DNA from: Desulfobacteraceae bacterium
GTDB taxonomy: Bacteria > Desulfobacterota > Desulfobacteria > Desulfobacterales > Desulfobacteraceae
DNA length: 64,000 nucleotides
Assembly (NCBI GenBank): GCA_024226935.1
Contig: JAAELK010000222.1
Span: 27,237-91,236, forward strand
Reading direction: 5' to 3'
In this document: piece after piece, positions 1-64,000 of the stretch
Layout of the letters: each line of letters begins with the position of its first letter
How positions within the stretch are numbered: the stretch's first letter is position 1
Program-made: the position numbers and the translations under genes
Notes under the pieces: generated by a model
What the model was told of the DNA's origin: nothing
Databases searched by the model: none
Seen by the model: only the letters and a program-made list of their open reading frames with translations

Positions 1-1244
1 CCGATATCATCCGAATGACTGCCGATCTTTTAAACGGTGGAAAAAACGCCGTTGGCTCCATCACTTCGGGGGGCACGGAAAGCATCTTGCTGGCAATCAA
101 AACCTATAGGGACTATGCCAAAAAGAAAAGGCCCTGGATAGTCCGGCCCAATATAATCGTCCCGGAAACAATCCATGTTGCCTTTGAAAAGGCGGCCAAG
201 TATTTCAATGTCAAAATAATCCATGCTCCACTTAAAAAAGATTATACTGTGGATGTAAATAAAGTAAAAAAACTGATCAACAAAAACACAATTCTTCTGG
301 TTGGTTCAGCTCCCAATTATCCCCAGGGAGTTATAGATCCCATTGAAGAGTTAAGCAAACTTGCTTTACAAAAAAATTTACCCCTCCACGTTGACGCCTG
401 TCTGGGTGGATTCTTTCTGCCTTTTTTAAAAATGTTAGGATACAATATTCCAAAGTTTGATTTTTCCCTTCCCGGCGTGACTTCAATATCAGCCGATGTA
501 CACAAATATGGATATGCAGCCAAGGGGGCCAGCACTATTTTATATAAAAGCATGACCTATATGAAACACCAGTTTTTTGTTTACGAAAACTGGCCGGGGG
601 GTGTTTATGCAGGCCCCGGGATATTGGGAACCCGTGCCGGAGGCCCCATAGCTTCAGCATGGGCCAGTATGAATAAAATGGGGGAAGAGGGTTATAAAAA
701 CCTGGCCAAAGTGGTCATGGAAACAACAAACAAATTAATAAACGGGATCAATACAATCCCGGAATTAGAAATCATGGGTAAGCCCGTGATGGGTGTTATA
801 GGATATCGATCCAATTCAAAAAAAGTAAACATTTATGCGGTTGGAGAGATAATGGAACAAAAAGGATGGAATGTCGACCGCCTTCAAAAACCGGAAGGAC
901 TTCATGCAATGGTATCACCTATCCATGAAAAATACGTCGGGCAATATCTTGAGGATTTAAAAACATCGGTTGCAAAAGTCCTGGCAAATCCCGGCCTCGC
1001 AACTTCGGGAGGTGCCGCAATGTATGGTATGATCGCCAAAATCCCCCTTCGCAGCATGGTAAAAAGCACCATTGCAAAGATGATGGAAGATATGTACGAA
1101 GTATCAGGCAAAATGCCCGACTTGAACGATACAGACATCCGGGAAGAAAAAAATATTACCATGACACTTGGAAAATACTATCTTAAGATAATTGAATATT
1201 TTGCCAGGGTTAGGGAAAAATCCTCAGATCATAACCTGGATTGA
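1..1244 (+). CDS. PLP-dependent group II decarboxylase / sphingosine-1-phosphate-lyase-like enzyme (5' end outside window)
   Basis: The frame is open from the window edge. It has the 'SISADVHKYGYAAKGAS' PLP-lysine (HK) motif and 'SGGTESILLA', typical of SPL/GAD-type fold-type I enzymes. Confidence 0.75.
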   Translation, partial: DIIRMTADLLNGGKNAVGSITSGGTESILLAIKTYRDYAKKKRPWIVRPNIIVPETIHVAFEKAAKYFNVKIIHAPLKKDYTVDVNKVKKLINKNTILLVGSAPNYPQGVIDPIEELSKLALQKNLPLHVDACLGGFFLPFLKMLGYNIPKFDFSLPGVTSISADVHKYGYAAKGASTILYKSMTYMKHQFFVYENWPGGVYAGPGILGTRAGGPIASAWASMNKMGEEGYKNLAKVVMETTNKLINGINTIPELEIMGKPVMGVIGYRSNSKKVNIYAVGEIMEQKGWNVDRLQKPEGLHAMVSPIHEKYVGQYLEDLKTSVAKVLANPGLATSGGAAMYGMIAKIPLRSMVKSTIAKMMEDMYEVSGKMPDLNDTDIREEKNITMTLGKYYLKIIEYFARVREKSSDHNLD

Positions 1245-1254
1245 CTCCATACAA

Positions 1255-1280
1255 GATGCGGTATCGCAAGATACCGCATC
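1255..1280 (+). terminator. Perfect 11-bp stem / GCAA loop hairpin just after the stop of the PLP enzyme gene
   Basis: The sequence is gatgcggtatc-gcaa-gataccgcatc. No clear T-run follows, so terminator function is uncertain. Confidence 0.35.
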
Positions 1281-1325
1281 GTCCAGGCACAAAAAAAAGA
1301 CGGAGCCCTTCCGGGGCACAAATTT

Positions 1326-1359
1326 ACTAAGTATTTTCAAGCAGTTTTTGCCAGAACAA
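1326..1359. repeat. Direct repeat, left copy (34 bp, 1 mismatch versus 4765-4798); an orphan copy of the GNAT gene 3' end
   Basis: actaagtattttcAagcagtttttgccagaacaa matches actaagtattttcCagcagtttttgccagaacaa. The reverse complement encodes LFWQKLLENT*, identical to the GNAT C-terminus. Confidence 0.85.
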
Positions 1360-1409
1360 CTGTTTAAATTCTTCTGATATGATATATCTTTTCTCGTATA
1401 ATAGCAGTA

Positions 1410-3131
1410 TTATATATTTTTATTGCTTTCAATTCTAAACAGCTTATCATTTTCAGACAACTCAAGAATAAAGTAATCTTCATTTTTTAATTCATTTGGG
1501 AGCTTGTCTTTAAGTATTGATGCTACAAATTGTATTTCATTTTTATTTACCAATTCAGCAATTTTTACCAACTGATTATCATGCATAAGCTCTTTCTTGT
1601 CATTCAACAAGAAATGCATACATGGGATATTTTCTTCGTCAGCAAAAAAAGTATATGCAATATCAAAACAAGAAATTTCACCTTGTTTTTTTCCGGTGCT
1701 AAAGTTTGTGTTAAAAGCAGTAAATTTATACAATTTTTGCCCTTTTTTATTGAGCACCTTGTCGTATTTTAATGCATATTGTTCGCCATATAATAAGTCA
1801 GAAGTAGAAGAAAAATATTTATTAAACTTATTTAATTGACGTTTTACAATACCCTCAAAACTGCCAGAAAAAAGTTCCTTGTCTATTGACTCCAAGTCAC
1901 CTTCATAAGATCTTAGGTTTTCTTCCACGTCCTCCAATTGTTGAATAATGCTTTCATATTCTCCCTTATTTTTATATTTTTCATTAAGCTCAACAATTAA
2001 TCTCTCCAATTCTTCAAATGAATCAGTTTTTGAAATGGCAGAAGATAATTTTGCTTCTTTTTCCAACAATGTACTGAGAATCAGATTTTTTTCATCTATT
2101 TTATCTATAAGTACAGGTAACTCTTTAGCTATATAGTTGGCTCTTTCCTGAATCATTTGATTATGGTATTGCACCATATCTTCAAATGTTTTCTGAATTG
2201 AAGTCATATTGCTAATAGCTTGGTCATAAATAATACGCAACTGCTGTAAATCTATTTTTGAAGCACTGGATGTTAATTCTCTTGTTGTTTCATCAATCAA
2301 ATCTTTCCTTAAATTTAACGCACCAAGTTCAGAGCTTGTCAAGTTAATTTGATATTTTAAATGATTAAGATTTTGTAAATCTTTTTCAAAATCCTCATTA
2401 ATATTTAAGTTTGATTTCTTTTTATCCAGTACTTCTATCTCATTCTCGATTAACGATAATGCCACTTCATATGCTGATTTCGTCTGGTTTTTTTCTAAGC
2501 GTTTTCTAAAAGTGTCTTCCTGTTTTATTTTTTGGAGTATTTCCTGTTTATCACTCCCTTTTATGAATTCACAGCCTAAAAGAAACAAATGTAATGTTTC
2601 ATACTCTGCATCAGAAGTATACCTGTCAAGCGTCTTGAGTGTGTTGTTAATGCTTAAATCTTTATATCGTATATTGTGAGATATTATCTGTCTAAAGCTA
2701 GGTTTTTTTGCTGTATGTTCAGGAAAGAATAGTTCTGTTAACTTCGGTTCAAATTCACCTTCAACATAATTTACATCATTAATTCTTCTTACTATTTTAT
2801 TGCGTGACAAAAAGTTCCGTTCAATAATTATATTTTGAGCATCTTCATTATCCAAGTTTTCAGCCAGGCATAATGTAATTAAAATATCTTTCTCAACTAA
2901 ATAATCTTTTACTAATTTATATATCTCCTTTTTAGACTCAGGATCTTCATAAATATTCTTTGGATTCGCTCCCAAACAAAAATCAATTAGCTTTAGAACT
3001 GTGGTTTTCCCAACGCTATTTCCAGTAATATGCCCTTCACTTGAATCAACAATAAGATTAATGCCTTTATGAAATTTAATGTTTCGAATAACATTAGAAT
3101 GGCTTGAAATCATAAGATATTTTAAAAACAT
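1410..3131 (-). CDS. ABC-three-component (ABC-3C) system ATPase, DUF2326-like coiled-coil ABC ATPase
   Basis: 573 aa. The N-terminus reads 'IRNIKFHKGINLIVD...TGNSVGKTT' (Walker A). A long K/E/L/N-rich predicted coiled coil follows, then a C-terminal 'CMHFLLNDKKELMHD' region. The start overlaps the upstream ORF by 10 nt. Confidence 0.75.
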   Translation of the reverse strand: MFLKYLMISSHSNVIRNIKFHKGINLIVDSSEGHITGNSVGKTTVLKLIDFCLGANPKNIYEDPESKKEIYKLVKDYLVEKDILITLCLAENLDNEDAQNIIIERNFLSRNKIVRRINDVNYVEGEFEPKLTELFFPEHTAKKPSFRQIISHNIRYKDLSINNTLKTLDRYTSDAEYETLHLFLLGCEFIKGSDKQEILQKIKQEDTFRKRLEKNQTKSAYEVALSLIENEIEVLDKKKSNLNINEDFEKDLQNLNHLKYQINLTSSELGALNLRKDLIDETTRELTSSASKIDLQQLRIIYDQAISNMTSIQKTFEDMVQYHNQMIQERANYIAKELPVLIDKIDEKNLILSTLLEKEAKLSSAISKTDSFEELERLIVELNEKYKNKGEYESIIQQLEDVEENLRSYEGDLESIDKELFSGSFEGIVKRQLNKFNKYFSSTSDLLYGEQYALKYDKVLNKKGQKLYKFTAFNTNFSTGKKQGEISCFDIAYTFFADEENIPCMHFLLNDKKELMHDNQLVKIAELVNKNEIQFVASILKDKLPNELKNEDYFILELSENDKLFRIESNKNI

Positions 3132-3346
3132 AATTCAACCTTGTTTTTTTTTAATTCAGCAATATTTATGAGATAAAGCCAGTCAAGACATAAAACAAAC
3201 ACGGGAAAAGACATTCCCTGAACTTCTTTTGATCTTGCATATAGATCTAGCATCTCAAGCTTATCTTGGTTTTGTAAAACCTGCAAAACAATTGCTCCAT
3301 TATAATAGATGCTGTTTTCAGGATGAATGTTATCAGGAAGCAGCAT
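3122..3346 (-). CDS. Small protein in the position of the ABC-3C 'middle component'
   Basis: 74 aa with no motif I recognise. It is translationally coupled on both sides, with a 14-nt overlap with the effector gene stop and a 10-nt overlap with the ATPase start. Confidence 0.6.
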   Translation of the reverse strand: MLLPDNIHPENSIYYNGAIVLQVLQNQDKLEMLDLYARSKEVQGMSFPVFVLCLDWLYLINIAELKKNKVELCF

Positions 3347-4301
3347 AATTATAACCTTCTGGGTTTTCTAAAATCTTGCATCGAATAAAAGCATCAACCA
3401 CTAAAATATCGACACATAATTCTAACTCATCTATCGGGATATGGATGTAATTTGCACTTACAAGGATTTTGTTTTTTATCTCTTCAATAACAGAATAAAA
3501 AATTTCATCGGAATTTCTATTATTTTTTAGGTTCAAATATGTTCGCTTCATCGTGGCTAATACTGAATTACTCTTATTATTTCCTAAACTATCAAATTCA
3601 GAATACTTGGCATCAACCCTTCCATGATATAAAACATACTCATCAATTGTGTCTTTTGCCGAAGCCAAATCGTTATAAGATATTTTTCTATTTACTTCAA
3701 AACGAATTAAACGGTCTGATTTATTTGCTTCATCCCACTGTTCCTTGGATAGAATATTAATTATTGTTGCCAAATTAGAATCTAACTTTACAATATCAAC
3801 TCCCCCCCCAAGCTCTTTTTTAATTTGCTCATAAACCATTTTTTGCCCATCGACATCCATATTTAATATATTGCGGAGAATAGAGGTGATGTCATAAATA
3901 TCTACTGACGGAGTAAATGATATACCGTGGGGATTTACAAAATTCTTTTTTCTTAAATTTGAAGCATCATTGGCAATAGATATAAATTTAAACGTATAGC
4001 CTAAATATTTTTTCATTATTTTTTTTGATAATGCCGACTCAACTTTTTGTTTGGTATTTGTTGAAGAAACTTGAATAATAATTTTATTTTTATCATCTAC
4101 TAAATCTATAGCTTCCACATTTTGAAGACGGGCATTTAAGTTCTCTAAATTATAACTATAAATCACATTAAACAAATGCTGATAAAAATTCTCAGAATGC
4201 ATATGCAAACTCAACATATTTAGCTTGCCGCCAGTAGCAATCCTATTAGCAAAAATATGCAGTTTCTCTTCAATGTAAGAATAGTATTTAGTCTGATTCA
4301 T
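3333..4301 (-). CDS. SMEK-domain protein (predicted ABC-3C effector component)
   Basis: 322 aa. The N-terminal 'LSLHMHSENFYQHLFNVIYSYNLENLN...VEAIDLVDDKNKIIIQVSSTNTKQKV' is recognised as a SMEK domain. It is the first gene of the three-gene unit. Confidence 0.7.
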   Translation of the reverse strand: MNQTKYYSYIEEKLHIFANRIATGGKLNMLSLHMHSENFYQHLFNVIYSYNLENLNARLQNVEAIDLVDDKNKIIIQVSSTNTKQKVESALSKKIMKKYLGYTFKFISIANDASNLRKKNFVNPHGISFTPSVDIYDITSILRNILNMDVDGQKMVYEQIKKELGGGVDIVKLDSNLATIINILSKEQWDEANKSDRLIRFEVNRKISYNDLASAKDTIDEYVLYHGRVDAKYSEFDSLGNNKSNSVLATMKRTYLNLKNNRNSDEIFYSVIEEIKNKILVSANYIHIPIDELELCVDILVVDAFIRCKILENPEGYNYAAS

Positions 4302-4634
4302 TATTTTTCATTCATCCAGTTCCCGCATTCACATATAACAAGAACATGTGTGGTTCTGTATATCTTACATTCTTTTCATAGTTTGGCAATGAAATCCAGG
4401 TCAAGTACAATTTTTCTAACTGGATATCACTCCAATGTAAAATTATCAAGATTTGATATCATCATTAAAATACCAGGGGACTTCAAAAAAGATATAATGG
4501 CCTGTTGATTAACAGCGAAATTGCACCGGATCAATATATTCATTACAGAAAGTGGCTGCTATATTATCTTGATTCTTGCAAAAAAATACACCCACGCATA
4601 TTTTTGATCCAAACAGCTTTTTGCTTTTTCTGGA

Positions 4635-4768
4635 AAAACCCGTGCTTGGATGAAAGCTTGCCCATATGCAAGGCGCAAGAAAGTTTGAAACCGGAGTGTA
4701 CTCCAGTACATGAGGTTTCAGGCTTTTGCAGCAACACGGCAGATGGGTGAGTTTTCGTTCAAACACTA
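4635..4768. repeat. Structured ~135-bp repeat element, copy A (second copy at 29044-29179)
   Basis: Roughly nine in ten positions match copy B by eye. It contains nested hairpins (cttgc-N6-gcaag, tgtac-N4-gtaca) and a 10-13-bp outer stem. It ends on the stop codon of the GNAT gene. Confidence 0.8.
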
Positions 4769-4798
4769 AGTATTTTCCAGCAGTTTTTGCCAGAACAA
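4765..4798. repeat. Direct repeat, right copy (within the 3' end of the GNAT gene)
   Basis: See 1326-1359. Confidence 0.85.
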
Positions 4799-5257
4799 AG
4801 CTCTGCCCATCCGGGGGTCAAGCTCATAGCCCGCAAATCCAAATTTTTTATAGGAGTTCAGGGCTACTTCATTACCCTCCAGAACCTCAAGGGTTATTTT
4901 GCAGCAATCCCTGTCTTTTGCTATCTGCTCTACTTTTTCCAGCATTAATTGACTGACGCCAAGACCACGAAACTCACTGATAACAATAATATCATGGATA
5001 TTGACCAGGGGCTTGCACTTAAAGGTGGAAAAAGCTTCAAAACAATTTATAAGACCCGCAGCCCTATTGTCCACGTAACAAAGGACGCTAAAAGCATGGG
5101 GTATTTTTGATAAATTTTTTGCCAGGTTCTCTTTTACATTTTCAGCCAGGGGTGTACCCCCACCCATGGGATCATTTGCATAGGAATCCAAAAGATAACC
5201 CATATCGGTTCCATGGCGAATATTGTCAAAGTCAGCTATTATTATTTCAATTTCCAT
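4766..5257 (-). CDS. GNAT family N-acetyltransferase
   Basis: 163 aa. It has the acetyl-CoA motif A 'FRGLGVSQLMLEKVEQIA' and the typical GNAT C-terminal 'ALNSYKKFGF'. Confidence 0.85.
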   Translation of the reverse strand: MEIEIIIADFDNIRHGTDMGYLLDSYANDPMGGGTPLAENVKENLAKNLSKIPHAFSVLCYVDNRAAGLINCFEAFSTFKCKPLVNIHDIIVISEFRGLGVSQLMLEKVEQIAKDRDCCKITLEVLEGNEVALNSYKKFGFAGYELDPRMGRALFWQKLLENT

Positions 5258-5328
5258 TGATCAATTGTTCTCCTCTATCTATCCTTTATTGCTCTATCCA
5301 GCGTGAAATTGTCAAACAGCCACCAAAC

Positions 5329-5685
5329 CTAGACATACTCATCATATTTTTTGGACGATCCCCTCACTTTTTCGGCGGGATATTTGATTGCATTTTTCTC
5401 TATTTTATTGTCGACTACCTCTTCGATATCGATGTCCAGCCTATCGGCCAGACGAAATAAATACATTGCTACATCTGCAATTTCTTCACCGATTTCGTGT
5501 TTTTTAACTGGATCGGCAACGATATTTTCAGACTGTTCCATATTCAACCATTGAAATTTCTCAAGTAATTCTGAAGCCTCTATTGATAAGGCAATGGCTA
5601 AATTTTTAGGGTTATGAAATTGATTCCAATCCCTTTCATCTGCAAATTTTTGAAGTTGTTTTTGAATCTGTTTAATACCCATCAT
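5329..5685 (-). CDS. MazG-like nucleotide pyrophosphohydrolase (dCTPase-like all-alpha NTP-PPase)
   Basis: 118 aa. Motifs present are 'FADERDWNQFHNPKNLAIALSIEASELLEKFQW' and 'EEIADVAMYLFRLADRLDID'. Confidence 0.8.
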   Translation of the reverse strand: MMGIKQIQKQLQKFADERDWNQFHNPKNLAIALSIEASELLEKFQWLNMEQSENIVADPVKKHEIGEEIADVAMYLFRLADRLDIDIEEVVDNKIEKNAIKYPAEKVRGSSKKYDEYV

Positions 5686-5974
5686 GTTTCCTGGTCCAAT
5701 TTATATGAAACTCCCGATATAGCAGAAGAGAGTTTCTATCTTTGTTGTGGGCGGAACCCAGGATTAAATCCTTGGTCCGCCCATGGCGGTTATTTTCAAT
5801 TTTCCCGGATACTCTTGTGTACCCAGGCTGTGCATTGTGCAAGGCCACAAAAAAAAATTAAATCTTCCTTTAATATTAATAAAACCCTATAGATATCAAA
5901 TATTTGCCGGAATATCACCATATTTTTTTTACCAGGCGGGTAAAAAAATTTTCCCCCGCAAATATTTTTCCAGG

Positions 5975-6003
5975 TTGACTTTCCTGGCCCAGCCCATTAA
6001 AGA
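5975..6003 (+). promoter_or_regulatory. Sigma70-like promoter (TTGACT-17 nt-TAAAGA) upstream of the protease/CPBP genes; part of a module duplicated at 36985-37013
   Basis: The hexamers have 17-nt spacing. The spacer 'ttcNNNNcccaNgcccat' and the downstream leader are shared with the GGDEF gene upstream region. Confidence 0.5.
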
Positions 6004-6065
6004 GGAATAAGGAAAGGGTATTCTTAAATCACAGGCCCGAAAAATATAAAACATCAGGAAAAACC

Positions 6066-6776
6066 GTGACTTCAATAAAATCAATTCCAGTCAAAACCTT
6101 GGTAGTTCTATTTTTGTCCTGGTTTTTAATCTGTCCCCATTGCTTTGCAGGCAAAAATTCACAGGCAACCTATTCTAAAATAGCCGCAAAAGTGATGCCC
6201 GCCGTTGTCACGATTATTGTTTATGATTACAATGGCAAAATCGAAAATATAGGCAGCGGTTTTTTCTACAATGAAAAGGGAGATATCCTGACAAACAGCC
6301 ATGTACTTACCAAAAACACAAGGGCTGAAATTAAAACAAAGTCGGGAAAAAAGTATCCCATCGGATCAATTATTGAGAGAAATGAAAAAACAGATATTGT
6401 CCGGGCCCACACCCGCATTTCCAATAGGACTCCTTTTTTAAGGATTTCCCGGAACATTCCTGCCATGGGTAATCAGATCATGGTTGCAGGAAGCCCCATG
6501 GGCCTGGAACAAACCATCACCAACGGTATTATCTCAGCATGGCGAAAAATTCCAGCCTGGGGCAGAGTAATGCAGATATCGGCTCCCATATCACCAGGTT
6601 CCAGCGGCGGACCGGTTTTAAACATGGCAGGGGAAGTGGTTGGAATAGCTACCTGCCAAATGATCCAGGGACAAAACCTTAATTTTGCCGTTCCCGTTGA
6701 CAATATTTTTAATGAGCCAAAATCCACAAAGCTGAAATTTTATAAAAATGAGAAAGGCATCACCATAATTGAATAG
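6066..6776 (+). CDS. Secreted trypsin-like serine protease (S1C/DegP-type protease domain, no PDZ)
   Basis: 236 aa with a GTG start. It has a signal-like N-terminus, 'GSGFF...ILTNSHVL' (His) and 'SPGSSGGPVLN' (Ser). Confidence 0.8.
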   Translation: MTSIKSIPVKTLVVLFLSWFLICPHCFAGKNSQATYSKIAAKVMPAVVTIIVYDYNGKIENIGSGFFYNEKGDILTNSHVLTKNTRAEIKTKSGKKYPIGSIIERNEKTDIVRAHTRISNRTPFLRISRNIPAMGNQIMVAGSPMGLEQTITNGIISAWRKIPAWGRVMQISAPISPGSSGGPVLNMAGEVVGIATCQMIQGQNLNFAVPVDNIFNEPKSTKLKFYKNEKGITIIE

Positions 6777-7395
6777 ATTTCCAAGGGGCTGGTATCTTCT
6801 GGTTTCTATTTTCATAATTTTGGTAATTGATACCGGAATATCCTTTCCTGCCCATTTATCTCCCCTGGCCCTTATTGCAATCACCAGATTTGTCCAAACC
6901 CTGGTTCTTCTGGCCCTGATTTTCCTGGGTTCCGGGGGCACACGTTCTGTAGGACTTACCGGAAACAATTTATTTTCAGGGATAAAAACAGGCCTTCTCT
7001 GGTCTTGCCTTGCTGGAGCTTGCGCAGTTGGGGGGATAGGGCTTTTATATCTTGCAGGCATACATTTGCCAGGTCAAATTTATGCCTTCCCAGGAGGGAA
7101 AAATATTTTTGCATATTTAGGGATCGCCTGTTTTTTAAGCCCCATTGCTGAAGAACTGTTTTTCCGGGGATTTTTATATTCTTATTTTAGAAAAAAAGGC
7201 CTCTTTGTCGGCCTTGCCGCAAGCTCCTTTTTATTTGCCCTGGCCCACTTTTCCCAAGGTGGTCTGCCCCTGATTCAGTTTGCAGGAGGCATTTTATTTG
7301 CCCTTTCCTTTGAATATTCAAAAAGCCTGGCGGCCCCTTTGATCATACATATTTCAGGAAATCTGGCAATTTTTGCCTGGGGATATTTTTTATAA
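6769..7395 (+). CDS. CPBP family intramembrane glutamic endopeptidase (CAAX/Abi-like)
   Basis: 208 aa and multi-TM. It has the motifs 'PIAEELFFRGFLY', 'FALAHF' and 'IIHISGNL'. It overlaps the protease gene by 8 nt. The start (TTG) is uncertain. Confidence 0.8.
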   Translation: MNRFPRGWYLLVSIFIILVIDTGISFPAHLSPLALIAITRFVQTLVLLALIFLGSGGTRSVGLTGNNLFSGIKTGLLWSCLAGACAVGGIGLLYLAGIHLPGQIYAFPGGKNIFAYLGIACFLSPIAEELFFRGFLYSYFRKKGLFVGLAASSFLFALAHFSQGGLPLIQFAGGILFALSFEYSKSLAAPLIIHISGNLAIFAWGYFL

Positions 7396-7659
7396 AAAAA
7401 ATTTAACCCACCAACTTTACTTCTGCTTTAAGATGCCATGATCCCCATGGGGAAAATAACAAACAAATTGCATTATAAAATTTAATGGGATACGTTTAAT
7501 TTTACTTATTTCTTAAAGACAATAAGTTGTAAAAAAAGTTCTTTAATTAAAGTTACCGACAATTTAAAATACCCAAGTTTCCTGTTTTACTTTTTATACC
7601 AAATTAAAACTCCATGAAGATGACTATTAATCTCTAATCAGATAAATCCGGGGGGAAAT

Positions 7660-10600
7660 ATGATTAATATTAACAAGGCGGCTAAACGAGAACTTGTCAA
7701 ATTAAAAGGGGTCGGTGCAATATCGGCCGAAAAAATTTCTGAATTTCGTAAGAAAGGTGGGGTAATAAACTCCATTTCCGAACTAAAAGTTATTTGTAAT
7801 ATTCAGGAAAGATATGTGGAAGCACTCAAAAGTGAAATTGCTTTTTCCGATGTGAATGCTGAATTGGAAAAACCCCACGGACCCTGGCAAACCATAAATC
7901 CCGGTTTTGATAATTCCATGACGGATGTAAAATTTCATCTGTTTAATTTTAAAGTCAAATTCCAGGGACAAGATGATACCAACCTGCCTGATATTACTGG
8001 TTATCAATTAAGCGTCGGTTACAAAACAACAAGATCCCGTGCAAGAAGTAAAATATCTTATACTCAAAAAATTATAAATTATAATCTTGATAATTCATCC
8101 CATCTGGATATAGCCATACCAAAAACCAATCTTGCCGAAAACAGTTTTAATCTTATTCTTAAACGTCCCGATGGGGATCAAATTTATAACTCAACTCTCC
8201 AGATAGATGAAAACAAAGAAGTAATTATTAATCTTCCAGTTTTTGATAATGCAAAACTTTTTGTTAAAATATTAAAGCAGCCCGGAGTTAATTATGAAGG
8301 TTATAAACTTGAGTATACCTTAAAAATAAACCGGGGCGGATCGGGCATCGATACCCGCAAAAAGAACCATGAATTTGCATCGGTGAATGAAATTGCCCTG
8401 GAATGGGACTGCTTTGGATCCATTGAAAATATAAATATAGAACTATTAAGTCCAAATGGAGAACAAATCCTTGAACTGGACAAAACCCTGGAAGAGATTG
8501 AGACGGTTAATAACAAGAAAATTATTGAAATAAAATTACCCGAACCCGCAATAATTGATTACACGATACAGCTTGCAGAAGATATCAATTTGTTAACCAA
8601 CCCCTACCTTGACCACAAAATCATTCTTACCTTTGATCTGATTAATCCCCAAACCCTTAATTTTATCAAACGAATAAGTCGTTCATTTGATATTGATTCA
8701 AAGGGGCGGGCAAAAATAGTTTTTAATCACTACGCCCTTGTTGAGATGATGTCCCTAGAAGTAAAAGCACCGGGGGGAGAAATTATAAGTAAAAAAGAGA
8801 TCGCCCATGATGAGATAATCCCCAGTGGTGAGGTCAAAATCAATGTTCCTCCCCGGAAGATAAGTCTTGCCCAAAATATTGAAAAAATGCCGGAACGCCC
8901 AAAAAAAACAACATGCAGGGTTATCGACGCCGACGGGGGAAAAAAATTTACAGATGTCCAGGTAATCATTTATACAGCCACCAGGCAAAACCCTGAAGAA
9001 GACGATTTCAAGGCACTGATTATCAACCGCACTGAAACCAACGGCTATTTTATTATCGATACTCCCCAGGATTATTTTACTGGAGCCTTTGCACGAATCG
9101 GCATTCCGGGAAAAGAATATACCCATGGCAAAACAATTGATGTTCCTGTTCTCTTGGATGAAGACAATGTTATAATTATTACAAACGGTGAACCTGTTAT
9201 CAGCAAAAAACTATTTTTCCCGGCATCAATAATCCTAGTAGTCGATTCCGACCTTGAAGATGTTGAGGAATGTAATAAAAACAATTGTAACGATCTGAAT
9301 TTCCATAAACATAAAAAAATCATAGATGAGTTTTCTTATTATACTGTGGTAAGAACCACGGAACCTTCAATCCAGGGTTATACCCTTGAAGAAGATGCCC
9401 AGATGACTGTGGCTCAAATTTTAGATATCATACCATTATCTTCACAAAGCGATGGCAAAAAGATAAGTATCCCATTTGAACTTCATCAAAAAAATATTCG
9501 TAAAAATATTCTTCTCAAACATATCAATGACAAAAAAGGCCTGACACCGACTACCTTGATAAAAGCCATCAATGAAAGCGACGCACAAAAACTTCGCCAG
9601 GAGATAAAACCTGCTGCAAAAATCAAAGCCATCGGGCGGCACACTTTAGATATGGACAATGCCATCGACTGGGACAAGGATCCTACAATTTACCAGGCAA
9701 CAACACTTTCCCACGGGCATCTTTTGCAATACAAACAAGAATGGGTCAATGACGGCTACTCCATGGGAGATCTTTTATATAGCCTTCCCTTGGCTCCCGG
9801 ACAAAAAAAACAAATAGTTGTCCTTGATTGGGAACGCCGCGAAACAGCAAGCCGGGAAGAATCCCAGGAATATAACGAGCAATTGAATAATTTCCTGGGT
9901 AAAGACAGGGATGTGAGTGAAGTGGTATTTGGGATACTCAATGAAAACACGGCCGGAGGATCATCTGCAAGAACTTCTTCGGCAAGTGGCGGCCTAGGTC
10001 TTGGTTTTGCCGGTGAAAAATTCAGTGGCGTACTTGGAGTTTCCGGAGGCGCAAGCAAGGCAAGTTCCCATGCATGGCAGGATTCTTCACGATCTTTATC
10101 CTTAAATGATCTTCAGCAGATCAGGGATAAAACCATACAATCGGCCAATGCAACACGGGGTCAGCGTTCCACAGTAGTACAAAGCGCAGGCCAGGCGGAA
10201 AGATTCGCCGTTGAAACAGAAGTGGTTGCCAACCACAATCATTGCCATTCGCTGACCATACAATATTTTGAAGTCCTGCGGCACCTGAATGTCAACCAGC
10301 GGCTTTCAAGCGTCCAGGAATGTTTGTTTATTCCATTGATAATGTCCTCTTTTGATAATCCAAAAATTCTCAGGTGGAGGGAGAGTCTTTATAACCATAT
10401 ATACCCAAGTTACCTGCGCAGGGGTTTTAGCGCAATTGACCGCATTGAACATGATTATGAGGGCAGCGACCTTCCAGAGGGCAGTTTTGCAGATGCCGAT
10501 CTCATCAGCCTTGAAGGACATCTTTATATTAAATTTGAAATACCCTCACCAATAGATTTGGCTACCCATCAAACCCAGGCAGATCTTCTTGCAGCCTATG

Positions 10601-13104
10601 AAAATTTAGGCTTTTTCGGAGATATAATCGTTAGGAACCTGATTCGTATTTTTGAGGCCGAGGCAGAAAAAAAGATCGAGATATTTAATAAATATATTGC
10701 CCCGGAAATTGCGGCGGCCATTGTGGAATATCTGGATTTTCACGCCATAACTAAAGATGGGACAAGTATACATCTTCCCATTGATACCTCTCTTATATCA
10801 AAATTTCAAAACAATAAGAATTTATACCTTACATTACACCAGGATGAAGAAATATCAGGATTAAGCAGAAATAATATCAAAGCCATTACCATCGATAAAA
10901 TTGCTTCTATTACCCTGGGAAATGGTAAAACACTTGGTGAAGCTCTTCCCGACAACACAAAGGTGATAATCAGTTCCGGAACGCTTTCCTACAGCAGTGA
11001 GTATAACTCCGGTAATATTTTCAAAAAATCCCGGATTAATGATGACCTTATCGGATACAGCGGAATCGGAGACGATAATGAAAAGGTGAGAATAAGCACT
11101 CCTCTTTCCCGGCAGGAAAGACATAATCCCCGGAAAAAAGATCTGGAACTTGCCAATAGCCTCCATGACCATTTGAATGATAATATTGAATATTATCATA
11201 AGGTTATCTGGACAAAAATGAGTGCTGAACGTCGATTCATGCTTTTAGACGGTATTCAAGTGACAGATTACTCAGAACAAAAAAATTATCCCGGAGGCGT
11301 CATAAGAAGTGTTTCTTCGGTGGTTGAAAACAGAATTATCGGTATTGTAGGCAATAGCCTGGTTATGCCTGTATCTCCCGGTATGCGCCTTGATCCCAAT
11401 ACCAGGGGCAATGAAGTTGATCTGATCTCCCTTTACAAACCATTGACTCCCGGAGAACCGATCCATGTCAGCCTGCCGACCAAAGGGGTATTTGCAGAAG
11501 CGGTCCTTGGAACCTGTAATAGTTGTGAGCACAAAGAAGATGACAGGTTCTGGAGGTGGAGCGAAGATCCCATCCCTGATTCACCGACTGCCATAAACGC
11601 AGTTGATACCGGTTCCAGAAGAACAGATCCCCTTGATACCACACCTTCTGTCATGGCAACCCCCGTTGTAAACATACAAAATTCACCAACCATTCCCGAT
11701 CCTTCAGGAATGGCCGCCATGAACAGCCTGCTTGGCAAATCTTCATTTACAGATATCACAGGGCTTGATCAAAATCAAAAGAACGCATTGGCAGCCCTGA
11801 CAGCATCATACGATGCAACCAAGTTCATGGCAGGAAAAGCCGCCGATATGTCATCGCTTAACAATCAGCTTGAATCGATTAAAAAGGCTAAATCAAACAA
11901 TTTAATTTCAGATGAAAAAGCAAAGAATCTCACGGAATCGGCCATCAATAAGTCAATTCTTGGAACAAAAGATGAAAAATCAGCAAAACAGATGGATACA
12001 ACGGATGTGGGTAACCTTGCCCAGTCTGCCAATGCAAATGGGGTAGATCTTCTGGTTAAAAGACCATCGGGTGAAACAATCGAAGTTAAAAAACCAAGTT
12101 CCCAAACAGTAGAAGACAGCCTGGCAATGGTTACAATTAACCCGCTATCAGGCGATACGCGATCTTTCAAGCCATCAAAAAATGATAAAACAGGTGTAAT
12201 CAATCTTGAAGCAACCAAAAGCCCCACGGTTAAAGCCACCACATGGTACGTTGCATCGGGAATCGGCAATTTTACAGCTAAAAACAAATTAAAAACGGCT
12301 TTCCAGTGTCTGACACCGGGACTCCACAAATTATCAATTTTTGCCGGACAATATCACCACACAATCCCAATAAGCATTCCACAATTTGTTGAGGTTAAAG
12401 AAGATGCAGCCCTATTTAAAACAGCTCTTCAAACTTTGGGAGTATTCACTCTTAAAAAAGAGATACTTGCCCAGGCCAAAACAACCTGTGATCATATCCT
12501 GAAAACAACAAATGTAAGAACGGTATGGACAATATCAGGAGAAAAACTTCCGACCCACCTCTCTTCACAATATGTCACAATAGTAACATTTAAAGACACT
12601 GGCGCTAAGGGAGCTTTCGGTAAGGCACCGGTATTTCCAAACTATTTTTCATCCAAAGTATATAACGAAAAAATTGAAATCTATCCCGGTGGATATGTTC
12701 AGACTGTTCCCACCACAAGCTCGGTGACCCAGGAAATTCGTGCATTGGTTTCATATATAAAAAACCTTACAACAGTAACACAGGCTTTTGATGATTTTAC
12801 AGCACATTTTTTCGGAAGACTCATCGGTGAAACCATGGCCCATGAGATAATACATACTCTTCTTGGTCACGATGTACATTCTTCGACCCATAACACCCCG
12901 GCAATAGCAAACGACATCATGAATACCGGGGCCCAAAGAAATCTGCCTTCAAGAACAGGATATCAAATTGACATCATAAGTCTTCCCCTCAATGCAACGG
13001 AACAGGACTATTTTAATAAATTTATCGACAAGGGTTTATCCAAAGTCAATCACCTCACAAAAAAGAATCAGGATAAAATGGACAAAATTTTTCCTATTCT
13101 TTAA
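7660..13104 (+). CDS. Giant (1814 aa) multidomain orphan protein: N-terminal ComEA-like HhH, beta-sandwich repeats, conserved Gly/Ser-rich core, C-terminal HExxH zincin-like motif
   Basis: The ORF is uninterrupted, with a good SD (ggggggaaatATG). Motifs seen: 'LVKLKGVGAISAEKISEFRKKGG' (HhH), 'CRVIDADGGKKFTDVQVIIY...TETNGYFII' (CarboxypepD_reg-like) and 'ETMAHEIIHTLLGHD' (HExxH). Confidence 0.85.
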   Translation: MININKAAKRELVKLKGVGAISAEKISEFRKKGGVINSISELKVICNIQERYVEALKSEIAFSDVNAELEKPHGPWQTINPGFDNSMTDVKFHLFNFKVKFQGQDDTNLPDITGYQLSVGYKTTRSRARSKISYTQKIINYNLDNSSHLDIAIPKTNLAENSFNLILKRPDGDQIYNSTLQIDENKEVIINLPVFDNAKLFVKILKQPGVNYEGYKLEYTLKINRGGSGIDTRKKNHEFASVNEIALEWDCFGSIENINIELLSPNGEQILELDKTLEEIETVNNKKIIEIKLPEPAIIDYTIQLAEDINLLTNPYLDHKIILTFDLINPQTLNFIKRISRSFDIDSKGRAKIVFNHYALVEMMSLEVKAPGGEIISKKEIAHDEIIPSGEVKINVPPRKISLAQNIEKMPERPKKTTCRVIDADGGKKFTDVQVIIYTATRQNPEEDDFKALIINRTETNGYFIIDTPQDYFTGAFARIGIPGKEYTHGKTIDVPVLLDEDNVIIITNGEPVISKKLFFPASIILVVDSDLEDVEECNKNNCNDLNFHKHKKIIDEFSYYTVVRTTEPSIQGYTLEEDAQMTVAQILDIIPLSSQSDGKKISIPFELHQKNIRKNILLKHINDKKGLTPTTLIKAINESDAQKLRQEIKPAAKIKAIGRHTLDMDNAIDWDKDPTIYQATTLSHGHLLQYKQEWVNDGYSMGDLLYSLPLAPGQKKQIVVLDWERRETASREESQEYNEQLNNFLGKDRDVSEVVFGILNENTAGGSSARTSSASGGLGLGFAGEKFSGVLGVSGGASKASSHAWQDSSRSLSLNDLQQIRDKTIQSANATRGQRSTVVQSAGQAERFAVETEVVANHNHCHSLTIQYFEVLRHLNVNQRLSSVQECLFIPLIMSSFDNPKILRWRESLYNHIYPSYLRRGFSAIDRIEHDYEGSDLPEGSFADADLISLEGHLYIKFEIPSPIDLATHQTQADLLAAYENLGFFGDIIVRNLIRIFEAEAEKKIEIFNKYIAPEIAAAIVEYLDFHAITKDGTSIHLPIDTSLISKFQNNKNLYLTLHQDEEISGLSRNNIKAITIDKIASITLGNGKTLGEALPDNTKVIISSGTLSYSSEYNSGNIFKKSRINDDLIGYSGIGDDNEKVRISTPLSRQERHNPRKKDLELANSLHDHLNDNIEYYHKVIWTKMSAERRFMLLDGIQVTDYSEQKNYPGGVIRSVSSVVENRIIGIVGNSLVMPVSPGMRLDPNTRGNEVDLISLYKPLTPGEPIHVSLPTKGVFAEAVLGTCNSCEHKEDDRFWRWSEDPIPDSPTAINAVDTGSRRTDPLDTTPSVMATPVVNIQNSPTIPDPSGMAAMNSLLGKSSFTDITGLDQNQKNALAALTASYDATKFMAGKAADMSSLNNQLESIKKAKSNNLISDEKAKNLTESAINKSILGTKDEKSAKQMDTTDVGNLAQSANANGVDLLVKRPSGETIEVKKPSSQTVEDSLAMVTINPLSGDTRSFKPSKNDKTGVINLEATKSPTVKATTWYVASGIGNFTAKNKLKTAFQCLTPGLHKLSIFAGQYHHTIPISIPQFVEVKEDAALFKTALQTLGVFTLKKEILAQAKTTCDHILKTTNVRTVWTISGEKLPTHLSSQYVTIVTFKDTGAKGAFGKAPVFPNYFSSKVYNEKIEIYPGGYVQTVPTTSSVTQEIRALVSYIKNLTTVTQAFDDFTAHFFGRLIGETMAHEIIHTLLGHDVHSSTHNTPAIANDIMNTGAQRNLPSRTGYQIDIISLPLNATEQDYFNKFIDKGLSKVNHLTKKNQDKMDKIFPIL

Positions 13105-13143
13105 AAGTTGTTCTTTAAATAATTAATACAGCAAATAATAAGG

Positions 13144-13181
13144 CCGTGGGCTGATATGGTTCCACGGTTTTATTATTTTTT
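13144..13181. terminator. Rho-independent terminator between convergent genes
   Basis: The stem is ccgtgg-N12-ccacgg, followed by ttttattatttttt. Confidence 0.55.
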
Positions 13182-13220
13182 CCGGTTCATCGAAAAATTA
13201 TAAAAGCCTGAGGAAGCAGA

Positions 13221-14642
13221 TCATAATTTATCATAGCGTTTTTTAATCTTTCTTAAAAACGCTATGCCAATGTTTTTGCCTTCATCATCCATAGTGTTCT
13301 GGATGGCGGTGTGCAGTTTGCCGTCTATTATAGTTTTATAATAAGATTTAATATCGTCATTAGAAATGTCTTCGGGAGTTAAAATATTGTATAAAATAGA
13401 GTAGGCCCAGATGCCACTAGCTAATTTTGCTTCACGCTGGTAAGCTTGCCTTACCCACCATCCTCGCCCAACTTTTCCTTTTCTCCGTCGATCCTGGATA
13501 TATTTTACCAAGGGACGATCACGGGGGCTATCCTTGATTACAGGTGCCTTTTTGGATGGTACTATATTTCGATAATCATCGTCGTAAAATTTTTTGAAAG
13601 TATCACCACCCCATGATATTTGTCTGTCGATCAGAAAAGAGAACTTATAATCCACCCGGCCTATCTTATCAATATAGTCGCTGGCTTTATCTATAAACGG
13701 GTTAACTTGATCCATGAACCAATTAAACGAGTCTTGGTTATAAGCTTTATTTTCCTTATCCAATTCATCTCCCCTTGTCATTATTATATCTGTTCTGCCA
13801 ACGACTGGTATTATTGTTACACTGTGGGATATTTTTGCATCAGGATCACTTGAAATGTAAGCGCAGGCAACATTGGCTGCTGCATTATTAAGGCAGTAAG
13901 CAAGACCAGCATCCACGGGAAGATTGAACTCTTTTAAGGCTGCATAGGCTTCATAGGACTCATTCCATCTTCTTGTTATCTCTTTAATATCGGTAGGGGT
14001 ATGACCGTGTACATGATACTTTCTATGTTTATTATCAAGCTTTATATCTTTTCTACGTTTTCTTATTTTCTCGAAACTTGTTTTTTCCTCTCCTACATTA
14101 TTTTCATTTGTGTGTCTCGACCATATACGCGGTATAATCTTTTTAGATATACCTGCTTCATCCCTTTGAGCCTCGATTTTTAGATTTTTTGTTGTCAGGC
14201 CAGCATGGGTAATGACGTAGGTATGTTTGGTTCGTACATATATTCTTCCATTCCCTTTGTCTAACAGATACAAAAAACTTTTAAAAAAGTTGTTGAATAA
14301 ATTTGGCTTCTTGTTCAATTCCATGCAAACTGTGATTCCGCCGTTTGCACTCCAATTGTACCATTTATTACTATAATCACTTCCGGTGTCATTACAAATT
14401 TCAGCTAAAATTGCATTCAAAAGTAACGATTCGTGATTTCCCAAAACAAAATGGTACCTGGGATCGGATTGCATTTTTTTTGCGTATTTTATAACAACTT
14501 CTGCTGATTTTGATCCTCTGTCTATGAGATCTCCTACGCACACAACTTGATCATGCTCTCTTAGGTTTTTGTCTATATACTCCATGACTGCATTGTAAGC
14601 GTCAAGATTGCCGTGTATATCGCTAAATATATATATTCCCAT
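13221..14642 (-). CDS. Calcineurin-like metallophosphoesterase (PPP/ApaH-like) with a long uncharacterised C-terminal region
   Basis: 473 aa. Motifs seen: 'IYIFSDIHGN', 'VCVGDLIDRG', 'LGNHE' and 'HVHGHTP'. The C-terminal ~200 aa have no motif I recognise. Confidence 0.8.
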   Translation of the reverse strand: MGIYIFSDIHGNLDAYNAVMEYIDKNLREHDQVVCVGDLIDRGSKSAEVVIKYAKKMQSDPRYHFVLGNHESLLLNAILAEICNDTGSDYSNKWYNWSANGGITVCMELNKKPNLFNNFFKSFLYLLDKGNGRIYVRTKHTYVITHAGLTTKNLKIEAQRDEAGISKKIIPRIWSRHTNENNVGEEKTSFEKIRKRRKDIKLDNKHRKYHVHGHTPTDIKEITRRWNESYEAYAALKEFNLPVDAGLAYCLNNAAANVACAYISSDPDAKISHSVTIIPVVGRTDIIMTRGDELDKENKAYNQDSFNWFMDQVNPFIDKASDYIDKIGRVDYKFSFLIDRQISWGGDTFKKFYDDDYRNIVPSKKAPVIKDSPRDRPLVKYIQDRRRKGKVGRGWWVRQAYQREAKLASGIWAYSILYNILTPEDISNDDIKSYYKTIIDGKLHTAIQNTMDDEGKNIGIAFLRKIKKRYDKL

Positions 14643-15029
14643 GTTTGAGCCTTTTTTTTGTAAGTTTTTATAAACTAATTAAAATAATTACACTTTTCCC
14701 CTTTTGTGTAAATCATTTAACAATGATTAATTATTTAATAATTGTTTTTTTTATTTTATCACTTTTTTTTATATAAATGCTTGGTTTGATTGCAGTATAT
14801 GGGTATTCTTTTGAAAGTTCCGGCCCTATTTTTTTAATTTGTTTTTATTAATGGGGAGACAGGTTATGGAATTTTATCTTATCTTTGCATTGTAAAGTTT
14901 TAGGGTGTTGATTATGATGGAAAGCTAGTAGCAATACCACTAGGTAATTCGTACTTTTCTACCAAACGGAATATGGATTTCTGCATGATCATTAATAAAG
15001 TCAATGTATTTAACTGATGTTAAATAGGT

Positions 15030-15088
15030 ATGACATCACACTGCGCGTGATCATAATTATGTTCATGTAATTTAATTTACGCTCCTTA
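15030..15088. repeat. Inverted repeat, left arm (46-bp perfect core 15041-15086)
   Basis: The core ctgcgcgtgatcataattatgttcatgtaatttaatttacgctcct is the exact reverse complement of 16462-16507. Partial matches extend the repeat to about 57 bp. Confidence 0.9.
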
Positions 15089-15146
15089 GTGGGGGGAGTA
15101 GTCACTCCTCATCCATTAAAATCATGACGAGCATCATCAATACCGA

Positions 15147-16385
15147 TTATTGCCGTTGGTAAAACTCTCCAAGAAATTGAAAACTTTCGACCTCGGTTTC
15201 ATCCTGATTCAGAATAAGGTTAAAGGATTTACCAACATCAGATTCGAAATATGGACACTCCTTGTTGGTAAAAAGCTTTCTTTCTGTAAGATCCGGTATT
15301 AGTGTCCAGGTCCAGCCTGCTTCATTTTCCCATTGCATGGAATTACCGACCATGGAAATGGTACCTGTGTGCCATTCATTGGTGGGAGGTTGGCGAATAT
15401 ATTGTCCGAATACATCATTGAGCGAGAGTCCATCATCACCAACATCAACATAATCCGAACCGTTACCTGAAATTCCATGGGCTCCTGTGTATGGATAATG
15501 TGTTTTTTCGCAGTCTGCAAGTGTGGAAGTCAGTGGTTCATGGTTTTGAATCGCATCTGTGGCAACACACTTAAACACCTCCTCAGACGATCCGATATAC
15601 AGATTATCAATACCTCCGATATATTTTTGGGCACCTGCATTTAGGATGGCTGGCTGCAATGGGCTGTTATGAACCTGGCATGAGTTGAAATAAAGGACTT
15701 TGCTGTTTAATGTATCTAATGGCATATTCCGAAAGTCGTTATAAGATAATGTTCCATTGGAAACCATGATGCCGGTAGTGCTTCCATGGCCGATTCTGCC
15801 AAAGTATACCAGGTCATCGCATTCAAGCCAGTTTAGTATTGCAGATCTGTTTTCTGCATTTCCCAAAAGTACCTCCACGTTATATCCTGCATCTTCTGCT
15901 ACCCCAGCAGCAAAATTGATCCCGGCAACTGCTGTTTGTATTCCTGTCTCACATGTTGAAAACACCATCTCCACGGATTTATCAGGGCAACTTGCATAAA
16001 CTTCCACATCCCCCTGGGAATAGTCAGCTTCTGTTTCCAGATATTTTGTTTCAATAGAGATTACCTGGTAGGCATCATTGATGTCTATGCGTGTTGTTTC
16101 AAATAGATAGGTATGGTTGCTTAATATATACACAATCAAATGATCAGGGTCACCAGATGGTTTATATATGATTTTTACGTTTACCTTATAATGAAGATTT
16201 TCAGATAATTTTAAGTTGTCAGTGATAATTGATTCTATTTTATTGTCATCTATGGCTTTTGCATACTGGTAATGGGTTGGAAATATATTTATGGGTACAT
16301 CTGCCCATGCAATTGAACTTAAAGATAATACAAAAAACAGCGTGATAGCACTTTGCAACATTTTTGTTTTAAATGAATTTTTCAT
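15147..16385 (-). CDS. Secreted gingipain-like (peptidase C25 / caspase-fold) cysteine protease homologue with an uncharacterised C-terminal domain
   Basis: 412 aa with signal peptide 'MLQSAITLFFVLSLSSIAWA'. 'FGRIGHGSTTG...(about 30 aa)...LYFNSCQVHN' matches the His-Gly / Cys dyad spacing of C25 proteases. Confidence 0.55.
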   Translation of the reverse strand: MKNSFKTKMLQSAITLFFVLSLSSIAWADVPINIFPTHYQYAKAIDDNKIESIITDNLKLSENLHYKVNVKIIYKPSGDPDHLIVYILSNHTYLFETTRIDINDAYQVISIETKYLETEADYSQGDVEVYASCPDKSVEMVFSTCETGIQTAVAGINFAAGVAEDAGYNVEVLLGNAENRSAILNWLECDDLVYFGRIGHGSTTGIMVSNGTLSYNDFRNMPLDTLNSKVLYFNSCQVHNSPLQPAILNAGAQKYIGGIDNLYIGSSEEVFKCVATDAIQNHEPLTSTLADCEKTHYPYTGAHGISGNGSDYVDVGDDGLSLNDVFGQYIRQPPTNEWHTGTISMVGNSMQWENEAGWTWTLIPDLTERKLFTNKECPYFESDVGKSFNLILNQDETEVESFQFLGEFYQRQ

Positions 16386-16459
16386 TTTGCACCTTTTTTT
16401 ATTGTTTAATGGATTCTTGGATTCACTTAAACATTTAGGATAAATTCCCCATGAAATTC

Positions 16460-16518
16460 TTAGGAGCGTAAATTAAATTACATGAACATAATTATGATCA
16501 CGCGCAGTACGATGTCAT
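16460..16518. repeat. Inverted repeat, right arm (46-bp perfect core 16462-16507)
   Basis: Reverse complement of 15041-15086. Confidence 0.9.
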
Positions 16519-16870
16519 GCCACAGGTTGTCATGCATTGCTGATTGAACGGAGACCTATGGTGAATTTGTTCAGGTTAATTCGTTTGCATTCCTAAGCGG
16601 ATATAATTCCTCAAATGGATCAGCGAATTTGTCGCCCCTGCAAAAATGTAGTGATACTTTTTGCAGGAGGGCAGTAAATTTTGCAAGATCCATCTAAAGC
16701 AAATTGAAGTATCACCTCCGTTCTTTAGTGTTTGATTTTGTCATCTTTTGAGAGCCTTATCTTCAGAAGAATCGTTTATTGTTGCCCATAACGATGTGTA
16801 AGACTAAATAACTACAGAATATAAATATTACGCTAAGATTTATGATTTATTAGCTACCTACACAGACCTG

Positions 16871-17019
16871 TATATCTTGTAAATTTTAAATGATATCCGA
16901 CCAGCTAATAAGAACATGATACAAAAGCGATATCAATATTTTAAACCCCTGTCAAGATATTCCAATACAGTAATTTTAGTAAGTCTTTGAAGTTCAATTT
17001 TAAAGCATGGTTGGAGTTG
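16871..17019 (-). promoter_or_regulatory. Repeated promoter module, copy E1 (minus-strand -35 TTGGAA at 16960-16965, 16-nt spacer, -10 TAAAAT at 16938-16943)
   Basis: It shares sequence blocks with E2 (17986-18093) and E3 (23438-23623): tatcaatattt..tgtNaagatatt, ctttgaRgttcaattttaaagSatggttgRagttg, and tatatcttgtaaatttNaatgatatcc. Confidence 0.55.
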
Positions 17020-17053
17020 ACGCCGAAAAGATAGGACAGGACAGGGCGTCAAC
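17016..17053 (-). terminator. 9-bp stem hairpin (gttgacgcc-N20-ggcgtcaac) at the distal edge of E1
   Basis: The arms are a perfect inverted repeat. It lies downstream of the DUF2335 unit. No clear U-run follows. Confidence 0.3.
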
Positions 17054-17303
17054 TCATTCTCCAGGGACCTCCTGTCCCGATTCCTAAGGTAAATACTGCT
17101 CTTTTCGCATCCATGCGAACCGCAGTATTTAATAGGAATCGTGCATTTTTTTTAAAATTTTCAGAGGTATCAATAATCCAGCAAATGTATAGACGAATAA
17201 AATCCCAATCTAATTTTTTTTTGAAGAGAATATTGATTTCCATACTCACAGCCAGCTAACGTACGACTATCAAAACTTTGGGGGGGGAGATGCTGGGGAG
17301 TAA

Positions 17304-17795
17304 TTATTTATCTGGATATGGCACAACTTCTTTGGATTGTTGATCTCCATTGTTGGAATGAGGGTTATTTCTGCCAACGATAAAAGCAGAAACAAGAGCG
17401 ACAACCCCGCCAGTCCCTATAAAGCCACCGGGCCACGGTGCCCCATTAGTAGCTGTGTATGCACCGCTCACAATAGCTATTATTCCAATTGCAAGCCCAC
17501 AGTACTGTCCTCTTTTAGTATCACCAGCTTCATTTTTTAACCCTTCTATTTCAGCATCAAGAGACTTCTCCTCCAACATATGGCGGTGGGCAGTTTCTTT
17601 CTCCGCCATTGCCAGAATCCGGTCAGCAGCCCCCGGCAATAACTGTTCATAGCCTGCCAAAATTTGGGGTGGAGGGAGCGGACCTTGAAATTGTTCAGCC
17701 TTATATTCTTGTTGCACTATAGTTGGGTTATTTTTATCTGGGAGGCGCTTAGCGGGGGGAGGCCTTCGAGCCTTATTTCTTTTACCTTTTCCCAT
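17304..17795 (-). CDS. DUF2335-like membrane protein
   Basis: 163 aa. 'FQGPLPPPQILAGYEQLLPGAADRILAMAEKETAHRH' is followed by two C-terminal TM helices. Confidence 0.65.
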   Translation of the reverse strand: MGKGKRNKARRPPPAKRLPDKNNPTIVQQEYKAEQFQGPLPPPQILAGYEQLLPGAADRILAMAEKETAHRHMLEEKSLDAEIEGLKNEAGDTKRGQYCGLAIGIIAIVSGAYTATNGAPWPGGFIGTGGVVALVSAFIVGRNNPHSNNGDQQSKEVVPYPDK

Positions 17796-17973
17796 TGGTA
17801 TAGGAGGAGGTCGCTTTTGATATAGCCATCCCTACTCTTTCCCAATCACCTTTTAGACATTCTGCGCTTGATTGGCAAGGCTTGTATGATCTAACGGAGT
17901 ATTTTTTCCTAGGGTATATATTAATTACAGACCCAACCCCTTTTATAAAATTTCTTGATAATTTTTTTACCAT
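17782..17973 (-). CDS. Small conserved-looking hypothetical protein, translationally coupled to the DUF2335 gene
   Basis: 63 aa. It overlaps the downstream gene by 14 nt. The 'SSAECLKGDWERVGMAISKA' motif resembles small proteins I have seen annotated as hypothetical in other genomes. Confidence 0.45.
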   Translation of the reverse strand: MVKKLSRNFIKGVGSVINIYPRKKYSVRSYKPCQSSAECLKGDWERVGMAISKATSSYTNGKR

Positions 17974-17985
17974 AATATAAAAACA

Positions 17986-18093
17986 GTATCAATATTTCTA
18001 ATACATGTAAAGATATTTCAACGAGTAACTATGGTGGAAATCTTTGAGGTTCAATTTTAAAGGATGGTTGAAGTTGTGATTAATTATCCCTAG
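17986..18093 (-). promoter_or_regulatory. Repeated promoter module, copy E2 (-35 TTGAAA at 18016-18021, 16-nt spacer, -10 AGAAAT at 17994-17999)
   Basis: Blocks are shared with E1 and E3. The distal block gattaattatcccta is shared with E3. It lies immediately upstream of the 17973 start. Confidence 0.55.
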
Positions 18094-18399
18094 TTCAGAT
18101 TATCCAGAAGGACCAAAATACTCCAGGATACAAAAAATATATTCAACCAATTCCCCGGCAAAAAATTATTTTGACAATAGGCCTTCTCATGGAAGTTAGT
18201 TTGACTCTTGACCTTCTTTAAAAAAGCAGGGCTGGATATTTTAGATATCTGAATTTTCTGACATCATGAACAAGAAAAAGTGTAACATAGTGCTGATCGG
18301 CGCAGATTTATCCAAATTTTTCTATTGTTCGCATATTGGCAAATAGATGACGCAAACTGGCGCCGCAGGCGCGCGATTGTGGTCAAGTGAAGTAACCTG

Positions 18400-19245
18400 T
18401 TAATCTTTATTCTCACTGATATTACGGGTTTCCCCAGCTACTCTTACGCTTGCACCAGGCTTTAAAGTATATTCCACAAATAGACGTGATGAACAACCCA
18501 TGTCTTCTCCCTGGATAATTTCAAATCTTTTTTTTCCTTGCCAATCTATATCTCGCAAATAACCTGCTAGAGCAGCTGCCGCAGCACCTGTAGCTGGATC
18601 CTCATATACCCCACCAGGCGCAAAAGCATTGCGAGAATGAAAAATACCGTCAGACTCAGGCCATAACAAACTGATTGTAGCTATATCCTCACTAAGCATT
18701 AGAGCTTTTGTATTCTCAAAATGGTAATCCATTTCCGCAAGCGTCTTGCGTTTTTTAACGACAATGATAAGATGCTTCGCACCAGCAAAGGCAACGCGAA
18801 TCGGAAAGCTCGGGTCAAGATCTGTCGCTGATAACTTAAAGAACTTGAGAATTTGTTCAGTAAACTCCTGCGGTGCTGCATCTGACCATGTTTCAGGAGA
18901 CTGCAAGGCTGCCGTGTATCTGCCATTCGCGGATTTTGAAACATTTACACTTATTTCATCATTATTGAGAAATAGCTTATACACACCCTCCCCGAAGCGA
19001 CTGCCCAAAGCAGATCCACTGGCAATCGTAGCATGTCCACAAAAAGCAACTTCTATCTCTGGAGAGAAATAACGAATTCTCCAACCGTCCTTAAAAGATT
19101 TTAAAAATGCTGTTTCAGAATACCCCACTTGTTTAGCAATGCTAAGCATTTCTTTTTCTTTTGGCATTTCATCACAAATTACAATACCCGCAGGATTACC
19201 ACCTTTGTTATCATCCGTGAATGCTGCTATTTTTAGTATGTTCAT
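18400..19245 (-). CDS. PhzF family phenazine-biosynthesis-like isomerase
   Basis: 281 aa. It starts 'MNILKIAAFTDDNKGGNPAGIV', contains 'FCGHATIAS', and has the two-domain length typical of PhzF/YddE. Confidence 0.8.
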   Translation of the reverse strand: MNILKIAAFTDDNKGGNPAGIVICDEMPKEKEMLSIAKQVGYSETAFLKSFKDGWRIRYFSPEIEVAFCGHATIASGSALGSRFGEGVYKLFLNNDEISVNVSKSANGRYTAALQSPETWSDAAPQEFTEQILKFFKLSATDLDPSFPIRVAFAGAKHLIIVVKKRKTLAEMDYHFENTKALMLSEDIATISLLWPESDGIFHSRNAFAPGGVYEDPATGAAAAALAGYLRDIDWQGKKRFEIIQGEDMGCSSRLFVEYTLKPGASVRVAGETRNISENKD

Positions 19246-19378
19246 ATAAACTCTTTTGGACTTTTAGTTGGCTAACATTTTGATCACTGATTTATCCAGT
19301 GTATTATTTGATTATAAAACGTAATAGTATAAATCCTTAACAGGTGTCAATAGTAGACCCTAAAGTAAAACTTTAGGT

Positions 19379-19942
19379 TTATCTTTTCCAAGGGGGAATA
19401 TTATATATATAAATGTACATTCCTTTTAAAAATCCCCAACCGCCCAGAATAATCATGAAACATATAAAAATATACCCTGGATAAAATTTGTAATTATCCA
19501 ATCCTATTATTTCGACCATTGATTTTTTGCCTTCATATTTTCCAATCCTTACATGGTTTGGATTAGAACGCTCATAAGTAACAGGAACACTATTACCAAC
19601 AGAGTATTGATGATTTACAGGCATTGATATTATTATGTCTTCATCATTAGGTTTATATTTAAGTGTAATGTAATGATTTCTGACTCTTTGGCGACTGCGA
19701 TCATAAGAAGACATTGATTCATACGAATCTTTGTACCAGTAATCAACTATATATCCATTTATTTTTATTCCATCTTTATAAAATTCATATTGTTCTATTG
19801 ATCTATCAATATAAACTAATAAAAGTGCAATAAAGCATAGACAGAGGAACAAGCATACAAAAATTCCTTCTAAAGTCCTGTCATTATTTATTGGTGATTC
19901 ATGTTTACGTCTTCGTCTTAGATTTTTCTTTTTTTTGGGCAT
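19379..19942 (-). CDS. Membrane protein, DUF3592-like (TM - beta domain - TM)
   Basis: 187 aa. A basic N-terminus and TM are followed by 'INGYIVDYWYKD...GNSVPVTYERSNPNHVRIG' and a C-terminal TM. Confidence 0.5.
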   Translation of the reverse strand: MPKKKKNLRRRRKHESPINNDRTLEGIFVCLFLCLCFIALLLVYIDRSIEQYEFYKDGIKINGYIVDYWYKDSYESMSSYDRSRQRVRNHYITLKYKPNDEDIIISMPVNHQYSVGNSVPVTYERSNPNHVRIGKYEGKKSMVEIIGLDNYKFYPGYIFICFMIILGGWGFLKGMYIYIYNIPPWKR

Positions 19943-19951
19943 CTCTCTATC

Positions 19952-20410
19952 TTATAGTATATTTGTAAATTTTTGTGCATGGAATATCAAGGAAAGAAAG
20001 CCATTTTCTGGTTTTTGATAAACGATAAAATTTTTGTTTTGATCATCATAATAAAAGGAGTCTTTGTTGGTTGCATCACATAATTGATCTGTGTTTTTAT
20101 AATCTTCTTTCATTTTTATACAAAAAACTTTTTTTTCTACTTCAATGGGCAAACCTATACGAGCCCCACCCTGAACTTTTTTTTTCTCTTTTATAAACCC
20201 CACTGATTCTATCTGATTCCAGTAAAATGTAACTGCCTTGCGTTTCAATCCACTCCAGTAATACAATGATATTTTTTCAAAATCAATTTCGCCCCACGGT
20301 ATTAGAGAATTTATCAGTGAAAAAAAACCAACACAATAAAAATATAGGTAAAAATGATATAAGTTCAAAGAAAAAAGAGTATATAAAATACCAATAACAC
20401 TTCCAATCAA
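19952..20410 (-). CDS. Hypothetical membrane protein
   Basis: 152 aa with two N-terminal TM helices. The start codon (TTG) is uncertain. No recognisable motif. Confidence 0.4.
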   Translation of the reverse strand: MIGSVIGILYTLFSLNLYHFYLYFYCVGFFSLINSLIPWGEIDFEKISLYYWSGLKRKAVTFYWNQIESVGFIKEKKKVQGGARIGLPIEVEKKVFCIKMKEDYKNTDQLCDATNKDSFYYDDQNKNFIVYQKPENGFLSLIFHAQKFTNIL

Positions 20411-20632
20411 CCAAGCTATACGCCATGTTTTTCTATTATTATAAAATTTAATTTACATCCAACTTTTTTCTTTTTAATAAAGACCTTTATAACTTACTTG
20501 CCGCAGAAACAAATCCACTTAAACAATTAGCAATTGGAGCATAGGAATAACTTATTTACTTAATTCCGGCCAAATTAGCCCAGCAAGATCACATGGCGAG
20601 GCTGTCACGTTCCACGCAAATTGTCCAAAATG

Positions 20633-20968
20633 CTATTTCATAAACAATGTAAATACAGCCATTGATACTACCAATATTAAATACCCGATAAAATGGATAA
20701 AATTTTCGTTTACAACCAGCGGAGTTAATATTTCAACATTATAAGAAAATTGTTCCAAAATTATTCCTGGTATCAATAAACATAAAATACCAATAACCGG
20801 CATGGAAACTACCAGGGCAAAACCAAATAACGCCCGGGGGTTCCCACAATCTTTTGCAGCAATTAAACCAGGAAAAAGCTCTTTCATGTCAGCTAGGGCA
20901 TATAGATAAACCACCAATGCGAAAACACCGAAAACTTTACTTTTGTATGCTTTTCCAAATTGAAACAT
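20633..20968 (-). CDS. Hypothetical small membrane protein
   Basis: 111 aa with 3-4 predicted TM helices. No recognisable motif. Confidence 0.4.
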   Translation of the reverse strand: MFQFGKAYKSKVFGVFALVVYLYALADMKELFPGLIAAKDCGNPRALFGFALVVSMPVIGILCLLIPGIILEQFSYNVEILTPLVVNENFIHFIGYLILVVSMAVFTLFMK

Positions 20969-21156
20969 CTGATCCTTTTTATTTCCATGAACCCCTTACA
21001 GCCCCCGACAAACTGTGTTTTTATACTAAAAAAATGTTTTACTCAAGAAATATAAGTAATCCAATAATTATTTTTCAAAAAAAACAATCCCCGAATTTTC
21101 TATTTAAAAAAAGTCAGCAATATGACATTGTCCCTAGTGTTTTAAAAAGACAGGCA

Positions 21157-22023
21157 ATGACGATTCAGAGGAGTGAAAAACAAGATATGCTGCCATCGAT
21201 CAATATTGGATTTTTAAGTACCTATTATCTATTTTATCTAATTGGAATTTTGATCGGCTGGGTGATGTTTGTTGCCGCAGAAGAAGACATTTATGATCTG
21301 GATCGCAAATGCATCAATTTAAAAACCGTTTTCCTGGCATCTATTGCATATTTTGTGGTGGTCATTATCTGTATCCAGGGGGCCAACTGGTTCCACTATT
21401 TTTTTGATAAAATTCCAAATTTTGTTCAAAGAAGACTCACGTGGCAGGATGTGGTTTTTACCGATCTCTTGGGAACCGTCAAGGTTCTCTATGGAGCAGT
21501 TTTTTTCTACCCCCCTGCAATTTTCATTGTTTCAACAATGATTTTGCGCAAAAACTCTCTTGACTACCTGAACAGGAAAGGGTTTATCCTGTTTTTTATC
21601 CTGGGATTTGCACGGCTTGCCTGCTTTGCAAACGGATGCTGTTATGGGATTTATTCCAAGTTTTTCGGGGTTAGCTTTCCCATGGGGTCAGCGGCTTCCG
21701 CCGAACATATGAAAAGGGGGCTTACCCATGGATTTGTCCCCCCGCCATCCCTTCCCGTAATTCCCACCCAGATCATTTCAGCCCTTGTGCTTTTTTTTCT
21801 ATCTTTTTTTTGCTGGAGGGCCTACAAAAAAGAAAAAAGCCCGGTACTTTTTTTTAATTATGTTTTCTATTATGCCATATTCAGATTTTTGATCGAATTT
21901 ATCAGGGACGATTTTGACAGGGCATACTGGTATAATTTATCGGCCTCCCAATGGCTTTCCCTCACAATTTTTCTTTTGGTTGCCCTGGGGTTTAAGGAGT
22001 TTAAAAAAAAGGCCCATGCCTGA
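21157..22023 (+). CDS. Prolipoprotein diacylglyceryl transferase (Lgt)-family membrane protein
   Basis: The internal ATG was chosen because the upstream 100 codons overlap the opposite-strand gene. The protein is multi-TM, with 'LGFARLACFANGCCYG' and 'YAIFRFLIEFIRDD', which is Lgt-like. Confidence 0.55.
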   Translation: MTIQRSEKQDMLPSINIGFLSTYYLFYLIGILIGWVMFVAAEEDIYDLDRKCINLKTVFLASIAYFVVVIICIQGANWFHYFFDKIPNFVQRRLTWQDVVFTDLLGTVKVLYGAVFFYPPAIFIVSTMILRKNSLDYLNRKGFILFFILGFARLACFANGCCYGIYSKFFGVSFPMGSAASAEHMKRGLTHGFVPPPSLPVIPTQIISALVLFFLSFFCWRAYKKEKSPVLFFNYVFYYAIFRFLIEFIRDDFDRAYWYNLSASQWLSLTIFLLVALGFKEFKKKAHA

Positions 22024-22654
22024 ATTTTTAAAGGTTAAAAAACATAAAAGCATTCTTAACTATTATATACTCTGGCTGCCCTTTATCATTATTTACCAAG
22101 TGACAAACAGATTCCATTTTTTTGAACCAAGACAGCTTACCATGACAACCCTTGATGAGAGCATCCCCTTTTTACCCTGGACTATTCCAATTTATATAAG
22201 TTATCTTGTCTATACTTTTATTGTCATTGCAAGGAGCAAAGATGATGATGAGGTGAGAGATATTTTCATACTTACCCATATCCAGCTGGGACTGGCCGTT
22301 CTCTTTTTTATCTTTTTTCCCGTGGGCTTTCCCAGGGATCAGTTTTATTATACCCATCCCCTTACATCCATGTTCAACTCTTTTTGGGTTCTTTTTGATG
22401 GGCCCAGCAATTGCCTGCCAAGCCTTCATACTATTTTATGCCTGACTGCCATAAGGCACAGTAGCAATAAACCAAAAACAAAGTTTTACACCGCCTGGGG
22501 TATAATGATCATTGCAACCACCCTCACCTGTAAACAGCATTATATAGTTGATGTTCTTGCAGGATTTGCAATTTACTGGCTATCTTTAAAGATATTTTTT
22601 TTCTATGGGAATTCCCGGTCTATTCTTTTAAAAAAGAAAGAATCATTTGATTGA
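22016..22654 (+). CDS. PAP2-superfamily membrane phosphatase/transferase (PAP2_C, sphingomyelin/IPC-synthase-like)
   Basis: The ATG overlaps the previous stop (ATGCCTGA). Motifs seen: 'CLPSLHTILC' and 'CKQHYIVDVLAG'. Confidence 0.6.
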   Translation: MPEFLKVKKHKSILNYYILWLPFIIIYQVTNRFHFFEPRQLTMTTLDESIPFLPWTIPIYISYLVYTFIVIARSKDDDEVRDIFILTHIQLGLAVLFFIFFPVGFPRDQFYYTHPLTSMFNSFWVLFDGPSNCLPSLHTILCLTAIRHSSNKPKTKFYTAWGIMIIATTLTCKQHYIVDVLAGFAIYWLSLKIFFFYGNSRSILLKKKESFD

Positions 22655-22786
22655 AAATTTAAATCTAAGCTCAACCCTTGTTCTATCTTTTAGCTGGATC
22701 CTGCTAAATTAAAAAATCTATCGATGGTTGTTGTAACGTGGCAAACAATATCAGATTTTTGCGTCCCCTGCATTTTTTCGTTATGT

Positions 22787-23392
22787 TTATTCTTTTTCTA
22801 TTTTTTCAATCACTTGCCAAAACTCTTTAAATATTTCCTGTTTGATTAATTTCTCAAATCTATCACCCGAAATATTATCAGGGTGGTACATTTTCAAAAA
22901 CGATATTTTAAGCCTCTTGAATTTATTATTATTGTTCAGTGTATTGCTTTCATGCAATTTTGACTCGGCTACCTTAGTTCTTTTTTTCCATTTATCCCGT
23001 GAAGCTACTGCTTTTTTCCCTTTTTGCCTTAAGTCATCAATGATTTGGTTGAGCTTTATTATTTCAAACTCATGACTGTTACAATCAGTGTTCTTGTTAT
23101 CATCATTGGGATGGGGAGACTTTATGTTATCTTTTATTTCTGACTGTTTTTCAAAATTTAAATAGTTTTTATATGATTTGATTTTGTATTTCAACAGTTG
23201 TATATCAGTAGCAATTCTGCTGGACATTTCATCGTATGATACACCTTTTTCTTTAGCCATTTGTGATATGTATTTTATACTGATAGCTGATTTTTTTAAT
23301 TCACTTAAACGAATTTCAAATGAATTCAGTGTTTGCAAGACCATTTCTATTGAAGAAAAAGATTCATCCAATATTTTGATTATTTCATTCAT
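22787..23392 (-). CDS. Coiled-coil protein with a C-terminal J-domain-like HPD motif
   Basis: 201 aa, K/E-rich. 'FKRLKISFLKMYHPDNISGDRFEKLIKQEIFKEF' resembles helices II-III of a DnaJ J-domain. Confidence 0.45.
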   Translation of the reverse strand: MNEIIKILDESFSSIEMVLQTLNSFEIRLSELKKSAISIKYISQMAKEKGVSYDEMSSRIATDIQLLKYKIKSYKNYLNFEKQSEIKDNIKSPHPNDDNKNTDCNSHEFEIIKLNQIIDDLRQKGKKAVASRDKWKKRTKVAESKLHESNTLNNNNKFKRLKISFLKMYHPDNISGDRFEKLIKQEIFKEFWQVIEKIEKE

Positions 23393-23437
23393 ATGTATCC
23401 GTTAATATTGAGTATAACAAATAACTATACTGACTTA

Positions 23438-23623
23438 TATATCTTGTAAATTTCAATGATATCCTATTTGTATAAACGACAAACCTACTGGCACAACTAC
23501 TGACAGAAATTTGTATCAGTATTGTAAATACGTGCAAAGATATTTCAACAGGCTGTAATGGAAATATAATGCATTATTGGATATCAATCAAACATTTTGT
23601 CCGCTCAAGATTAATTATCCCTA
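23438..23623 (-). promoter_or_regulatory. Repeated promoter module, copy E3 (-35 TTGAAA at 23543-23548, 16-nt spacer, -10 TACAAT at 23521-23526)
   Basis: Blocks are shared with E1 (tatatcttgtaaatttNaatgatatcc and the promoter core) and with E2 (promoter core and gattaattatcccta). Confidence 0.55.
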
Positions 23624-23806
23624 TGGATAAACATCATAAGAAAATCAAATTATCAATAATACCACTTTAAGTCTTGATAGCCCTTTTTAAAATTTTTTAC
23701 ATTCATGCTGTTATTTGATTTTGGTAAAACAAGAAAATTTTAAATATTTTAAGATTGCCTGGCAGGTTAACATAATCACCGATATAATATTTACCAATGC
23801 ATAAGG

Positions 23807-23937
23807 CAGGAAAAAGGAGGTGAGGTTTGTAACGGGAATGGCAGTGTGCCCCATGGACGGGGCAAAACGCCATTCACCTCGGAAGCCTAACCCAAAGTTT
23901 GGTGAGAATGAGCAAAAAAACATTACCTCCTTTCCTG
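23807..23937. other. ~130-nt nested imperfect hairpin immediately downstream of the pilus operon
   Basis: The outer stem pairs aggaaaaaggaggtg with tacctcctttcct. Inner stems are gaatggc/gccattc and tgcccc-atggac-ggggca. An alternative partner cacctc sits at 23875-23880. Confidence 0.45.
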
Positions 23938-23992
23938 GCGTAATTGTTTGGAAGTTTATGAAAGCAAGTTTGTATGGAAATTGCTGTTTTCT

Positions 23993-32134: not shown

Positions 32135-33808
32135 CTAACCCTTTGCCTTGTTTAGCCCAGGATGTCTGCCCTTGAGAATATGGGGGGTTATAAAAATCAG
32201 CAGCTCTTCCATATCAGAAGAATCGGAAATGCTTTTAAAAAGCCAGCCAAGGCCGGGAACATCCTTTAACCACGGCACCCCGGATTCCCCCTCCTGGATA
32301 TACTCCTTGTTAAGACCCCCTATGACCGTGGTCTGGCCGTCAAAAAGATTCACCATGGTCTGGGCATGCTTGGTTATGATGGTGGGATTTCCCAACACGG
32401 GATTTGTCGTGTCAAACTCATCTTTATGGGTGAGTATCTCAAGGCGGATCACATTATCGTTGACCACATGGGGGGTAACCTCAAGGAGGATAACGGCCTT
32501 TTTCCATTCAATTTTCACCTCGTCATCTTCAACGGACTGGAAGGGTATTTCCCTGCCGCTTTCTATGGTGGCTTTGCGATGATCCATGGTAGTAATGGAG
32601 GGTTTTGAAAGGATATTGAGCTTTCCTTCCTCCTGGAGGGCCGAAAGCTGGGCATAGAGAACGTATTCTCCTATCTTCTGGGTCATAAGCCCCAGGCTCA
32701 AGCCAGTGGTGGCATCGATGGGAAAGTTTGAAATATATCCGTCGGTGGGATCATAGGGGATGGGGTTACCGTCTTCATCGGTCATGGCACGGTTGAACTC
32801 CTGCATATTGCCGCCGATGGAATAGCTTTTCCCCCCGGAACGTGTTGAGGTGCCAAGGCCACCCCACTGGACACCAAGCTCCTTGGCGGTGTCGGAATTT
32901 GCCTCCACAATATGGGCCTCGATCAATATCTGCTTGCTGGGGCGGTCAAGGCTTACAATTATGGGCATGATTTTTTTAATATCCGATCTTGTGGCGTGGA
33001 GAATAAGAGAATTTGTATTTTCATCCATGAGAATGGAACCCCGGAACCCCGTGGATTTAGTATCCTGGATCCCTTCAAAGGCATTTTCCCCCCGGGATAT
33101 CTCAACATCCCTGGTATTGGCGGAAAGATAAGTTTCAAGGTTGGTTCTCAGGGCGGAAAGATCGGTAAAATCTATTTTGACAATCCTGGTGACTAGGGGT
33201 TCCAGCTTTCCTTTTTCCTGTTCTATGGCCATCATTGCTATAGCATGTTCTTTTTTACTCTTCTGGAATTTCTGGGTGGCCTCCATGAGAGCGATTTCCC
33301 TGTTCAGATCTTCAACGCAGATCACCCTTAAAATATCCCCGCTCCATTTATAGCTGAGGCTATAGGTGGTCAAAAGACCAGTAAACGCCTGGCTCCATGG
33401 AATATTGGAAATATTTATCTTGGCCTGGCCCGTTACGTTTTCACTGATCATAATGTTCATGTCAGCCACCCTGGCAAGGGTTCTTAGGAGTACCGCCACG
33501 GGAACATCATGCATCTTCATGGAGATGGGCAGGTCCGGCAGTTTTTTTTCAGGTTCTTGAATCTGCTGGGGCAATTGCTCCTGGTAAATCTCCCTGTCCC
33601 CCACTTTAATTTTATCATCGGGCACAGTCTCGTAGATCCTAGGATCCGGGGTGTGCCCTGCGGATTCTTCTGCAAGGGCTCTCCATTTTTCAAACCTGTC
33701 CGGTTTCACCTCTTCTTTTTTAGAACTCCTACACCCCGAGATCAAAAAAATAAGACCCAGTACCAGCAAACAATTTAGTATATTTTTTTTAACCATTTTT
33801 GTTCTCAA
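32135..33808 (-). CDS. Secretin (PilQ/MshL/GspD family) outer-membrane channel
   Basis: 557 aa with lipoprotein-like signal 'LIFLISGC'. It has an N0-like 'MHDVPVAVLLRTLARVADMNIMIS' and the secretin C-domain 'GVPWLKDVPGLGWLFKS...ELLIFITPHIL'. Confidence 0.9.
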   Translation of the reverse strand: MRTKMVKKNILNCLLVLGLIFLISGCRSSKKEEVKPDRFEKWRALAEESAGHTPDPRIYETVPDDKIKVGDREIYQEQLPQQIQEPEKKLPDLPISMKMHDVPVAVLLRTLARVADMNIMISENVTGQAKINISNIPWSQAFTGLLTTYSLSYKWSGDILRVICVEDLNREIALMEATQKFQKSKKEHAIAMMAIEQEKGKLEPLVTRIVKIDFTDLSALRTNLETYLSANTRDVEISRGENAFEGIQDTKSTGFRGSILMDENTNSLILHATRSDIKKIMPIIVSLDRPSKQILIEAHIVEANSDTAKELGVQWGGLGTSTRSGGKSYSIGGNMQEFNRAMTDEDGNPIPYDPTDGYISNFPIDATTGLSLGLMTQKIGEYVLYAQLSALQEEGKLNILSKPSITTMDHRKATIESGREIPFQSVEDDEVKIEWKKAVILLEVTPHVVNDNVIRLEILTHKDEFDTTNPVLGNPTIITKHAQTMVNLFDGQTTVIGGLNKEYIQEGESGVPWLKDVPGLGWLFKSISDSSDMEELLIFITPHILKGRHPGLNKAKG

Positions 33809-33815
33809 TTTCCAC

Positions 33816-34313
33816 TTAATTTTCTTCCAATTGAAGAAAAATCTCTTTATTTGCTTCGGTGAACAAAACCACCTTGGAAGGGGTGATGCTGGTAACCTGG
33901 TGCCCCAGTTCCTTGAGGGATTCTCCCCTTATATATTCCATGCCGTTTATCACTGCTAAAATCTTGTTACCGGCCTTGATAAATCCTGTATAAGAAATCC
34001 CCTGCGAGGTCTTTGGCTCATTTGATCTTTGTTCCCCTGTCTTTGGCCCGTTAAAGCTGCTAAAAGGGTCATTTTCCCATCGGGACTCGGCCTTTAAAAT
34101 CAGATATTTTGTGTCCCGGGATTTGTTTTTTGAGTTAACCTTGACAAGTTTTGATCCGGCAGAATCGGCAAAGGCGTCAAGCTTAGTGATTGCCTGGGCC
34201 ATCTGCATGTCATCTGCCTTTTGATTTTTTGGAGAAAAAACAAAATAATCCAGAAGGCCGTAAACCCCTATGACCACCGCAAACCCTATGATAATAATTT
34301 CTTGTTTATTCAT
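33816..34313 (-). CDS. Bitopic pilus-assembly protein (MshK/PilP/GspC-like position)
   Basis: 165 aa with an N-terminal TM. The C-terminal region reads 'YTGFIKAGNKILAVINGMEYIRGESL...VTSITPSKVVLF'. Confidence 0.5.
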   Translation of the reverse strand: MNKQEIIIIGFAVVIGVYGLLDYFVFSPKNQKADDMQMAQAITKLDAFADSAGSKLVKVNSKNKSRDTKYLILKAESRWENDPFSSFNGPKTGEQRSNEPKTSQGISYTGFIKAGNKILAVINGMEYIRGESLKELGHQVTSITPSKVVLFTEANKEIFLQLEEN

Positions 34314-34325
34314 AATTTAATTCTT

Positions 34326-34448
34326 GCCTATCTTTATTAATGCCTATCAGTAAATACCTATCAGTAAATTTCAATCAAACTCTATCAATACTTATAAATC
34401 TCTATCAAACTCTATCAATGCCTATGAATGCTTATCAATGCTTATCCT
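34326..34448. repeat. Phased tandem repeats: one 15-mer-like unit, two 14-mers (tRcctatcagtaaa), then eight consecutive decamers (NNCTATCAA-type)
   Basis: Units were read directly. The decamers run 34369-34448 without gaps. The array spans the spacer and the last 9 codons of the PilO-like gene. Confidence 0.9.
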
Positions 34449-34982
34449 TATTTTTGTTAAATACTTTTTAACATTGGTTTGATCCGTGGTGATTTTAATG
34501 GTTTCCATGCTGTTAAAAAATGGAAGGGCAACCAGACCGATAAGACAATTTCTAAAGTCAAACAAAGCGCCGCTGAACTCAAGATCCATGGAAATTAAAT
34601 TGGAACTGCCCTTTAATGAACCGATATCAAGACTATGTCCTATAAATTCCATATTGTTTTCCCGGGCAAGGTTGCCAAAAACCTTGGAAAGGGTGTAAAT
34701 CTTGTCCCTTGAAATGGCTTTTCTTTCCCGGAACGGTAATGCCGGATCAAATTTAACCTCGGACAGGGCGCTAGCCTTTGCATAGAGGGGGAATAATTTT
34801 TTTTGCTCTTCTAACAGAAAAGTTTTTGAAAGAGATAAATCTTTTACTTTTTCCACCCTTTGATACTGGGGAAAAACGATTCCCATGATAAAGGCAGCCA
34901 CAACAACAAATGAACCGATAACCAATGCCAGGGTCAGGGGGGGAAGTTTTTTCAACTCTTTTTTTTGATCCTTCCCCGTCAT
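34422..34982 (-). CDS. PilO/MshJ/GspM-like bitopic assembly protein
   Basis: 186 aa with a single N-terminal TM 'LTLALVIGSFVVVAAFIMGIVF'. It is positioned after the PilM/N-like gene, with a 1-nt overlap. Confidence 0.55.
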   Translation of the reverse strand: MTGKDQKKELKKLPPLTLALVIGSFVVVAAFIMGIVFPQYQRVEKVKDLSLSKTFLLEEQKKLFPLYAKASALSEVKFDPALPFRERKAISRDKIYTLSKVFGNLARENNMEFIGHSLDIGSLKGSSNLISMDLEFSGALFDFRNCLIGLVALPFFNSMETIKITTDQTNVKKYLTKIRISIDKHS

Positions 34983-35911
34983 TAAAGAATCTCCATATCT
35001 GCGGTGAACATCAAAAGATTTGAATCCCGCTGGGTTTCAACCTTTTTGTCCCTGAGTAAAATTTCACCAAAAAGAGGTGAATCCCCTAGGCCTAAAACAT
35101 ATCCCGTTAATGCGGATTCAAGGGCGGTAAACTCAGTTTTGACAAGGCCCCTTATGGTGACCGATTTTTTTCTTTTAACCCGGGTTGTTTTTTTGTTGCT
35201 GGGACGGTTTTGAATAATGTCTTCCCTGAAATCAGATTCCAGGGAGATAAGGGATATTTTTTCAGGAGTCAGGGAACATATTTCATTAATGACCGCAGGA
35301 GAGATAAAATCCCTGGCATATCTGTTGATCATTCCGGCTTTTTTCCCGGCTTCCACAATTTTTTTGTCCAAGGAGTTTTGGGTAACGACGGGATTATAGA
35401 AATCCAACTGGGTTTCGATGGTTTTTATTTTATTGAGTTCCTTTGATTCAATATTTTTAAACCATCCCCAGACCCCGGTGCAAACCATCACACCGACAAG
35501 GCAGGCCGCAACAATACCCAAATTTATTTTTTGGTATCGAAGTTTGATATTTTTTTGAAGGTAGGTATAAAGAAAATTGGGGGTATATTCATTGTTGGAC
35601 ATGGCAATACCAAGAGCTGGGATAATACAAGAGCGATCCTGGGCCCCCCGGGGCATTTTACTGGCAGAAGGATTTGATTGATCTTCAAAGGGGGAAAACT
35701 TTTCTATTTTGATGGAAGCATGTTCAGCTGCATATTCATTAAACGCCCTGCAATCATCTGTTTCTCCATAAAAAAGAAATCTTGAAACAGGCTTATTACC
35801 GGCATAATTATGGGAACAATACTCACCTGTTCTGACAATTTTTCCCACCAGTCTATCCACCGGCTCTTCCATCAATTTAAACACGGGGCCCTTTTTGTCT
35901 GTCTGGGCCAA
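34982..35911 (-). CDS. C-terminal half of a PilM-like actin-fold ATPase fused to a PilN-like TM/periplasmic segment (MshI/GspL-like). It is in frame with the upstream ORF across one TAA.
   Basis: 309 aa. 'PVDRLVGKIVRTGEYC...RFLFYGETDD' is PilM C-half-like, followed by the TM 'LGIVAACLVGVMVCTGVWGWF'. The start is a TTG 16 codons after the TAA. Confidence 0.6.
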   Translation of the reverse strand: MAQTDKKGPVFKLMEEPVDRLVGKIVRTGEYCSHNYAGNKPVSRFLFYGETDDCRAFNEYAAEHASIKIEKFSPFEDQSNPSASKMPRGAQDRSCIIPALGIAMSNNEYTPNFLYTYLQKNIKLRYQKINLGIVAACLVGVMVCTGVWGWFKNIESKELNKIKTIETQLDFYNPVVTQNSLDKKIVEAGKKAGMINRYARDFISPAVINEICSLTPEKISLISLESDFREDIIQNRPSNKKTTRVKRKKSVTIRGLVKTEFTALESALTGYVLGLGDSPLFGEILLRDKKVETQRDSNLLMFTADMEIL

Positions 35912-35956
35912 AAGGCATTTAGCAATGCTGTCGCCATCAATGGATGATTCAACATC

Positions 35957-36757
35957 TTACATGATTTTTTCCACAAGACCTGCGGAACCGGTTCTAAGAT
36001 TTCTTGTCAGGAAAACACCTTTTTTGGATAGACAGGAAATCTCAGAACTATGCCTTGCTATATTAACCATGAGAATGGGAGATTCATCGGCCTTAATAAA
36101 ACCGGTCCTGATAAAATTTTGCAGGGCAAAGGGCATTGCAGTTATTCCGGTCAGGGAGAATCCGGCAGTTGAAAAAAGATTTTTAATAAAATTGAGTTGT
36201 TCTTTCTCTCCTGCAAAGGCAACGACATTTTTCTTTTTAACGCCGTCAACCCATGTATCGGCGATAAAATCATAATCAAAAATTTCTTTTGCAGGATCTA
36301 TGTCAATATCCTTTTTCAGCCCCCAGAGAGCGGCATTGGCAATTTTACCCTCTTTGAGATCCGGCAGAACAATATTGCGCAGTTTTAGATATTTTGACTC
36401 GATTGCCGTCCATACTGCTACCTTTTTATTTTTTCCCAGAAATTTGGTAATGGACGACTTTAAAAATAGAGGAAAATCTTTATCCTTAATATCCAGATCT
36501 TCCGGGAACCGAATATGGGACCATTTTATAAGTTCTTTATCGGCTCCATGTTTTTTTTCATCGGTCAGAACAAGGGCAAGGGATTTTTCACCGATAAAAA
36601 CGCCCAGGGTAAGGCAATGACAAAGATCTGTCTTGATTGGAATTAGCCGGTGGAGGGGATTTTTGGAGATAAAGGGTTTATCGACAAAAGATAAAATCTT
36701 ACCGCGGAGTATATCAAATAAAGCCTGCGTTGATCTTAAAACTCTGGAATCATTCAA
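35957..36757 (-). CDS. N-terminal half of a PilM-like actin-fold assembly ATPase
   Basis: 266 aa. It has 'LRNIVLPDLKEGKIANAALWGLKKDI', 'AGFSLTGITAMPFALQNF' and 'LMVNIARHSSEISCL...RNLRTGSAGLVEKI'. It ends at the TAA at 35957-35959. Confidence 0.6.
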   Translation of the reverse strand: MNDSRVLRSTQALFDILRGKILSFVDKPFISKNPLHRLIPIKTDLCHCLTLGVFIGEKSLALVLTDEKKHGADKELIKWSHIRFPEDLDIKDKDFPLFLKSSITKFLGKNKKVAVWTAIESKYLKLRNIVLPDLKEGKIANAALWGLKKDIDIDPAKEIFDYDFIADTWVDGVKKKNVVAFAGEKEQLNFIKNLFSTAGFSLTGITAMPFALQNFIRTGFIKADESPILMVNIARHSSEISCLSKKGVFLTRNLRTGSAGLVEKIM

Positions 36758-36984
36758 AAAGACCTCATTCCTCCACTATTAGTAATCATTAATTTCGATT
36801 GATATAATTACTCAGCATCATTAATGGCCCTAGGATAAGCGCTATAACAAACACCTCCACTTGTCAACCTCAAAAAAGTTCCCCTGGAACGGATATAGTA
36901 AATCATCGGGGTTTTAAGATAAAGAATACTTTTTTTTTGCATTTAACCATATCAAATGAAATGGGGTAAAAATATTTTGCCGGT

Positions 36985-37013
36985 TGACTTTCTATCCCAT
37001 GCCCATTAAACAA
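36985..37013 (+). promoter_or_regulatory. Sigma70-like promoter (TTGACT-17 nt-TAAACA) upstream of the GGDEF gene; a paralogue of the module at 5975-6003
   Basis: See 5975-6003. Confidence 0.5.
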
Positions 37014-37069
37014 TAATAGTCTTTCTTAAATACTGACCCTAAAAATATGAAATATCAGGATAATAAAAA

Positions 37070-38092
37070 ATGGAGATTCCACCTTCTCTTCTAACCAGGT
37101 TAAATGACAATGAAAAAATTGCCAGAAAATTCAATGAAATAGAGATAAGCATCCTCACCATATTAAATTTTCAGGATTTTCTTGAAAGACTTTTATTTGA
37201 AATAAGTGATAAGTTTTCCATCGGTTATATATGGATTTCGATCATAGAAGAAAGCTCCATTGCAAAACAGCTCCACGATATTCAAAATTCCCAACTATTA
37301 AAAACTTCCACCGCCTTTGTACCCAAAGAAAAATTTTTATCCGTGACACAAAACAGCCTTAAGCCCTTATTGGCCAATGAGAACCTGGAATTTTTTGATG
37401 CCCTGGTTCCGGAAATAGCCGACTATAACGTGGGCTCCATTGCCATTGCCCCGATTACACTGGACGGAACGGTCATCGGAAGTATCAACCAGGCAGACAA
37501 AGATAAAACCCGGTTTGAACCCGGAATAGATACCTCTCTATTGGAACAACTGGCCTTAAAAGTCTCTTTATGTCTTTCAAATGTTACAGCCCACGAACAA
37601 TTAAAATTTTTGGCCTTCCATGATCCTCTGACAGGTCTGTTGAACCGAAGGGTCATGGAAAGAATCCTGGAAAGAGAATTTTTGCGGGCAAAACGATATA
37701 AAATCGAATTGACCCTCCTTTTTCTGGATCTTGATGATTTCAAATCCATTAATGACACCTTTGGCCACGATAATGGAGATCGAGCTCTCTGTCACATTTC
37801 CAACTCTTTAAACCAACTCAAACGCGATTCCGATATTGTGGCCCGGTTTGCCGGTGACGAATTTGTTGTCATTTTCCCTTCCACCACCAGGGCCCAGGCA
37901 GAAAACTATATTAACCGGGTAAGAAAAAATCTGGATTCATCTCCCCTATCTGCAAATGACACAAGCTTTTTTATAAAATTAAGTTATGGAATTTCCACCA
38001 TATCTGAAAAGGATATTGACTCATCAAAGGCCCTGTTAAAACAAGCAGATAAAAGACTCTACAAAGCTAAGCAGGAAAAAAACAATAACTGA
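37070..38092 (+). CDS. Diguanylate cyclase (GGDEF domain, AGDEF variant) with an N-terminal GAF/DUF484-like sensor region
   Basis: 340 aa. Motifs seen: 'HDPLTGLLNRR', 'DLDDFKSINDTFGHDNGD' and 'RFAGDEFVVIF'. Confidence 0.85.
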   Translation: MEIPPSLLTRLNDNEKIARKFNEIEISILTILNFQDFLERLLFEISDKFSIGYIWISIIEESSIAKQLHDIQNSQLLKTSTAFVPKEKFLSVTQNSLKPLLANENLEFFDALVPEIADYNVGSIAIAPITLDGTVIGSINQADKDKTRFEPGIDTSLLEQLALKVSLCLSNVTAHEQLKFLAFHDPLTGLLNRRVMERILEREFLRAKRYKIELTLLFLDLDDFKSINDTFGHDNGDRALCHISNSLNQLKRDSDIVARFAGDEFVVIFPSTTRAQAENYINRVRKNLDSSPLSANDTSFFIKLSYGISTISEKDIDSSKALLKQADKRLYKAKQEKNNN

Positions 38093-38344
38093 ACTCCCAG
38101 TGCGTCCCCCCCCGCCGCCATGATTTTCTTAGATCCGGCAAATATTTCTTTTCTAATCTTCAATGATATAGTATCATTATCGTAATTTGCACGGTTTTAT
38201 AATCCTAATAACGGCCATGGGCCGCCAGGCAAGTTCCATCGACTTGCCCACAACAAAACATGAAAGAATACGATAGGTTGGCTGGTTCTTTCATATAAAC
38301 CTGGCTGAAATAAAAACCATTGATATGCGGTTACCCAATGATCC

Positions 38345-41098
38345 ATGGTATTTAAACAACTCAAATTCAGGAATAAGCTGCTGGTAGCTTTTTTGGCAGC
38401 CTTTGTGCCTCTGATCCTCATCGGAAGTGTCCTTGCCTACTACCAGGTAAAAAAAACACTTGAAACCAATATTGAAAAAGAACTGACCGATACAACCGAA
38501 TCTTTGATAAACCTGATTCAGATTTCGGCCACAATTTCCATTAAAAACAGGTTACAGGCCATCGCCGAAAAAAACCTGGAGATTGCCCAGTATTTCTACG
38601 ACAAGTACAAAGCAGGCACCATGACCCGTGAACAAGCCATCAAAACCATCGAAGAAATTTTTTTAACCCAGTCCGTTGGGATCAGCGGATATATTTATTG
38701 TCTGGACAGTAACGGCCTGATAGTAATCCACCCCAAGGAAAAGGTGAAGGGCGAAAATCTGTCAAAATTTGATTTTATCAAACAACAATTATCCATAAAA
38801 GAAGGATACCTGGAATATAACTGGAAAAATCCAGGAGAATCCCACGAACGTGCAAAAGCCCTGTACATGGTATATTTTGAACCCCTGGACTGGATTATTT
38901 CCGTGTCCACCTATCGGGATGAATTCAGCTATCTGGTTGATATCAATCAATTTAAGGAAAGTATTCTCGCCTTCAAATCAGGAAAAACAGGGTATGCCTT
39001 TGTAATGGATGAAACCGGCATGGCTCTTATACACCCCCGGCTCCAGGGATCAAATCTCCTGGAACAGGCAGAGGATACCAGCCCCTTCGTACGCCAGATG
39101 CTTGATCAAAAAAATGGAAAACTCCGGTATTTCTGGAAAAACCCCGACGAAAACCGGCTCAGGGAAAAAATAGTTATTTTCAAAAATTTACCCCAATTTA
39201 AATGGATTGTAGGCTCCACAAGCTATGTGGAAGAAGTGTTCTCCCCCCTTAAGACATTTAAAACCATTCTGGCAGCAGTACTTATAATCACCCTGTTATC
39301 TACCGTTATTCTGACCTTTTTCATCAGTCGCTCGATCACAAGACCCCTGGATAAATTAATTCAAAAACTGGAAGCCGGAAGCCGGGGCGATTTTTCCGTG
39401 AGAATGAATTATGACTCCCAGGACGAACTGGGAAAATTATCCAGACATTTTAATTCCTTCATGGATCGCCTGGAAGATTACCATGAAAAACTCAACAATG
39501 AGATTCAAAAAACAATTGCCACCCAGGCAGCACTGGTGGAAAATGAGCTTAAACTTCGAGGACTTTTTAATCAATCATTTCAATATACAGGTATTGTATC
39601 CCCCTATGGTATCCTCGAAGAGGTCAACCAGAGCGCCCTTGATTTTGCAGATTGTACCGAAGCTGAAGTTCTTTATAAACCCTTTTGGGAAACCCTATGG
39701 TGGGGCCATGACCCCACTGGTCAAGAAGAGATCAAAGAAGCAATTCACAAGGGTTTAAAGGGAGAATTGGTTCGAATGGAAACCACCAATAAGGCCAAAA
39801 CCGGCGAGATAAGAAATCTTGATATATCCATAAAGCCGGTATTTAACAACTCCAATCAGATCGAATTTCTCATCGTAGAGGGAAGAGATATCACAAACCT
39901 CAAACAGGCGGATGCTGCGAGGCGTCACCTGGCTGTGCAACTTGAAAGATCCCAAAAGATGGAGGCAATAGGAACCCTGGCCGGCGGAATTGCCCATGAT
40001 TTCAATAATATTCTCTCCAGCATCTTTGGCTATACCCAATTGGCAGCAATGACCATAGAAAACCCGGAAAAGACAAAAAAGCATATCACCCAGATCATAA
40101 AAGGCGCCCAGCGTGCCGCAGGTCTGGTACAACAGATCCTTACATTCAGCAGACAAACAGAATATAAAAAGCACCCATTAAAAATCTATTTAATTCTAAA
40201 AGAAACCCTTAAATTACTACGCTCATCCATCCCCACCACCATTGAGATTAAAACACAAATTTTATCCACAGCGGTGGTCATGGCCGATCCCACACAAATG
40301 CACCAGGTGATCATGAATCTATGTACCAATGCCTACCACTCCATGCCGAAAACCGGCGGCATTTTAACTGTACGCCTGGAAGATATTGATAGGACCACCC
40401 ACAGGGATCAGCCGGTACCCCTTCAACCACCCTACAACTACCTGAAACTGGAAGTCCTAGACACGGGTTGTGGTATGGATCAAAACACCCTGGAAAAAGC
40501 CTTTGATCCATATTTCACGACCAAGGAGGTCGGACGGGGAACCGGCTTCGGGCTGGCATTGGTCCATGCCATAGTCGATGAACATGACGGAATAATCCAT
40601 GCCGAGAGTGAACCTGGAATCGGGACCAAGTTTTTAATCTATCTGCCGATAGTGGAAAAAGACGATAAATCGACACCCCAAGCTCCTCCCCCTGTTGATG
40701 AACCCGAAGGAGGAAACGAAACCATCATGGTCGTAGATGATGACAAGGATATCAGAAATCTGACCCGGGAGCTGCTTGAAAATATTGGCTACACCGCCCA
40801 TTCCTTTCAAGACGGTGAAAAAGCCCTGGCAGCCTTTGAAGAGAATCCAGACTATTTTGACCTGATAATCACAGATATGGCCATGCCCCGGATGACCGGT
40901 TATGAATTAGCCAAAAGAGTCCTTCACATCCGAAGCAAAATGCCCATTATTTTATGTACCGGTTATAGCGAAAATATTACAAAACACCATGCCATTGAAA
41001 TCGGGATCAGCCGATACCTCCAAAAGCCATTGCAAAACCAGGATCTTTTGTTTATCATCCGGGAAGTTCTGGACGGCCAGGAGCCAGTAATCCATTAA
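38345..41098 (+). CDS. Hybrid sensor histidine kinase (Cache-like periplasmic domain, HAMP, PAS, HisKA, HATPase_c, REC)
   Basis: 917 aa with two TMs. It has H-box 'GGIAHDFNNILSSIFGY', 'DTGCGMD', 'GTGFGLALV', and receiver 'IMVVDDDKDIR...LIITDMAMPRMTG'. Confidence 0.9.
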   Translation: MVFKQLKFRNKLLVAFLAAFVPLILIGSVLAYYQVKKTLETNIEKELTDTTESLINLIQISATISIKNRLQAIAEKNLEIAQYFYDKYKAGTMTREQAIKTIEEIFLTQSVGISGYIYCLDSNGLIVIHPKEKVKGENLSKFDFIKQQLSIKEGYLEYNWKNPGESHERAKALYMVYFEPLDWIISVSTYRDEFSYLVDINQFKESILAFKSGKTGYAFVMDETGMALIHPRLQGSNLLEQAEDTSPFVRQMLDQKNGKLRYFWKNPDENRLREKIVIFKNLPQFKWIVGSTSYVEEVFSPLKTFKTILAAVLIITLLSTVILTFFISRSITRPLDKLIQKLEAGSRGDFSVRMNYDSQDELGKLSRHFNSFMDRLEDYHEKLNNEIQKTIATQAALVENELKLRGLFNQSFQYTGIVSPYGILEEVNQSALDFADCTEAEVLYKPFWETLWWGHDPTGQEEIKEAIHKGLKGELVRMETTNKAKTGEIRNLDISIKPVFNNSNQIEFLIVEGRDITNLKQADAARRHLAVQLERSQKMEAIGTLAGGIAHDFNNILSSIFGYTQLAAMTIENPEKTKKHITQIIKGAQRAAGLVQQILTFSRQTEYKKHPLKIYLILKETLKLLRSSIPTTIEIKTQILSTAVVMADPTQMHQVIMNLCTNAYHSMPKTGGILTVRLEDIDRTTHRDQPVPLQPPYNYLKLEVLDTGCGMDQNTLEKAFDPYFTTKEVGRGTGFGLALVHAIVDEHDGIIHAESEPGIGTKFLIYLPIVEKDDKSTPQAPPPVDEPEGGNETIMVVDDDKDIRNLTRELLENIGYTAHSFQDGEKALAAFEENPDYFDLIITDMAMPRMTGYELAKRVLHIRSKMPIILCTGYSENITKHHAIEIGISRYLQKPLQNQDLLFIIREVLDGQEPVIH

Positions 41099-41108
41099 AG
41101 GAAAAACC

Positions 41109-41882
41109 ATGAAAAAAAAGATAATAGACCTGAGTATCAACATAGAAGCAGATCTGCCAAGCGACCCCCCCATGATGATCCCCAAAATCACATATGTTGA
41201 TCACAAAGCAGGTGCCACCCAGATGAAGGATTTTTTCCCCGGCTTAGAAGAAAACCAACTTCCAAACGGCCTTGGATGGGCTTTGGAGATGGTTTCCCTT
41301 ACGACCCATTCAGGAACTCACCTGGATGCCCCCTACCATTATCACCCGACAATGGACAAGGGGAAAAAAGCTCTGACAATAGATGAAATTCCCCTGGAAT
41401 GGTGTTTCAATGATGGTGTTCTTCTAAATTTTTCCCACCTGGGAGATGGAGAACCCATTTCAAGGGATCAAATCAAGGCTGAATTAAAAAGGATAGATTA
41501 TGAGCTCAAACCCTTTGATATTGTACTCATAAGAACAGGGGCGGATAAATTCTGGGGTAAAGAAGAATACCTGACAAAGGGTTGCGGTATGACCCGGGAC
41601 TCCACACTATACCTGCTTGAAAAAGGAGTGAAAATCACTGGGATTGATGCCTGGTCCTGGGATAGACCCCTACCATATTTAGCCGAGGAGTTCAAAAAAA
41701 CAGATGATCCAGCCATCATATGGGAAGCACATTTTGCAGGTATTGAAAAGGGCTATTGCCATATGGAAAAACTCACCAACCTTGATAAGATACCCCAACC
41801 CCACGGATTCCAAATCTCCTGTTTTCCCGTAAAAATCAAAGCTGCTTCTGCGGGATGGGTAAGGGCCGTGGCAATAATCTAA
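41109..41882 (+). CDS. Cyclase-family protein (kynurenine-formamidase-like metal hydrolase)
   Basis: 257 aa with the 'THSGTHLDAPYHY' signature. Confidence 0.8.
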   Translation: MKKKIIDLSINIEADLPSDPPMMIPKITYVDHKAGATQMKDFFPGLEENQLPNGLGWALEMVSLTTHSGTHLDAPYHYHPTMDKGKKALTIDEIPLEWCFNDGVLLNFSHLGDGEPISRDQIKAELKRIDYELKPFDIVLIRTGADKFWGKEEYLTKGCGMTRDSTLYLLEKGVKITGIDAWSWDRPLPYLAEEFKKTDDPAIIWEAHFAGIEKGYCHMEKLTNLDKIPQPHGFQISCFPVKIKAASAGWVRAVAII

Positions 41883-41929
41883 TTGTTGCTTGAACGACAA
41901 CTCACCCATAAAAAACAAAAATCCCCGGC

Positions 41930-41962
41930 GGGATCAACCTGCCGGGGATTTTTGCAATATTA
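41930..41962. terminator. Bidirectional rho-independent terminator between the cyclase gene and rplQ
   Basis: The stem atccccggc-N11-gccggggat is flanked by an A-run upstream and a T-run downstream. Confidence 0.7.
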
Positions 41963-41978
41963 CCTTAAGAAAGAGTGA

Positions 41979-42335
41979 TCAATCTTGAATCAATTCAATC
42001 TGGACCATAGAGGCTACATCGCCTTTTCTGGGTCCAAGTTTAATAATTCTTGTATAACCGCCCTGTCTTGAATTAAACTTCTCTCCAACTTCATTAAACA
42101 GCGTATGAACAACATCGCTTTCCCGAATGTAGGCCAGGGCCTGTCTTCTGGCGTGTAAATCACCTCGTTTTGCCAAAGTAATCATTTTGTCGGCAATGGA
42201 TCGCAGACCTTTTGCTTTGGCTTCTGTGGTTTTAATGCTGCTGTGTTTGAACAGAGAAGTTACCATGTTTCTAAACATAGCCTTTCTATGGCTGGAGGTT
42301 CTGTTCAGTTTTAATACAGATTTTCTATGCTTCAT
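41979..42335 (-). CDS. rplQ: 50S ribosomal protein L17
   Basis: 118 aa starting '[24 protein letters not shown]'. It lies downstream of rpoA. Confidence 0.95.
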
Positions 42336-42340
42336 GGAAT

Positions 42341-43363
42341 TTACTCTCCTTCCTGATTATTCTCATCTTCTGGCGGTTCAAATCCCTCAAGATCCATGCC
42401 CAGGGAAAGTTCCATGGTGTGCAGGACTTCCTTAATTTCGTTCAAGGATTTTCTACCAAAATTCTTGGTTTTAAGCATTTCACCATCTGTTTTTTGAACC
42501 AGCTGATAAATGGTATCAATCCTGGCATTTTTCAGACAATTGGAACTTCTGACAGATAGTTCCAATTCATCCACCGATCGATAAATATTTTCATTAAATC
42601 CCCGGTCTGCATCATCAGCATTGTCTTCGATGTCATCCGGTTCCATCTCCTCATCAAAATTGATAAAGGGATTCATCTGTTCCTTGAGAATTTTAGCACC
42701 AAAAGCAACGGAATCATCGGGTGTAACACTACCATCTGTCCAGACTTCCAGGGTCAACTTATCATAATCGGTTTTTTGACCGATCCTGGAAGTACCAACC
42801 ACATATTTAACACGCTTAATAGGTGCAAACACAGAATCGATTGGTATGGTGCCAATGGGTGCATCCTCATCTTTATTGACCGATGCCAGGGCATATCCCT
42901 TACCAGTTTTTACTACCATTGTCATGTTCAACAAACCATTTTTTGACAATGTAGCAATGTGCTGTTCGGGGTTAAGAATTTCAACTTTGCCGTCGGGGCT
43001 GATAATATCAGCACCAGTCACGCTGCCTTCACCCTTAGCCTGGAGGGTCAGTATTTTATCTTCCGTGTCCTCAACCCTCAATTTCAACTCTTTCAAGTTT
43101 AAAATGATCTCGGAAACATCCTCCCGAACATCGGATATAACACTATATTCATGAAGGGCATCGTCAAATTTCACAGATACAATGGCAGCGCCGTATATAG
43201 ATGACAAAACAATCCGTCGCAGAGAGTTACCGATTGTGATACCATACCCTCTCTCAAGGGGTTCGCATACGAATTTGCCATATGTTGAGGTTGTGGTAAC
43301 ATCAAGCTTTTCCGGCTTGATCATCTCTCGCCAGTTTACATATGCAAGTTTTTCAGATGACAT
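42341..43363 (-). CDS. rpoA: DNA-directed RNA polymerase subunit alpha
   Basis: 340 aa. It has '[17 protein letters not shown]'-type N-terminal-domain motifs and a C-terminal-domain '[14 protein letters not shown]'. Confidence 0.97.
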
Positions 43364-43411
43364 TTAAATCTCCTGAATAAATATTTGGATAAACCATATA
43401 GAATGATGTAC

Positions 43412-44038
43412 CTATTTTGAATACAGCTCAACTATCAACTGTTCCTGGATCGGAAGAGTAATATCTTCTCGACTTGGAATGCCAACAATTTGACCTTTAA
43501 AGTTATCTTTATTAATTTCTAACCACTGGGGCACTCCTCTCCTGACAATGGCATCCAAAGAATCTGTAATAGCTTGAACTGTACGGCTTTTTTCCCGCAG
43601 TTCTATTACATCACCTTTTTTTACCTGATAGGAAGGAATATTAACCTTTTTACCATTTACGGTAAAATGGTTATGACGAACAAAGTGTCTTCCCTGGGTT
43701 CTGGAATTTACAAATCCCAACCGGTAAACAGCATTATCCATGCGGGTTTCGAGAAGGCTTAACAGGTTAGTACCAGTGATACCTTTTTGTCGATCTGCTC
43801 GCTTAAAGGCAATTCTGAATTGTTTTTCAGAAATTCCATAAATCCGGCGAACCTTTTGTTTTTCTCTTAACTGCATTCCGTAATCAGATTGTTTACTTCT
43901 TCTCTGACCGTGTTGCCCCGGCGGATAGCCTCTTCTATCATAACTGCATTTATCTGAAAAACAACGGTCGCCTTTCAAAAAAAGCTTCATATTTTCTCGT
44001 CTGCATTGACGGCAAACAGATCCTGTGTATCGTGCCAA
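43412..44038 (-). CDS. rpsD: 30S ribosomal protein S4
   Basis: 208 aa starting '[15 protein letters not shown]'. Confidence 0.97.
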
Positions 44039-44081
44039 CGTTCTCCTCCTTTATCACTCCAAGAACTTAATTCTGATATTT

Positions 44082-44477
44082 TTATACTCTTCTTCTTTTT
44101 GGCGGACGGCATCCATTATGGGGAACCGGTGTAACATCCTTGATCATTGAAATATTGAATCCAAGTGCATGAAGTGCTCTCAAAGCGGATTCTCTTCCAG
44201 GTCCAGGCCCTTTTACATATACGCCAATATTTTTAAGCCCATGCTCCATAGCTTTTGCACCCGCATCTTCAGCCACAAGTTTTGCAGCAAAAGGAGTACT
44301 TTTTCTGGAACCTTTAAAGCCCTGCACACCAGCACTGGACCATGATATGGTGTTACCATTTTCATCGGCTATAGTAACGATGGTGTTGTTAAACGTGGAT
44401 TGAATATGCACAATACCTGTGGATATATTCTTTCTCACCTTTTTTTTGGATACAGTTTTTTTAGACTTTTTTACCAT
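44082..44477 (-). CDS. rpsK: 30S ribosomal protein S11
   Basis: 131 aa with '[16 protein letters not shown]'. Confidence 0.97.
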
Positions 44478-44502
44478 AACATTAGTACCTTTTTAGATTA
44501 TC

Positions 44503-44871
44503 CTACTTTTTCTTTTTAACTGCTGTTCGTTTGGGGCCCTTTCTGGTCCGAGCATTTGTACTGGTCCGCTGACCATGACATGGAAGACCTTTACGATGAC
44601 GAAGACCTCTGTAACATCCTAGATCCATCAATCGTTTGATGTTCATGGAAACTTCGGATCGAAGCTCTCCCTCAACTTTGTACTCAGCGTCAATGACTTT
44701 TCTGATTTCATTAACTTGTACTTCCGTCAGATCATTTGCTTTTGTAGTTGGATCAATACCTGTTTTTTCAAGTATGAGCTTTGATCTGCTGCCCCCGATA
44801 CCATAAATATAAGTCAAGGCGATCCATGCGTGTTTATCTCTTGGTAAATCTACTCCTGCGATACGTGCCAA
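44503..44871 (-). CDS. rpsM: 30S ribosomal protein S13
   Basis: 122 aa starting '[13 protein letters not shown]'. Confidence 0.97.
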
Positions 44872-44883
44872 ATTTCCTTCCCC

Positions 44884-44997
44884 CTATCCCTGACGCTGTT
44901 TATGGCGCTTGTTTATACAAATGACTCTTATGACACCACGTCTCTTAATCACTTTGCAATCTCTACAAATTTGTTTAACAGATGCTCTTACTTTCAT
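44884..44997 (-). CDS. rpmJ: 50S ribosomal protein L36 (not in the supplied ORF track because it is under 60 aa)
   Basis: Hand translation of the minus strand gives [37 protein letters not shown]. Confidence 0.93.
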
Positions 44998-45056
44998 CCA
45001 TTTACTCCTAATTTCGATTTGTATTTTTTATCAATTTCAATTTATTTGATAAAAAA

Positions 45057-45275
45057 TTATTTAAATCTATATGTAATTCTACCACGACTTAAATCGTAGG
45101 GTGATATTTCAACTGTCACCCTGTCACCTGGTAAAATTTTTATAAAATGCATTCTCATTTTACCGGAAATATGGGCCAACAAAACATGTTTGTTTTCCAG
45201 CTCTACTTTGAACATGGCATTGGGCAATGTTTCTAATACTTTCCCGTCAACTTTGATGGGTTCTTCTTTTGCCAT
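45057..45275 (-). CDS. infA: Translation initiation factor IF-1
   Basis: 72 aa starting '[28 protein letters not shown]'. Confidence 0.97.
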
Positions 45276-45313
45276 AATTTTATTTCATCTCCTATTGGTT
45301 TAGAATGTTTAAT

Positions 45314-46633
45314 TTAGGATCTACTCTTGATACGTTTTGACCCGGACCTTCCCAAAAAACCATCGTAATTACCAGAGATCAAATGGGACTCAATCTGGGA
45401 AATAGTATCAATAGCCACCCCGACAACAATCAAGAGGGCGGTACCGCCGAAATAAAATGGGACATTAAATTTATGCATCAGCATGGTAGGTAGAACACAA
45501 ACTGCAGAGACATATACAGCACCGCCGACGGTAATTCGTGTCAACACCCTGTCAATATAATCAGCAGTCTTTTTCCCTGGTCTGATACCAGGAATATATC
45601 CCCCATTCTTTTTCATATTGTCAGCCACATCTTCCGGATTAAACTGAACAGCTGTATAAAAAAAGCAGAAAAAGATAATAAATCCAATATATAGGAAATA
45701 ATACCAGATAGTACCCGGACTGAACAAGCCAGCAACCATCTGCATGGCCGGTATATTAATAAACTGGGCCAGGGTGGTCGGAAACATTATTATGGAAGAT
45801 GCAAAAATCGGCGGTATAACACCGGCGGTATTGATCTTCAATGGAAGATGAGATGTCTGTCCCCCATACATTTTCCGTCCAACAACCCGTTTTGCGTAAT
45901 GAACCGGTATCCGCCGCTGGGCCTGTTCCATATAAATGATACAGGCAACAACAATAACCATCAAGACAATCAGGAGAATCAGGGAAAAAATACCCATCTC
46001 ACCCGTACTCATCAACTGAACAGTCTTTCCAAATGCCGACGGCATATTTGCAACAATACCGGCAAATATGATCAAGGAGATACCGTTGCCGATACCCCGC
46101 TCGGTAATCTGCTCCCCCAGCCACATGATAAATGCGGTACCGGCAGTCAAAGTAATAATAGTAATCAAACGGAATGACCATCCAGGATGGGGTACTATGG
46201 CAACGCCTGCAGGAGAAGTCATAGCTTCCAACCCCACACTGATACCAAAACCCTGGATAATACTTAACAGGACAGTTCCATATCGAGTATATTGGGTTTT
46301 CTTTTTCCGGCCCGCATCCCCTTCTTTCTTCAACTGGTCAAGGTGAGGAACAACCACTGTCATCAATTCTAAAATAATAGATGAACTGATGTAAGGCATG
46401 ATCCCCAAAGCGAAGATGGAAAGCCTCTGTAAAGCTCCGCCTGAGAACATATTGAACATAGAAAATAAGGTCCCTGATGCAGAGGCAAAAAAGGATTCTA
46501 ATGCTGTACCGTCGATCCCGGGTGTCGGCACATGAACGCCCACACGATATACAAACAGCAATGCAAGTGTAATTAATAGTTTGCGTTTGAGATCAGGAAG
46601 TTTAAATAAATTCTGGTAGCTGTTCTCGATCAT
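45314..46633 (-). CDS. secY: Preprotein translocase subunit SecY
   Basis: 439 aa with 10 TMs and 'LFSMFNMFSGGALQRLSIFALGIMPYISSSII'. Confidence 0.97.
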   Translation of the reverse strand: MIENSYQNLFKLPDLKRKLLITLALLFVYRVGVHVPTPGIDGTALESFFASASGTLFSMFNMFSGGALQRLSIFALGIMPYISSSIILELMTVVVPHLDQLKKEGDAGRKKKTQYTRYGTVLLSIIQGFGISVGLEAMTSPAGVAIVPHPGWSFRLITIITLTAGTAFIMWLGEQITERGIGNGISLIIFAGIVANMPSAFGKTVQLMSTGEMGIFSLILLIVLMVIVVACIIYMEQAQRRIPVHYAKRVVGRKMYGGQTSHLPLKINTAGVIPPIFASSIIMFPTTLAQFINIPAMQMVAGLFSPGTIWYYFLYIGFIIFFCFFYTAVQFNPEDVADNMKKNGGYIPGIRPGKKTADYIDRVLTRITVGGAVYVSAVCVLPTMLMHKFNVPFYFGGTALLIVVGVAIDTISQIESHLISGNYDGFLGRSGSKRIKSRS

Positions 46634-46663
46634 CTATATATCCTTACATCAATTCTATATAAG

Positions 46664-47101
46664 TTATTCTATACTGCCACCGGCAGATACGATCTTTTCT
46701 TTAGCCGTTTTGGAGACAACAATATTCTTTAAAACAAATTTCTTTTGTGTGTCACCATTACCGAGAAGCTTCGCCCCGTCGACTTTACCTTTAACCAGAC
46801 CAACCTGTCTTAAGATATCCATATCAATGGTTGTCCCATCTTCAAATCTATCTTCCAGGTCTTCAATATTTAAAACAGCATATTTTGTTTTAAATATATT
46901 GGTAAAACCCCGTTTGGGAAGCCGACGATAGATGGGCATCTGACCACCTTCAAATCCAGGCCTTACATTTCCGCCTGAACGGGCTTTGAGTCCCTTATGT
47001 CCCCTGGTGGAAGTCTTACCCATACCAGAGCCTGGTCCCCTACCAACCCGTTTCCGGGCTTTTCTGCTGCCGGGAGCAGGTGCTAAATCATGAAGTTGCA
47101 T
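46664..47101 (-). CDS. rplO: 50S ribosomal protein L15
   Basis: 145 aa starting 'MQLHDLAPAPGSRK'. Confidence 0.96.
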   Translation of the reverse strand: MQLHDLAPAPGSRKARKRVGRGPGSGMGKTSTRGHKGLKARSGGNVRPGFEGGQMPIYRRLPKRGFTNIFKTKYAVLNIEDLEDRFEDGTTIDMDILRQVGLVKGKVDGAKLLGNGDTQKKFVLKNIVVSKTAKEKIVSAGGSIE

Positions 47102-47102
47102 A

Positions 47103-47285
47103 TTACACCTCCTCCACTTTCACCAGATGTGAAACTTTATTAATCTGTCCTAAAATGACAGGATCCTTAGTGTGCTCTACTGTATGATGCATCCGCTTGA
47201 TGCCAAGGGAGCGAATAATTCGTCCCTGTATAGCCGGACGCCCTATGGTGCTTTTTATCTGTGTAATTTTGAGTTTCTCAGTCAT
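47103..47285 (-). CDS. rpmD: 50S ribosomal protein L30
   Basis: 60 aa with 'LKITQIKSTIGRP'. Confidence 0.95.
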   Translation of the reverse strand: MTEKLKITQIKSTIGRPAIQGRIIRSLGIKRMHHTVEHTKDPVILGQINKVSHLVKVEEV

Positions 47286-47296
47286 TGCAAACCTCT

Positions 47297-47791
47297 TTAT
47301 ATCTCTTCAGGTCTAAGGCCACGTCTTTTAGCAACCTCTTCTTTAGAACAAAGGGACTGGAGACCAGCCATGGTTGCTCTGACAATATTCTGGGTGTTGT
47401 GAGTACCAATACATTTAGTCAGGATATCAGTAACACCGACGGCTTCAAGAACCGCACGGATACCACCGCCAGCAATCAATCCTGTTCCTGGAGAAGCAGG
47501 TTTCAAAAGCACTCGACCGGCACCAGCGTGACCAACAACCTCAAAAGGTACAGTACCATTCAGAAGGGATATTTTAACCATATTCCGTTTGGCTTTTTCC
47601 ATACCTTTTTTAATGGCTTCTGGAACCTCGGTAGCCTTACCAAGACCATATCCAACGCTGCCTTCACCATCCCCAACCACAACCAATGCACTGAAACTAA
47701 AGTTTCGACCGCCTTTTACAACTTTTGCAACACGGTTGATTCTTACAACCTTATCTATTAAACCATTATCTTCCATTTGTTGTCTTGCCAA
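47297..47791 (-). CDS. rpsE: 30S ribosomal protein S5
   Basis: 164 aa with '[24 protein letters not shown]'. Confidence 0.97.
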
Positions 47792-47807
47792 GGGTCTTCC
47801 TCCTTAA

Positions 47808-48176
47808 TTAGAATATCAAACCGGCTTCACGGGCCGCGTCTGAAAGCGCTTTGATACGACCATGATATAAAAATCCATTTCTGTCCAGAACTACCTTTGT
47901 AATTCCTTTATCAATAGCCCTTTTGCCAATAAGGTTTCCAACCGCCTTTGCAAGTTCCTGTTTTTTTCCGGCCACAGGATTTTCTTTGTATTCCTTATCC
48001 ATGGTAGATGCAGATGCAAGGGTTACCCCTTGTGTATCATCAATGATCTGTACATAAATATGTTTTGCAGTTCTGAAAACACTCATTCTCGGACGATCCT
48101 GCTTTCCAAAAATACTCTTTCTGATTCGTTTTTTTCTTTTAAGCCTTGATACAAGCCTTGGAGATGTATTTCCCAT
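47808..48176 (-). CDS. rplR: 50S ribosomal protein L18
   Basis: 122 aa with '[19 protein letters not shown]'. Confidence 0.96.
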
Positions 48177-48196
48177 AATCTTTATATTCCCACCTA

Positions 48197-48739
48197 TTAG
48201 TCTTTACCAGCAGTCTTACCAGCTTTTCTGATAATTCTTTCATCTGAATACATGATACCTTTGCCTTTATAGGGCTCGGGAGGTCTTATAGCTCTGATAT
48301 TTGCTGCCGCCTGACCAAGAAGTTCTTTATCGATACAAGTCAGGGTAATTTCCGTATTTTTTTCAACCTTGGCAGAAACTCCACCAGGAAGTTCAAAATC
48401 GACCGGGTTTGAATATCCAACATTTAATACAAGGTTACTTCCCTTTGTTTCGGCACGATATCCGATTCCGGAAAGAAGAAGTTTCTTTTCATAACCAGTG
48501 GTAACACCGGCGACCATATTAAAAATCAAAGATCTGAACAGTCCCTGGAGGGCCATTTTTTTCTTATCTTTAAGGTCTGTTTTAACTTCTAAAACGTTGT
48601 CATTAATTTCCACATCAATCGCCGGGTGCAATTTTCGATCAAGCTGGCCTTTAGGCCCCTTAACATTAATCATGTCTCCATCAAGGGTAATGACCACCTT
48701 ATCTGGAAGCTGAACCGGCTGTTTTCCTATTCTAGACAT
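48197..48739 (-). CDS. rplF: 50S ribosomal protein L6
   Basis: 180 aa starting '[15 protein letters not shown]'. Confidence 0.96.
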
Positions 48740-48753
48740 ATTCTACTCCTGTC

Positions 48754-49152
48754 TTACCATACGTTACAAAGAATTTCACCGCCGACGTTCGCTTCGATAG
48801 CCTGTTTGTCCGTCATCAACCCCTTTGAAGTTGAAACGATGGAAATACCCAGACCGTTTAAAACCGGCTTAATCTGTTTTGCCTTATTATAAACCCTGCA
48901 AGAAGGTTTACTAACTCGGTCAATGCCATAAATTGTGGGTTTGCCGTCAGAAACATATTTTAGATAGACACGCAGGACTCCCTGTGTCTCATTTTCAAGA
49001 AATTTGTAATCTTTGATATATCCTTGCTCTTTAAGCACCCGCACCATTTCAACTTTGATCGTTGATCCGGGGATATCCACTTTAGCAAGACTTGCTTTTC
49101 CACCATTTCTTATGCTAGTAAGCATGTCTGCAATTGGATCACTAATTGCCAT
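48754..49152 (-). CDS. rpsH: 30S ribosomal protein S8
   Basis: 132 aa starting 'MAISDPIADMLTSIRNG'. Confidence 0.97.
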   Translation of the reverse strand: MAISDPIADMLTSIRNGGKASLAKVDIPGSTIKVEMVRVLKEQGYIKDYKFLENETQGVLRVYLKYVSDGKPTIYGIDRVSKPSCRVYNKAKQIKPVLNGLGISIVSTSKGLMTDKQAIEANVGGEILCNVW

Positions 49153-49220
49153 TTTTACTCTCCTTAAAATCCACTGATATTAAAATTTGTTATTAACAAT
49201 TTTATTCAGAATTTGTTTTT

Positions 49221-49406
49221 TTACCAACTTGATTTGGTAACACCAGGTAGTTTACCTTCAGAAGCAAGTGTCCGGAAACAAATTCTGCAAATACCAGCTT
49301 TTCTGATAAATGCTCTTGGTCTACCGCATAAGGGGCATCTGTTATACGCACGTACAGCAAACTTAGGTGTTCTTCCCGCCTTTGCGATTAAAGCTTTTTT
49401 AGCCAA
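49221..49406 (-). CDS. rpsN: 30S ribosomal protein S14, type Z (zinc-binding)
   Basis: 61 aa with '[23 protein letters not shown]'. Confidence 0.95.
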
Positions 49407-49425
49407 GCTTTCCTCCTTAAGATCC

Positions 49426-49965
49426 TTAGTTTTTGAAGGGCATTCCCAGAAGTTTCAGGAAAACTCTGCCTTCTTCATCGGTTTTAGCTGTGGTCACAAC
49501 CGTAATATTAAGACCCTTAATACTCTCGGTCTTATCATAGTCAATTTCAGGAAATATAATATGCTCAGTAATACCCATGCTAAAATTGCCACGGCCATCA
49601 AAAGATTTCCCAGGTATTCCTCTAAAATCCCTCACACGAGGTAATGCGATATTAACAAGTCTGTCAAAAAAATCAAACATTTTTTCACGACGCAGGGTCA
49701 CCTTGCATCCGATGGGAAGATCTGCACGCAGCTTGAAGTTTGCAATGGGTTTTTTAGCCCTTGTAACAACAGTTTTCTGTCCGGCAATCAATGTCAGTTC
49801 CTGGGCGGCAACTTCCACAATTTTCGGATTTCTGACAGCTTCACCCAATCCCATGTTCAATACAATTTTCTCAAGCTTGGGTACCTGTAATTCATTTACG
49901 TAATTAAAGGTGTCCCTCAGCTTAGGAACGACTTCGTTAATATATTTTTCCTTAAGAGTGGTCAT
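49426..49965 (-). CDS. rplE: 50S ribosomal protein L5
   Basis: 179 aa with '[16 protein letters not shown]'. Confidence 0.97.
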
Positions 49966-49986
49966 TTATTCTCTCCGGTTTTGGTT

Positions 49987-50316
49987 TTAAGAATCTATCT
50001 GCTGATTGCATTTTTTGCAGATTCTGACCCGTTTACCATCTTCCAGTTGTTTAATACCAATCCGAGTAGGTTTTACACAGGAGTTGCACATGACCATGAT
50101 ATTGGACACATCAATGGGCATGTTTTTATCAACAATACCACCTTGTGCATTTGCCTGGGTAGGTCTCTGATGGACTTTCACAACATTAATATTTTCAACA
50201 ACAACGCGACTGGTTTTTTTGACAACTTTCAATACTTTCCCGATCTTACCCTTATCTTTTCCGGTGAGTACTTTAACCTTGTCATTCTTTTTAATTCTTA
50301 TCTTTACAGCTTCCAT
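49987..50316 (-). CDS. rplX: 50S ribosomal protein L24
   Basis: The internal ATG at 50316 was chosen; it has SD 'ggaga' 8 nt upstream and avoids overlap with rplN. The protein contains '[24 protein letters not shown]'. Confidence 0.93.
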
Positions 50317-50341
50317 GGAATTTTCTCCAATAACCCGATAA

Positions 50342-50710
50342 TTAAAGTACGTCTGGGGCAAGAGAGACTATTTTCATAAATCTTTTAGCCCTTAATTCCC
50401 TTGCCACAGGACCAAAGATACGGGTACCTATCGGTTCATTATTTTTACTTAAAATTACAGCAGAGTTGTCATCAAATCTGATGGACGATCCATCCGGTCT
50501 GGATATCTCTTTTTTAGTTCTAACAATAACCGCCTGGACAACGTCCCCTTTGCTAACCTTTGCATTGGGAATCGCTTCTTTAACAGAAACAACTATAATG
50601 TCTCCAATGCTTGCGTATCTTCTTTTAGATCCGCCCAGTACCTTAATGCAGTACAGTTCCTTTGCTCCGGAGTTATCTGCTACAGTAAGTCTGCTTTCAG
50701 TCTGAATCAT
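50342..50710 (-). CDS. rplN: 50S ribosomal protein L14
   Basis: 122 aa starting '[18 protein letters not shown]'. Confidence 0.97.
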
Positions 50711-50726
50711 TTCACAACTCCTTTAG

Positions 50727-50987
50727 CTAAACCGCTTTTTTAACAATCTCGGTCACCCGGAAACGTTTAAGCTTACTCAACGGCCTGGTCTCGATGATTT
50801 TCACTTCATCACCAATCCTGCACTCATTTGTTTCATCATGGGCATGGTACTTTTTATACCGTTTGATGAATTTTTTATAAACTTTATGCTGAACAAATCT
50901 TTCGACTTGAACAACTACTGATTTATCCATTTTATCGGATACAATCAGCCCCATCAGCTCTTTTTTATTTTTTTGAATATTTTCCAT
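50727..50987 (-). CDS. rpsQ: 30S ribosomal protein S17
   Basis: 86 aa with '[18 protein letters not shown]'. Confidence 0.95.
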
Positions 50988-51003
50988 ATCTATAACTCTT
51001 ACA

Positions 51004-51201
51004 TTAAATAATGTTTAAATTCATTTCTTTTGATATTGTATAGAGTCTGGCAATATCTTTTTTGACATTTGAAAGAGTCGCTGTGTTCTCAAGCTGTCCA
51101 ACATCATTTTGAAAACGAAGATTGAAAAGTTCTTTTTTGAGTTCAACAAGCTTCTCTTTAATCTGATCTGCACCCATTTCTTTAATCTCGCTGATCTTCA
51201 T
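51004..51201 (-). CDS. rpmC: 50S ribosomal protein L29
   Basis: 65 aa with '[11 protein letters not shown]'. Confidence 0.95.
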
Positions 51202-51203
51202 CT

Positions 51204-51614
51204 TTATTTACTCCTTTCCACAAATCGTGTTTTTATGGAAAGCTTTCTTGCAGCAAGTCGAAGGGCTTCTTTTGCCAAGTCTCTTGGAATTCCTTCCATT
51301 TCATAAAGGATTTTACCTGGCTTAATTCTGGCGACCCAAGCGTCGGTTGCACCCTTTCCCTTACCCATTCTAACCTCTGCAGGTTTTTTTGTAACAGGAT
51401 GGTCCGGGAAAAACCTGATCCAACTCTTACCAGCTCTTTTTGCATGTCTGGTCATCGCCACTCTTGCCGCTTCAATTTGTCTTGCATTTATATATCCGCA
51501 TTCCACAGCCTGAAGACCGAACTCACCAAAACTCAAGGTATTTCCCCTGGTGGGAACCCCTTTGGTTCTACCACGGAACTCTTTACGGAATTTTACATTT
51601 TTTGGACTGAGCAT
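51204..51614 (-). CDS. rplP: 50S ribosomal protein L16
   Basis: 136 aa starting '[16 protein letters not shown]'. Confidence 0.97.
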
Positions 51615-51636
51615 TTGCTTTTTCTCCTAATCGCCT

Positions 51637-52290
51637 CTATTTTGTCGCCAAAGCCTTTTCGCCGGGACGCAACACCTCACCTTTAAAAATAAAAGTCTTG
51701 ATGCCAATCAGTCCGTATGTGGTTTTTGCTTCTATAAAGCCGTAATCCACATCTGCCCGCAATGTATGCAACGGAATCCGTCCTTCCTTATACCATTCAG
51801 TTCTTGCCATTTCAGCCCCGCCCAAACGACCGGCGCAGATAATTTTAATACCCTTGGCACCGAATCTCATGGCTGTAGAAACACTTCGTTTCATAGCCCG
51901 CCTGAAGGCGATTCTTCTTTCCAATTGCTGAGCAATATTTTCAGCAACAAGTTGTGCATCAATCTCTGGCCTTCTGACCTCTTTGATATCAATGAGAACA
52001 GCCGGGGAGATCATATTTTCAAGCTCTTTTTTGAGCAATGCGATTTCAGACCCTTTTTTACCGATAATAATACCCGGTCTTGCGGCAAACACCCGAAGTC
52101 GTATCTGTTTTGAAAATCGTTCGATTTCTATTTTTGATATGCCGGCGTGATAGAGTTTCTTTTTCAAAAATTTTCTAACTTTGAAATCTTCTTCAACAAA
52201 AGAAGCATACTCTTTGTCTGCATACCATCTAGAATCCCATGTCCTGATGATGCCTAATCTTAATCCGGTAGGATGTACTTTCTGACCCAA
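51637..52290 (-). CDS. rpsC: 30S ribosomal protein S3
   Basis: 217 aa starting '[14 protein letters not shown]'. Confidence 0.97.
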
Positions 52291-52306
52291 GCCTGTTCCT
52301 CCTTAT

Positions 52307-52642
52307 TTAAACAGCTTCACTAACGATAACTGTTATATGACTGGTTCGTTTCAAAATTCGACTGGCTCTTCCTCTGGCCCGCGGCCTAAACCGTTTCATG
52401 GAAGCCCCTTGATCGACAATGATATTCTTTACAACCAGTTTGTCCACGTCCAGTTCGTTATTGTGCTCGGCATTGGCAATTGCTGACTGCAATGTTTTAT
52501 AAATTATTCCGGCAGCTTTAACTGGCATAAACTTTAGTATTGTCAACGCCTGCCCGGCTTTCTTACCTTTCACTTCATTGATCGGCAACCGGAGCTTAAG
52601 TGCTGAAGTCCTTGTATGTCTTGTAGTTGCTTTTACTTCCAT
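52307..52642 (-). CDS. rplV: 50S ribosomal protein L22
   Basis: 111 aa. It sits in the L22 position and contains '[22 protein letters not shown]'. Confidence 0.95.
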
Positions 52643-52673
52643 ATCACTAGTGTCCTTTAATCACGTACGCAGA

Positions 52674-52949
52674 TTACCGTCTGGCTTTCTTATCTCCGGC
52701 ATGACCCCAAAATGTTCTCGTAGGTGAAAATTCACCAAGCTTATGACCCACCATATTTTCAGAAACAAAAACAGGAATGAATTTTCTTCCATTGTGGACG
52801 GCAAAGGTGACACCTACCATTTCAGGAAAAATGGTTGATCTTCTAGACCAGGTCTTAATAACTTTATTGTTTTTAACCTTGTTCGCCCCAAGAACTTTTT
52901 TTAAAAGTTCAGCAGCAATATAAGGTCCTTTTTTTAACGATCTTGGCAT
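52674..52949 (-). CDS. rpsS: 30S ribosomal protein S19
   Basis: 91 aa starting '[11 protein letters not shown]'. Confidence 0.97.
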
Positions 52950-52962
52950 AATTATTCACCTA

Positions 52963-53796
52963 TTACTTTCTCTTAGCCCTTCTTTTAACAATATACCGAT
53001 CCGTTCTGGCATTATTCCTGGTTCGTTTACCTTTAGTGGGAACACCCCAGGGAGTACAAGGCTGGCGACCACCGGATGAACGGCCTTCACCACCACCCAT
53101 TGGATGATCCACAGGGTTCATGGCAACACCACGAACTGAGGGACGACGTCCCATCCACCGGGAACGACCGGCCTTACCGATACTAACATCACCGTGTTTT
53201 TCATTACCAACTCTACCAACGGTTGCCTTACACTTCACATGAATCATACGAACTTCACCGGAGGGTAACAATACCTGAGCGTAGGTACCTTCTTTAGCCA
53301 TAAGCCTGGCATATCCGCCTGCGCTTCTGACAATCTGGCCACCTTTGTTCTCCTTGAGTTCGATATTATGAATTCTGGTACCAGTGGGGATATTTTCAAG
53401 GGGCATACAATTACCAGGCTTGATATCCGCTTCCGATCCAGTTTCCAGAACATCACCCACTTTAACTTCCAAGGGCGCCAAAATATATCGTTTTTCTCCA
53501 TCAGCATAAACCAAAAGTGCTATTCTGGCACTTCTATTGGGATCATATTCAATGGCCGAGACTTTGGCTGGAATTCCATCCTTGTCCCGTTTAAAATCGA
53601 TAATACGATATTTCTTTTTTGCCCCGCCACCTCTGTGCTTGCTAGTGATTCTTCCGTAGCAATTCCGACCGGCCCGTTTATTTATACTTTTGGTCAGACT
53701 TCTTTCAGGTTTTGTTTTAGTAATTTCTTCAAAAGAAAGGTATTCCTGAGAACGTCTACCGGGAGATGTCGGTTTTGTCTTGATTATTGTTGACAT
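52963..53796 (-). CDS. rplB: 50S ribosomal protein L2
   Basis: 277 aa with '[16 protein letters not shown]' and '[14 protein letters not shown]'. Confidence 0.97.
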
Positions 53797-53808
53797 ATAT
53801 ATACCTCT

Positions 53809-54096
53809 TTAAACACCTTCAAAAAAATCAATTCGTTGTCCTGGCATCAGTGTGACAATGGCTTTTTTCCAATCTTTCTTTTTGCCAATAATCTTACCGC
53901 GCTGTTTAACCTTACCTTTGACCTGAATCGTTCTGACCTGTTTCACTTTGGTATTGAAGTTTTTTTCAACAGCCTCTTTAATTTCGACTCGATTGGCAGT
54001 TTTATCTACTTTAAAGGTCAGCTGATTGTTGATCTCTTTCTGAAGAGTTGTTTTTTCAGTAACAAGAGGTCCTCTGATTATATCATATTCTCTCAT
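53809..54096 (-). CDS. rplW: 50S ribosomal protein L23
   Basis: 95 aa with '[11 protein letters not shown]'. Confidence 0.95.
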
Positions 54097-54097
54097 C

Positions 54098-54718
54098 TTA
54101 GCTTAACCTCCCTTCAATATTCTTAATGGTTGATTCAACCAGCAGAAGGTTTTTGAACTTTAGGATATCATACACGTTCAGACCTATTGTTTTAATCACT
54201 TTCACATCGGGGATATTTCTTGAAGACAACGCAAGATTAACGTCCTCTGAATCCGATACGATGAGAAGATCTTGAAGATTCAATGTTTCCAAGACATCAG
54301 ACAACACCTTGGTTTTAATTGCTTCAAGCTTAAAATCATCAATAACAAAAAGTGTATTATCCTGAAGCTTACTACTTAGGGCCATTTTCAGTGCAAGTCG
54401 TCGCACTTTTTTAGGCACTTTGTAAGCATAAGATCGTGGGGATGGGCCAAAAATAACGCCTCCACCTTTTCTCAATGGAGACTTCACACTACCGGCACGT
54501 GCATTTCCGGTACCTTTTTGTCTGAAAAGCTTTTTAGTGCTACCAGCAACCATAGCCCTTGTCTTAGACGCAGCTGTCCCCTCTCGCTTTGCCGCGAGCT
54601 GGGATCTAACTACTTCATGAAGAACGCTTGTCTTTACCGGTATACCGAATACTTCATCAGTAAGCTCTGCTTCAGACACTTTCTTACCTGCACTGTTTAA
54701 TACATCGACAGCAGCCAT
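54098..54718 (-). CDS. rplD: 50S ribosomal protein L4
   Basis: 206 aa with '[15 protein letters not shown]'. Confidence 0.96.
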
Positions 54719-54832
54719 ATTCTTCCTCTTAATTTTTGATCAGCTATGCATCACTGCGAGTAATCGTCAATACCCATAGCCGCGTTTTCGTCTTTTCCAA
54801 GACTGACACTTGCACCCGTAGGTGCAAAGTTA

Positions 54833-55462
54833 TTATTTTTTTACGTCAGTCCTATGCACTTCGATTAAACCTGTTTTGCAGCCAGGCACAGGGCCTTTAA
54901 CCAGCAACAGATTATCTTCATGCTTAATATCTACAATGGTGAGATTCTTAACGGTTTTTTTATCAACACCCATATGTCCCGGCATTTTCTTACCCTTAAT
55001 AACCTTACCAGGCCAGGCGCTGTTACCGATGGAACCCGGTTTCCTATGATTTCTACAACCATGGGTTTCAGGTCCACGGCTAAATCCGTGCCTTTTAATG
55101 GTTCCCTGAAAACCTCGACCCTTTGAAATTCCAGACACAGTCACCTTTTCACCCACAGAGAACATATCAATCCCTATAGTCATACCAGCTTCCATCTCTT
55201 TTACATCATCGGCCCTGAATTCTCTCAGAACTTTAAATCCCTTATCAGTAGCTTTTTTCAAATGACCTGCCACGGGTTTATTCAACTTTTCAACGGGTTT
55301 TTCATCAAAACCCAATTGAAGCGCCGTATACCCATCAGTTTCCGTGGTTTTTACCTGGGTAACAACACACGGTCCGACCTGTAACACCGTAACAGGAACG
55401 AGTTTTCCCTCCGAGGAAAACACATTGGTCATCCCGATTTTTCTTCCAAGAATTGCGCTCAT
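54833..55462 (-). CDS. rplC: 50S ribosomal protein L3
   Basis: 209 aa with '[12 protein letters not shown]'. Confidence 0.97.
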
Positions 55463-55482
55463 AATTTGTTCCTGTTATTGAA

Positions 55483-55791
55483 CTACAATTTAATTTCCAC
55501 ATCAACACCGGGCGAAAGATCAAGTTTCATCAAGGCATCAACAGTCTGTTGTGTTGGCTCAAGAATATCCATCATCCGTTTGTGGGTTCTGATTTCGAAC
55601 TGCTCCCGTGACTTCTTATTCACATGGGGAGACCGCAACACAGTAAACTTATTGATTCTGGTAGGAAGGGGAACCGGTCCCACTATTCTGGCGCCGGTTT
55701 TCCTAGCCGTATCAACTATATCTACCGATGACTGATCAAGCAACTTATGATCATAGGCTTTAAGCCTTATCCGTATTTTAGTTTTCAACAT
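55483..55791 (-). CDS. rpsJ: 30S ribosomal protein S10
   Basis: 102 aa with '[16 protein letters not shown]'. Confidence 0.97.
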
Positions 55792-55806
55792 AATAATAAT
55801 TCTTTC

Positions 55807-57000
55807 TTATTCAACAATTTCACCGATAACGCCGGCACCAACAGTACGTCCACCCTCTCTAATCGCAAAACGAAGTCCTTTTTCCATTGCAATAGGATTG
55901 ATGAGCTCAACGTTAATGTTTGCATTATCACCAGGCATAATCATTTCAACACCCTCATCAAGAGTCAAAACACCTGTGATATCAGTTGTTCTAAAAAAGA
56001 ACTGGGGTCTGTAGCCACTGAAGAAAGGAGTATGACGTCCACCCTCTTCTTTGCTCAGAGCATACATTTCCGCTTTAAATTTTGTATGGGGATTGATAGT
56101 ACCAGGTTTAGCAACAACCTGACCTCTTTCAACCTGCTCTCTTTTCGTACCACGAAGCAAAAGCCCAACATTATCGCCTGCCTGACCTTGATCCAGAAGT
56201 TTTCTGAACATTTCAACACCAGTACAAACAGTCTTAGCAGTTTCCCTGATACCAACAATTTCAATCTCTTCACCCGTTTTAACGATTCCCCGGTCAATTC
56301 TTCCGGTTACAACCGTACCACGACCAGAAATACTGAACACATCCTCAATGGGCATCAAAAATGGTTTATCCGTATCTCTTTCCGGCTCAGCAACATATGA
56401 ATCCAATATGTCAAGTAATTCATGAATTGGTTTTGCAGCATCATCATCTGCGCTATCACATTCCAAAGCCTTAAGAGCAGAACCCCTGATTATAGGAGTA
56501 TCATCGCCTGGGAATTCATAGGTATCCAAAAGCTCCTGGAGCTCCATCTCTACCAATTCAATCAACTCTTCGTCATCGACCATATCACATTTATTCAAAA
56601 AGACAACAATCGAAGGCACACCAACCTGACGAGCAAGAAGGATATGCTCTCTGGTCTGGGGCATGGGACCATCATCGGCACTAACAACCAGGATAGCACC
56701 ATCCATCTGGGCTGCACCGGTAATCATGTTTTTAATATAATCAGCATGGCCCGGGCAATCCACATGGGCATAATGCCGATTAGCAGTCTCATACTCAACA
56801 TGGGCGGTTGCAATGGTGATACCGCGCTCTCTTTCTTCCGGAGCCTTGTCAATCTCATCAAACGGAACAAAGGTACCGCCACCTTTCAAAGCAGCGTGTT
56901 TGGTAATTGCTGCTGTAAGCGTAGTCTTACCATGATCAATATGACCGATTGTTCCTATGTTCACATGCGGCTTGTTCCGCTCAAATTTTTCCTTAGCCAT
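55807..57000 (-). CDS. tuf: Elongation factor Tu
   Basis: 397 aa starting '[28 protein letters not shown]', with 'DCPGHADY' and 'NKCD'. Confidence 0.98.
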
Positions 57001-57046
57001 CTTCTTAGTTCCTCCTGTGGAATGTTTTCAGGATATTTTTTAAAAA

Positions 57047-57514
57047 TTAAAACCGAAAATGGGCAAACGCCTTATTGGCTTCTGCCATCTTGTGTGTATC
57101 TTCTCTCTTCTTAACTGCCCCGCCCCTCTTATTATATGCATCAAGCAGCTCCGAAGCCAACTTGTTTGCATATCCTTTTTCGGAACGTTTCCGGCTAAAA
57201 CTGATCAACCACCGAAAAGCGAGAGCCGTCTGTCTGCTGGGCTTAATATCAGTAGGTACCTGATATGTTGACCCACCGATTCTTCGCGATTTCACCTCGA
57301 CGGAAGGTCGAATATTATCAATCGCCTTTTTAAAGATCTCCAGAGCAGGCTCACCGACCTTTTCCTGGGTCATTGATAACGCCTCGGTCACCACTCTGCG
57401 GGCTGCATTTTTCTTTCCCTGCTTCATAACGCAGTTCACAAATCGAGCAGCAAGCTTTTCTTCCTGGGTGGCGTCCTTCGTTAAATTTTCTATACTAATT
57501 TCTTTTTCTGCCAT
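57047..57514 (-). CDS. rpsG: 30S ribosomal protein S7
   Basis: 155 aa with 'KFVNCVMKQGKKNAA'-type motifs and 'VEVKSRRIGGSTYQVP'. Confidence 0.97.
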   Translation of the reverse strand: MAEKEISIENLTKDATQEEKLAARFVNCVMKQGKKNAARRVVTEALSMTQEKVGEPALEIFKKAIDNIRPSVEVKSRRIGGSTYQVPTDIKPSRQTALAFRWLISFSRKRSEKGYANKLASELLDAYNKRGGAVKKREDTHKMAEANKAFAHFRF

Positions 57515-57564
57515 TTGTCATATCCACCAATATTATCTATTAACAACTTCCAATGTATATGCGA

Positions 57565-57936
57565 CTATTTCGGCCGCTTGGCTCCATATTTGGAACGCCC
57601 CTGCCTTCTGTCATCAACCCCCAAGGTATCCAAGGCCCCTCTGACAATATGATAGCGAACACCAGGTAAATCCTTTACCCTGCCACCTCTTACCAGAACA
57701 ACCGAATGTTCCTGCAGATTATGACCCATACCCGGAATATATGCAGCGACTTCCATACCGGTGGTCAAACGAACCCTTGCCACTTTTCTCAAAGCAGAGT
57801 TAGGTTTTTTCGGAGTTGACGTATACACCCTGGTACACACACCACGTTTTTGAGGTCCACCCTTCAAAGCAGGCGTACTAACCTTTTTTTCTGCTTTCTT
57901 CCTACCTTTTCTAACCAACTGATTTATGGTCGGCAT
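57565..57936 (-). CDS. rpsL: 30S ribosomal protein S12
   Basis: The internal ATG at 57936 was chosen (SD 'aaggag' upstream). The protein starts '[14 protein letters not shown]'. Confidence 0.96.
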
Positions 57937-58039
57937 AACTTTTCCAGCGCTCCTTATCAATGTAATACATCATCATATACGACAAAATATTTAATTTTAC
58001 TTCCACTCTTTACAAATGTCAAGGTTTTTTATTTTTCCC

Positions 58040-61000
58040 TTAGACTTCAACTACCTCACCAAAATCGACTTCAACGTCCTGATACCCTTTAAATCCGGTC
58101 CCTGCCGGAATAAGTCTCCCCATGACTACATTTTCTTTCAACCCTTTTAGGCTATCAAACTTACCTTCAATGGAAGCAAGGGTCAAAACCTTAGTGGTTT
58201 CCTGAAAAGAAGCAGCAGACAAAAAACTATCTGTTGACAAAGAGGCTTTTGTAATACCAAGGATCAAAGGTTCACCCTTTGCAGGCTCCCCTCCGTTCAT
58301 GGCTACTTCACGATTACTTTCTTCAAAAAGAACCCGATCCACCTGCTCATCGGGAATGAAATCGGTATCACCGGTACTGATAATCTTGACCCGTCTCATC
58401 ATCTGACGAATCACAACTTCAATATGCTTGTCGTTGATTCGCACACCCTGGAGTCGATAAACTTCCTGGACCTCATCCACCAGATATTTGGCAAGGGCAA
58501 CTTCCCCTTTAATATTCATAATATCCTGTGGATTAGCACTGCCGGCAATCAAAGGATCACCTGCCTTAACATAGTCACCGTCATATACGGTTACATGCTG
58601 ACCCTTAGGTATGGAGTATTCTTTCTTTTCTCCAATATCAGCCGGGGTGACCGTTACCTTCTGGCGCCCTTTAGTACCCTTGGAAACCAGCACATATCCA
58701 TCAATCTCTGTCAACATACCAGGATCTTTTGGTTTTCTGACTTCGAAGAGTTCTGCTACCCTTGGCAAACCACCGGTGATATCCTTGGTTTTAGTGGTAG
58801 CCCTTGGAAGCTTGGCAATAATTTCACCCGCCATGACATTATCATCTTCTTCAACTGTCAAAATAGCATTTACCGGCAAATAATACCGAGCCTGGGTTTT
58901 TGCATTGTCCAACTTAACTGCCTTACCATCTTGATCCCTGAGCGTTATTCGCGGACGAATTTCAGAGTCTTTCCCTTCAATAATGGTTCGACTAACCTTA
59001 CCTGTAACCGGGTCAATCTGTTCTTGAACCGTATTACCCACCTCTATATCGGAAAAACGAATCCGCCCGCTCACTTCCGTGATAATCGGTGTGGTAAAGG
59101 GGTCCCAGGTGGCAATAACATCACCCGGCTCAATTATCTGACCATCCTTGGCATGGAGAGTTGCACCGTAGATAACGGTTTCCTTCGCCCGTTCACGCCC
59201 TTCCTGGCCGACAATATTAAGACCTCCACCCTTACGATTCATGACAATTACCTGATTGTCAGAAGAGGTTACAGTATGAACGTCTTCATTATATTTGAGT
59301 ATACCCCCTACCCTTGCTTTAATTTCAGCAACCTCAACCTTCCTGGAAGCGGTTCCACCAATATGAAAGGTACGCATGGTCAGCTGGGTACCGGGTTCTC
59401 CAATGGACTGAGCCGCAACAATACCGATGGCCTGCCCGATTTCAACGGTCACACCATGGGCAAGATCACGACCATAACACCTGGAACACACTCCGTTTCT
59501 GGAGTTACATGTCAATACCGAACGGATCTTGACTTTTTGAACTCCGGCGGACTCAATCTGGGCCACATGACCTTCATTGAGTTCAGTATCGATACCGACA
59601 ATAAAAGCGTCAGAATAAGGATCCCGGATATCTTCCTGGGTAACCCTACCTAAAATTCTTTCCCCCAAAGTCTGGATGATCTCACCACCCTCATAAAGGG
59701 ATTCCACTTCTATTCCGTTAATGGTACCACAATCTACTTCAACAATGGTGCAATCTTGTCCAACATCGGCAAGACGTCGGGTCAGATATCCCGAGTTGGC
59801 TGTTTTAAGCGCTGTATCGGCCAGACCTTTACGGGCACCATGGGTAGAGATAAAATACTGGAGAACGGAAAGTCCTTCCCTGAAACAGGCGGTAATTGGA
59901 TTCTCGATGATCTCCCCGGAAGGTTTGGCCATCAATCCACGCATACCAGCCAATTGTCGCATCTGATCCTTGGAACCACGGGCACCGGAATCGGCCATTA
60001 TATAAACGGCATTCAGTACTTCTGAGGTTTCAGGATCATCTGTTCCAGTGGGGTTTTTCATGATCTCCATCATGGCATTGGCAATATCATCCGTGGCCTG
60101 GGCCCAGATATCAACCACCTTATTATATTTCTCACCCTGGGTAATCAACCCTTCCGAATACTGGTCTTTAATATCATCAATATTCTTTTCAGCACTGGCA
60201 ATGAGGTCCCATTTTTGATCAGGGATAATCATATCCTTGACGCAAATAGACAATCCACCCAGAGTCGAATGCTTATACCCGATATCCTTAAGCCTGTCGG
60301 AAAGGATAACTGTTTCCTTAAGTCCGATATTTCTATAGGCATAATCAATCAGTTTAACAACGGAGGATTTATCCATGAGTTTATTTACCAAATTAAACGG
60401 CAAAGTGGTTTGACGCTTATCTACTTTAAAAATAGTATAGTTGTCACCCACCATTCTGACATCGGTAAACTGATCCTTTTTAAGACCAAACAATTGCTCT
60501 ACTACCACATCGGATACCTGGAAAATATTTTTAAATTCCTTACGGGTCAGAATACCGGTTTCACCCCGGCTCTTTTTAATTTCATCATCCGAATATTTCT
60601 TTAAAACCGTATCAAAAAGCTTACCTGCCTTGAGTTCTGCAAGGGCAGTTTCACAAGTTTCAAGGGAATCGGTACGTATCCGGCTCAATGCCAGAAGAGT
60701 ATCCCCCGGAATGGTTTCCCACAAAAGGATACGGCCCGTGGTGGTATCAAAAACTTCATCGTCGATCCTGACCTTAATTCTTGCATGCAATGCCAGCTCA
60801 CCGGCATCAAAAGCATATCGAACCTCATCAAGACTGGCAAAAGTAATGCCCTCGCCTTTTTGCCCCCTTACTGCCCGGGTCATATAGTAGATACCCAATA
60901 CAATATCCTGGGTTGGAACAATAATCGGCTGACCATTGGCCGGAGACAAAATATTATTGGTGGAGAGCATCATGATCCTGGCTTCCAGCACCGCCTCAAG

Positions 61001-62419
61001 GGAGAGCGGAATATGAACTGCCATCTGATCACCATCAAAATCGGCATTAAAGGCCGGACATACGAGGGGATGAAGCTGAATAGCCTTGCCCTCTATCAAT
61101 ACCGGTTCAAAAGCCTGAAACCCGAGTCGATGAAGCGTTGGTGCACGGTTGAGCATAACAGGATATTCTTTAACAACAGATTCCAATGCATCCCAGACCT
61201 CGGTCTCTTCACGTTCCACCATTTTTTTGGCACTCTTGACCGTGGAAACCAACCCTTTTTGTTCCAGATAATTATAGATAAAGGGTTTAAACAGCTCCAA
61301 AGCCATTTTCTTAGGAATACCACACTGGTGAAGCCTGAGCTCAGATCCGACAGTGATAACGGTACGGCCGGAATAATCAACACGTTTACCCAAAAGGTTC
61401 TGACGGAATCGTCCTTGTTTACCCTTCAAGGTATCACTCAAAGATTTCAACGGACGTTTATTGGTTCCCGTAACCACCCTGCCATGCCGACCATTGTCAA
61501 ACAATACGTCAACAGACTCCTGGAGCATCCTTTTTTCGTTACGGACAATAATATCCGGAGCATTCAGATCAACCAGGCGTTTAAGCCGGTTGTTCCGGTT
61601 TAATACCCTGCGATACAGATCATTGAGATCAGAAGTGGCAAACCGTCCGCCCTCCAAGGGCACAAGGGGTCTTAAATCCGGCGGCAAAATCGGACAGGCC
61701 GTCAAAATCATTCGTGTGGGCTCTAACCCTGAATTTAAAAAGGCATCGACCACTTTCAAACGCTTAGACATTTTCTGCTGCTTGGCAACAGATTTAGTCA
61801 GGCTGATCTCCTCTTTCAATTCGTCGTGGGTAGCCTGTAGATCAATCTCACCCAATAGTTTGAGTATAGCCTCAGCCCCAATCCCAGCCTCAAAATCCTC
61901 ACCATAGGCTTCAAGAGCCTCATAGTACTGATCATCGGAAAGAAGCTGCATTTTTTTCAACCCGGTCTCTTTGGGATCGATCACGAGATAGGAATCAAAA
62001 TATAAAACTTTTTCAAGATTCTTTAATGTCAAGTCCAGTACATTTCCAATTTTACTGGGCAGACTTTTCAGGAACCATATATGGGATACGGGAGAAGCAA
62101 GCTCAATATGAGCCATTCGTTCTCTTCTAACCTTGGATTGAATAACCTCAACCCCGCACTTTTCACAGACAACTCCCCTGTGCTTCATGCGTTTGTATTT
62201 ACCACAATTACATTCGTAGTCTTTTGTAGGACCAAAAACCTTCGCACAGAAGAGACCATCTCGTTCCGGTTTGAAAGTCCTGTAATTTATAGTTTCAGGC
62301 TTTTTTATTTCACCATGGGACCACTCTCTGATCTGATCTGAAGATGCGAGACTGATCTGTACGCCGCTATAAACCTTAGGATCTTTCGGCTTTGCGAAGA
62401 AATCATATATATTATCCAA
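58040..62419 (-). CDS. rpoC: DNA-directed RNA polymerase subunit beta' (with a lineage-specific ~100-aa insertion at residues ~572-672)
   Basis: 1459 aa. It has the catalytic 'NADFDGDQM', zinc motif '[20 protein letters not shown]', and a trigger-loop SBHM-type insert. Confidence 0.98.
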
Positions 62420-62430
62420 ATGTCTTCTCC

Positions 62431-64000
62431 TTATTTGGTACCTTCTATAAGATTCATGTCCAACCCCAGACTATTAAGTTCTTTTGTCAACACCCTGAAC
62501 GATTCAGGCATTCCTGGCTCGAGAACATTCTGGCCTTTAACTATTTTTTCATACATACGTGTTCTTCCGGTCATATCATCCGATTTTACGGTCAAAAACT
62601 CCTGCAAGGCATGGGCTGCGCCATAGGCTTCCATTGCCCAGACTTCCATCTCCCCAAGTCTCTGCCCACCAAACTGAGCCTTACCGCCCAGAGGTTGCTG
62701 GGTAACAAGGGAATAAGGACCTATGGAACGAGCATGAAGCTTATCATCAACCAGATGGTGAAGCTTGAGCATATACATTGTCCCCACCGTTACAGGCTTA
62801 TCAAAAGGCTCTCCGGTTCTACCGTCATACAAGATGGCTTGCCCTGAATCATCAAAACCTGCCATGGTAATCAATTCTCTTATCTCGTCTTCGGTGGCAC
62901 CGTCAAAAACGGGAGTTGCAGTATGAACACCCCTTCGATACATGGAACCAAACTTAATCAATTCAGCATCTGACATTGCATCTATTTTTTTGACAAGAAC
63001 ATCTTCTACCAGATCGGCCTTCTGGGTCTTGGTCAGGGAGAAAATACTGGTCACTTTTTCCCTTAGCTGTTTCACCTTCTGCTCTTCTATAAGCTCATTA
63101 ATCTGCTGCCCAAGGCCAAATGCCGCATGTCCAAGATGGATTTCAAGAATCTGTCCAACATTCATACGGGAGGGAACACCCAAGGGATTGAGAACCATAT
63201 CAACCGGTCGACCATCTGCAAAATATGGAAGATCTTCTGTTCTTAAAATTCTGGAAACAACACCCTTATTTCCATGACGGCCCGCCATCTTATCCCCAAC
63301 AGAAAGAACCCGGAGCAAAGCCACAGAAATTTTAATCAACTTCAATACACCGGGAGGAAGATCATCTCCTTTTTCAAATCTGGAGACCTGCCTGTTAAAA
63401 CGTTCCCTGGCAATTTTAATCTGATTCTGGGCATGCTCAAGTATGAGCTGAACTCTTTCCGTCAAAACGGAATCACCCACAGCAACATTCACCAAGATGG
63501 AAACTGGAATACCCTTAAAGGCTCCGGACTTTACTTTAGACCCTTCCTTAATAAGAATTTTGCCATTTTTCTCCAACCCGGAAAGGATTTGCTGACCATC
63601 AAGAATGGATTCTGCTTTTTCACTGGCAACCTGGGAGATTATTTTAATTTCATCATCCCTGGCCTTTTCAAGACGTTCTATCTCTTCGTCTTCAATCAGT
63701 CTGGTTCTATCATCCTTGGACAACCCTCTTCGGGAAAAGACCTTGGCATCAATAACCTTTCCTTTTACGCCGGGGGGCACACAAAGGGAGGTATCTTTTA
63801 CATCCCCTGCCTTTTCACCGAAAATAGCCCGGAGCAACTTTTCCTCAGGAGAAAGTTGAGTTTCCCCCTTTGGGGTAATCTTACCTACGAGGATATCTCC
63901 GGATTGCACTTCAGCACCCAGGCGAATAATTCCACTCTCATCCAGGTTTTTAAGGGCCTCTTCGCCCACATTTGGAATATCCCTGGTAATCTCTTCCTTA
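62431..64000 (-). CDS. rpoB: DNA-directed RNA polymerase subunit beta (C-terminal part; the gene continues beyond the window)
   Basis: The frame stays open to the window edge (hand translation ...[23 protein letters not shown]). It contains '[15 protein letters not shown]' and 'MNVGQILE'. Confidence 0.97.

What the first reader, a model, noticed from the sequence alone, without database searches (positions are those of the whole stretch)
1326..4798. 34-bp direct repeat duplicating the GNAT gene 3' end brackets the ABC-3C cassette: att-like scars without a recombinase
Positions 1326-1359 and 4765-4798 are identical at 33 of 34 positions. The right copy is the last 10 codons plus stop of the GNAT gene. 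The left copy is an orphan fragment encoding the same LFWQKLLENT*.

The 3.4 kb between them holds only the repeat element at 4635-4768, a promoter region and the three ABC-3C genes, and is much more AT-rich than its surroundings. This is the signature of site-specific insertion into a gene 3' end with target regeneration. However, no integrase or transposase is present, so this may be a minimal, trans-mobilised defence islet.
Basis: seen in the sequence. Interest (0 to 1): 0.6.

Follow-up and report, generated by a model that had tools for sequence, protein, structure and literature searches.

The report
Dead integron bracketed by gene-end duplication
The 34-base repeat is real, but the DNA it brackets is not a recombinase-free islet: it is the stump of an integron (a bacterial gene-capture platform), with a three-gene phage-defence operon at its capture site, lodged at the end of an acetyltransferase gene.

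Summary
The repeat is confirmed. Positions 1326-1359 and 4765-4798 match at 33 of 34, occur nowhere else in the 6.09-Mb genome, and both read LFWQKLLENT*.

The claim that no integrase is present is wrong.
- Positions 4461-4641 are the first ~60 codons of an integron integrase gene. The start codon is lost and there are two frameshifts. Identity to intact intI genes of Desulfobacterales is 77%.
- Positions 4334-4460 are the matching attI/promoter block. Its homology to five intact integrons stops at a GTT, 32 nt before the first ABC-3C gene. The defence operon therefore occupies the first-cassette position.
- The "repeat element" is a 5'-truncated MITE (miniature transposon). It inserted at the acetyltransferase (GNAT) stop codon and was later fused to the intI stub by a deletion at a GAAAA microhomology. 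Its last two bases supply the repeat's first two, so the true duplication is 32 bp.

Integron recombination makes no such duplication, and I found no attC. The repeat therefore records a separate, one-off event whose mechanism is unresolved.

This scan has met decayed integrons with defence cassettes before, on other DNA. Interest is moderate.

The parts
3..1244 (+). 3' part of a PLP-dependent decarboxylase gene; the left flank of the bracket
   Evidence: PF00282, E 1e-19. The full gene is C222:27068-28480. Orthologues in same-genus genomes have a different downstream neighbour, so synteny breaks just after this gene.
1257..1320 (.). Perfect 11-bp hairpin (1257-1282), then a small hairpin and a T8 run on the minus strand (1290-1320). 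Probably the native terminator region of GNAT, now downstream of the ABC-3C operon.
   Evidence: Read directly from the sequence. The consensus terminator scan did not call it, so this role is inferred.
1326..1359 (-). Left repeat copy: an orphan fragment encoding the last 10 codons plus stop of GNAT. The duplicated part proper is 1328-1359.
1360..1409 (-). 50-nt spacer between the ABC ATPase stop and the orphan. It has no attC-like hairpin. The junction reads CAG|TTG on the cassette strand.
   Evidence: ssDNA folds give z -0.3 to -1.4. A genuine attC of a related integron gives z -3.6.
1410..3131 (-). ABC-3C ABC ATPase, 573 aa, with a DUF2326 C-terminus
   Evidence: PF10088, E 5e-22. PADLOC PDC-M68B 2e-30 and LmuB 1.5e-9.
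3122..3346 (-). ABC-3C middle component 6, 74 aa
   Evidence: PF20293, E 8e-27.
3333..4301 (-). ABC-3C effector, 322 aa, with SMEK_N and CTD10 domains
   Evidence: PF21941, E 4e-40, and PF20275, E 8e-35.
4302..4333 (-). 32-nt leader of the operon. On the cassette strand it begins TTATAT, directly after the attI crossover G.
   Evidence: Homology to five intact integrons ends at 4333/4334.
4334..4460 (+). attI-like block with divergent promoter-like sites. About 8 further copies are scattered in the genome.
   Evidence: The block is conserved upstream of intI in L148, L150, L151, L152 and L153, starting at TAACAAG, which is CTTGTTA on the cassette strand. Genome copies. Promoter-like hexamers lie at + 4383-4411 and - 4389-4362.
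4461..4641 (+). Integron-integrase pseudogene stub of about 60 codons. Lesions: ATG to ATC at 4461-4463, -1 after 4476, -1 after 4585, +3 at 4601-4603.
   Evidence: phmmer against 1.84 billion proteins gave 16 hits, best 1e-8, all at N-termini. The hits carry PF13495. Full-length relatives are named integron integrase and score 369-378 bits on TIGR02249, cut-off 265. blastn to L148: 309 nt, 78%, E 8e-63. Lesions.
4635..4766 (+). 5'-truncated copy of a MITE. It lacks about 11 nt of the left inverted repeat and the left target duplication. It is fused to the intI stub at a GAAAA microhomology (4636-4641).
   Evidence: 54 blast hits in the genome, 33 full length. The 6-bp flanks TAnnTA are identical in 15 of 22 full copies. 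It forms a long hairpin, -64 kcal/mol, z -8.5. Rfam gives no match.
4765..4798 (-). Right repeat copy: the functional 3' end of GNAT. 4767-4772 (TAAGTA) is the MITE target site, and 4765-4766 are MITE bases.
4766..5257 (-). GNAT acetyltransferase gene, 163 aa, intact
   Evidence: PF00583, E 1e-14. It is single copy in the genome. The nearest homologues are 71-73% identical, and those that carry a source name are Gammaproteobacteria.

Best explanation
The 3.4 kb between the repeats is a dead integron head plus its cargo. It is not a recombinase-free islet.

On the cassette (minus) strand the order is:
1. the GNAT end;
2. a truncated MITE;
3. an intI stub, antisense;
4. attI with promoter-like sites;
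5. the SMEK-MC6-ABC defence operon, starting 32 nt after the attI crossover GTT;
6. a 50-nt spacer;
7. the orphan GNAT end;
8. a T-run.

Shown:
- the identity of each piece;
- that the operon sits exactly where a first cassette sits;
- that a MITE landed on the GNAT stop codon;
- that a microhomology deletion then removed most of intI together with the MITE's left end.

Inferred:
- The operon is now read from the promoter-like site in the attI relic.
- The whole block entered the 3' end of GNAT in one recombination with incoming DNA that carried its own copy of at least the last 32 bp of GNAT. This could have been a Campbell-type single crossover or a homology-anchored illegitimate join. It regenerated GNAT and stranded the old end next to its terminator.
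- The event was not catalysed by the integron integrase, which makes no target duplication.
- The element is now immobile.
For: - Repeat real and unique.
- AT-rich cargo.
- intI stub.
- attI block and its GTT boundary in five independent integrons. The same boundary occurs in the other genome copies.
- Intact relatives of this integron carry large defence-type genes next to attI: GmrSD/Schlafen-type in L148 and an OLD-type nuclease in L153.
- MITE family, its target duplication and its habit of sitting on stop codons (11 of 70 ends).
- Both partners are truncated at the 4636-4641 junction.
- No tyrosine or serine recombinase domain on the 99-kb contig.
- No intact integron integrase in the assembly.
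- The cassette is widely transferred.
Against: - No empty site or excised form could be examined, so insertion is inferred from anatomy alone.
- No attC-like hairpin follows the operon. The operon is therefore not shown to have entered as a canonical cassette.
- None of 48 other loci with this ABC ATPase has an integron integrase within 8 kb.
- The duplication mechanism is not identified, and nothing comparable flanks five intact integrons, five other attI relics of this genome or 40 other cassettes.
- The PLP gene's downstream side is a synteny breakpoint relative to same-genus genomes. The orphan could therefore sit at a rearrangement junction rather than at an old GNAT end.
- The repeat's extra 'AC' fits chance (about 1 in 10-16) but also fits copying of the right copy after the MITE arrived.
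Confidence: 0.5

Rival explanations
1. The bracket is a minimal defence islet whose 34-bp ends are att sites. It is inserted and excised in trans by a tyrosine integrase encoded elsewhere, and it is still mobile.
For: The layout is a unique direct repeat, with one copy regenerating a gene's 3' end. The genome holds 26 tyrosine-recombinase matches on other contigs.
Against: - The only recombinase trace inside is an integron integrase stub, and that family does not use long identity cores.
- No other copy or near-copy of the 34-mer exists.
- No repeats flank 40 other cassettes.
- No duplicated GNAT ends occur in 62 homologue loci.
- Two resident-repeat events (MITE insertion, then deletion) have accumulated inside, which points to a long-settled locus.
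Confidence: 0.1
2. The orphan is a short filler copy. During a rearrangement that joined the PLP-gene region to the integron block, 34 nt were copied from the nearby GNAT end into the junction, after the MITE had inserted.
For: The first two bases of the repeat are MITE terminal bases. Synteny breaks immediately after the PLP gene. Microhomology-type deletions are evident in this genome, both at the intI/MITE junction here and as internal intI deletions in other relics.
Against: The copy would have to start, by accident, within 2 nt of the MITE/GNAT boundary and keep the reading frame and stop. A T-run lies just downstream of the orphan, as expected for a native gene end. AC before a TAnnTA target occurs by chance in about 3 of 27 copies.
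Confidence: 0.12
3. The integron has always been next to GNAT, with intI convergent on GNAT. The ABC-3C operon entered attI as a normal cassette. The orphan is what is left after deletions in the array.
For: The operon starts exactly at the attI crossover. One GNAT homologue locus (L032) also has an integron integrase convergent about 1 kb away.
Against: A 33/34 copy of the GNAT end at the far side of the cassette is not produced by cassette capture or by deletion. No attC was found. Only 1 of 64 GNAT loci has an integrase nearby.
Confidence: 0.15
4. Chance similarity or an assembly artefact.
For: The genome is a 590-contig metagenome bin.
Against: No match in 100 shuffles. The longest exact run is 20 nt, interrupted by a mismatch, so it is not a k-mer join. 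The repeat keeps a reading frame. No alternative contig holds either flank.
Confidence: 0.03

Closest known systems
Decayed chromosomal integrons with intI pseudogenes; the In0 and CALIN categories of Cury et al. 2016 (PMC4889954)
   Same: An integron-integrase remnant sits next to its attI, with AT-rich accessory cargo transcribed away from it. The integrase was lost by deletion.
   Different: Only one cargo unit is present and no attC was detected, so it fits neither CALIN (at least 2 attC) nor In0 (intact intI). The whole thing lies between direct repeats of a host gene end, which is not a described feature of integrons.
Anti-phage defence cassettes in sedentary chromosomal integrons (Darracq et al. 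2024, bioRxiv 10.1101/2024.07.02.601686)
   Same: A defence system sits at an integron capture site. Relatives of this integron also hold defence-type genes next to attI.
   Different: That paper stresses small, streamlined systems fitted to cassette size limits. Here the cargo is a full three-gene, 2.9-kb ABC-3C operon without a recognisable attC, in Desulfobacterales-type rather than Vibrio integrons.
Integrative genomic islands that insert into the 3' end of a gene and regenerate it, leaving attL/attR direct repeats (textbook knowledge)
   Same: Direct repeats bracket foreign DNA. One repeat completes the target gene and the other is an orphan end.
   Different: There is no island-type integrase next to an att site, no recurrent use of this target in 62 homologue loci, and no empty site available.
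Homology-facilitated illegitimate recombination in naturally transformable bacteria (de Vries and Wackernagel 2002; cited from memory, not read here)
   Same: One homologous anchor (GNAT and beyond) plus one illegitimate joint would bring in foreign DNA without any recombinase.
   Different: That process usually deletes recipient DNA rather than duplicating 32 bp. Competence of this organism is unknown.
ABC-3C / Lamassu-type defence systems (Pfam MC6, SMEK_N, CTD10; reviewed in PMC10586767)
   Same: The same three components are present in the same order.
   Different: Nothing unusual in the genes themselves. Only the genomic setting is of note.

Membership tests
Integron (Cury et al. 2016 definitions) | Integron integrase gene (TIGR02249-type tyrosine recombinase) | tested here: not met
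   Only the first ~60 codons survive, with a lost start and two frameshifts. The catalytic domain is absent: no PF00589 on the contig. The stub's intact relatives pass TIGR02249 at 369-378 bits, cut-off 265. This is therefore an intI pseudogene, not an intI.
Integron (Cury et al. 2016 definitions) | attI site next to intI, with the cassette joined at G|TT | tested here: met
   The 127-nt block 4334-4460 aligns to the intI-upstream block of five intact integrons. All lose similarity at the same TAACAAG / CTTGTTA point. Function of the site was not tested.
Integron (Cury et al. 2016 definitions) | attC site at the 3' end of the cassette | tested here: inconclusive
   No attC-like hairpin lies in 1283-1450 by folding, z -0.3 to -1.4. 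A control attC in L150 gives z -3.6. A strict core-motif regex also failed on the control, and no attC covariance model was available.
Integron (Cury et al. 2016 definitions) | Cassette promoter Pc in or near attI/intI | tested here: inconclusive
   A minus-strand TTGCCA-16-TAAGAT lies at 4389-4362 and a plus-strand TTGGCA-17-TACAAT at 4383-4411. However, the number of promoter-like sites in the region equals the shuffled expectation.
Integrase-borne genomic island at a gene 3' end | Direct repeats at both ends, one completing the target gene | tested here: met
Integrase-borne genomic island at a gene 3' end | Island-encoded integrase that uses the repeat as its att core | tested here: not met
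   Every base between the repeats is accounted for. The only recombinase trace is the integron-type stub.
Integrase-borne genomic island at a gene 3' end | Empty site in relatives, or an excised circle | not testable with these tools
ABC-3C (Lamassu-like) system | ABC ATPase, middle component and effector in one operon | tested here: met
   PF10088, PF20293, and PF21941 with PF20275. The same trio is conserved in 40 loci.
MITE | Short, multi-copy, with terminal inverted repeats, a target-site duplication and no ORF | tested here: met
   54 hits, 33 full length. Inverted ends are TAGTGGCTGACCG... / ...CAAGCACTA. The 6-bp flanks are identical in 15 of 22 copies. The parent transposase was not identified.
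XerCD/dif-integrating elements (IMEX) | Flanking sites that resemble the 28-bp dif (two 11-bp arms around a 6-bp spacer) | tested here: not met
   By inspection the 34-mer has no such dyad. It lies in a coding 3' end.

The most novel reading that the evidence does not exclude
In this Desulfobacterales lineage, the integron head with its first gene (attI, promoter and one defence-type gene) may itself be a unit that gets copied around the chromosome. At least eight attI relics sit next to different genes (KAP NTPase, HNH protein, STAND-like NTPase and others), and intI is cut down in each. The 32-bp target duplication here would then be the one preserved footprint of how such a unit enters a gene end.
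Probability: 0.08. Interest if true: 0.7.

Novelty: new variant of a known kind. Interest (0 to 1): 0.4.

Why it matters
- It replaces an attractive but wrong reading ("defence islet that moves without its own recombinase") with a concrete anatomy in which every base of the interval is assigned.
- It adds a case of a full multi-gene Lamassu-like system parked at an integron capture site outside the Vibrio model. There is no recognisable attC, whereas current work stresses small cassettes.
- It shows a gene-end duplication around an integron remnant that ordinary integron recombination does not explain.
- If same-species genomes or the original reads become available, the locus offers a clean test of how integron-borne defence genes get fixed in a chromosome.

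Tried and rejected
- Exact-protein look-ups of GNAT and the ABC ATPase found nothing on record.
- The metagenome scan with GNAT gave 64 loci at up to 72% identity, none syntenic.
- Same-genus genomes carry GNAT and the PLP gene in other contexts.
- The nearest GNAT in 5.8 billion proteins is 73% identical.
- Rfam gave no match in 1-9000.
- Pfam on the small ORFs of 4257-4766 and 1192-1377 found nothing. The stub emerged only from a tblastx lead and the exhaustive phmmer search.
- No homology extends beyond the repeat on either side.
- A search for flanking repeats found none around 40 other cassettes, five intact integrons or five other attI relics.
- None of 62 GNAT homologue loci has a duplicated 3' end.
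- The strict attC core-motif regex failed on the positive control and was discarded.
- The GNAT cassette of L150 is unrelated to this GNAT.
- Phage records hold no match.
- Plasmid matches include a large Clostridium botulinum plasmid carrying the same three-gene system at 66% nt identity. It was named only and not fetched.
- MITE-as-attC was considered and rejected, because the copies are dispersed and have direct 6-bp target duplications.
- dif/XerCD and transposase or casposase-type target duplication were considered and rejected. There is no dif-like dyad, and no such enzyme or element ends are present.
Full report
THE OBSERVATION

Positions 1326-1359 and 4765-4798 are identical at 33 of 34 positions. 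A search allowing three mismatches finds only these two copies in the window, and none in 100 dinucleotide-preserving shuffles. The same search finds only these two in the whole 6.09-Mb, 590-contig assembly. Both copies translate on the minus strand to LFWQKLLENT*, and the single difference is a synonymous CTG/CTT leucine codon. The right copy is the real end of a 163-aa GNAT gene. GC is 0.27-0.33 between the copies and 0.40-0.46 outside. Identity stops sharply on both sides. The longest exact run is 20 nt, so a k-mer misjoin is not a plausible source.

WHAT LIES BETWEEN THE COPIES

- an effector with SMEK_N and CTD10 domains (3333-4301);
- middle component MC6 (3122-3346);
- a DUF2326 ABC ATPase (1410-3131).

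PADLOC gives a candidate family for the ATPase and a weak LmuB match.

The 464 bases between the operon and GNAT are not a plain promoter region. They consist of three pieces, each with relatives elsewhere.

Piece 1: the MITE (4635-4766).
- It is one copy of a family with 54 blast hits in this genome, 33 of them full length.
- The family has terminal inverted repeats (TAGTGGCTGACCG... / ...CAAGCACTA) and folds as a long hairpin.
- It carries a 6-bp direct flank, TAnnTA, that is identical on both sides in 15 of 22 full copies. It is therefore a MITE.
- Because the element begins and ends TA|G, its ends often form a TAG. At 11 of 70 ends that TAG closes an open frame of 137-1241 codons. The family habitually sits on stop codons.
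- In the window its right end is ...CAAACAC followed by TAAGTA. The first two bases of the 34-mer (AC) are thus MITE bases, and TAAGTA is its target site.
- The left copy also has AC before TAAGTA. Among other copies AC precedes the target in about 3 of 27, so this is compatible with chance.
- The true duplication is therefore 32 bp, and its left limit is set by the MITE.
- The window's copy lacks about 11 nt of its left end and its left target duplication.

Piece 2: the integrase stub (4461-4641).
- A tblastx lead prompted an exhaustive phmmer search of the 55-residue translation of 4472-4636 against 1.84 billion proteins. It returned 16 hits at E up to 0.001, best 1e-8, at 45-68% identity, each at the extreme N-terminus of the hit.
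- Several of the hits carry the PF13495 integrase SAM-like domain.
- Full-length relatives are about 433-aa proteins that sources name integron integrase, from Desulfobacula, Desulfocicer and other Desulfobacterales. They score 369-378 bits on TIGR02249, cut-off 265.
- At the DNA level, 309 nt of the window match the attI-plus-intI region of an intact integron (L148) at 78%, E 8e-63.
- Relative to that gene, the window copy has ATC for ATG at 4461-4463, single-base deletions after 4476 and 4585, and a 3-nt insertion at 4601-4603.
- Homology runs to ...CTGGAAAAA, where the MITE's ...(G)AAAACCCGTG takes over. The two truncated partners share GAAAA. This is the scar of a deletion that removed intI from about codon 61 onward, whatever lay beyond it, and the MITE's left end.

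Piece 3: the attI block (4334-4460).
- It is the block that lies upstream of intI in five intact integrons from different contexts.
- In all of them, and in the window, similarity ends at the same point, TAACAAG on the plus strand. On the cassette strand this reads CTTGTTA, followed by unrelated sequence.
- That is the structure of an attI joined to a cassette at G|TT.
- The SMEK start codon is 32 nt beyond it. The operon therefore sits in the first-cassette position.
- Promoter-like hexamers face both ways inside the block. Their number does not exceed the shuffled expectation, so this is only an indication.

Every base between the repeats is now assigned:
- 1360-1409: spacer
- 1410-4301: ABC-3C operon
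- 4302-4333: leader
- 4334-4460: attI block
- 4461-4641: intI stub
- 4635-4766: truncated MITE
- 4767-4798: duplicated GNAT end

IS THE OPERON AN INTEGRON CASSETTE?

Partly.
- For: the 5' junction is cassette-like.
- For: intact relatives of this integron have large defence-type genes next to attI. L148 has a 1563-aa protein followed by a GmrSD/Schlafen-type gene, L153 has an OLD-type nuclease, and L150 has a GNAT cassette with a good attC hairpin.
- Against: the 130 nt after the ATPase stop fold no better than shuffled sequence.
- Against: none of 48 loci with related ATPases has an integron integrase within 8 kb.

The same three-gene unit is found at 57-78% aa identity across many phyla, and on some plasmids. 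It clearly travels by several routes.

WHAT MADE THE REPEAT?

Integron recombination exchanges strands at G|TT and duplicates nothing, so the repeat records another event. Comparable repeats are absent from:
- 40 other cassettes;
- five intact integrons;
- five other attI relics in this genome;
- 62 GNAT homologue loci.

It is therefore a one-off.

The layout fits insertion into GNAT by recombination with incoming DNA that carried a copy of the gene's last 32 or more bases. The relevant features are an intact gene on one side and an orphan end followed by a T-run on the other. The event could have been a single crossover of a circle, or a homology-anchored illegitimate join from a conspecific donor in which the integron already lay beside GNAT. 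I cannot tell these apart.

Three points weaken the insertion model:
- The PLP gene's downstream side is a synteny breakpoint relative to same-genus genomes.
- The extra AC could mean that the left copy was made from the right one after the MITE arrived.
- One GNAT homologue (L032) lies convergent to an integron integrase.

A genome-wide scan found 17 unique direct-repeat pairs of 24-120 bp spaced 0.8-30 kb apart. This pair has the largest GC drop.

WHY THE EMPTY-SITE TEST FAILED

- Exact look-ups found nothing.
- The best GNAT relatives are 71-73% identical and non-syntenic.
- Same-genus genomes are only 55-62% identical in these proteins.

COMPARISON WITH WHAT IS KNOWN

Decayed integrons with intI pseudogenes are described (PMC4889954), as are defence genes in integron cassettes (10.1101/2024.07.02.601686). 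This scan has reported several decayed integrons on other DNA. Three things differ here:
- a full three-gene operon sits at attI without a detectable attC;
- a gene-end duplication surrounds the remnant;
- at least eight attI relics are scattered in one genome.

The assembly has no integron integrase above the family cut-off. The contig has no tyrosine or serine recombinase domain. The locus is most likely fixed.

VERDICT

- The insertion reading is plausible but unproven.
- The "no recombinase, trans-mobilised" reading is not supported.
- Interest is moderate.

Noticed in passing
window 4635-4766, and G000 contigs such as C428:8139-8290 and C253:9988-10135: A MITE family of about 150 nt with at least 33 full-length copies and a TAnnTA target duplication. 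At 11 of 70 ends the junction TA|G is the stop codon of an open frame of 137-1241 codons. The element appears able to land in a stop codon and restore a TAG.
   Followed up: partly
G000 C222:2389-2542, C544:24553-24710, C76:61605-61742, C522:2085-2215, C346:3128-3200, C67:678-781, C411, C435: At least eight attI-like blocks of the same integron family are scattered in one genome, many within 3 kb of a contig end. Each lies next to a different gene: KAP NTPase, HNH-domain protein, STAND-like NTPase (weak match), TPR protein, O-methyltransferase. No intact intI is present.
   Followed up: partly
G000 C522:2200-2400, C76:61449-61622, C457:31969-32109; loci L148:7300-7430, L150:7303-7430, L151:1565-1620: Several relics are internal deletions of intI that fuse the first few codons to the last few codons. 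A stretch of about 130 nt after the intI stop (…AGCTYCGC…CTGTCGNTTAC…CTTATATAA…) is conserved between integrons that sit in unrelated chromosomal contexts. Its role is unknown.
   Followed up: partly
G000 C457:32098-32424 (-): A second N-terminal stub of the same integrase family, about 130 codons with an internal stop.
   Followed up: partly
G000 C33:44-852: A broken integron-integrase-like gene in two frames (101 and 75 bits on TIGR02249, cut-off 265). It is the nearest thing to an IntI in the assembly.
   Followed up: no
G000 C256:49101-49187 and 57594-57680: An 87-bp direct repeat at 96.6% identity duplicates the 5' end and upstream region of a 236-aa gene that reads as a glycosyltransferase by its N-terminal motif (no family search was run). 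It brackets 8.5 kb of lower-GC DNA. By eye, the ORFs there look like an RND-type transporter, a LuxR/MalT-type regulator and a lipoprotein-carrier-like gene. No recombinase-like ORF was seen by eye. This is a second gene-end duplication around an insert in the same genome.
   Followed up: partly
G000 C423:23048-23084 and 27069-27105: A 37-bp direct repeat (35 of 37) brackets 4 kb of lower-GC DNA whose ORFs look like anaerobic sulfite-reductase-type genes (by eye, no family search). One copy lies inside a gene that reads as a histidine kinase.
   Followed up: no
L148:1-5709 and L153:4043-5731: In intact integrons of this family, the genes next to attI are large and defence-like: a 1563-aa protein plus a GmrSD_N/SLFN_AlbA_2 protein in L148, and an OLD-type TOPRIM/AAA nuclease in L153. 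Neither shows an obvious attC after the first gene.
   Followed up: partly
L032:8001-10490: A GNAT homologue (66% aa identity) lies convergent to an integron integrase about 1 kb away in a marine metagenome contig. It is the only one of 64 such loci with this arrangement.
   Followed up: partly
window 1-1244 and G000 C222:22933-28480: Same-genus genomes keep the 385-aa gene and the PLP decarboxylase together. Downstream of them they have the homologue of C222:22933-23676, which in this genome lies upstream. A rearrangement breakpoint therefore sits just after the PLP gene.
   Followed up: partly
window 4766-5257: The GNAT's nearest relatives are 71-73% identical, and those that carry a source name are Gammaproteobacteria (Shewanella, Colwellia, Pseudoalteromonas). 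Same-genus homologues are only 54-57% identical and lie elsewhere. The GNAT itself may have been acquired horizontally.
   Followed up: no

What the first reader, a model, noticed from the sequence alone, without database searches (positions are those of the whole stretch)
1410..4301. Three-gene ABC-3C-type conflict system (SMEK effector, middle component, coiled-coil ABC ATPase)
Three minus-strand ORFs are translationally coupled, with overlaps of 14 nt and 10 nt.

- The 573-aa protein has an N-terminal Walker A (GNSVGKTT), a roughly 300-aa coiled-coil insert and a C-terminal ABC-type region. I recognise this as the DUF2326 / ABC-three-component ATPase.
- The 322-aa protein starts with what I recognise as a SMEK domain.
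- The 74-aa ORF sits exactly where the 'middle component' sits.

This family was predicted computationally as an NTP-dependent biological-conflict system (Aravind-group comparative genomics). As far as I know it has little or no experimental characterisation, and the biochemical activity of SMEK is unknown. The cassette is strikingly more AT-rich than its flanks.
Basis: partly seen in the sequence, partly recalled or inferred. Interest (0 to 1): 0.7.

Follow-up and report, generated by a model that had tools for sequence, protein, structure and literature searches.

The report
Lamassu anti-phage operon, SMEK nuclease
This is an intact three-gene Lamassu (ABC-3C) anti-phage defence operon whose killing domain is a SMEK-type nuclease, inserted as AT-rich foreign DNA into a Desulfobacteraceae chromosome. 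It is a correct call, but of a system family that is now well known.

Summary
Three minus-strand genes (3333-4301, 3122-3346, 1410-3131) overlap by 14 and 10 nt, and the block is about 30% GC against about 41% in the flanks.

Profile searches confirm each assignment:
- Effector: SMEK_N (4e-40) plus CTD10 (8e-35).
- Middle component: MC6 (8e-27).
- ATPase: DUF2326 (5e-22) and PADLOC LmuB (1.5e-9).

The same gene order and the same overlap junctions recur in cassettes from unrelated hosts. All three genes are under purifying selection.

- ABC-3C is now equated with type II ("short") Lamassu (LmuA-LmuC-LmuB, or DdmABC). That family has phage and plasmid phenotypes and cryo-EM structures, and SMEK is a catalogued short-Lamassu effector.
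- SMEK is not activity-unknown. The domain matches the solved "Mrr domain" of the Kordia short-Argonaute partner (1.4e-27), and that complex is reported to cleave DNA.

The likely mechanism is inferred, not shown. LmuB2-LmuC holds LmuA inactive, aberrant DNA ends release it, and it oligomerises and degrades DNA, aborting the infection.

Side finding: a 34-nt direct repeat brackets the cassette, and three other cassettes have comparable repeats. Verdict: new member of a known kind, modest interest.

The parts
3333..4301 (-). lmuA-like effector gene (322 aa): N-terminal SMEK nuclease domain, flexible linker, C-terminal CTD10 adaptor/oligomerisation domain
   Evidence: Pfam SMEK_N 4.4e-40 and CTD10 7.6e-35; NCBIfam SMEK_N 3.7e-31. 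AlphaFold model has mean pLDDT 85.9. The best PDB fold hits are LmuA chains but are weak, E>=0.15.
3867..4277 (-). SMEK_N domain (residues 9-145), read as a Mrr-like PD-(D/E)xK-type nuclease. E37, D66, Q77 and K86 are invariant.
   Evidence: phmmer hit to PDB 26bh 'Mrr domain from Kordia jejudonensis Mrr-APAZ pAgo' at 6.3e-10; the family profile hits it at 1.4e-27 over the whole domain, with E/D/Q/K conserved. Invariant columns are from 49 diverse homologues. Secondary-structure order is alpha-beta-beta-beta-alpha-beta.
3366..3779 (-). CTD10 domain (residues 175-312), all-helical. Predicted to dock on the LmuB coiled coil and LmuC, and to drive oligomerisation once released.
   Evidence: Pfam CTD10 7.6e-35; helical in the model. 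The same CTD10+MC6+LmuB chassis carries a different N-terminal domain (weak HNH) in L060/L061. The docking and oligomerisation role is inferred from Lamassu structures.
3122..3346 (-). lmuC-like middle component (74 aa, MC6 family)
   Evidence: Pfam MC6 7.6e-27 over the full length. It lies between effector and ATPase in all cassettes. dN/dS 0.11-0.16.
1410..3131 (-). lmuB-like SMC/Rad50-type ABC ATPase (573 aa): a split head with a roughly 260-aa coiled-coil insertion
   Evidence: Pfam DUF2326 4.8e-22; PADLOC PDC-M68B 1.9e-30 and LmuB 1.5e-9. Foldseek hits: YydD 9a6c_A 2.7e-12, SMC heads, Salmonella LmuB 9hqx_B 1.1e-6.
3000..3023 (-). Walker A / P-loop G37-NSVGKT-T44 of LmuB
   Evidence: Read directly from the sequence. 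Invariant in 39 close and 9 more divergent homologues.
1590..1616 (-). Walker B region H506-FLLND-KKE514 of LmuB. D511 is followed by Lys, where canonical ABC ATPases have Glu and other short LmuBs have Gln. E514 and H517 are conserved.
   Evidence: Alignment with divergent LmuBs: L060/L061 read hhhh-x-DQ. The published short-Lamassu consensus is hhhhD[Q/S/T/E].
4302..4339 (-). Short 5' leader (ribosome-binding region). This is the only non-coding DNA shared with the nearest cassette.
   Evidence: blastn homology to other cassettes runs from 1410 to at most 4339.
4362..4389 (-). Promoter-like site (TTGCCA-16-TAAGAT), 60 nt upstream of the effector start codon. Candidate operon promoter, not conserved in other cassettes.
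   Evidence: Consensus scan only. The number of sites found does not exceed shuffled expectation, so this is weak.
1326..1359 (+). Left copy of the 34-nt direct repeat bracketing the cassette. It is a stray copy of the last 10 codons plus stop of the GNAT gene, with one synonymous difference.
   Evidence: the repeat finder D5, 33/34 identical. Unique in the window, with 0 matches expected by chance. Sharply bounded.
4765..4798 (+). Right copy of the 34-nt direct repeat, which is the actual 3' end of the GNAT gene (4766-5257, minus strand)
   Evidence: GNAT Pfam hit.

Best explanation
The locus is a complete, apparently functional type II ('short') Lamassu defence operon, which is the same thing as an ABC-3C system. 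Gene order is lmuA(SMEK-CTD10)-lmuC(MC6)-lmuB(DUF2326).

Proposed mechanism:
1. The three genes are made from one transcript by translational coupling, which fixes their stoichiometry.
2. Two LmuB protomers (SMC/Rad50-like ABC ATPases with folded coiled coils) and one small LmuC clamp the helical CTD10 of one LmuA. This keeps the SMEK nuclease monomeric and inactive.
3. The complex surveys DNA. When the LmuB heads and LmuC meet aberrant DNA ends, hairpins or replication intermediates made by a phage or plasmid, the ATP-dependent head cycle opens the complex and releases LmuA.
4. Free LmuA oligomerises through CTD10. This juxtaposes SMEK domains, a Mrr-like PD-(D/E)xK-type fold with an E37/D66/Q77/K86 site, into an active nuclease that degrades DNA indiscriminately.
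5. The infected cell dies or arrests, which is abortive infection.

What is shown here: gene identities, domain homologies, conserved residues, synteny, purifying selection and foreign origin. What is inferred from homologous Lamassu and short-Argonaute systems: the complex stoichiometry, the trigger, release and oligomerisation, DNase activity and the defence phenotype.
For: - Family assignments: Pfam, NCBIfam and PADLOC.
- LmuB fold: best PDB matches are YydD (2.7e-12), SMC/Rad50 heads and Salmonella Lamassu LmuB (1e-6).
- LmuA: the best PDB fold hits are YydB and LmuA chains, but they are weak.
- SMEK domain: matches the solved Kordia pAgo-partner 'Mrr domain' at 1.4e-27, with all four invariant residues conserved. 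The literature calls SMEK a nuclease domain and reports DNA cleavage by a SMEK-APAZ/pAgo complex.
- SMEK_N behaves as a swappable effector. It is also fused to NACHT/STAND-TPR and TPR-PIN proteins. It is replaced by a weak-HNH domain on the same CTD10-MC6-LmuB chassis.
- Synteny and overlap junctions are conserved from 92% down to about 43% protein identity.
- dN/dS is 0.09-0.26.
- Neighbours elsewhere are defence or mobile genes: Dcm-Vsr-EcoRII, an MmeI-like enzyme, DrmE, toxin-antitoxin pairs and a P4-type integrase island.
- The mechanism template comes from Lamassu cryo-EM and genetics papers. Those papers list SMEK as a short-Lamassu effector and LmuB of about 600 aa as the short type.
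Against: - No SMEK-type Lamassu has been tested in the literature I could search.
- The putative active site is non-canonical, D...QxS with the lysine displaced to the next helix, so DNase activity is not guaranteed.
- LmuC here is only 74 aa. The V. cholerae LmuC must be longer, since residue D117 was mutated in it, so the architecture may differ.
- LmuB has Lys after the Walker B Asp, outside the published D[Q/S/T/E] consensus.
- LmuB and MC6 have no sequence-level match to solved Lamassu chains.
- The LmuA fold matches are not significant (E>=0.15), and the LmuB model is only moderate (pLDDT 69).
Confidence: 0.72

Rival explanations
1. The Lamassu chassis is the same, but the SMEK domain is not a non-specific DNase. 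It could cut RNA or a specific structure, or act mainly as a nucleic-acid-binding or sensor module, so the outcome differs from the Cap4-type 'shred the chromosome' model.
For: The catalytic constellation is atypical: QxS where PD-(D/E)xK enzymes have (D/E)xK, with the lysine on the following helix. No Pfam PD-(D/E)xK family is hit directly. The exact function of the Kordia SMEK system is described as still unknown.
Against: E37, D66, Q77 and K86 are invariant across 49 diverse homologues and in the Kordia domain, which argues for catalysis. The Kordia complex is reported to cleave DNA. PADLOC files the domain under an Argonaute-associated REase model. The domain is exchanged with an HNH-like nuclease on the same chassis.
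Confidence: 0.12
2. The operon mainly serves its own mobile cassette. It would act as an addiction, stabilisation or anti-plasmid competition module rather than as host anti-phage immunity.
For: The cassette is foreign DNA with about 30% GC in every host. It is bracketed by direct repeats in 4 of 13 loci and sits in an integrase/relaxase island in Vibrio. The V. cholerae homologue DdmABC eliminates plasmids.
Against: No toxin-antitoxin logic is evident, and all three components are needed in studied Lamassu systems. Lamassu family members protect against phages when moved to E. coli. Anti-plasmid and anti-phage roles are not mutually exclusive.
Confidence: 0.1
3. It is a decaying or silent remnant of a horizontally acquired operon and no longer functions in this host.
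For: It is a solitary insertion in core chromosome with no other defence genes close by. The promoter call is weak. Its AT-richness could attract xenogeneic silencing, which is an inference.
Against: All three ORFs are intact and full length, with motifs, start codons and overlap junctions identical in geometry to the other cassettes. dN/dS against a 91.5%-identical cassette is 0.10-0.26.
Confidence: 0.04
4. It is a housekeeping SbcCD/Rad50-Mre11-like DNA repair machine rather than an immune system.
For: The LmuB fold resembles Rad50 and SMC heads. Lamassu is proposed to derive from SbcCD.
Against: There is no Mre11/SbcD phosphoesterase partner. The distribution is patchy and horizontally transferred, in defence-island and mobile contexts. 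GC content is foreign. The specific family hits are to ABC-3C/Lamassu models.
Confidence: 0.02

Closest known systems
Type II / 'short' Lamassu: LmuA-LmuC-LmuB, i.e. DdmABC of Vibrio cholerae and LmuACB of Salmonella enterica
   Same: The operon order is effector, small middle gene, then an SMC-like ABC ATPase of about 570-600 aa. The effector is an N-terminal enzymatic domain plus a C-terminal adaptor domain. Walker A is conserved and Walker B lacks the catalytic Glu. The systems sit in defence-island or mobile contexts. PADLOC LmuB hits the ATPase, and Foldseek hits LmuB and LmuA chains.
   Different: The effector is SMEK rather than Cap4. LmuC is only 74 aa (MC6). Walker B reads D-K rather than D-Q. 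There is no sequence-level match to the solved chains. No phenotype or structure exists for this subtype.
ABC-3C systems of Krishnan, Burroughs and Aravind (2020), MC6/CTD10 sub-family
   Same: The Pfam models built from that work hit directly and above threshold: MC6, CTD10 and DUF2326. NCBI and UniRef already name homologues 'ABC-three component system protein'.
   Different: None in architecture. ABC-3C is the computational name for what is now called Lamassu type II.
SMEK(Mrr)-APAZ partner of the short Argonaute of Kordia jejudonensis (SPARMA; PDB 26bh)
   Same: The nuclease domain is homologous over its whole length (1.4e-27), with the same E/D/Q/K residues. In both systems it is an effector held by an immune sensor. 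PADLOC model Aga_REase-PNTD1-PNTD2 hits residues 1-180 at 6.5e-21.
   Different: The sensor is entirely different: a guide-loaded Argonaute plus APAZ, against an SMC-like ATPase plus middle component. The C-terminal half is APAZ rather than CTD10.
Bacillus subtilis YydB-YydD (Lamassu; integrative model 9a6c)
   Same: It gives the best structural matches for both large proteins: YydD 2.7e-12 for the ATPase, and YydB (probability 0.94, E 0.15) for the effector. DUF2326 is the YydD family (source names).
   Different: About 12-14% sequence identity. The effector domain differs. The 9a6c entry is an integrative model of two proteins only.
Rad50-Mre11 / SbcCD and SMC complexes
   Same: A split ABC head with an antiparallel coiled-coil insertion. 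They are the proposed evolutionary source of Lamassu.
   Different: The coiled coil is much shorter, there is no Mre11/SbcD partner and no CxxC zinc hook in the sequence, and the locus sits in an immune and mobile genomic context.
PADLOC candidate system PDC-M68
   Same: The ATPase matches PDC-M68B over nearly its full length (1.9e-30, residues 8-553).
   Different: The other two proteins hit no PDC-M68 model. I found no description or test of this candidate in the papers searched.

Membership tests
Lamassu type II / short (LmuACB) = ABC-3C | LmuB: an SMC/Rad50-like ABC ATPase of about 600 aa with a coiled-coil insertion between the N- and C-terminal head halves | tested here: met
   573 aa. 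Walker A at residues 37-44, helical insertion at about 190-448, DUF2326 at 446-568. PADLOC LmuB 1.5e-9. Foldseek: YydD 2.7e-12, Salmonella LmuB 1.1e-6.
Lamassu type II / short (LmuACB) = ABC-3C | LmuA: an N-terminal effector domain fused to a family-specific C-terminal domain that docks on LmuB/LmuC | tested here: met
   SMEK_N plus CTD10, both far above Pfam thresholds. SMEK is listed as a short-Lamassu effector. The structural match to LmuA chains is only suggestive, and docking itself was not tested.
Lamassu type II / short (LmuACB) = ABC-3C | LmuC: a small middle component encoded between LmuA and LmuB | tested here: met
   The 74-aa ORF matches MC6 at 7.6e-27 over its full length. Its position is conserved in all cassettes.
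Lamassu type II / short (LmuACB) = ABC-3C | Variant Walker B lacking the catalytic glutamate (published short-type consensus hhhhD[Q/S/T/E]) | tested here: inconclusive
   The glutamate is absent, as expected, but the residue is Lys (HFLLND-K), outside the stated consensus. Divergent relatives on the same chassis have D-Q.
Lamassu type II / short (LmuACB) = ABC-3C | A1:B2:C1 sequestration complex, activated by DNA ends, with the effector oligomerising on release | not testable with these tools
   Known only for Cap4-type systems. No multimer prediction or biochemistry was available here.
Lamassu type II / short (LmuACB) = ABC-3C | Protection against phage or plasmids, typically by abortive infection | not testable with these tools
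   Indirect support only: defence and mobile neighbours in other genomes.
SMEK_N / Mrr-like PD-(D/E)xK nuclease domain | Sequence membership in SMEK_N and homology to a solved nuclease-type domain | tested here: met
   Pfam 4.4e-40, NCBIfam 3.7e-31. PDB 26bh 'Mrr domain' at 6.3e-10 for the single sequence and 1.4e-27 for the profile.
SMEK_N / Mrr-like PD-(D/E)xK nuclease domain | Restriction-endonuclease core (alpha-beta-beta-beta-alpha-beta) with acidic and lysine catalytic residues | tested here: inconclusive
   The model's secondary-structure order fits, and E37, D66, Q77 and K86 are invariant. The motif is D...QxS with a displaced Lys, and no domain-level structural superposition could be run.
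SMEK_N / Mrr-like PD-(D/E)xK nuclease domain | Metal-dependent nuclease activity | not testable with these tools
   Reported for the Kordia SMEK-APAZ/pAgo complex (Kim et al. 2020, as cited in PMC10810196).
Integron gene cassette (considered for the flanking repeats) | An attC site: a single long imperfect hairpin with R'' RYYYAAC and R' GTTRRRY | tested here: not met
   The window's 34-nt repeat has neither motif nor a palindrome. The L005 repeat has a suggestive GTTATGT/ACATAAC pair but folds branched and weakly, z -1.5 to -2.5.
Integrase-borne genomic island (considered for the window's insertion) | att-type direct repeats plus a recombinase gene within the element | tested here: not met
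   The direct repeats are present, but there is no recombinase in the 3.4-kb segment or anywhere in the 64-kb window. The ORF 4505-4750 that looked integrase-like by eye has no Pfam or tblastn support.

The most novel reading that the evidence does not exclude
The ~3.1-3.4-kb SMEK-Lamassu operon may itself be a recombinase-less mobile unit.

In the window and in three unrelated loci it is bracketed by locus-specific direct repeats of 25-137 nt, spaced 3.1-3.4 kb apart, and it has no shared element ends. This could mean it enters chromosomes as a circle. The mechanism could be a single crossover on a short captured homology, or a trans-acting integrase. That would explain two observations:
- near-identical AT-rich cassettes (>=63-70% protein identity) turn up across Desulfobacterota, Gammaproteobacteria, Campylobacterota and Bacteroidota;
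- many homologues assemble as stand-alone contigs of about 3.2 kb.

A second, smaller novelty is that this clade's LmuB has Lys after the Walker B Asp. That may make it a non-hydrolysing switch that relies on a displaced glutamate (E514).
Probability: 0.2. Interest if true: 0.55.

Novelty: new member of a known kind. Interest (0 to 1): 0.27.

Why it matters
This locus adds a clean, intact example of the SMEK-effector subtype of short Lamassu, from a Desulfobacteraceae MAG. No member of this subtype appears to have been tested, whereas the Cap4 subtype now has detailed structures.

It would be a good compact test case (3.4 kb, three genes, a 74-aa LmuC) for one question: does the 'sequester, release, oligomerise' logic extend to a different nuclease fold and a minimal middle component?

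The link between Lamassu SMEK and the short-Argonaute 'Mrr/SMEK' nuclease means results on one should transfer to the other.

It does not open a new class of system. Current annotation pipelines already name these proteins.

Tried and rejected
1. Integrase remnant in 4340-4764. The 81-aa ORF at 4505-4750 resembled, by eye, the N-terminus of integron-type tyrosine recombinases. It has no Pfam hit even at E<=10 and no tblastn hit in 72,556 plasmids. Rejected.

2. Structured RNA in the flanks. There is no Rfam match in 1-8000 at E<=1 and no tRNA or tmRNA in the window or in five related loci.

3. Empty-site proof of insertion. I looked for relatives of the GNAT gene in 185,579 species genomes: the best is 72% identical, in Gammaproteobacteria, with different neighbours. 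An exact-protein look-up of the GNAT found nothing on record. Relatives of the PLP-decarboxylase in metagenomes reach only 61% identity and have no GNAT nearby. No empty site was found, so the insertion rests on GC content, the direct repeat and the cassette's presence in unrelated contexts.

4. Integron-cassette explanation for the flanking repeats. Motifs are absent in the window, and the L005 repeat does not fold like an attC. Not supported.

5. Sequence-level links of LmuB and MC6 to solved Lamassu chains. None were found by phmmer or by a 16-sequence profile. Only fold comparison connects LmuB to them.

6. Fold search of the full-length effector model against PDB and viral libraries. No hit reached E<=1e-3, probably because the model has two domains on a flexible linker.

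7. The 135-nt repeat as part of the conserved cassette. It is absent from all other loci.


Full report
OBSERVATION

They overlap by 14 nt (3333-3346) and 10 nt (3122-3131).

GC falls to 0.29-0.31 across about 1250-4500, against 0.41-0.44 on either side. Per gene it is 0.298, 0.320 and 0.291, against 0.408 for the whole window.

The ATPase carries GNSVGKTT at residues 37-44. Its AlphaFold model has a long helical insertion at about residues 190-448, so about 260 aa rather than 300. The C-terminal head half matches DUF2326 at residues 446-568.

FAMILY TESTS

- Effector (322 aa): Pfam SMEK_N 4.4e-40 (residues 9-145) and CTD10, 'C-terminal domain 10 of the ABC-3C systems', 7.6e-35 (residues 175-312). 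NCBIfam SMEK_N 3.7e-31.
- Middle gene (74 aa): Pfam MC6, 'ABC-3C middle component 6', 7.6e-27 over its full length.
- ATPase (573 aa): Pfam DUF2326 4.8e-22. PADLOC gives the candidate PDC-M68B at 1.9e-30 and LmuB at 1.5e-9.
- PADLOC also matches effector residues 1-180 to an Argonaute-associated 'REase' model at 6.5e-21.

The exact proteins are already on record from a Desulfobacteraceae MAG (99-kb contig). They are named 'SMEK domain-containing protein' and 'DUF2326 domain-containing protein'.

SYNTENY AND SELECTION

It was run and the synteny holds.

The order SMEK_N+CTD10 / MC6 / DUF2326 recurs in every contig examined that was long enough to show it. It also holds in IMG/VR loci down to about 43% effector identity.

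The overlap junctions ATGCTGCTTCCTGA (14 nt) and ATGTTTTTAA (10 nt) keep the same geometry in all five cassettes where I read them. dN/dS against three cassettes is 0.09-0.26 for all three genes.

Neighbours elsewhere are defence or mobile genes:
- Dcm-Vsr-EcoRII;
- an MmeI-like enzyme;
- DISARM DrmE;
- toxin-antitoxin pairs;
- in Vibrio sp. sp1, a P4-type integrase next to guaA, with AlpA, RepA and a relaxase.

The family is large. The effector has 1,884 representatives at 50% clustering with E<=1e-3. It is also unusually conserved across phyla: 63-87% effector identity and 69-92% ATPase identity in hits named as Vibrio, Arcobacter, Bacteroidetes, Methylicorpusculum, Marinobacter and Plebeiibacterium. 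The cassette is 28-31% GC whatever the host, with flanks at 45% in two loci. All of this points to recent horizontal spread.

WHAT IT IS CALLED NOW

The literature equates ABC-3C with type II Lamassu, that is LmuA-LmuC-LmuB, or DdmABC in V. cholerae.

A 2025 survey splits Lamassu into 'short' (LmuB about 600 aa) and 'long' (about 800 aa). It lists SMEK, with HNH and lipase, as effectors specific to the short type, and it supplies DefenseFinder models.

So the family-level statement 'little or no experimental characterisation' is out of date. Cap4-type Lamassu systems have phage and plasmid phenotypes. They also have cryo-EM structures of the sequestered A1B2C1 complex, of DNA-end-bound states and of the active LmuA tetramer.

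I found no experiment on a SMEK-type Lamassu.

STRUCTURAL SUPPORT

The LmuB model is moderate (pLDDT 69, heads less confident). Even so, its best PDB matches are:
- B. subtilis YydD (9a6c_A, 2.7e-12);
- SMC, condensin and cohesin heads;
- Salmonella Lamassu LmuB (9hqx_B 1.1e-6; 9hqu) and Rad50.

The effector model is good (pLDDT 85.9). As a two-domain chain it gives no significant PDB hit. The top of the list is still YydB (E 0.15, probability 0.94) and several LmuA chains (9nxx, 9hqx_A, 9uxh_C, 9ny1, 9hr5). I treat this as suggestive only.

By sequence, LmuB and MC6 do not reach any solved chain.

THE SMEK DOMAIN

A single-sequence search hits PDB 26bh, 'the Mrr domain from Kordia jejudonensis Mrr-APAZ pAgo', at 6.3e-10. 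A profile of 49 diverse homologues hits it at 1.4e-27 across the whole domain.

In that alignment E37, D66, Q77 and K86 are invariant, and all four are conserved in the Kordia domain. The model's order of elements is helix (E37), strand (D66), strand (Q77-V-S79), helix (K86), strand. This is the restriction-endonuclease core order.

The motif is therefore a D...QxS variant with the lysine displaced to the next helix. That reading is my inference. No domain-level superposition could be run.

[quoted passage not shown] It states that a SMEK-APAZ/short-pAgo heterodimer mediates guided DNA cleavage (Kim et al. 2020), while noting that the system's exact function remains unknown.

SMEK_N behaves as a portable effector:
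- At 50-62% identity it also heads NACHT/STAND-TPR proteins and a TPR-PIN protein.
- On the same CTD10-MC6-LmuB chassis it is replaced by a different N-terminal domain in L060 and L061. In L060 that domain has a weak, sub-threshold HNH signal.

ATPASE MOTIFS

Walker A (G37..K42-T43-T44), a Q-loop (R147-Q148) and a signature-like S-x-G-K-K-Q-G-E (residues 478-485) are conserved, the Q-loop in most sequences.

In the Walker B region this clade reads H-F-L-L-N-D511-K. Divergent relatives read hhhh-x-D-Q, as published for short Lamassu. So the catalytic glutamate is missing, as expected for Lamassu, but here it is replaced by lysine. E514 and H517 are conserved throughout. Whether this LmuB hydrolyses ATP is open.

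MOST LIKELY MECHANISM (inferred by homology, not shown here)

1. Coupled translation sets the stoichiometry.
2. Two LmuB and one MC6/LmuC hold the CTD10 of one LmuA, keeping SMEK monomeric.
3. Aberrant DNA ends or replication intermediates of an invader engage the LmuB heads and LmuC, and the ATP cycle releases LmuA.
4. CTD10 drives oligomerisation and assembles an active SMEK nuclease.
5. DNA is degraded and the infection aborts (template).

Rivals are listed separately: a non-DNase SMEK, a cassette-selfish or anti-plasmid role, a silent remnant, and a repair machine.

HOW IT GOT THERE (side finding)

A 34-nt direct repeat, 33/34 identical, brackets the cassette at 1326-1359 and 4765-4798. 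It is unique in the window, none is expected by chance, and it is sharply bounded.

The right copy is the last 10 codons plus the stop of the GNAT gene at 4766-5257. The single mismatch is synonymous (CTG against CTT, read directly from the sequence).

Homology to other cassettes covers only 1410 to about 4339. There is no recombinase in the segment or anywhere in the window, which is core chromosome: rpoBC, tuf, ribosomal protein genes, secY and pilus/secretion genes. No empty site could be retrieved.

A systematic test found flanking direct repeats well above shuffled controls in 4 of 13 loci:

| Locus | Repeat length | Spacing between copies |
|---|---|---|
| Window | 34 nt | 3,439 nt |
| L004 | 25-29 nt | 3,326 nt |
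| L005 | 137 nt | 3,110 nt |
| L059 | 50 nt | 3,315 nt |

The repeat sequences are unrelated between loci. Many homologues sit on contigs of 3.1-3.4 kb. An integron explanation was tested and not supported. The mechanism is unexplained.

Inside the bracketed segment, abutting the GNAT stop codon, lies a 135-nt hairpin-forming repeat (4634-4768). It has a 91%-identical second copy at 29044-29180, again starting at a stop codon, and a short third partial copy near 41890.

VERDICT

The system belongs to a family that is now well characterised, and to a catalogued but untested subtype. I rate it a new member of a known kind, with modest interest.

Noticed in passing
window 1326-1359 and 4765-4798: A 34-nt direct repeat (33/34 identical, with a synonymous mismatch) brackets the Lamassu cassette. 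The right copy is the 3' end of the GNAT gene. The pattern suggests an att-like or Campbell-type insertion, but there is no recombinase in the segment or the window, and no empty site was found.
   Followed up: partly
L004 1-29/3327-3355; L005 721-856/3831-3963; L059 5655-5703/8970-9019: Other SMEK-Lamassu cassettes are also bracketed by locus-specific direct repeats of 25-137 nt, spaced 3.1-3.3 kb apart. This holds in 4 of 13 evaluable loci, including the window, and the repeats are well above shuffled controls. The repeats share no sequence with one another, and the cassettes share no element ends. The mechanism is unknown.
   Followed up: partly
window 4634-4768, 29044-29180, and a partial copy at about 41885-41912: A ~135-nt intergenic repeat, 91% identical between its two full copies, folds as one long imperfect hairpin (about -41 kcal/mol, z about -2.7). 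Each copy begins exactly at the stop codon of the upstream gene (GNAT; a GspF/PilC-like gene; a cyclase-family gene). It has no Rfam match and is absent from all fetched loci. It could be an ERIC- or MITE-like element or a 3'-UTR element.
   Followed up: partly
homologue tables: A striking share of homologues lie on metagenomic contigs of 3.1-3.4 kb, about the size of the bare cassette. This would be expected if assemblies break at flanking repeats or if the cassette sits in many different contexts.
   Followed up: no
window 1590-1616 (LmuB residues 506-514): In this LmuB clade the Walker B Asp is followed by Lys (HFLLND-K). Divergent relatives on the same chassis have D-Q, and canonical ABC ATPases have D-E. 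E514 and H517 are conserved in all. The ATPase competence of this clade is uncertain.
   Followed up: partly
proteins P0311, P0316, P0326, P0362, P0367, P0369, P0377, P0381 (representative search): The SMEK_N domain, at 43-62% identity to the window's, also forms the N-terminus of NACHT/STAND-TPR proteins of 770-1,300 aa. One such protein has a C-terminal PIN domain of the TPR-GreAB-C-PIN system. SMEK is therefore a shared effector across at least four immune sensor types: Lamassu, short pAgo, STAND and TPR-PIN.
   Followed up: partly
L060 5557-6378 and L061 5638-6468: The CTD10-MC6-LmuB chassis is the same, but the N-terminal effector domain is different and shorter. In L060 it has a weak, sub-threshold HNH signal, and in L061 it has no Pfam hit. 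This is an example of effector swapping.
   Followed up: partly
window 7660-13104 (+), with 13221-14642 (-): There is a 1,814-aa ORF whose only Pfam hit is an N-terminal helix-hairpin-helix (HHH_3, ComEA-like). Near its C-terminus is a zincin-like HExxH motif (MAHEIIHTLLGH). It is followed by a convergent calcineurin-like metallophosphoesterase gene. Function unknown.
   Followed up: no
window 4766-5685 (-): The GNAT acetyltransferase next to the cassette has its closest relatives (up to 72% identity) in marine Gammaproteobacteria rather than Desulfobacterota. It is preceded by a MazG-like pyrophosphohydrolase gene at lower GC (0.356). This neighbourhood may itself have been acquired horizontally.
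   Followed up: no

What the first reader, a model, noticed from the sequence alone, without database searches (positions are those of the whole stretch)
7660..13104. 1814-aa orphan giant protein with HhH N-terminus, conserved Gly/Ser-rich core and C-terminal zincin motif
This single ORF is 5.4 kb and has no signal peptide. Its domains, in order:
- A ComEA-like helix-hairpin-helix (residues ~5-60).
- About 500 residues of beta-sandwich-like repeats, including a CarboxypepD_reg-like segment.
- A highly conserved-looking core: 'GYSMGDLLYSLPLAPGQKKQIVVLDWERRE', then a Gly/Ser-rich loop 'AGGSSARTSSASGGLGLGFAGEKFSGVLGVSGGASKASS', then 'VETEVVANHNHCHSLTIQYFEVLRHLNV'.
- A C-terminal 'AHEIIHTLLGHD' HExxH motif.

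I cannot assign the core to any family from memory. Combining a DNA-binding-type HhH with a metalloprotease motif in a cytoplasmic-looking giant protein is unusual. It would fit a toxin/effector or a conflict-system sensor-effector.
Basis: partly seen in the sequence, partly recalled or inferred. Interest (0 to 1): 0.6.

Follow-up and report, generated by a model that had tools for sequence, protein, structure and literature searches.

The report
Giant carrier protein with swappable enzyme tail
This 1,814-residue protein is not an orphan: it belongs to a huge, unnamed, horizontally spreading family in which a conserved body of unknown fold carries an exchangeable end enzyme (here a zinc protease), so it is probably a self-contained weapon against other cells' envelopes.

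Summary
"Orphan" is wrong. The core finds 3,194 clusters at 50% identity, in more than 15 bacterial phyla and one archaeon. It was found in none of 40 relatives searched.

The scan met this family twice before on other DNA (e1-2975015, e1-2394533). My tests agree with those notes and add to them.

All members share a body (about residues 350-1450) that matches no Pfam, NCBIfam, PDB, PADLOC or PHROG entry. It contains a fixed-length glycine-zipper segment, invariant ANxNHCH and CxxC motifs, and a strongly conserved proline-rich linker.

The tail after residue 1450 is swapped repeatedly: at least 21 changes on the core tree. Other tails include cysteine protease, esterase, M23, amidase, lysozyme and tyrosinase domains. 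The window's tail is the commonest type. It models confidently (pLDDT 90) as an Ig-like domain plus a divergent metzincin-like domain with invariant HExxH.

No homologue has a signal peptide. No neighbouring gene is conserved. About one locus in five carries a co-inherited tandem pair of paralogues.

Best reading (about 0.5): a stand-alone effector resembling a polymorphic toxin or bacteriocin. Export, membrane insertion and target are all inferred.

The parts
7660..13104 (+). Whole gene, 1814 aa, apparently monocistronic
   Evidence: ORF list and translation. Shine-Dalgarno-like GGGGGG before the ATG and an AT-rich 265-bp upstream spacer. Single copy in its own genome.
7663..7839 (+). N-terminal ComEA-type helix-hairpin-helix domain (residues 2-60)
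   Evidence: Pfam HHH_3 at E 4.2e-10, 40 bits against a cut-off of 27. The family profile matches PDB EEPD1 9yi2 at 5e-20 and ComEA 8dfk at 2e-11. TIGR01259 comE scores 35.8 bits, far below its cut-off of 152, so this is not ComEA itself.
7942..8874 (+). Three weak repeats of about 100 aa, beta-rich spacer modules (residues about 95-405); only the third is shared by most homologues
   Evidence: Pairwise local alignments give z 2.2-3.3 against shuffles and share a 'L..P.G[ED].I...V.I.[LV]P' motif. Homologue coverage is only 27-46 of 119 over residues 100-350.
8899..9249 (+). Transthyretin/CarboxypepD_reg-like beta-sandwich (residues about 414-530)
   Evidence: AF2 pLDDT is about 80-90 here. The top Foldseek PDB hits are transthyretins, E 2.6e-3, probability 1.0. 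Foldseek did not report the query range; I assigned the region from the model's only well-folded sandwich of that size.
9577..11859 (+). Conserved family core (residues 640-1400); the conserved body as a whole spans about residues 350-1450
   Evidence: 43-64% identical to 62 cores from other phyla, with 63 invariant columns. 3194 representative clusters. No Pfam, PDB, PADLOC or PHROG match. AF2 predicts two very long beta-hairpins (residues 684-731 and 842-892), a 37-residue helix and mixed alpha/beta domains, with mean pLDDT 66.
9952..10068 (+). Fixed-length Ser/Thr-flanked glycine-zipper segment (residues 765-803; hydrophobic centre 777-797), candidate membrane-insertion element
   Evidence: The alignment has almost no indels. 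Consensus: RGGSxAxTxSxxGGxGxGAIxGxVGGLLGxGGGxSxASSxAWQxSSR. 21 of 63 cores weakly hit the glycine-zipper family PF20721 C19orf12, best E 1e-3. AF2 confidence is low here, 30-40.
10228..10248 (+). Invariant ANxNHCH motif (residues 857-863) at the tip between two long strands
   Evidence: N, N, C and H are invariant and the second H is at least 90% conserved in 63 cores. Position relative to the strands comes from the AF2 secondary structure. A role in metal binding or catalysis is inference only.
11515..11529 (+). Invariant CxxCE motif (residues 1286-1290), followed by RFWRW
   Evidence: C647, C650 and E651 (alignment numbering) are invariant in A5. Positions checked.
11482..11844 (+). Strongly conserved but predicted-disordered proline-rich linker (residues about 1275-1395) ending in the 'DITGL..NQ' boundary motif
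   Evidence: pLDDT is below 50, yet many columns are invariant or at least 90% conserved: R, F, W, P, Q, G.
11860..12129 (+). Helical pre-tail linker (residues about 1400-1490). Homology between tail classes ends here, so this is the swap junction.
   Evidence: Homologue coverage falls from 117 of 119 at residue 1400 to 59 of 119 by residue 1500. The consensus 'AKxxGLIxDxQAxxLTxxAI' is shared by different tail types.
12130..12402 (+). Ig-like beta-sandwich at the start of the tail (residues about 1491-1581)
   Evidence: AF2 of residues 1480-1814 gives pLDDT 90.5 and pTM 0.91. Foldseek hits: phage SU10 virion protein 7z4b at E 4.8e-3, and the lambda gpV Ig-like domain 2l04 with TM 0.52.
12406..13101 (+). 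Divergent metzincin-like zinc-peptidase domain (residues about 1583-1814): HExxH at nt 12841-12855, candidate third ligand H1744 at nt 12889-12891, conserved Met in D-x-M-N at nt 12913-12924
   Evidence: H1728, E1729 and H1732 are invariant, and R1720 and G1723 are invariant, in 65 sequences. H1744 is at least 90% conserved. HExxH lies on a 31-residue helix. Fold hits are weak: ADAM22 5y2z at E 0.017 over 264 columns, and adamalysin 1iag at E 0.054 with TM 0.34. No Pfam hit even at E<=1. Best PDB profile hit is a snake-venom metalloproteinase at E 0.12.
13143..13185 (+). Terminator-like hairpin (CCGTGG...CCACGG) followed by a T-run, between the gene and the convergent downstream gene
   Evidence: Read directly from the sequence. 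The scan tool did not list it because the loop exceeds its 8-nt limit.

Best explanation
The gene encodes one member of a very large, unnamed, horizontally mobile family of stand-alone 'carrier plus payload' proteins.

Shown:
- The layout is an N-terminal non-specific DNA-binding HhH domain, beta-sandwich spacers, a body of about 1,100 residues that is extremely conserved and has no known relative, a conserved proline-rich linker, and a C-terminal enzyme.
- That enzyme has been exchanged many times between lineages.
- In this copy the payload is an Ig-like domain plus a divergent metzincin-like zinc peptidase.

Inferred:
- The protein is made in the cytoplasm without a Sec signal.
- It leaves the producer by lysis or by an unknown route, as colicin-type bacteriocins do.
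- The HhH end holds it on extracellular or surface DNA.
- The body oligomerises and inserts its glycine-zipper segment into a membrane.
- The tail is thereby brought to the envelope of another cell, where it cuts envelope proteins or peptides.
- The producer needs no immunity gene because the enzyme has no substrate, or is latent, in its own cytoplasm.
For: - Family size and conservation: 1648 proteins and 3194 clusters at 50% identity. Cores are 43-64% identical across more than 15 phyla and a Nitrosopumilus genome.
- Accessory and mobile: found in 0 of 40 relatives searched, including 8 of the same genus. The core tree cuts across phyla, for example Nitrosopumilus next to Acidobacteriota.
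- Swappable tail: Pfam tally of 88 tails gives Peptidase_C70 19, PETase-like 8, M23 3, Amidase_2 3, tyrosinase 2, and single cases of GH25, M15_4, muramidase, Amidase_6, DUF2272, LysM and OmpA.
- Tail classes need at least 21 changes on the core tree (minimum possible 10). Well-supported branches force at least 9 changes for the window's own class. The window is the only member of its class in a 99-100%-supported clade whose other members carry tyrosinase or canonical metzincin tails.
- No Sec-like N-terminus in 165 complete homologues or in the window protein.
- No shared neighbour in 80 loci (largest cluster 6 loci). None within 2.5 kb in the 25 loci with the window-type tail.
- The glycine-zipper segment has fixed length and weakly hits PF20721 in 21 of 63 cores. 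A glycine zipper is needed for translocation of the T6SS effector Tde1 (PMC10240207).
- The tail model is confident (pLDDT 90.5), with HExxH on a long helix. HExxH is invariant.
Against: - No export, lysis or immunity gene is linked to the gene, so both release and self-protection are assumptions.
- The body has no structural relative. Its model is only moderate (pLDDT 66, pTM 0.45). The glycine-zipper segment is the least confident part and in this copy carries E and K in its centre (Kyte-Doolittle mean 0.81). Membrane insertion is therefore unproven.
- Some tails (tyrosinase, OmpA-like, LysM only) are not obvious toxins.
- One carrier genome is labelled an archaeon, which has no murein.
- The tail's fold match to metzincins is weak (E 0.017-0.054), and no substrate can be named.
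Confidence: 0.5

Rival explanations
1. Self-directed lysis device for abortive infection, programmed autolysis or developmental cell death. The HhH end senses DNA in the producer's cytoplasm. The body then opens the producer's own membrane, like a holin fused to its lysin. The tail degrades the producer's own envelope.
For: - No signal peptide and no immunity gene.
- Tails resemble phage endolysins; the single viral-contig copy hits the endolysin family phrog_181.
- The window gene lies in a roughly 17-kb accessory stretch that also holds an ABC-3C defence pair.
- The family is patchy and horizontally transferred, like defence genes.
Against: - No PADLOC match.
- Defence genes are not recurrent neighbours in 80 loci.
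- The HHH_3/ComEA-type HhH is best known from extracytoplasmic, sequence-independent DNA binding (my own knowledge; PDB matches).
- Tails such as tyrosinase, C70 protease and OmpA-like domains fit poorly.
- Nothing resembles a trigger or NTPase switch.
Confidence: 0.15
2. A non-toxic extracellular scaffold. The giant protein sits on the surface or in the matrix, anchored to extracellular DNA, and presents an enzyme for envelope or matrix remodelling, nutrient scavenging or predation support. It does not kill by translocation.
For: - HhH, Ig-like and transthyretin-like sandwiches are typical of surface proteins.
- Some tails are binding modules only: LysM, OmpA, PG_binding_1.
- The family occurs in predators and biofilm formers such as Bdellovibrio, Myxococcus and Saprospiraceae.
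Against: - No signal peptide, anchor, sortase, T9SS or S-layer motif in any of 165 homologues (Pfam).
- Core conservation of 43-64% identity across phyla, together with frequent tail swapping, is the signature of conflict proteins rather than adhesins.
Confidence: 0.15
3. A relic or cargo of a mobile element or virus, for example a virion-associated lysin or ejection protein, that now sits alone in chromosomes.
For: - The Ig-like domain resembles those of phage SU10 and lambda gpV.
- One copy lies next to a prophage integrase and repressor.
- One Foldseek hit to a Yasminevirus protein at E 2.7e-5.
- Strong signs of horizontal transfer.
Against: - Only 1 of 2.9 million viral contigs encodes the core, against 276 species genomes.
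- No PHROG match.
- No phage structural genes beside any of 80 loci.
- The Yasminevirus match has TM 0.08/0.13 and rmsd 43 Å, so it cannot be interpreted.
Confidence: 0.07
4. One reading: an orphan, cytoplasmic, DNA-binding giant protease acting as a sensor-effector.
For: HhH, HExxH and the lack of a signal peptide are all real.
Against: - The protein is not an orphan.
- The protease is one of many interchangeable tails, so DNA-triggered proteolysis cannot be the function of the family.
- There are no partner genes.
Confidence: 0.05

Closest known systems
Polymorphic toxin systems (Rhs, CdiA, LXG, MafB, TANFOR; Zhang et al. 2012, PMC3482391; PMC7073777)
   Same: A long conserved carrier with a sharply bounded C-terminal enzyme domain that is exchanged between close relatives. 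A conserved motif lies just before the junction. Horizontal spread is wide.
   Different: No recognised trafficking domain or signal. No YD, FHA, LXG or PAAR elements. No secretion-system genes nearby. No adjacent immunity gene for the window-type tail. The payloads are mostly envelope-lytic enzymes rather than nucleases, deaminases or ARTs. The carrier fold is unknown.
Colicin/pyocin-type bacteriocins, including the murein-targeting pesticin and colicin M (my own knowledge; lysis-dependent release is noted in PMC3482391)
   Same: No signal peptide. Modular binding, translocation and killing layout with the killing domain at the C-terminus. Some act on the cell wall from the periplasm. A disordered but conserved segment could carry linear binding epitopes.
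   Different: Three to ten times larger. Chromosomal solo gene without lysis or immunity genes. No Tol/Ton boxes identified. Present in Gram-positives and an archaeon.
Glycine-zipper membrane elements: the Tde1 N-terminus (PMC10240207), the VacA N-terminus, and Pfam glycine-zipper families
   Same: Repeated GxxxG spacing in a short hydrophobic stretch. In Tde1 such a stretch is required to cross the target membrane.
   Different: Here the zipper is internal, is flanked by Ser/Thr arms and long beta-hairpins, and has a Gly-Pro or Gly-Lys turn in the middle. Only weak compositional hits to PF20721. No functional data.
Metzincin metallopeptidases (adamalysin/ADAM, reprolysin-like)
   Same: HExxH on the active-site helix of an alpha/beta domain. 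A further conserved His and a conserved Met lie downstream. ADAM22 and adamalysin II are the best catalytic-domain fold matches.
   Different: The third His is 12 residues after the second instead of 6. No HExxHxxGxxH. No Pfam, NCBIfam or PDB profile match. Fold E-values are only 0.017-0.054.
ComEA and other HHH_3 proteins
   Same: A duplicated HhH of about 60 residues above the Pfam threshold. ComEA is the closest solved bacterial structure.
   Different: Scores far below the ComEA family cut-off. No membrane anchor. Here it is fused to a 1,750-residue protein.
Mycobacteriophage LysA/LysB endolysin pairs (my own knowledge), as an analogue for the tandem-pair subfamily
   Same: A peptidase-type enzyme and a cutinase/esterase-type enzyme are encoded side by side and inherited together.
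   Different: In this family each enzyme rides on its own carrier of about 1,100 residues, and the loci contain no phage genes. This does not apply to the window, which has a single copy.

Membership tests
Polymorphic toxin systems (PMC3482391) | Conserved carrier with C-terminal domains that vary between homologues | tested here: met
   Coverage drops from 117 to 59 of 119 homologues after residue 1450. More than 15 Pfam families occur among 88 tails. At least 21 tail changes are needed on the core tree.
Polymorphic toxin systems (PMC3482391) | N-terminal signal or trafficking domain tying the protein to a secretion route | tested here: not met
   Pfam finds only HHH_3. No hydrophobic N-terminus in the window protein or in 165 homologues. 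No secretion genes among neighbours.
Polymorphic toxin systems (PMC3482391) | Cognate immunity gene immediately downstream of the toxin domain | tested here: not met
   The downstream gene in the window is convergent. No ORF of 45 aa or more is shared by more than 2 of 25 loci with the same tail type. A 94-aa ORF recurs only in the tandem-pair subfamily.
Polymorphic toxin systems (PMC3482391) | The C-terminal domain is toxic to target cells | not testable with these tools
   Needs expression and competition assays.
Zincin/metzincin metallopeptidases | HExxH on the active-site helix | tested here: met
   H1728, E1729 and H1732 are invariant in 65 sequences. The motif lies within helix 229-259 of the tail model, pLDDT 90.5.
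Zincin/metzincin metallopeptidases | Third zinc ligand and Met-turn in canonical spacing (HExxHxxGxxH ... M) | tested here: inconclusive
   A conserved His (H1744, at least 90%) lies 12 residues after H1732, and a conserved Met lies in 'D-x-M-N'. The spacing is not canonical.
Zincin/metzincin metallopeptidases | Profile or fold match to a curated family | tested here: inconclusive
   No Pfam hit at E<=1. Best PDB profile hit E 0.12. Foldseek gives ADAM22 at E 0.017 and adamalysin at E 0.054, and nothing at E<=1e-3.
HHH_3 / ComEA-type HhH | Score above the Pfam gathering threshold | tested here: met
   40 bits against 27.
ComEA (TIGR01259) | Score above the NCBIfam cut-off | tested here: not met
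   35.8 bits against 152.35.
Colicin-like bacteriocins | Linked immunity and lysis genes; Tol/Ton-dependent translocation domain | tested here: not met
   No conserved neighbours. No Pfam colicin domains.
Glycine-zipper membrane/channel elements | Conserved GxxxG register in a hydrophobic segment | tested here: met
   Fixed-length consensus GGxGxGAIxGxVGGLLGxGGG. 21 of 63 cores hit PF20721 weakly.
Glycine-zipper membrane/channel elements | Actual membrane insertion or channel formation | not testable with these tools
   Needs liposome or bilayer assays. The AF2 model is unconfident here.
Known anti-phage defence systems (PADLOC-DB 2.0) | Profile match to a defence protein | tested here: not met
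   0 families at E<=1.
Phage protein families (PHROGs v4) | Profile match, or frequent presence on viral contigs | tested here: not met
   Only a 0.16 E-value chance hit. 1 locus in 2.9 million viral contigs.

The most novel reading that the evidence does not exclude
The family is a previously undescribed toxin-delivery platform that needs no secretion system. A single polypeptide carries its own DNA-binding anchor, its own glycine-zipper membrane-crossing machine of a new fold, and a plug-in lytic enzyme. It spreads by horizontal transfer through more than 15 bacterial phyla and into archaea. In one subfamily two carriers with different warheads, plus a 94-aa partner protein, are inherited as a unit.
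Probability: 0.35. Interest if true: 0.85.

Novelty: new variant of a known kind. Interest (0 to 1): 0.62.

Why it matters
If the reading holds, thousands of genomes, from Legionella, Mycobacterium and Streptomyces to Bdellovibrio and Nitrosopumilus, carry a self-sufficient protein weapon. Its conserved body of about 1,100 residues has no known fold or mechanism.

Working out how a signal-less 200-kDa protein gets an enzyme to another cell's wall would add a new route to the catalogue of protein translocation. It would also give a natural chassis that accepts many different enzyme cargoes.

Even if the weapon reading fails, this is one of the largest strongly conserved protein modules that still lacks a Pfam or NCBIfam model. 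The window-type tail would define a new zincin family.

Tried and rejected
- Pfam, NCBIfam, PADLOC and PHROGs on the full protein, and Pfam on 63 isolated cores at E<=1, gave nothing for the body. The only recurrent hit was a weak glycine-zipper match to PF20721.
- PDB sequence searches with the single protein and with two family profiles matched only the HhH domain. Matches to huntingtin and CFAP46 fall on the low-complexity linker and I rejected them as compositional.
- Foldseek of the body model against PDB matched only the transthyretin-like sandwich.
- Foldseek of the body model against BFVD gave one Yasminevirus protein at E 2.7e-5, but with TM 0.08/0.13 and rmsd 43 Å. I rejected it as evidence of a shared fold.
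- A body-only model could not be made.
- I looked for partner genes by clustering 774 neighbouring ORFs from 80 loci, and then ORFs of 45 aa or more within 2.5 kb of 25 loci with the same tail type. Nothing was shared. The CPBP protease gene upstream in the window (CPBP proteins can act as bacteriocin immunity proteins) does not recur in other loci, so I did not treat it as a partner.
- I searched for stand-alone versions of the window-type tail. The result was one 259-aa fragment on a 1.2-kb contig, and nothing with the profile.
- Five literature searches found no description of the family.
- GC content shows no island signature. Promoter and terminator scans were at shuffle level.
Full report
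**1. The observation**

The window holds one uninterrupted ORF at 7660-13104 (+) that encodes 1814 residues.
- A G-rich Shine-Dalgarno-like stretch lies just before the ATG, and the upstream spacer is 265 bp and AT-rich.
- A hairpin with a T-run lies at about 13143-13185, before the convergent downstream gene. The gene therefore looks monocistronic.
- The N-terminus aligns with the N-termini of homologues, so the start codon is credible.
- Residues 2-60 match Pfam HHH_3 above threshold. They resemble ComEA and EEPD1 in the PDB but fall far below the ComEA family cut-off.
- There is no signal peptide or transmembrane helix.
- Three weak repeats of about 100 residues cover residues 95-405.
- A transthyretin/CarboxypepD_reg-like sandwich at about residues 414-530 is supported by the AF2 model and by Foldseek.

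**2. Not an orphan**

- Residues 660-1000 find 1648 proteins, 52-67% identical over that stretch among the 120 listed. Their source names refer only to peripheral domains: "helix-hairpin-helix domain-containing", "tyrosinase family", "DUF2272".
- An exhaustive HMMER search with residues 600-1420 finds 3194 clusters at 50% identity, 1573 of them at E<=1e-30. Nearly all listed hits are proteins of 1,100-2,600 residues that contain the whole core.
- A pattern scan of one genome per species confirmed 276 species, which is a lower bound. They span Bacteroidota, Pseudomonadota (including Legionella), Actinomycetota (Streptomyces, Mycobacterium, Micromonospora), Chloroflexota, Acidobacteriota, Verrucomicrobiota, Myxococcota, Bdellovibrionota, Nitrospirota, Planctomycetota, Gemmatimonadota, Calditrichota, Melainabacteria, Bacillota, Thermodesulfobacteriota and a Nitrosopumilus MAG.
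- The window's own genome has one copy. None of 40 relatives searched has one, including 8 genomes of the same genus and 24 of the same family.
- At DNA level only the two ends of the first 20 kb find matches in same-genus genomes. The gene therefore sits in a stretch of about 17 kb that looks accessory.
- The core tree disregards taxonomy.
- The scan had met this family twice before on other DNA (e1-2975015 and e1-2394533). My tests reach the same broad reading independently.

**3. Anatomy of the family**

- All 119 first-round homologues align from about residue 350 to 1450. Only half continue into the window's tail.
- Sixty-three cores from different phyla are 43-64% identical to the window's, with 63 invariant columns.
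- The body has no match in Pfam, NCBIfam, PADLOC or PHROGs, and no match to PDB sequence profiles.
- An AF2 model of residues 340-1460 is of moderate quality (pLDDT 66, pTM 0.45). It predicts two very long beta-hairpins (residues 684-731 and 842-892) flanking a low-confidence insert, a 37-residue helix, further alpha/beta domains, and a disordered stretch at residues 1275-1395.
- Foldseek against PDB matched only the transthyretin-like sandwich.
- Against viral models, one Yasminevirus protein scored E 2.7e-5 but with TM 0.08/0.13, which I do not accept as a shared fold.

Four sequence features of the body stand out:
- The Gly/Ser "loop" has fixed length and a conserved GxxxG register. Ser/Thr arms and charged helices flank it. 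Twenty-one of 63 cores weakly hit the glycine-zipper family PF20721.
- The ANxNHCH motif (857-863) is invariant.
- The CxxCE motif (1286-1290) is invariant.
- The "disordered" proline-rich linker is among the most conserved parts of the protein.

**4. The tail**

- Homology between tail classes ends after a shared helical linker at about residues 1400-1490.
- Pfam tally of 88 tails from genomes: Peptidase_C70 19, PETase-like alpha/beta hydrolase 8, M23 3, Amidase_2 3, tyrosinase 2, plus GH25, M15_4, muramidase, Amidase_6, DUF2272, LysM and OmpA. In the larger set there are also clostripain, PG_binding_1 and Hedgehog/LAS-type domains.
- By all-against-all clustering, the window's tail class (T1) is the largest, with 25 of 88 tails.
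- On the core tree, tail classes need at least 21 changes (10 is the minimum possible; the mean for shuffled labels is 41.9). Strongly supported branches force at least 9 changes for T1.
- The window is the only T1 member in a 99-100%-supported clade. The other members of that clade carry tyrosinase, canonical HELGH metzincin or other tails. That is direct evidence of cassette exchange.

The T1 tail in detail:
- It folds confidently (pLDDT 90.5, pTM 0.91) into an Ig-like sandwich plus an alpha/beta domain, with HExxH on a 31-residue helix.
- H1728, E1729 and H1732 are invariant in 65 sequences. H1744 is at least 90% conserved, and a Met in D-x-M-N is conserved.
- There is no Pfam hit even at E<=1. 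The best PDB profile hit has E 0.12.
- Foldseek gives Ig-like hits (phage SU10, lambda gpV). For the catalytic part it gives only weak adamalysin/ADAM matches at E 0.017-0.054.
- I call it a divergent metzincin-like peptidase. Membership of any named family is not shown.
- I found no stand-alone version of this domain.

**5. Context**

The window neighbours are:
- an ABC-3C defence pair (DUF2326; SMEK_N plus CTD10);
- a GNAT acetyltransferase;
- a MazG-like protein;
- a trypsin-like protease and a CPBP protease upstream on the same strand;
- a convergent metallophosphatase downstream.

None of these recurs.
- Clustering 774 neighbouring ORFs from 80 loci gave no family present in more than 6 loci.
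- For the 25 T1 loci, no ORF of 45 aa or more within 2.5 kb is shared by more than two loci.
- Three spot checks (Marinobacter, Nitrosopumilus, Streptomyces) agree.
- None of 165 complete homologues has a signal-peptide-like N-terminus.
- Only one of 2.9 million viral contigs encodes the core. That copy sits at the contig end beside an integrase.

New relative to the earlier notes:
- Fifteen of 80 loci carry two paralogues in tandem.
- In the main type, a long paralogue with an alpha/beta-hydrolase tail is followed by a soluble ORF of about 94 aa, and then by a shorter paralogue with a C70 cysteine-protease tail.
- The two paralogue clades have mirror-image topologies across Mycobacterium, Heliobacteriaceae, Gammaproteobacteria and Actinomycetota. 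The pair is therefore inherited, and transferred, as a unit.
- The window has the solo form.

**6. Mechanism**

Shown:
- modular layout;
- extreme conservation of the body;
- repeated tail exchange;
- horizontal spread;
- absence of signal, partner and immunity genes for this tail type;
- a well-folded HExxH domain.

Inferred:
- Most alternative tails act on murein or other envelope components, so the tail must work outside a cytoplasmic membrane.
- No export signal or system is linked, so release is probably by lysis or an unknown route, as for colicin-type bacteriocins (PMC3482391 notes their lysis-dependent release).
- The fixed-length glycine zipper between long hairpins is the best candidate for a membrane-inserting element. 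The analogy is with the zipper needed for Tde1 translocation (PMC10240207).
- The HhH end would tether the protein to extracellular or surface DNA.

I give this stand-alone effector reading about 0.5.

**7. Comparison and novelty**

- The logic is that of polymorphic toxins: a conserved carrier with a swappable C-terminal enzyme.
- Two of their defining features, a trafficking domain and an adjacent immunity gene, were tested and not met. The protein works like a polymorphic toxin but cannot be filed as a member of any described class.
- The body and the T1 tail have no curated family.
- I rate it a new variant of a known kind. As an individual gene it is one more member of a family this scan has already flagged twice.

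**8. Limits**

- The body model is only moderately confident.
- No coordinates were available to test whether the HCH and CxxC motifs meet in space.
- The tree was built with FastTree only.
- The Nitrosopumilus assignment rests on a MAG title.

Noticed in passing
window 1410-4301 (-): An ABC-3C (ABC-three-component) defence-type pair: a DUF2326 protein (573 aa) and a SMEK_N plus CTD10 protein (322 aa). A GNAT gene (4766-5257) and a MazG-like gene (5329-5685) follow.
   Followed up: partly
window 4635-4772: An element of about 135 bp with more than 20 copies at 91-96% identity on other contigs of the same genome, and copies in two same-genus genomes. It looks like a MITE/REP-type repeat.
   Followed up: no
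window 15027-15089 and 16459-16521: A 63-bp inverted repeat pair (94% match) brackets the 412-aa ORF at 15147-16385 (-). That ORF has a signal-like N-terminus, no Pfam hit, and a 71% DNA paralogue on another contig.
   Followed up: no
window 6066-7395 (+): A secreted trypsin-like protease and a CPBP/Rce1-like intramembrane protease overlap by 8 bp just upstream of the giant gene. CPBP proteins can act as bacteriocin immunity factors, but this pair does not recur beside homologues.
   Followed up: partly
L053, L056, L058, L062, L068, L075, L077, L079, L082 (for example L053 7635-17497): A tandem cassette: a long paralogue with an alpha/beta-hydrolase tail, a soluble acidic ORF of about 94 aa in seven of the nine loci, and a shorter paralogue with a Peptidase_C70 tail. 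The two paralogue clades co-diverge across phyla.
   Followed up: partly
L064 7848-14230: A family member split in two by a 400-aa transposase-like ORF, that is, a disrupted copy.
   Followed up: no
L085 1-8023 (IMG/VR contig): The only viral-contig copy (at least 2184 aa, with an endolysin-like tail matching phrog_181) ends next to a prophage integrase and repressor. It could be prophage cargo or flanking host DNA.
   Followed up: partly
L034 / L002 (Nitrosopumilus sp. MAG, 1.8-Mb contig): An archaeal genome carries a full-length copy with the same HExxH tail. It groups with Acidobacteriota and Pseudomonadota copies in the core tree, and TFIIB genes lie nearby, so the contig looks genuinely archaeal.
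   Followed up: partly
window 13221-14642 (-): A 473-aa calcineurin-like metallophosphatase with a long extension of unknown function. It has a 68% DNA paralogue on another contig of the same genome.
   Followed up: no

Follow-up and report, generated by a model that had tools for sequence, protein, structure and literature searches.

Invertons as a rule contain a promoter or alternative segments of genes, not one complete gene, and their arms are typically shorter than 46-63 bp. Many insertion sequences (IS) have an inward sigma-70-like promoter in their ends. At the RNA level, RNase III stems flank 16S and 23S rRNA, and hok mRNA has 5'-3' fold-back pairing. Mobile insertion cassettes (MICs) with single passenger genes between transposon ends of 33-97 bp, without a transposase, are documented, and Bacillus cassettes with an endopeptidase gene are mobilisable in trans (PMC4337579). 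Insertion sequences of Wolbachia invert when ectopic recombination joins the terminal inverted repeats of one element (PMC3004938). In this study, we compared these systems with a single-gene segment bounded by an inverted repeat in DNA from Desulfobacteraceae bacterium. The window, that is, the whole stretch of DNA that was analysed, comprises 64,000 nucleotides.

The preliminary description had reported a perfect 46-bp inverted repeat with imperfect matches extending it to about 57 bp. Both statements held: positions 15041-15086 are the exact reverse complement of 16462-16507, and 57 nt were aligned at 96.5%. The full arms are 63 nt long with 94% identity (left arm, 15027-15089; right arm, 16459-16521; no strand assigned). 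No homology was found past the arms, inward or outward, so their boundaries are sharp, and a larger inverted duplication was ruled out because homology ends at the arms. The 46-mer had two matches in the 64-kb window versus none in 100 shuffles. No second copy of an arm was found elsewhere in the window, and the arms are the sole inverted pair of at least 22 nt with a spacing of up to 6 kb in the whole 64 kb. An assembly artefact was discounted by inference, because k-mer overlap errors do not yield an imperfect extension beyond a perfect core. The inverted repeat itself is real, discrete, and the only long one in the window. Each arm contains an 18-nt near-palindrome, TGATCATAATTATGTTCA, in which 16 of the 18 positions are symmetric (15048-15065, with the mirror copy at 16483-16500; no strand). 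This sequence was found nowhere else in the window when up to 3 mismatches were allowed, and it is possibly a binding site for a dimeric protein.

The bracketed segment is 1,495 bp long and 83% coding. It had been claimed that the arms enclose one whole gene, and we found exactly one ORF inside, on the minus strand at 15147-16385, encoding 412 aa. The left arm lies 58 nt downstream of its stop codon, and the inner end of the right arm lies 74 nt upstream of its start codon. A Shine-Dalgarno sequence, AAGGTG, is located at 16395-16390, and the DNA similarity to locus L001 starts 13 nt ahead of the ATG, which confirms the start codon. By eye, the N-terminus is signal-peptide-like over approximately residues 1-28, with AWA/D after residue 28. 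The product was assigned to the clan-CD (caspase/gingipain-fold) cysteine peptidases, with His200/Cys236 as the catalytic pair. The GHG (H200) and NSC (C236) motifs are invariant across 31 family sequences. An AlphaFold2 model of the protease had a pLDDT of 80.5 overall and above 90 in the core. Foldseek matched this model to SAVED-CHAT (8tl0), gingipain RgpB (4ief), separase, and procaspase-3 with probabilities of 0.92-1.0, and in the predicted structure both marks of clan CD, the caspase/haemoglobinase fold and the His ... Cys catalytic pair, were present. The earlier label "gingipain-like" is thus apt at the level of the fold, but not at that of sequence, where Pfam, NCBIfam, and PDB gave no match; the profile of peptidase family C25 (gingipain) was not matched in Pfam/NCBIfam at E up to 0.01. 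The protease belongs to no curated family. Tandem paralogues of the protease family occur elsewhere, with three on one contig (P0013, P0017, and P0018).

The only recognisable promoter had been placed outside the right arm. This was not borne out, as the top sigma-70-like site in 14600-17350 sits in both arms. The site, ATGACA-16-CATAAT, matches the consensus at 10 of 12 positions and faces inward in each arm. In the right arm, it forms a candidate sense promoter (16491-16518, minus strand; -35 ATGACA at 16518-16513, 16-nt spacer, -10 CATAAT at 16496-16491) about 100 nt upstream of the protease start codon; from the consensus match only, a start near 16484 and a 5' UTR of about 100 nt are predicted. 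The same sequence in the left arm (15030-15057, plus strand) is also inward and hence antisense to the protease gene. The near-palindrome overlaps the -10 element. Equally good sigma-70-like matches occurred at a base rate of 30 per 128 kb, about once per 4 kb per strand, and the chance of such a match in one arm, in either orientation, is about 3%. A near-consensus TTGACA-17-TAAAAT is located at 58022-57994, between rpoC (58040-62419) and the S7 gene (57047-57514), and the organism therefore has canonical sigma-70-type sites. No sigma-54 promoter was found in 16386-17303.

The outside promoter had been assigned to module E1 (16915-17019, minus strand, 107 nt). This is a genuine duplicated upstream module that faces the right arm and is 78% identical to 17971-18076; the latter copy sits upstream of a DUF2335 gene, and the pair brackets this neighbouring gene as direct repeats. 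E1 is not the sole promoter candidate, however. Its conserved candidate, TTTAAA-18-TATCAT, scores 9/12, and all E1 candidates reach only 9/12 versus 10/12 in the arms. Judged by sequence, E1 is plausible as an outside promoter of the protease gene. A second outside module (16855-16898, minus strand, 44 nt) is 84% identical to 23422-23464, a copy lying upstream of a 201-aa gene (22787-23392). From the outside modules to the left arm, a search for minus-strand terminator-like sites yielded only a weak 5-pair hairpin within the gene (16308-16291). On the plus strand, three terminator-like hairpins lie inside the protease gene, e.g., at 16014-16040.

We examined homologous loci for the same architecture. 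The inverted repeat was present in 0 of the 58 loci fetched from the genome collection, of which 52 were testable. Flank-flank alignment of these 52 loci gave a best score of 15 versus 15 for shuffled sequence, whereas the window scored 51 versus 14. As these loci did not outscore shuffled sequence, the repeat does not belong to the protease gene family as a whole, and a family-wide repeat architecture was rejected. Its absence from relatives fits a lineage-specific structural event and not a conserved regulatory design. The neighbourhood in the window includes ABC-3C defence genes and large secreted-protein genes and is a variable region. None of the window's proteins is on record in any other assembly, and the only relative of the flanking phosphoesterase is 58% identical. 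Self-comparison of the window revealed five further short dispersed repeat families, with pairs that are all direct and, in four of the five, more diverged (75-90%) than the arms. One of these families is a 136-nt foldback (-63.3 kcal/mol, z -7.8) that resembles a miniature transposable element.

The closest homologue of the protease, P0002 (63% identical), lies in L001, 570 nt downstream of a DDE transposase. The IS beside it was rejected as the source of the repeat, its 13-bp ends being unrelated to the arms. These ends were defined from a related IS in L064 and L065, where two copies delimit a 1,947-bp element with ends GACAGCGTTGCAC / GAGGGCGTTGCAC and target duplications of 7-8 bp. L001 carries the matching end ATGCAACGCAGTC at approximately 1633-1645 (by eye), and from its position the P0002 gene therefore lies outside the IS, about 370 nt away. 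A dif/Xer module was also rejected, as the match of the arms to dif was not above background. TGCGC-N10-TTATGTT occurs in the arms with a dif-like spacing; agreement with E. coli dif was 15 of 22 arm positions, which about 10 unrelated sites in the window also reached, and 11-12 of 22, counted by hand, agreed with predicted Desulfobacteraceae dif sites (PMC3025954 supplement). The locus is like the dif modules of Acinetobacter plasmids, in which genes lie between inverted recombination sites and the host recombinases are encoded elsewhere; unlike those modules, with their oppositely oriented XerC/XerD sites, it has arms that are poor dif matches. Tn3-family ends have a 38-bp-type inverted repeat, a GGGG tip, and a 5-bp target duplication. 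The arm tips read GGTATGAC and GGCATGAC, and the 5-nt flanks of the tips differ (AAATA versus ACAGG). Tn3-type ends were rejected, with neither the GGGG tip nor the 5-bp duplication present. The inner ACGCT..AAG motif and the GG tip of the arms look superficially Tn3-like.

A mobile cassette had been one of three readings in the preliminary description, and it now ranks first. We tentatively favour, at somewhat less than even probability, a non-autonomous cassette bounded by inverted repeats, of the kind represented by mobile insertion cassettes, or a relic of such a cassette that is now immobilised. That the cassette is of mobile origin, that its promoters are active, and that it flips or pairs as RNA are inferences from its sequence. 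Support comes from the tight bracketing of one complete gene (gaps of 74 nt and 58 nt to the ends of the ORF), from short non-coding duplications dispersed in the genome, and from the variable neighbourhood together with the insertion sequence adjoining the closest homologue. A passenger gene lies between terminal repeats with no internal transposase, the 412-aa ORF being the only one inside, as in MIC231 of Bacillus cereus and the TnXax1-derived TALE cassettes of Xanthomonas. The arms, at 63 bp, are comparable to the repeats of the Xanthomonas cassettes (33-97 bp, likewise tens of bp), and a Bacillus cassette carries an endopeptidase gene where the present one carries a peptidase gene (PMC4337579). 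Location in a variable region is a further likeness. Unlike known mobile insertion cassettes, the locus has no target-site duplication, no known cognate IS or transposon with related ends, and no further copies in the searched collections, and its arm tips have neither GGGG nor GAGGG.

These differences were found as follows. At the tips (15026/16522), there was no target-site duplication of at least 3 nt, the best off-register matches being 4-5 nt, and this absence counts against the cassette reading. Transposon ends are usually best conserved at their outer tips, and the arm mismatches, which are concentrated there, also count against it. No IS or transposon with ends matching the arms was found among the ends compared, including those of the IS beside the closest homologue, and tblastn with the L001 transposase detected no transposase remnant. 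Exact arm copies were absent from 185,579 representative genomes, JGI metagenomes, and viral contigs; the source genome was judged to be absent from these collections, because even the two known arms went unfound there. Plasmids and phages gave chance-level matches only, and 477 kb of fetched loci gave no copies.

According to the cassette reading, the two 63-bp arms would be the ends of a compact single-gene cassette with a predicted secreted caspase-fold cysteine peptidase as its passenger, and the cassette would occupy a patchwork intergenic stretch within a variable chromosomal region. Each arm would carry an inward sigma-70-like promoter overlapped by the near-palindrome, and the right arm is placed where the protease gene's own promoter would be expected. 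Whichever way the cassette is oriented, its own arm would drive expression of the gene, which would therefore not be switched by disconnection from the arm promoter. The 46 bp of perfect identity would be enough for occasional homologous (RecA-type) flipping, and a transcript running from the outside modules through both arms would form a duplex of about 60 bp. If mobile or invertible, the cassette would illustrate how a predicted secreted caspase-fold protease is moved or varied in an uncultured Desulfobacteraceae-like bacterium, and it would be a further case of a gene cassette with a promoter supplied by terminal repeats. The main value at present is corrective: the repeat is real, the location of the promoter outside the repeat, on which the phase-variation reading was based, is insecure, and the arrangement is lineage-specific, not a design shared by the protease gene family.

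That phase-variation reading, a programmed whole-gene inverton, supposes that the 1.4-kb segment is flipped by a site-specific recombinase whose gene lies elsewhere, so that protease secretion becomes phase-variable; we consider it unlikely. In the assembled orientation, E1 and the neighbouring outside module would drive the protease gene, and the flipped segment would be antisense to them. The long, nearly perfect inverted repeat is consistent with this, and the near-palindrome in each arm could serve a recombinase as its core site. Beyond the right arm, and directed towards it, are two promoter-type modules whose paralogues precede other genes; no terminator-like site separates these modules from the protease gene. 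As in invertons and Hin/Gin/Cin-type segments, inverted repeats bound about 1 kb, and the predicted secreted product is of the usual target kind. For invertons and gene-altering inversions, the recombinase need not adjoin, and some invertible regions have no recombinase close by (PMC9881135). However, although the outside modules point towards the cassette, identical inward promoter-like sites are present in its two arms; after a flip, the gene would stand behind the same sequence and remain coupled to it. This weakens the promoter-disconnecting form proposed earlier. No serine or tyrosine recombinase Pfam domain was found in ORFs of at least 150 aa across the 64-kb window; it had been stated that the window encodes no invertase or transposase, and no such domain was present in any ORF of that size. 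The repeat is missing from 52 of 52 testable homologous loci, and the near-palindromic site is confined to the arms. Unlike invertons, which are seen in both orientations, the cassette is known from one assembled orientation. It also differs from them in containing a whole gene with its ribosome-binding site, probably with the promoter in the repeat, in having unusually long arms, and in lacking alternative gene parts and a recombinase within 64 kb. With 46 bp of identity, homologous flipping without a dedicated invertase could occur here as in Wolbachia (PMC3004938), although the Wolbachia examples are transposase-bearing IS copies, whereas the content here is a protease gene. There is a small chance that the cassette is an undescribed whole-gene switch, in which a distant recombinase would flip the predicted secreted-protease gene between long arms bearing identical convergent promoters. 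Orientation would then decide whether outside transcription reinforces sense or antisense RNA, making this a switch in the DNA that takes effect through double-stranded RNA.

The arms may instead be a functionless relic, which we also regard as improbable. The left arm would be what remains of an inverted (tail-to-tail) promoter-gene duplication after deletion of the second gene copy, or the arms would be two copies of a dispersed intergenic module that by chance occupy neighbouring intergenic regions. Sharp boundaries are expected where a duplication and a deletion end, and the missing target-site duplication, the tandem protease paralogues elsewhere, and the five dispersed repeat families, with the E1 pair bracketing the DUF2335 gene, agree with such an origin. 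On the other hand, the 46 nt of perfect identity implies that the event was recent or that the arms were homogenised, nothing of a second gene copy was found beside the left arm, and the remaining repeat pairs are without exception direct and mostly more diverged. With a low probability, the arms represent a duplicated promoter-operator acting as twin convergent promoters, the right copy giving the protease mRNA and the left copy a full-length antisense RNA. A regulator on the palindrome in both arms would balance sense and antisense transcription or loop the DNA. Identical inward sites that are the best matches in the region, the near-palindrome overlapping the -10, and the three plus-strand hairpins, which could end the antisense RNA, are in keeping with this. 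Nevertheless, the promoters are consensus matches with the chance expectation of about 3% per arm, 63 nt of identity is more than regulatory design needs, and the arrangement is conserved in no relative examined.

The arms had also been read as a double-stranded RNA stem, and this is physically sound, with a predicted arm-arm pairing energy of -95.5 kcal/mol. Transcripts from the outside modules would pair their 5' and 3' untranslated regions in a duplex of about 60 bp, and RNase III would cut this duplex and so excise or inactivate the protease mRNA, much as rRNA precursors are processed. The minimum-energy fold of the 1495-nt sense RNA kept 61 pairs between the arms; of the four DNA mismatches between them, two become G-U pairs in the sense RNA, and apart from the weak hairpin at 16308-16291 no terminator-like site intervenes between the outside modules and the left arm. 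This reading requires a transcript start outside the right arm, however, since from the arm promoter only about 25 nt of the 5' arm would be transcribed (-34 kcal/mol). Any inverted repeat folds likewise, and the fold is not evidence of selection. The flanks of the 52 homologues have no such stem, which is thus not a family trait, and no known RNA family in Rfam was matched, either at the gathering threshold or at E up to 1. Like rRNA processing stems and hok mRNA, the locus has complementary 5' and 3' flanks enclosing a functional RNA. Unlike those stems, which show conservation between species, this one was found in none of the relatives examined, and both arms would have to share one transcript. 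We consider such a stem very unlikely. At the outer tip of the right arm, the octamer TGTCATGC (16513-16520), as read directly from the sequence, has a second direct copy at 16528-16535 (no strand), just beyond the right arm only.

The perfect 46-bp inverted repeat of the preliminary description was found again, with 15041-15086 the exact reverse complement of 16462-16507, its single recurrence. No such match arose in any of 100 dinucleotide-preserving shuffles. Self-BLAST also agreed with the proposed extension to about 57 bp (57 nt at 96.5%), and a repeat finder gave arms of 63 nt that are 94% complementary, at 15027-15089 and 16459-16521, with 1369 nt in between. When 300 nt inside and outside the arms were compared by gapped local alignment, the scores were in the range of shuffled sequence, indicating that the repeat is sharply bounded. 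Across the 64-kb window, no inverted pair other than the arms reached 22 nt at a spacing of up to 6 kb. We can state with more confidence that the inverted repeat is real. A second direct copy of the arm-tip octamer TGTCATGC (16513-16520) lies 15 nt outward, at 16528-16535, and such a copy occurs only at the right end.

As had been described, the arms enclose one whole gene, a single ORF of 412 aa on the minus strand (15147-16385). A Shine-Dalgarno sequence, AAGGTG, is located 4 nt 5' of the ATG, and this start codon was backed by DNA similarity to the closest homologue that starts 13 nt upstream of it. The N-terminus looks like a typical Sec signal, with a helix at residues 4-21 of the model and AWA/D after residue 28, judged by eye. 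The sequence had no match in Pfam, NCBIfam, or PDB. About 50 relatives were found, mostly hypothetical proteins from Desulfobacteraceae genome bins, and several of them bear C-terminal PPC, FN3, or similar extracellular domains. GHG (His200) and NSC (Cys236) were invariant in the family (alignment, n=31). The AlphaFold2 model had a mean pLDDT of 80.5, with a core above 90 and a poorly predicted stretch of 95 residues at the C-terminus, and its structural matches in PDB were SAVED-CHAT, gingipain RgpB, separases, and procaspase-3. On the basis of the Sec signal, the invariant His and Cys, and the structural matches, the gene product is predicted to be a secreted cysteine peptidase of clan CD with a caspase fold. 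The earlier term "gingipain-like" is apt for the fold, which matches RgpB, but the protein falls outside family C25. The protease family is uncurated, yet its fold is recognisable.

We then compared the repeat with the gene family, using 58 homologous loci fetched from one-genome-per-species contigs. Self-BLAST detected no inverted repeat around any homologue in the 58 loci. A sensitive flank test, in which 500 nt upstream was aligned to the reverse complement of 500 nt downstream, gave a top score of 15 among the 52 testable homologous loci, the same as the best shuffled score; for the window, the score was 51 against a shuffled 14. The closest homologue shares 63% amino-acid identity with the enclosed peptidase and 68% DNA identity, in coding sequence only, and the two have nothing in common outside the ORF. 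We can thus state with more confidence that the repeat is not part of the gene family's design.

The only recognisable promoter had been placed outside the right arm. In this study, we found that the top sigma-70-like match in 14600-17350, ATGACA-16-CATAAT (10/12 to consensus), instead sits in both arms, in inward-facing copies at 15030-15057 (plus strand) and 16518-16491 (minus strand). The right-arm copy has a predicted start at about 16484, some 100 nt 5' of the ATG, at the expected position for a promoter. The left-arm copy points toward the gene's 3' end and would be antisense. Matches of this quality occurred 30 times in 128 kb (both strands), many of them within genes, and the chance of one in a 63-nt arm is about 3%. 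Judged from its sequence, the arm site is a candidate promoter. An 18-nt near-palindrome, TGATCATAATTATGTTCA, overlaps the arm -10 and has no other occurrence in the window. Canonical sites are present in the organism, such as TTGACA-17-TAAAAT at 58022-57994, between rpoC and the S7 gene. No sigma-54-like site was found upstream of the peptidase gene. The module outside the right arm, E1 (16915-17019), is nevertheless real: it shares 78% identity with 17971-18076, which lies upstream of the DUF2335 gene, and both copies share a 9/12 candidate promoter. The pair forms a 107-nt direct repeat (78%) bracketing the DUF2335 gene (17304-17795), in which a TTGAAC(T/C)TCAA palindrome is conserved and hexamers resembling promoter elements occur. 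In addition, 16855-16898 is 84% identical to sequence just upstream of a 201-aa gene at 22787-23392. Both E1 and this second module face the right arm, and on the minus strand no terminator-like site was detected from the modules to the left arm, except a weak 5-pair hairpin in the gene (16308-16291). Therefore, candidate promoters lie both inside and outside the repeat.

To look for other copies of the arms, we used exact 18-24-mers taken from both the inner and the outer half. These had no match in 185,579 representative genomes, JGI metagenomes, or viral contigs; BLAST of the arm against plasmids and phages gave chance-level hits only, and partial copies were found neither in the window nor in 477 kb of fetched loci. 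Since even the two known arms were unmatched, the source genome is absent from the collections searched. The repeat tips carry no target-site duplication. The closest homologue (locus L001) adjoins a DDE transposase gene of a large family, mostly assembled as 2.0-2.6-kb contigs. Two copies in different contexts defined a 1,947-bp IS with 13-bp ends and 7-8-bp target duplications. The IS occurs at L064 2764-4710, L065 2764-4710, L001 3-1645, and in L061, with ends GACAGCGTTGCAC and GAGGGCGTTGCAC. In L001, its end motif, read from sequence, lies about 190 nt after the transposase stop, so the protease is outside the IS; the IS ends are unrelated to the arms, and this IS was rejected as their source. 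Its transposase (~507-590 aa) scored too low for the NCBIfam IS6, IS256, and ISL3 cut-offs and has more than 140 relatives, mostly on 2.0-2.6-kb contigs; the IS may belong to an unclassified group. The arms also contain TGCGC-N10-TTATGTT, with dif-like spacing. A dif/Xer site was rejected, as the match to E. coli dif (15/22 arm positions) was equalled by about 10 unrelated 28-mers of the window, and the match to the dif predicted for Desulfobacteraceae (PMC3025954 supplement), counted by hand, was 11-12/22. Tn3-type ends were excluded by the tips and the absence of a 5-bp duplication.

Self-comparison of the window revealed five further dispersed families of short repeats (34-136 nt, 75-97% identity), a count that excludes the arms and one local palindrome (41916-41954). 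A 136-nt intergenic element has two copies, 4634-4768 and 29044-29179, that are 90% identical. On the plus strand its predicted fold is a single extended hairpin of -63.3 kcal/mol (z -7.8), compared with z -2.9 for the minus strand. It had no match in Rfam and may be either a miniature transposable element of the foldback type or a small RNA that lacks annotation. A 34-nt repeat (97%; 1326-1359 and 4765-4798) abuts this element at 4768, which suggests mosaic intergenic repeat units. Copies of a 104-nt module (75%; 5960-6062 and 36970-37063), holding a conserved GGTTGACTTTC, lie just upstream of plus-strand genes for a trypsin-like peptidase (6066) and a GGDEF protein (37070). The five families, the E1 pair among them, indicate that this genome duplicates and scatters short non-coding sequence. 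Among the 58 unrelated loci that were fetched, we found two more long inverted pairs, each around a complete small module with no transposase inside. One is a 50-nt, 96% repeat (L018 1023-1072 / 1945-1994) around a complete HEPN and nucleotidyltransferase pair, and the other a 34-nt, 88% repeat (L009 5282-5315 / 6513-6546) around a YqeY-like gene. Modules bounded by long inverted repeats occur roughly once per 200 kb in these environmental genomes. L018 is from an Oligoflexia genome bin, and its enclosed pair is toxin-antitoxin-like; an extra tip copy, GGTGCCACTT, outside its left arm is similar to the extra octamer at the window's right end. The L009 repeat adjoins three tandem paralogues of the protease family.

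Gene cassettes and invertible segments flanked by inverted repeats are known kinds, to which this anatomy belongs, and no observation here requires a new mechanism. The best fit, which we propose tentatively, is a non-autonomous cassette, discrete and specific to the lineage, that ends in inverted repeats and follows the pattern of mobile insertion cassettes (MICs), with arms that look like promoter-bearing element ends. Precedents have ends of 33-97 bp, carry a single passenger gene, and can be mobilised in trans (PMC4337579); likewise, the cassette here has 63-nt arms and a single passenger gene. The proposal stays tentative because it lacks the standard proofs, which would be a duplicated target, a cognate element, and further copies. 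A functionless relic, left by inverted duplication or by module dispersal, is in keeping with the scattering of short sequence in this genome; the arms are the only inverted pair among the window repeats and among the best conserved, and we regard this explanation as doubtful.

A programmed inverton, that is, inversion of the whole gene, seems unlikely. As had been noted, the window encodes no invertase or transposase, with no such recombinase or transposase domain in any ORF of at least 150 aa, and we can say with more confidence that the symmetric promoter-like arm sites undermine the simple logic that a flip disconnects the gene from its promoter. Whichever reading applies, the repeat has 46 bp of identity at the DNA level, a length at which homologous recombination can operate. 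IS elements flip naturally by recombination between their own terminal repeats (PMC3004938). The inward-facing arm sites could also represent a design of twin convergent promoters, which we consider improbable. For a long-range RNase III stem, arm-arm RNA pairing was calculated at -95.5 kcal/mol, 61 arm-arm pairs were kept in the minimum-energy fold of the 1495-nt sense transcript, and two of the four DNA arm mismatches are G-U in the sense strand. However, a transcript starting at the arm promoter would have its 5' arm shortened to about 25 nt (-34 kcal/mol), and such a stem is quite improbable.

The window is chromosomal, with rpoB/C, a ribosomal-protein cluster, SecY, a type IV pilus/T2SS cluster, and sensor kinases. 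Its left third is a variable region that holds the cassette, the DUF2335 gene, and a 473-aa metallophosphoesterase. No Rfam family matched anywhere in the window, including a strongly structured stretch at 17010-17150 (minus strand) that lies 3' of the DUF2335 gene and is predicted to form two long hairpins (-56.6 kcal/mol, z -6.0). The left third also carries ABC-3C-type defence components (1410-4301), a DUF2326 protein and a SMEK and CTD10 protein, which adjoin a GNAT acetyltransferase. These are followed by a trypsin-like peptidase and CAAX-type protease pair and then an 1814-aa protein (6066-13104), the last with a helix-hairpin-helix domain at its N-terminus and a zincin-like HEIIH motif at its C-terminus.
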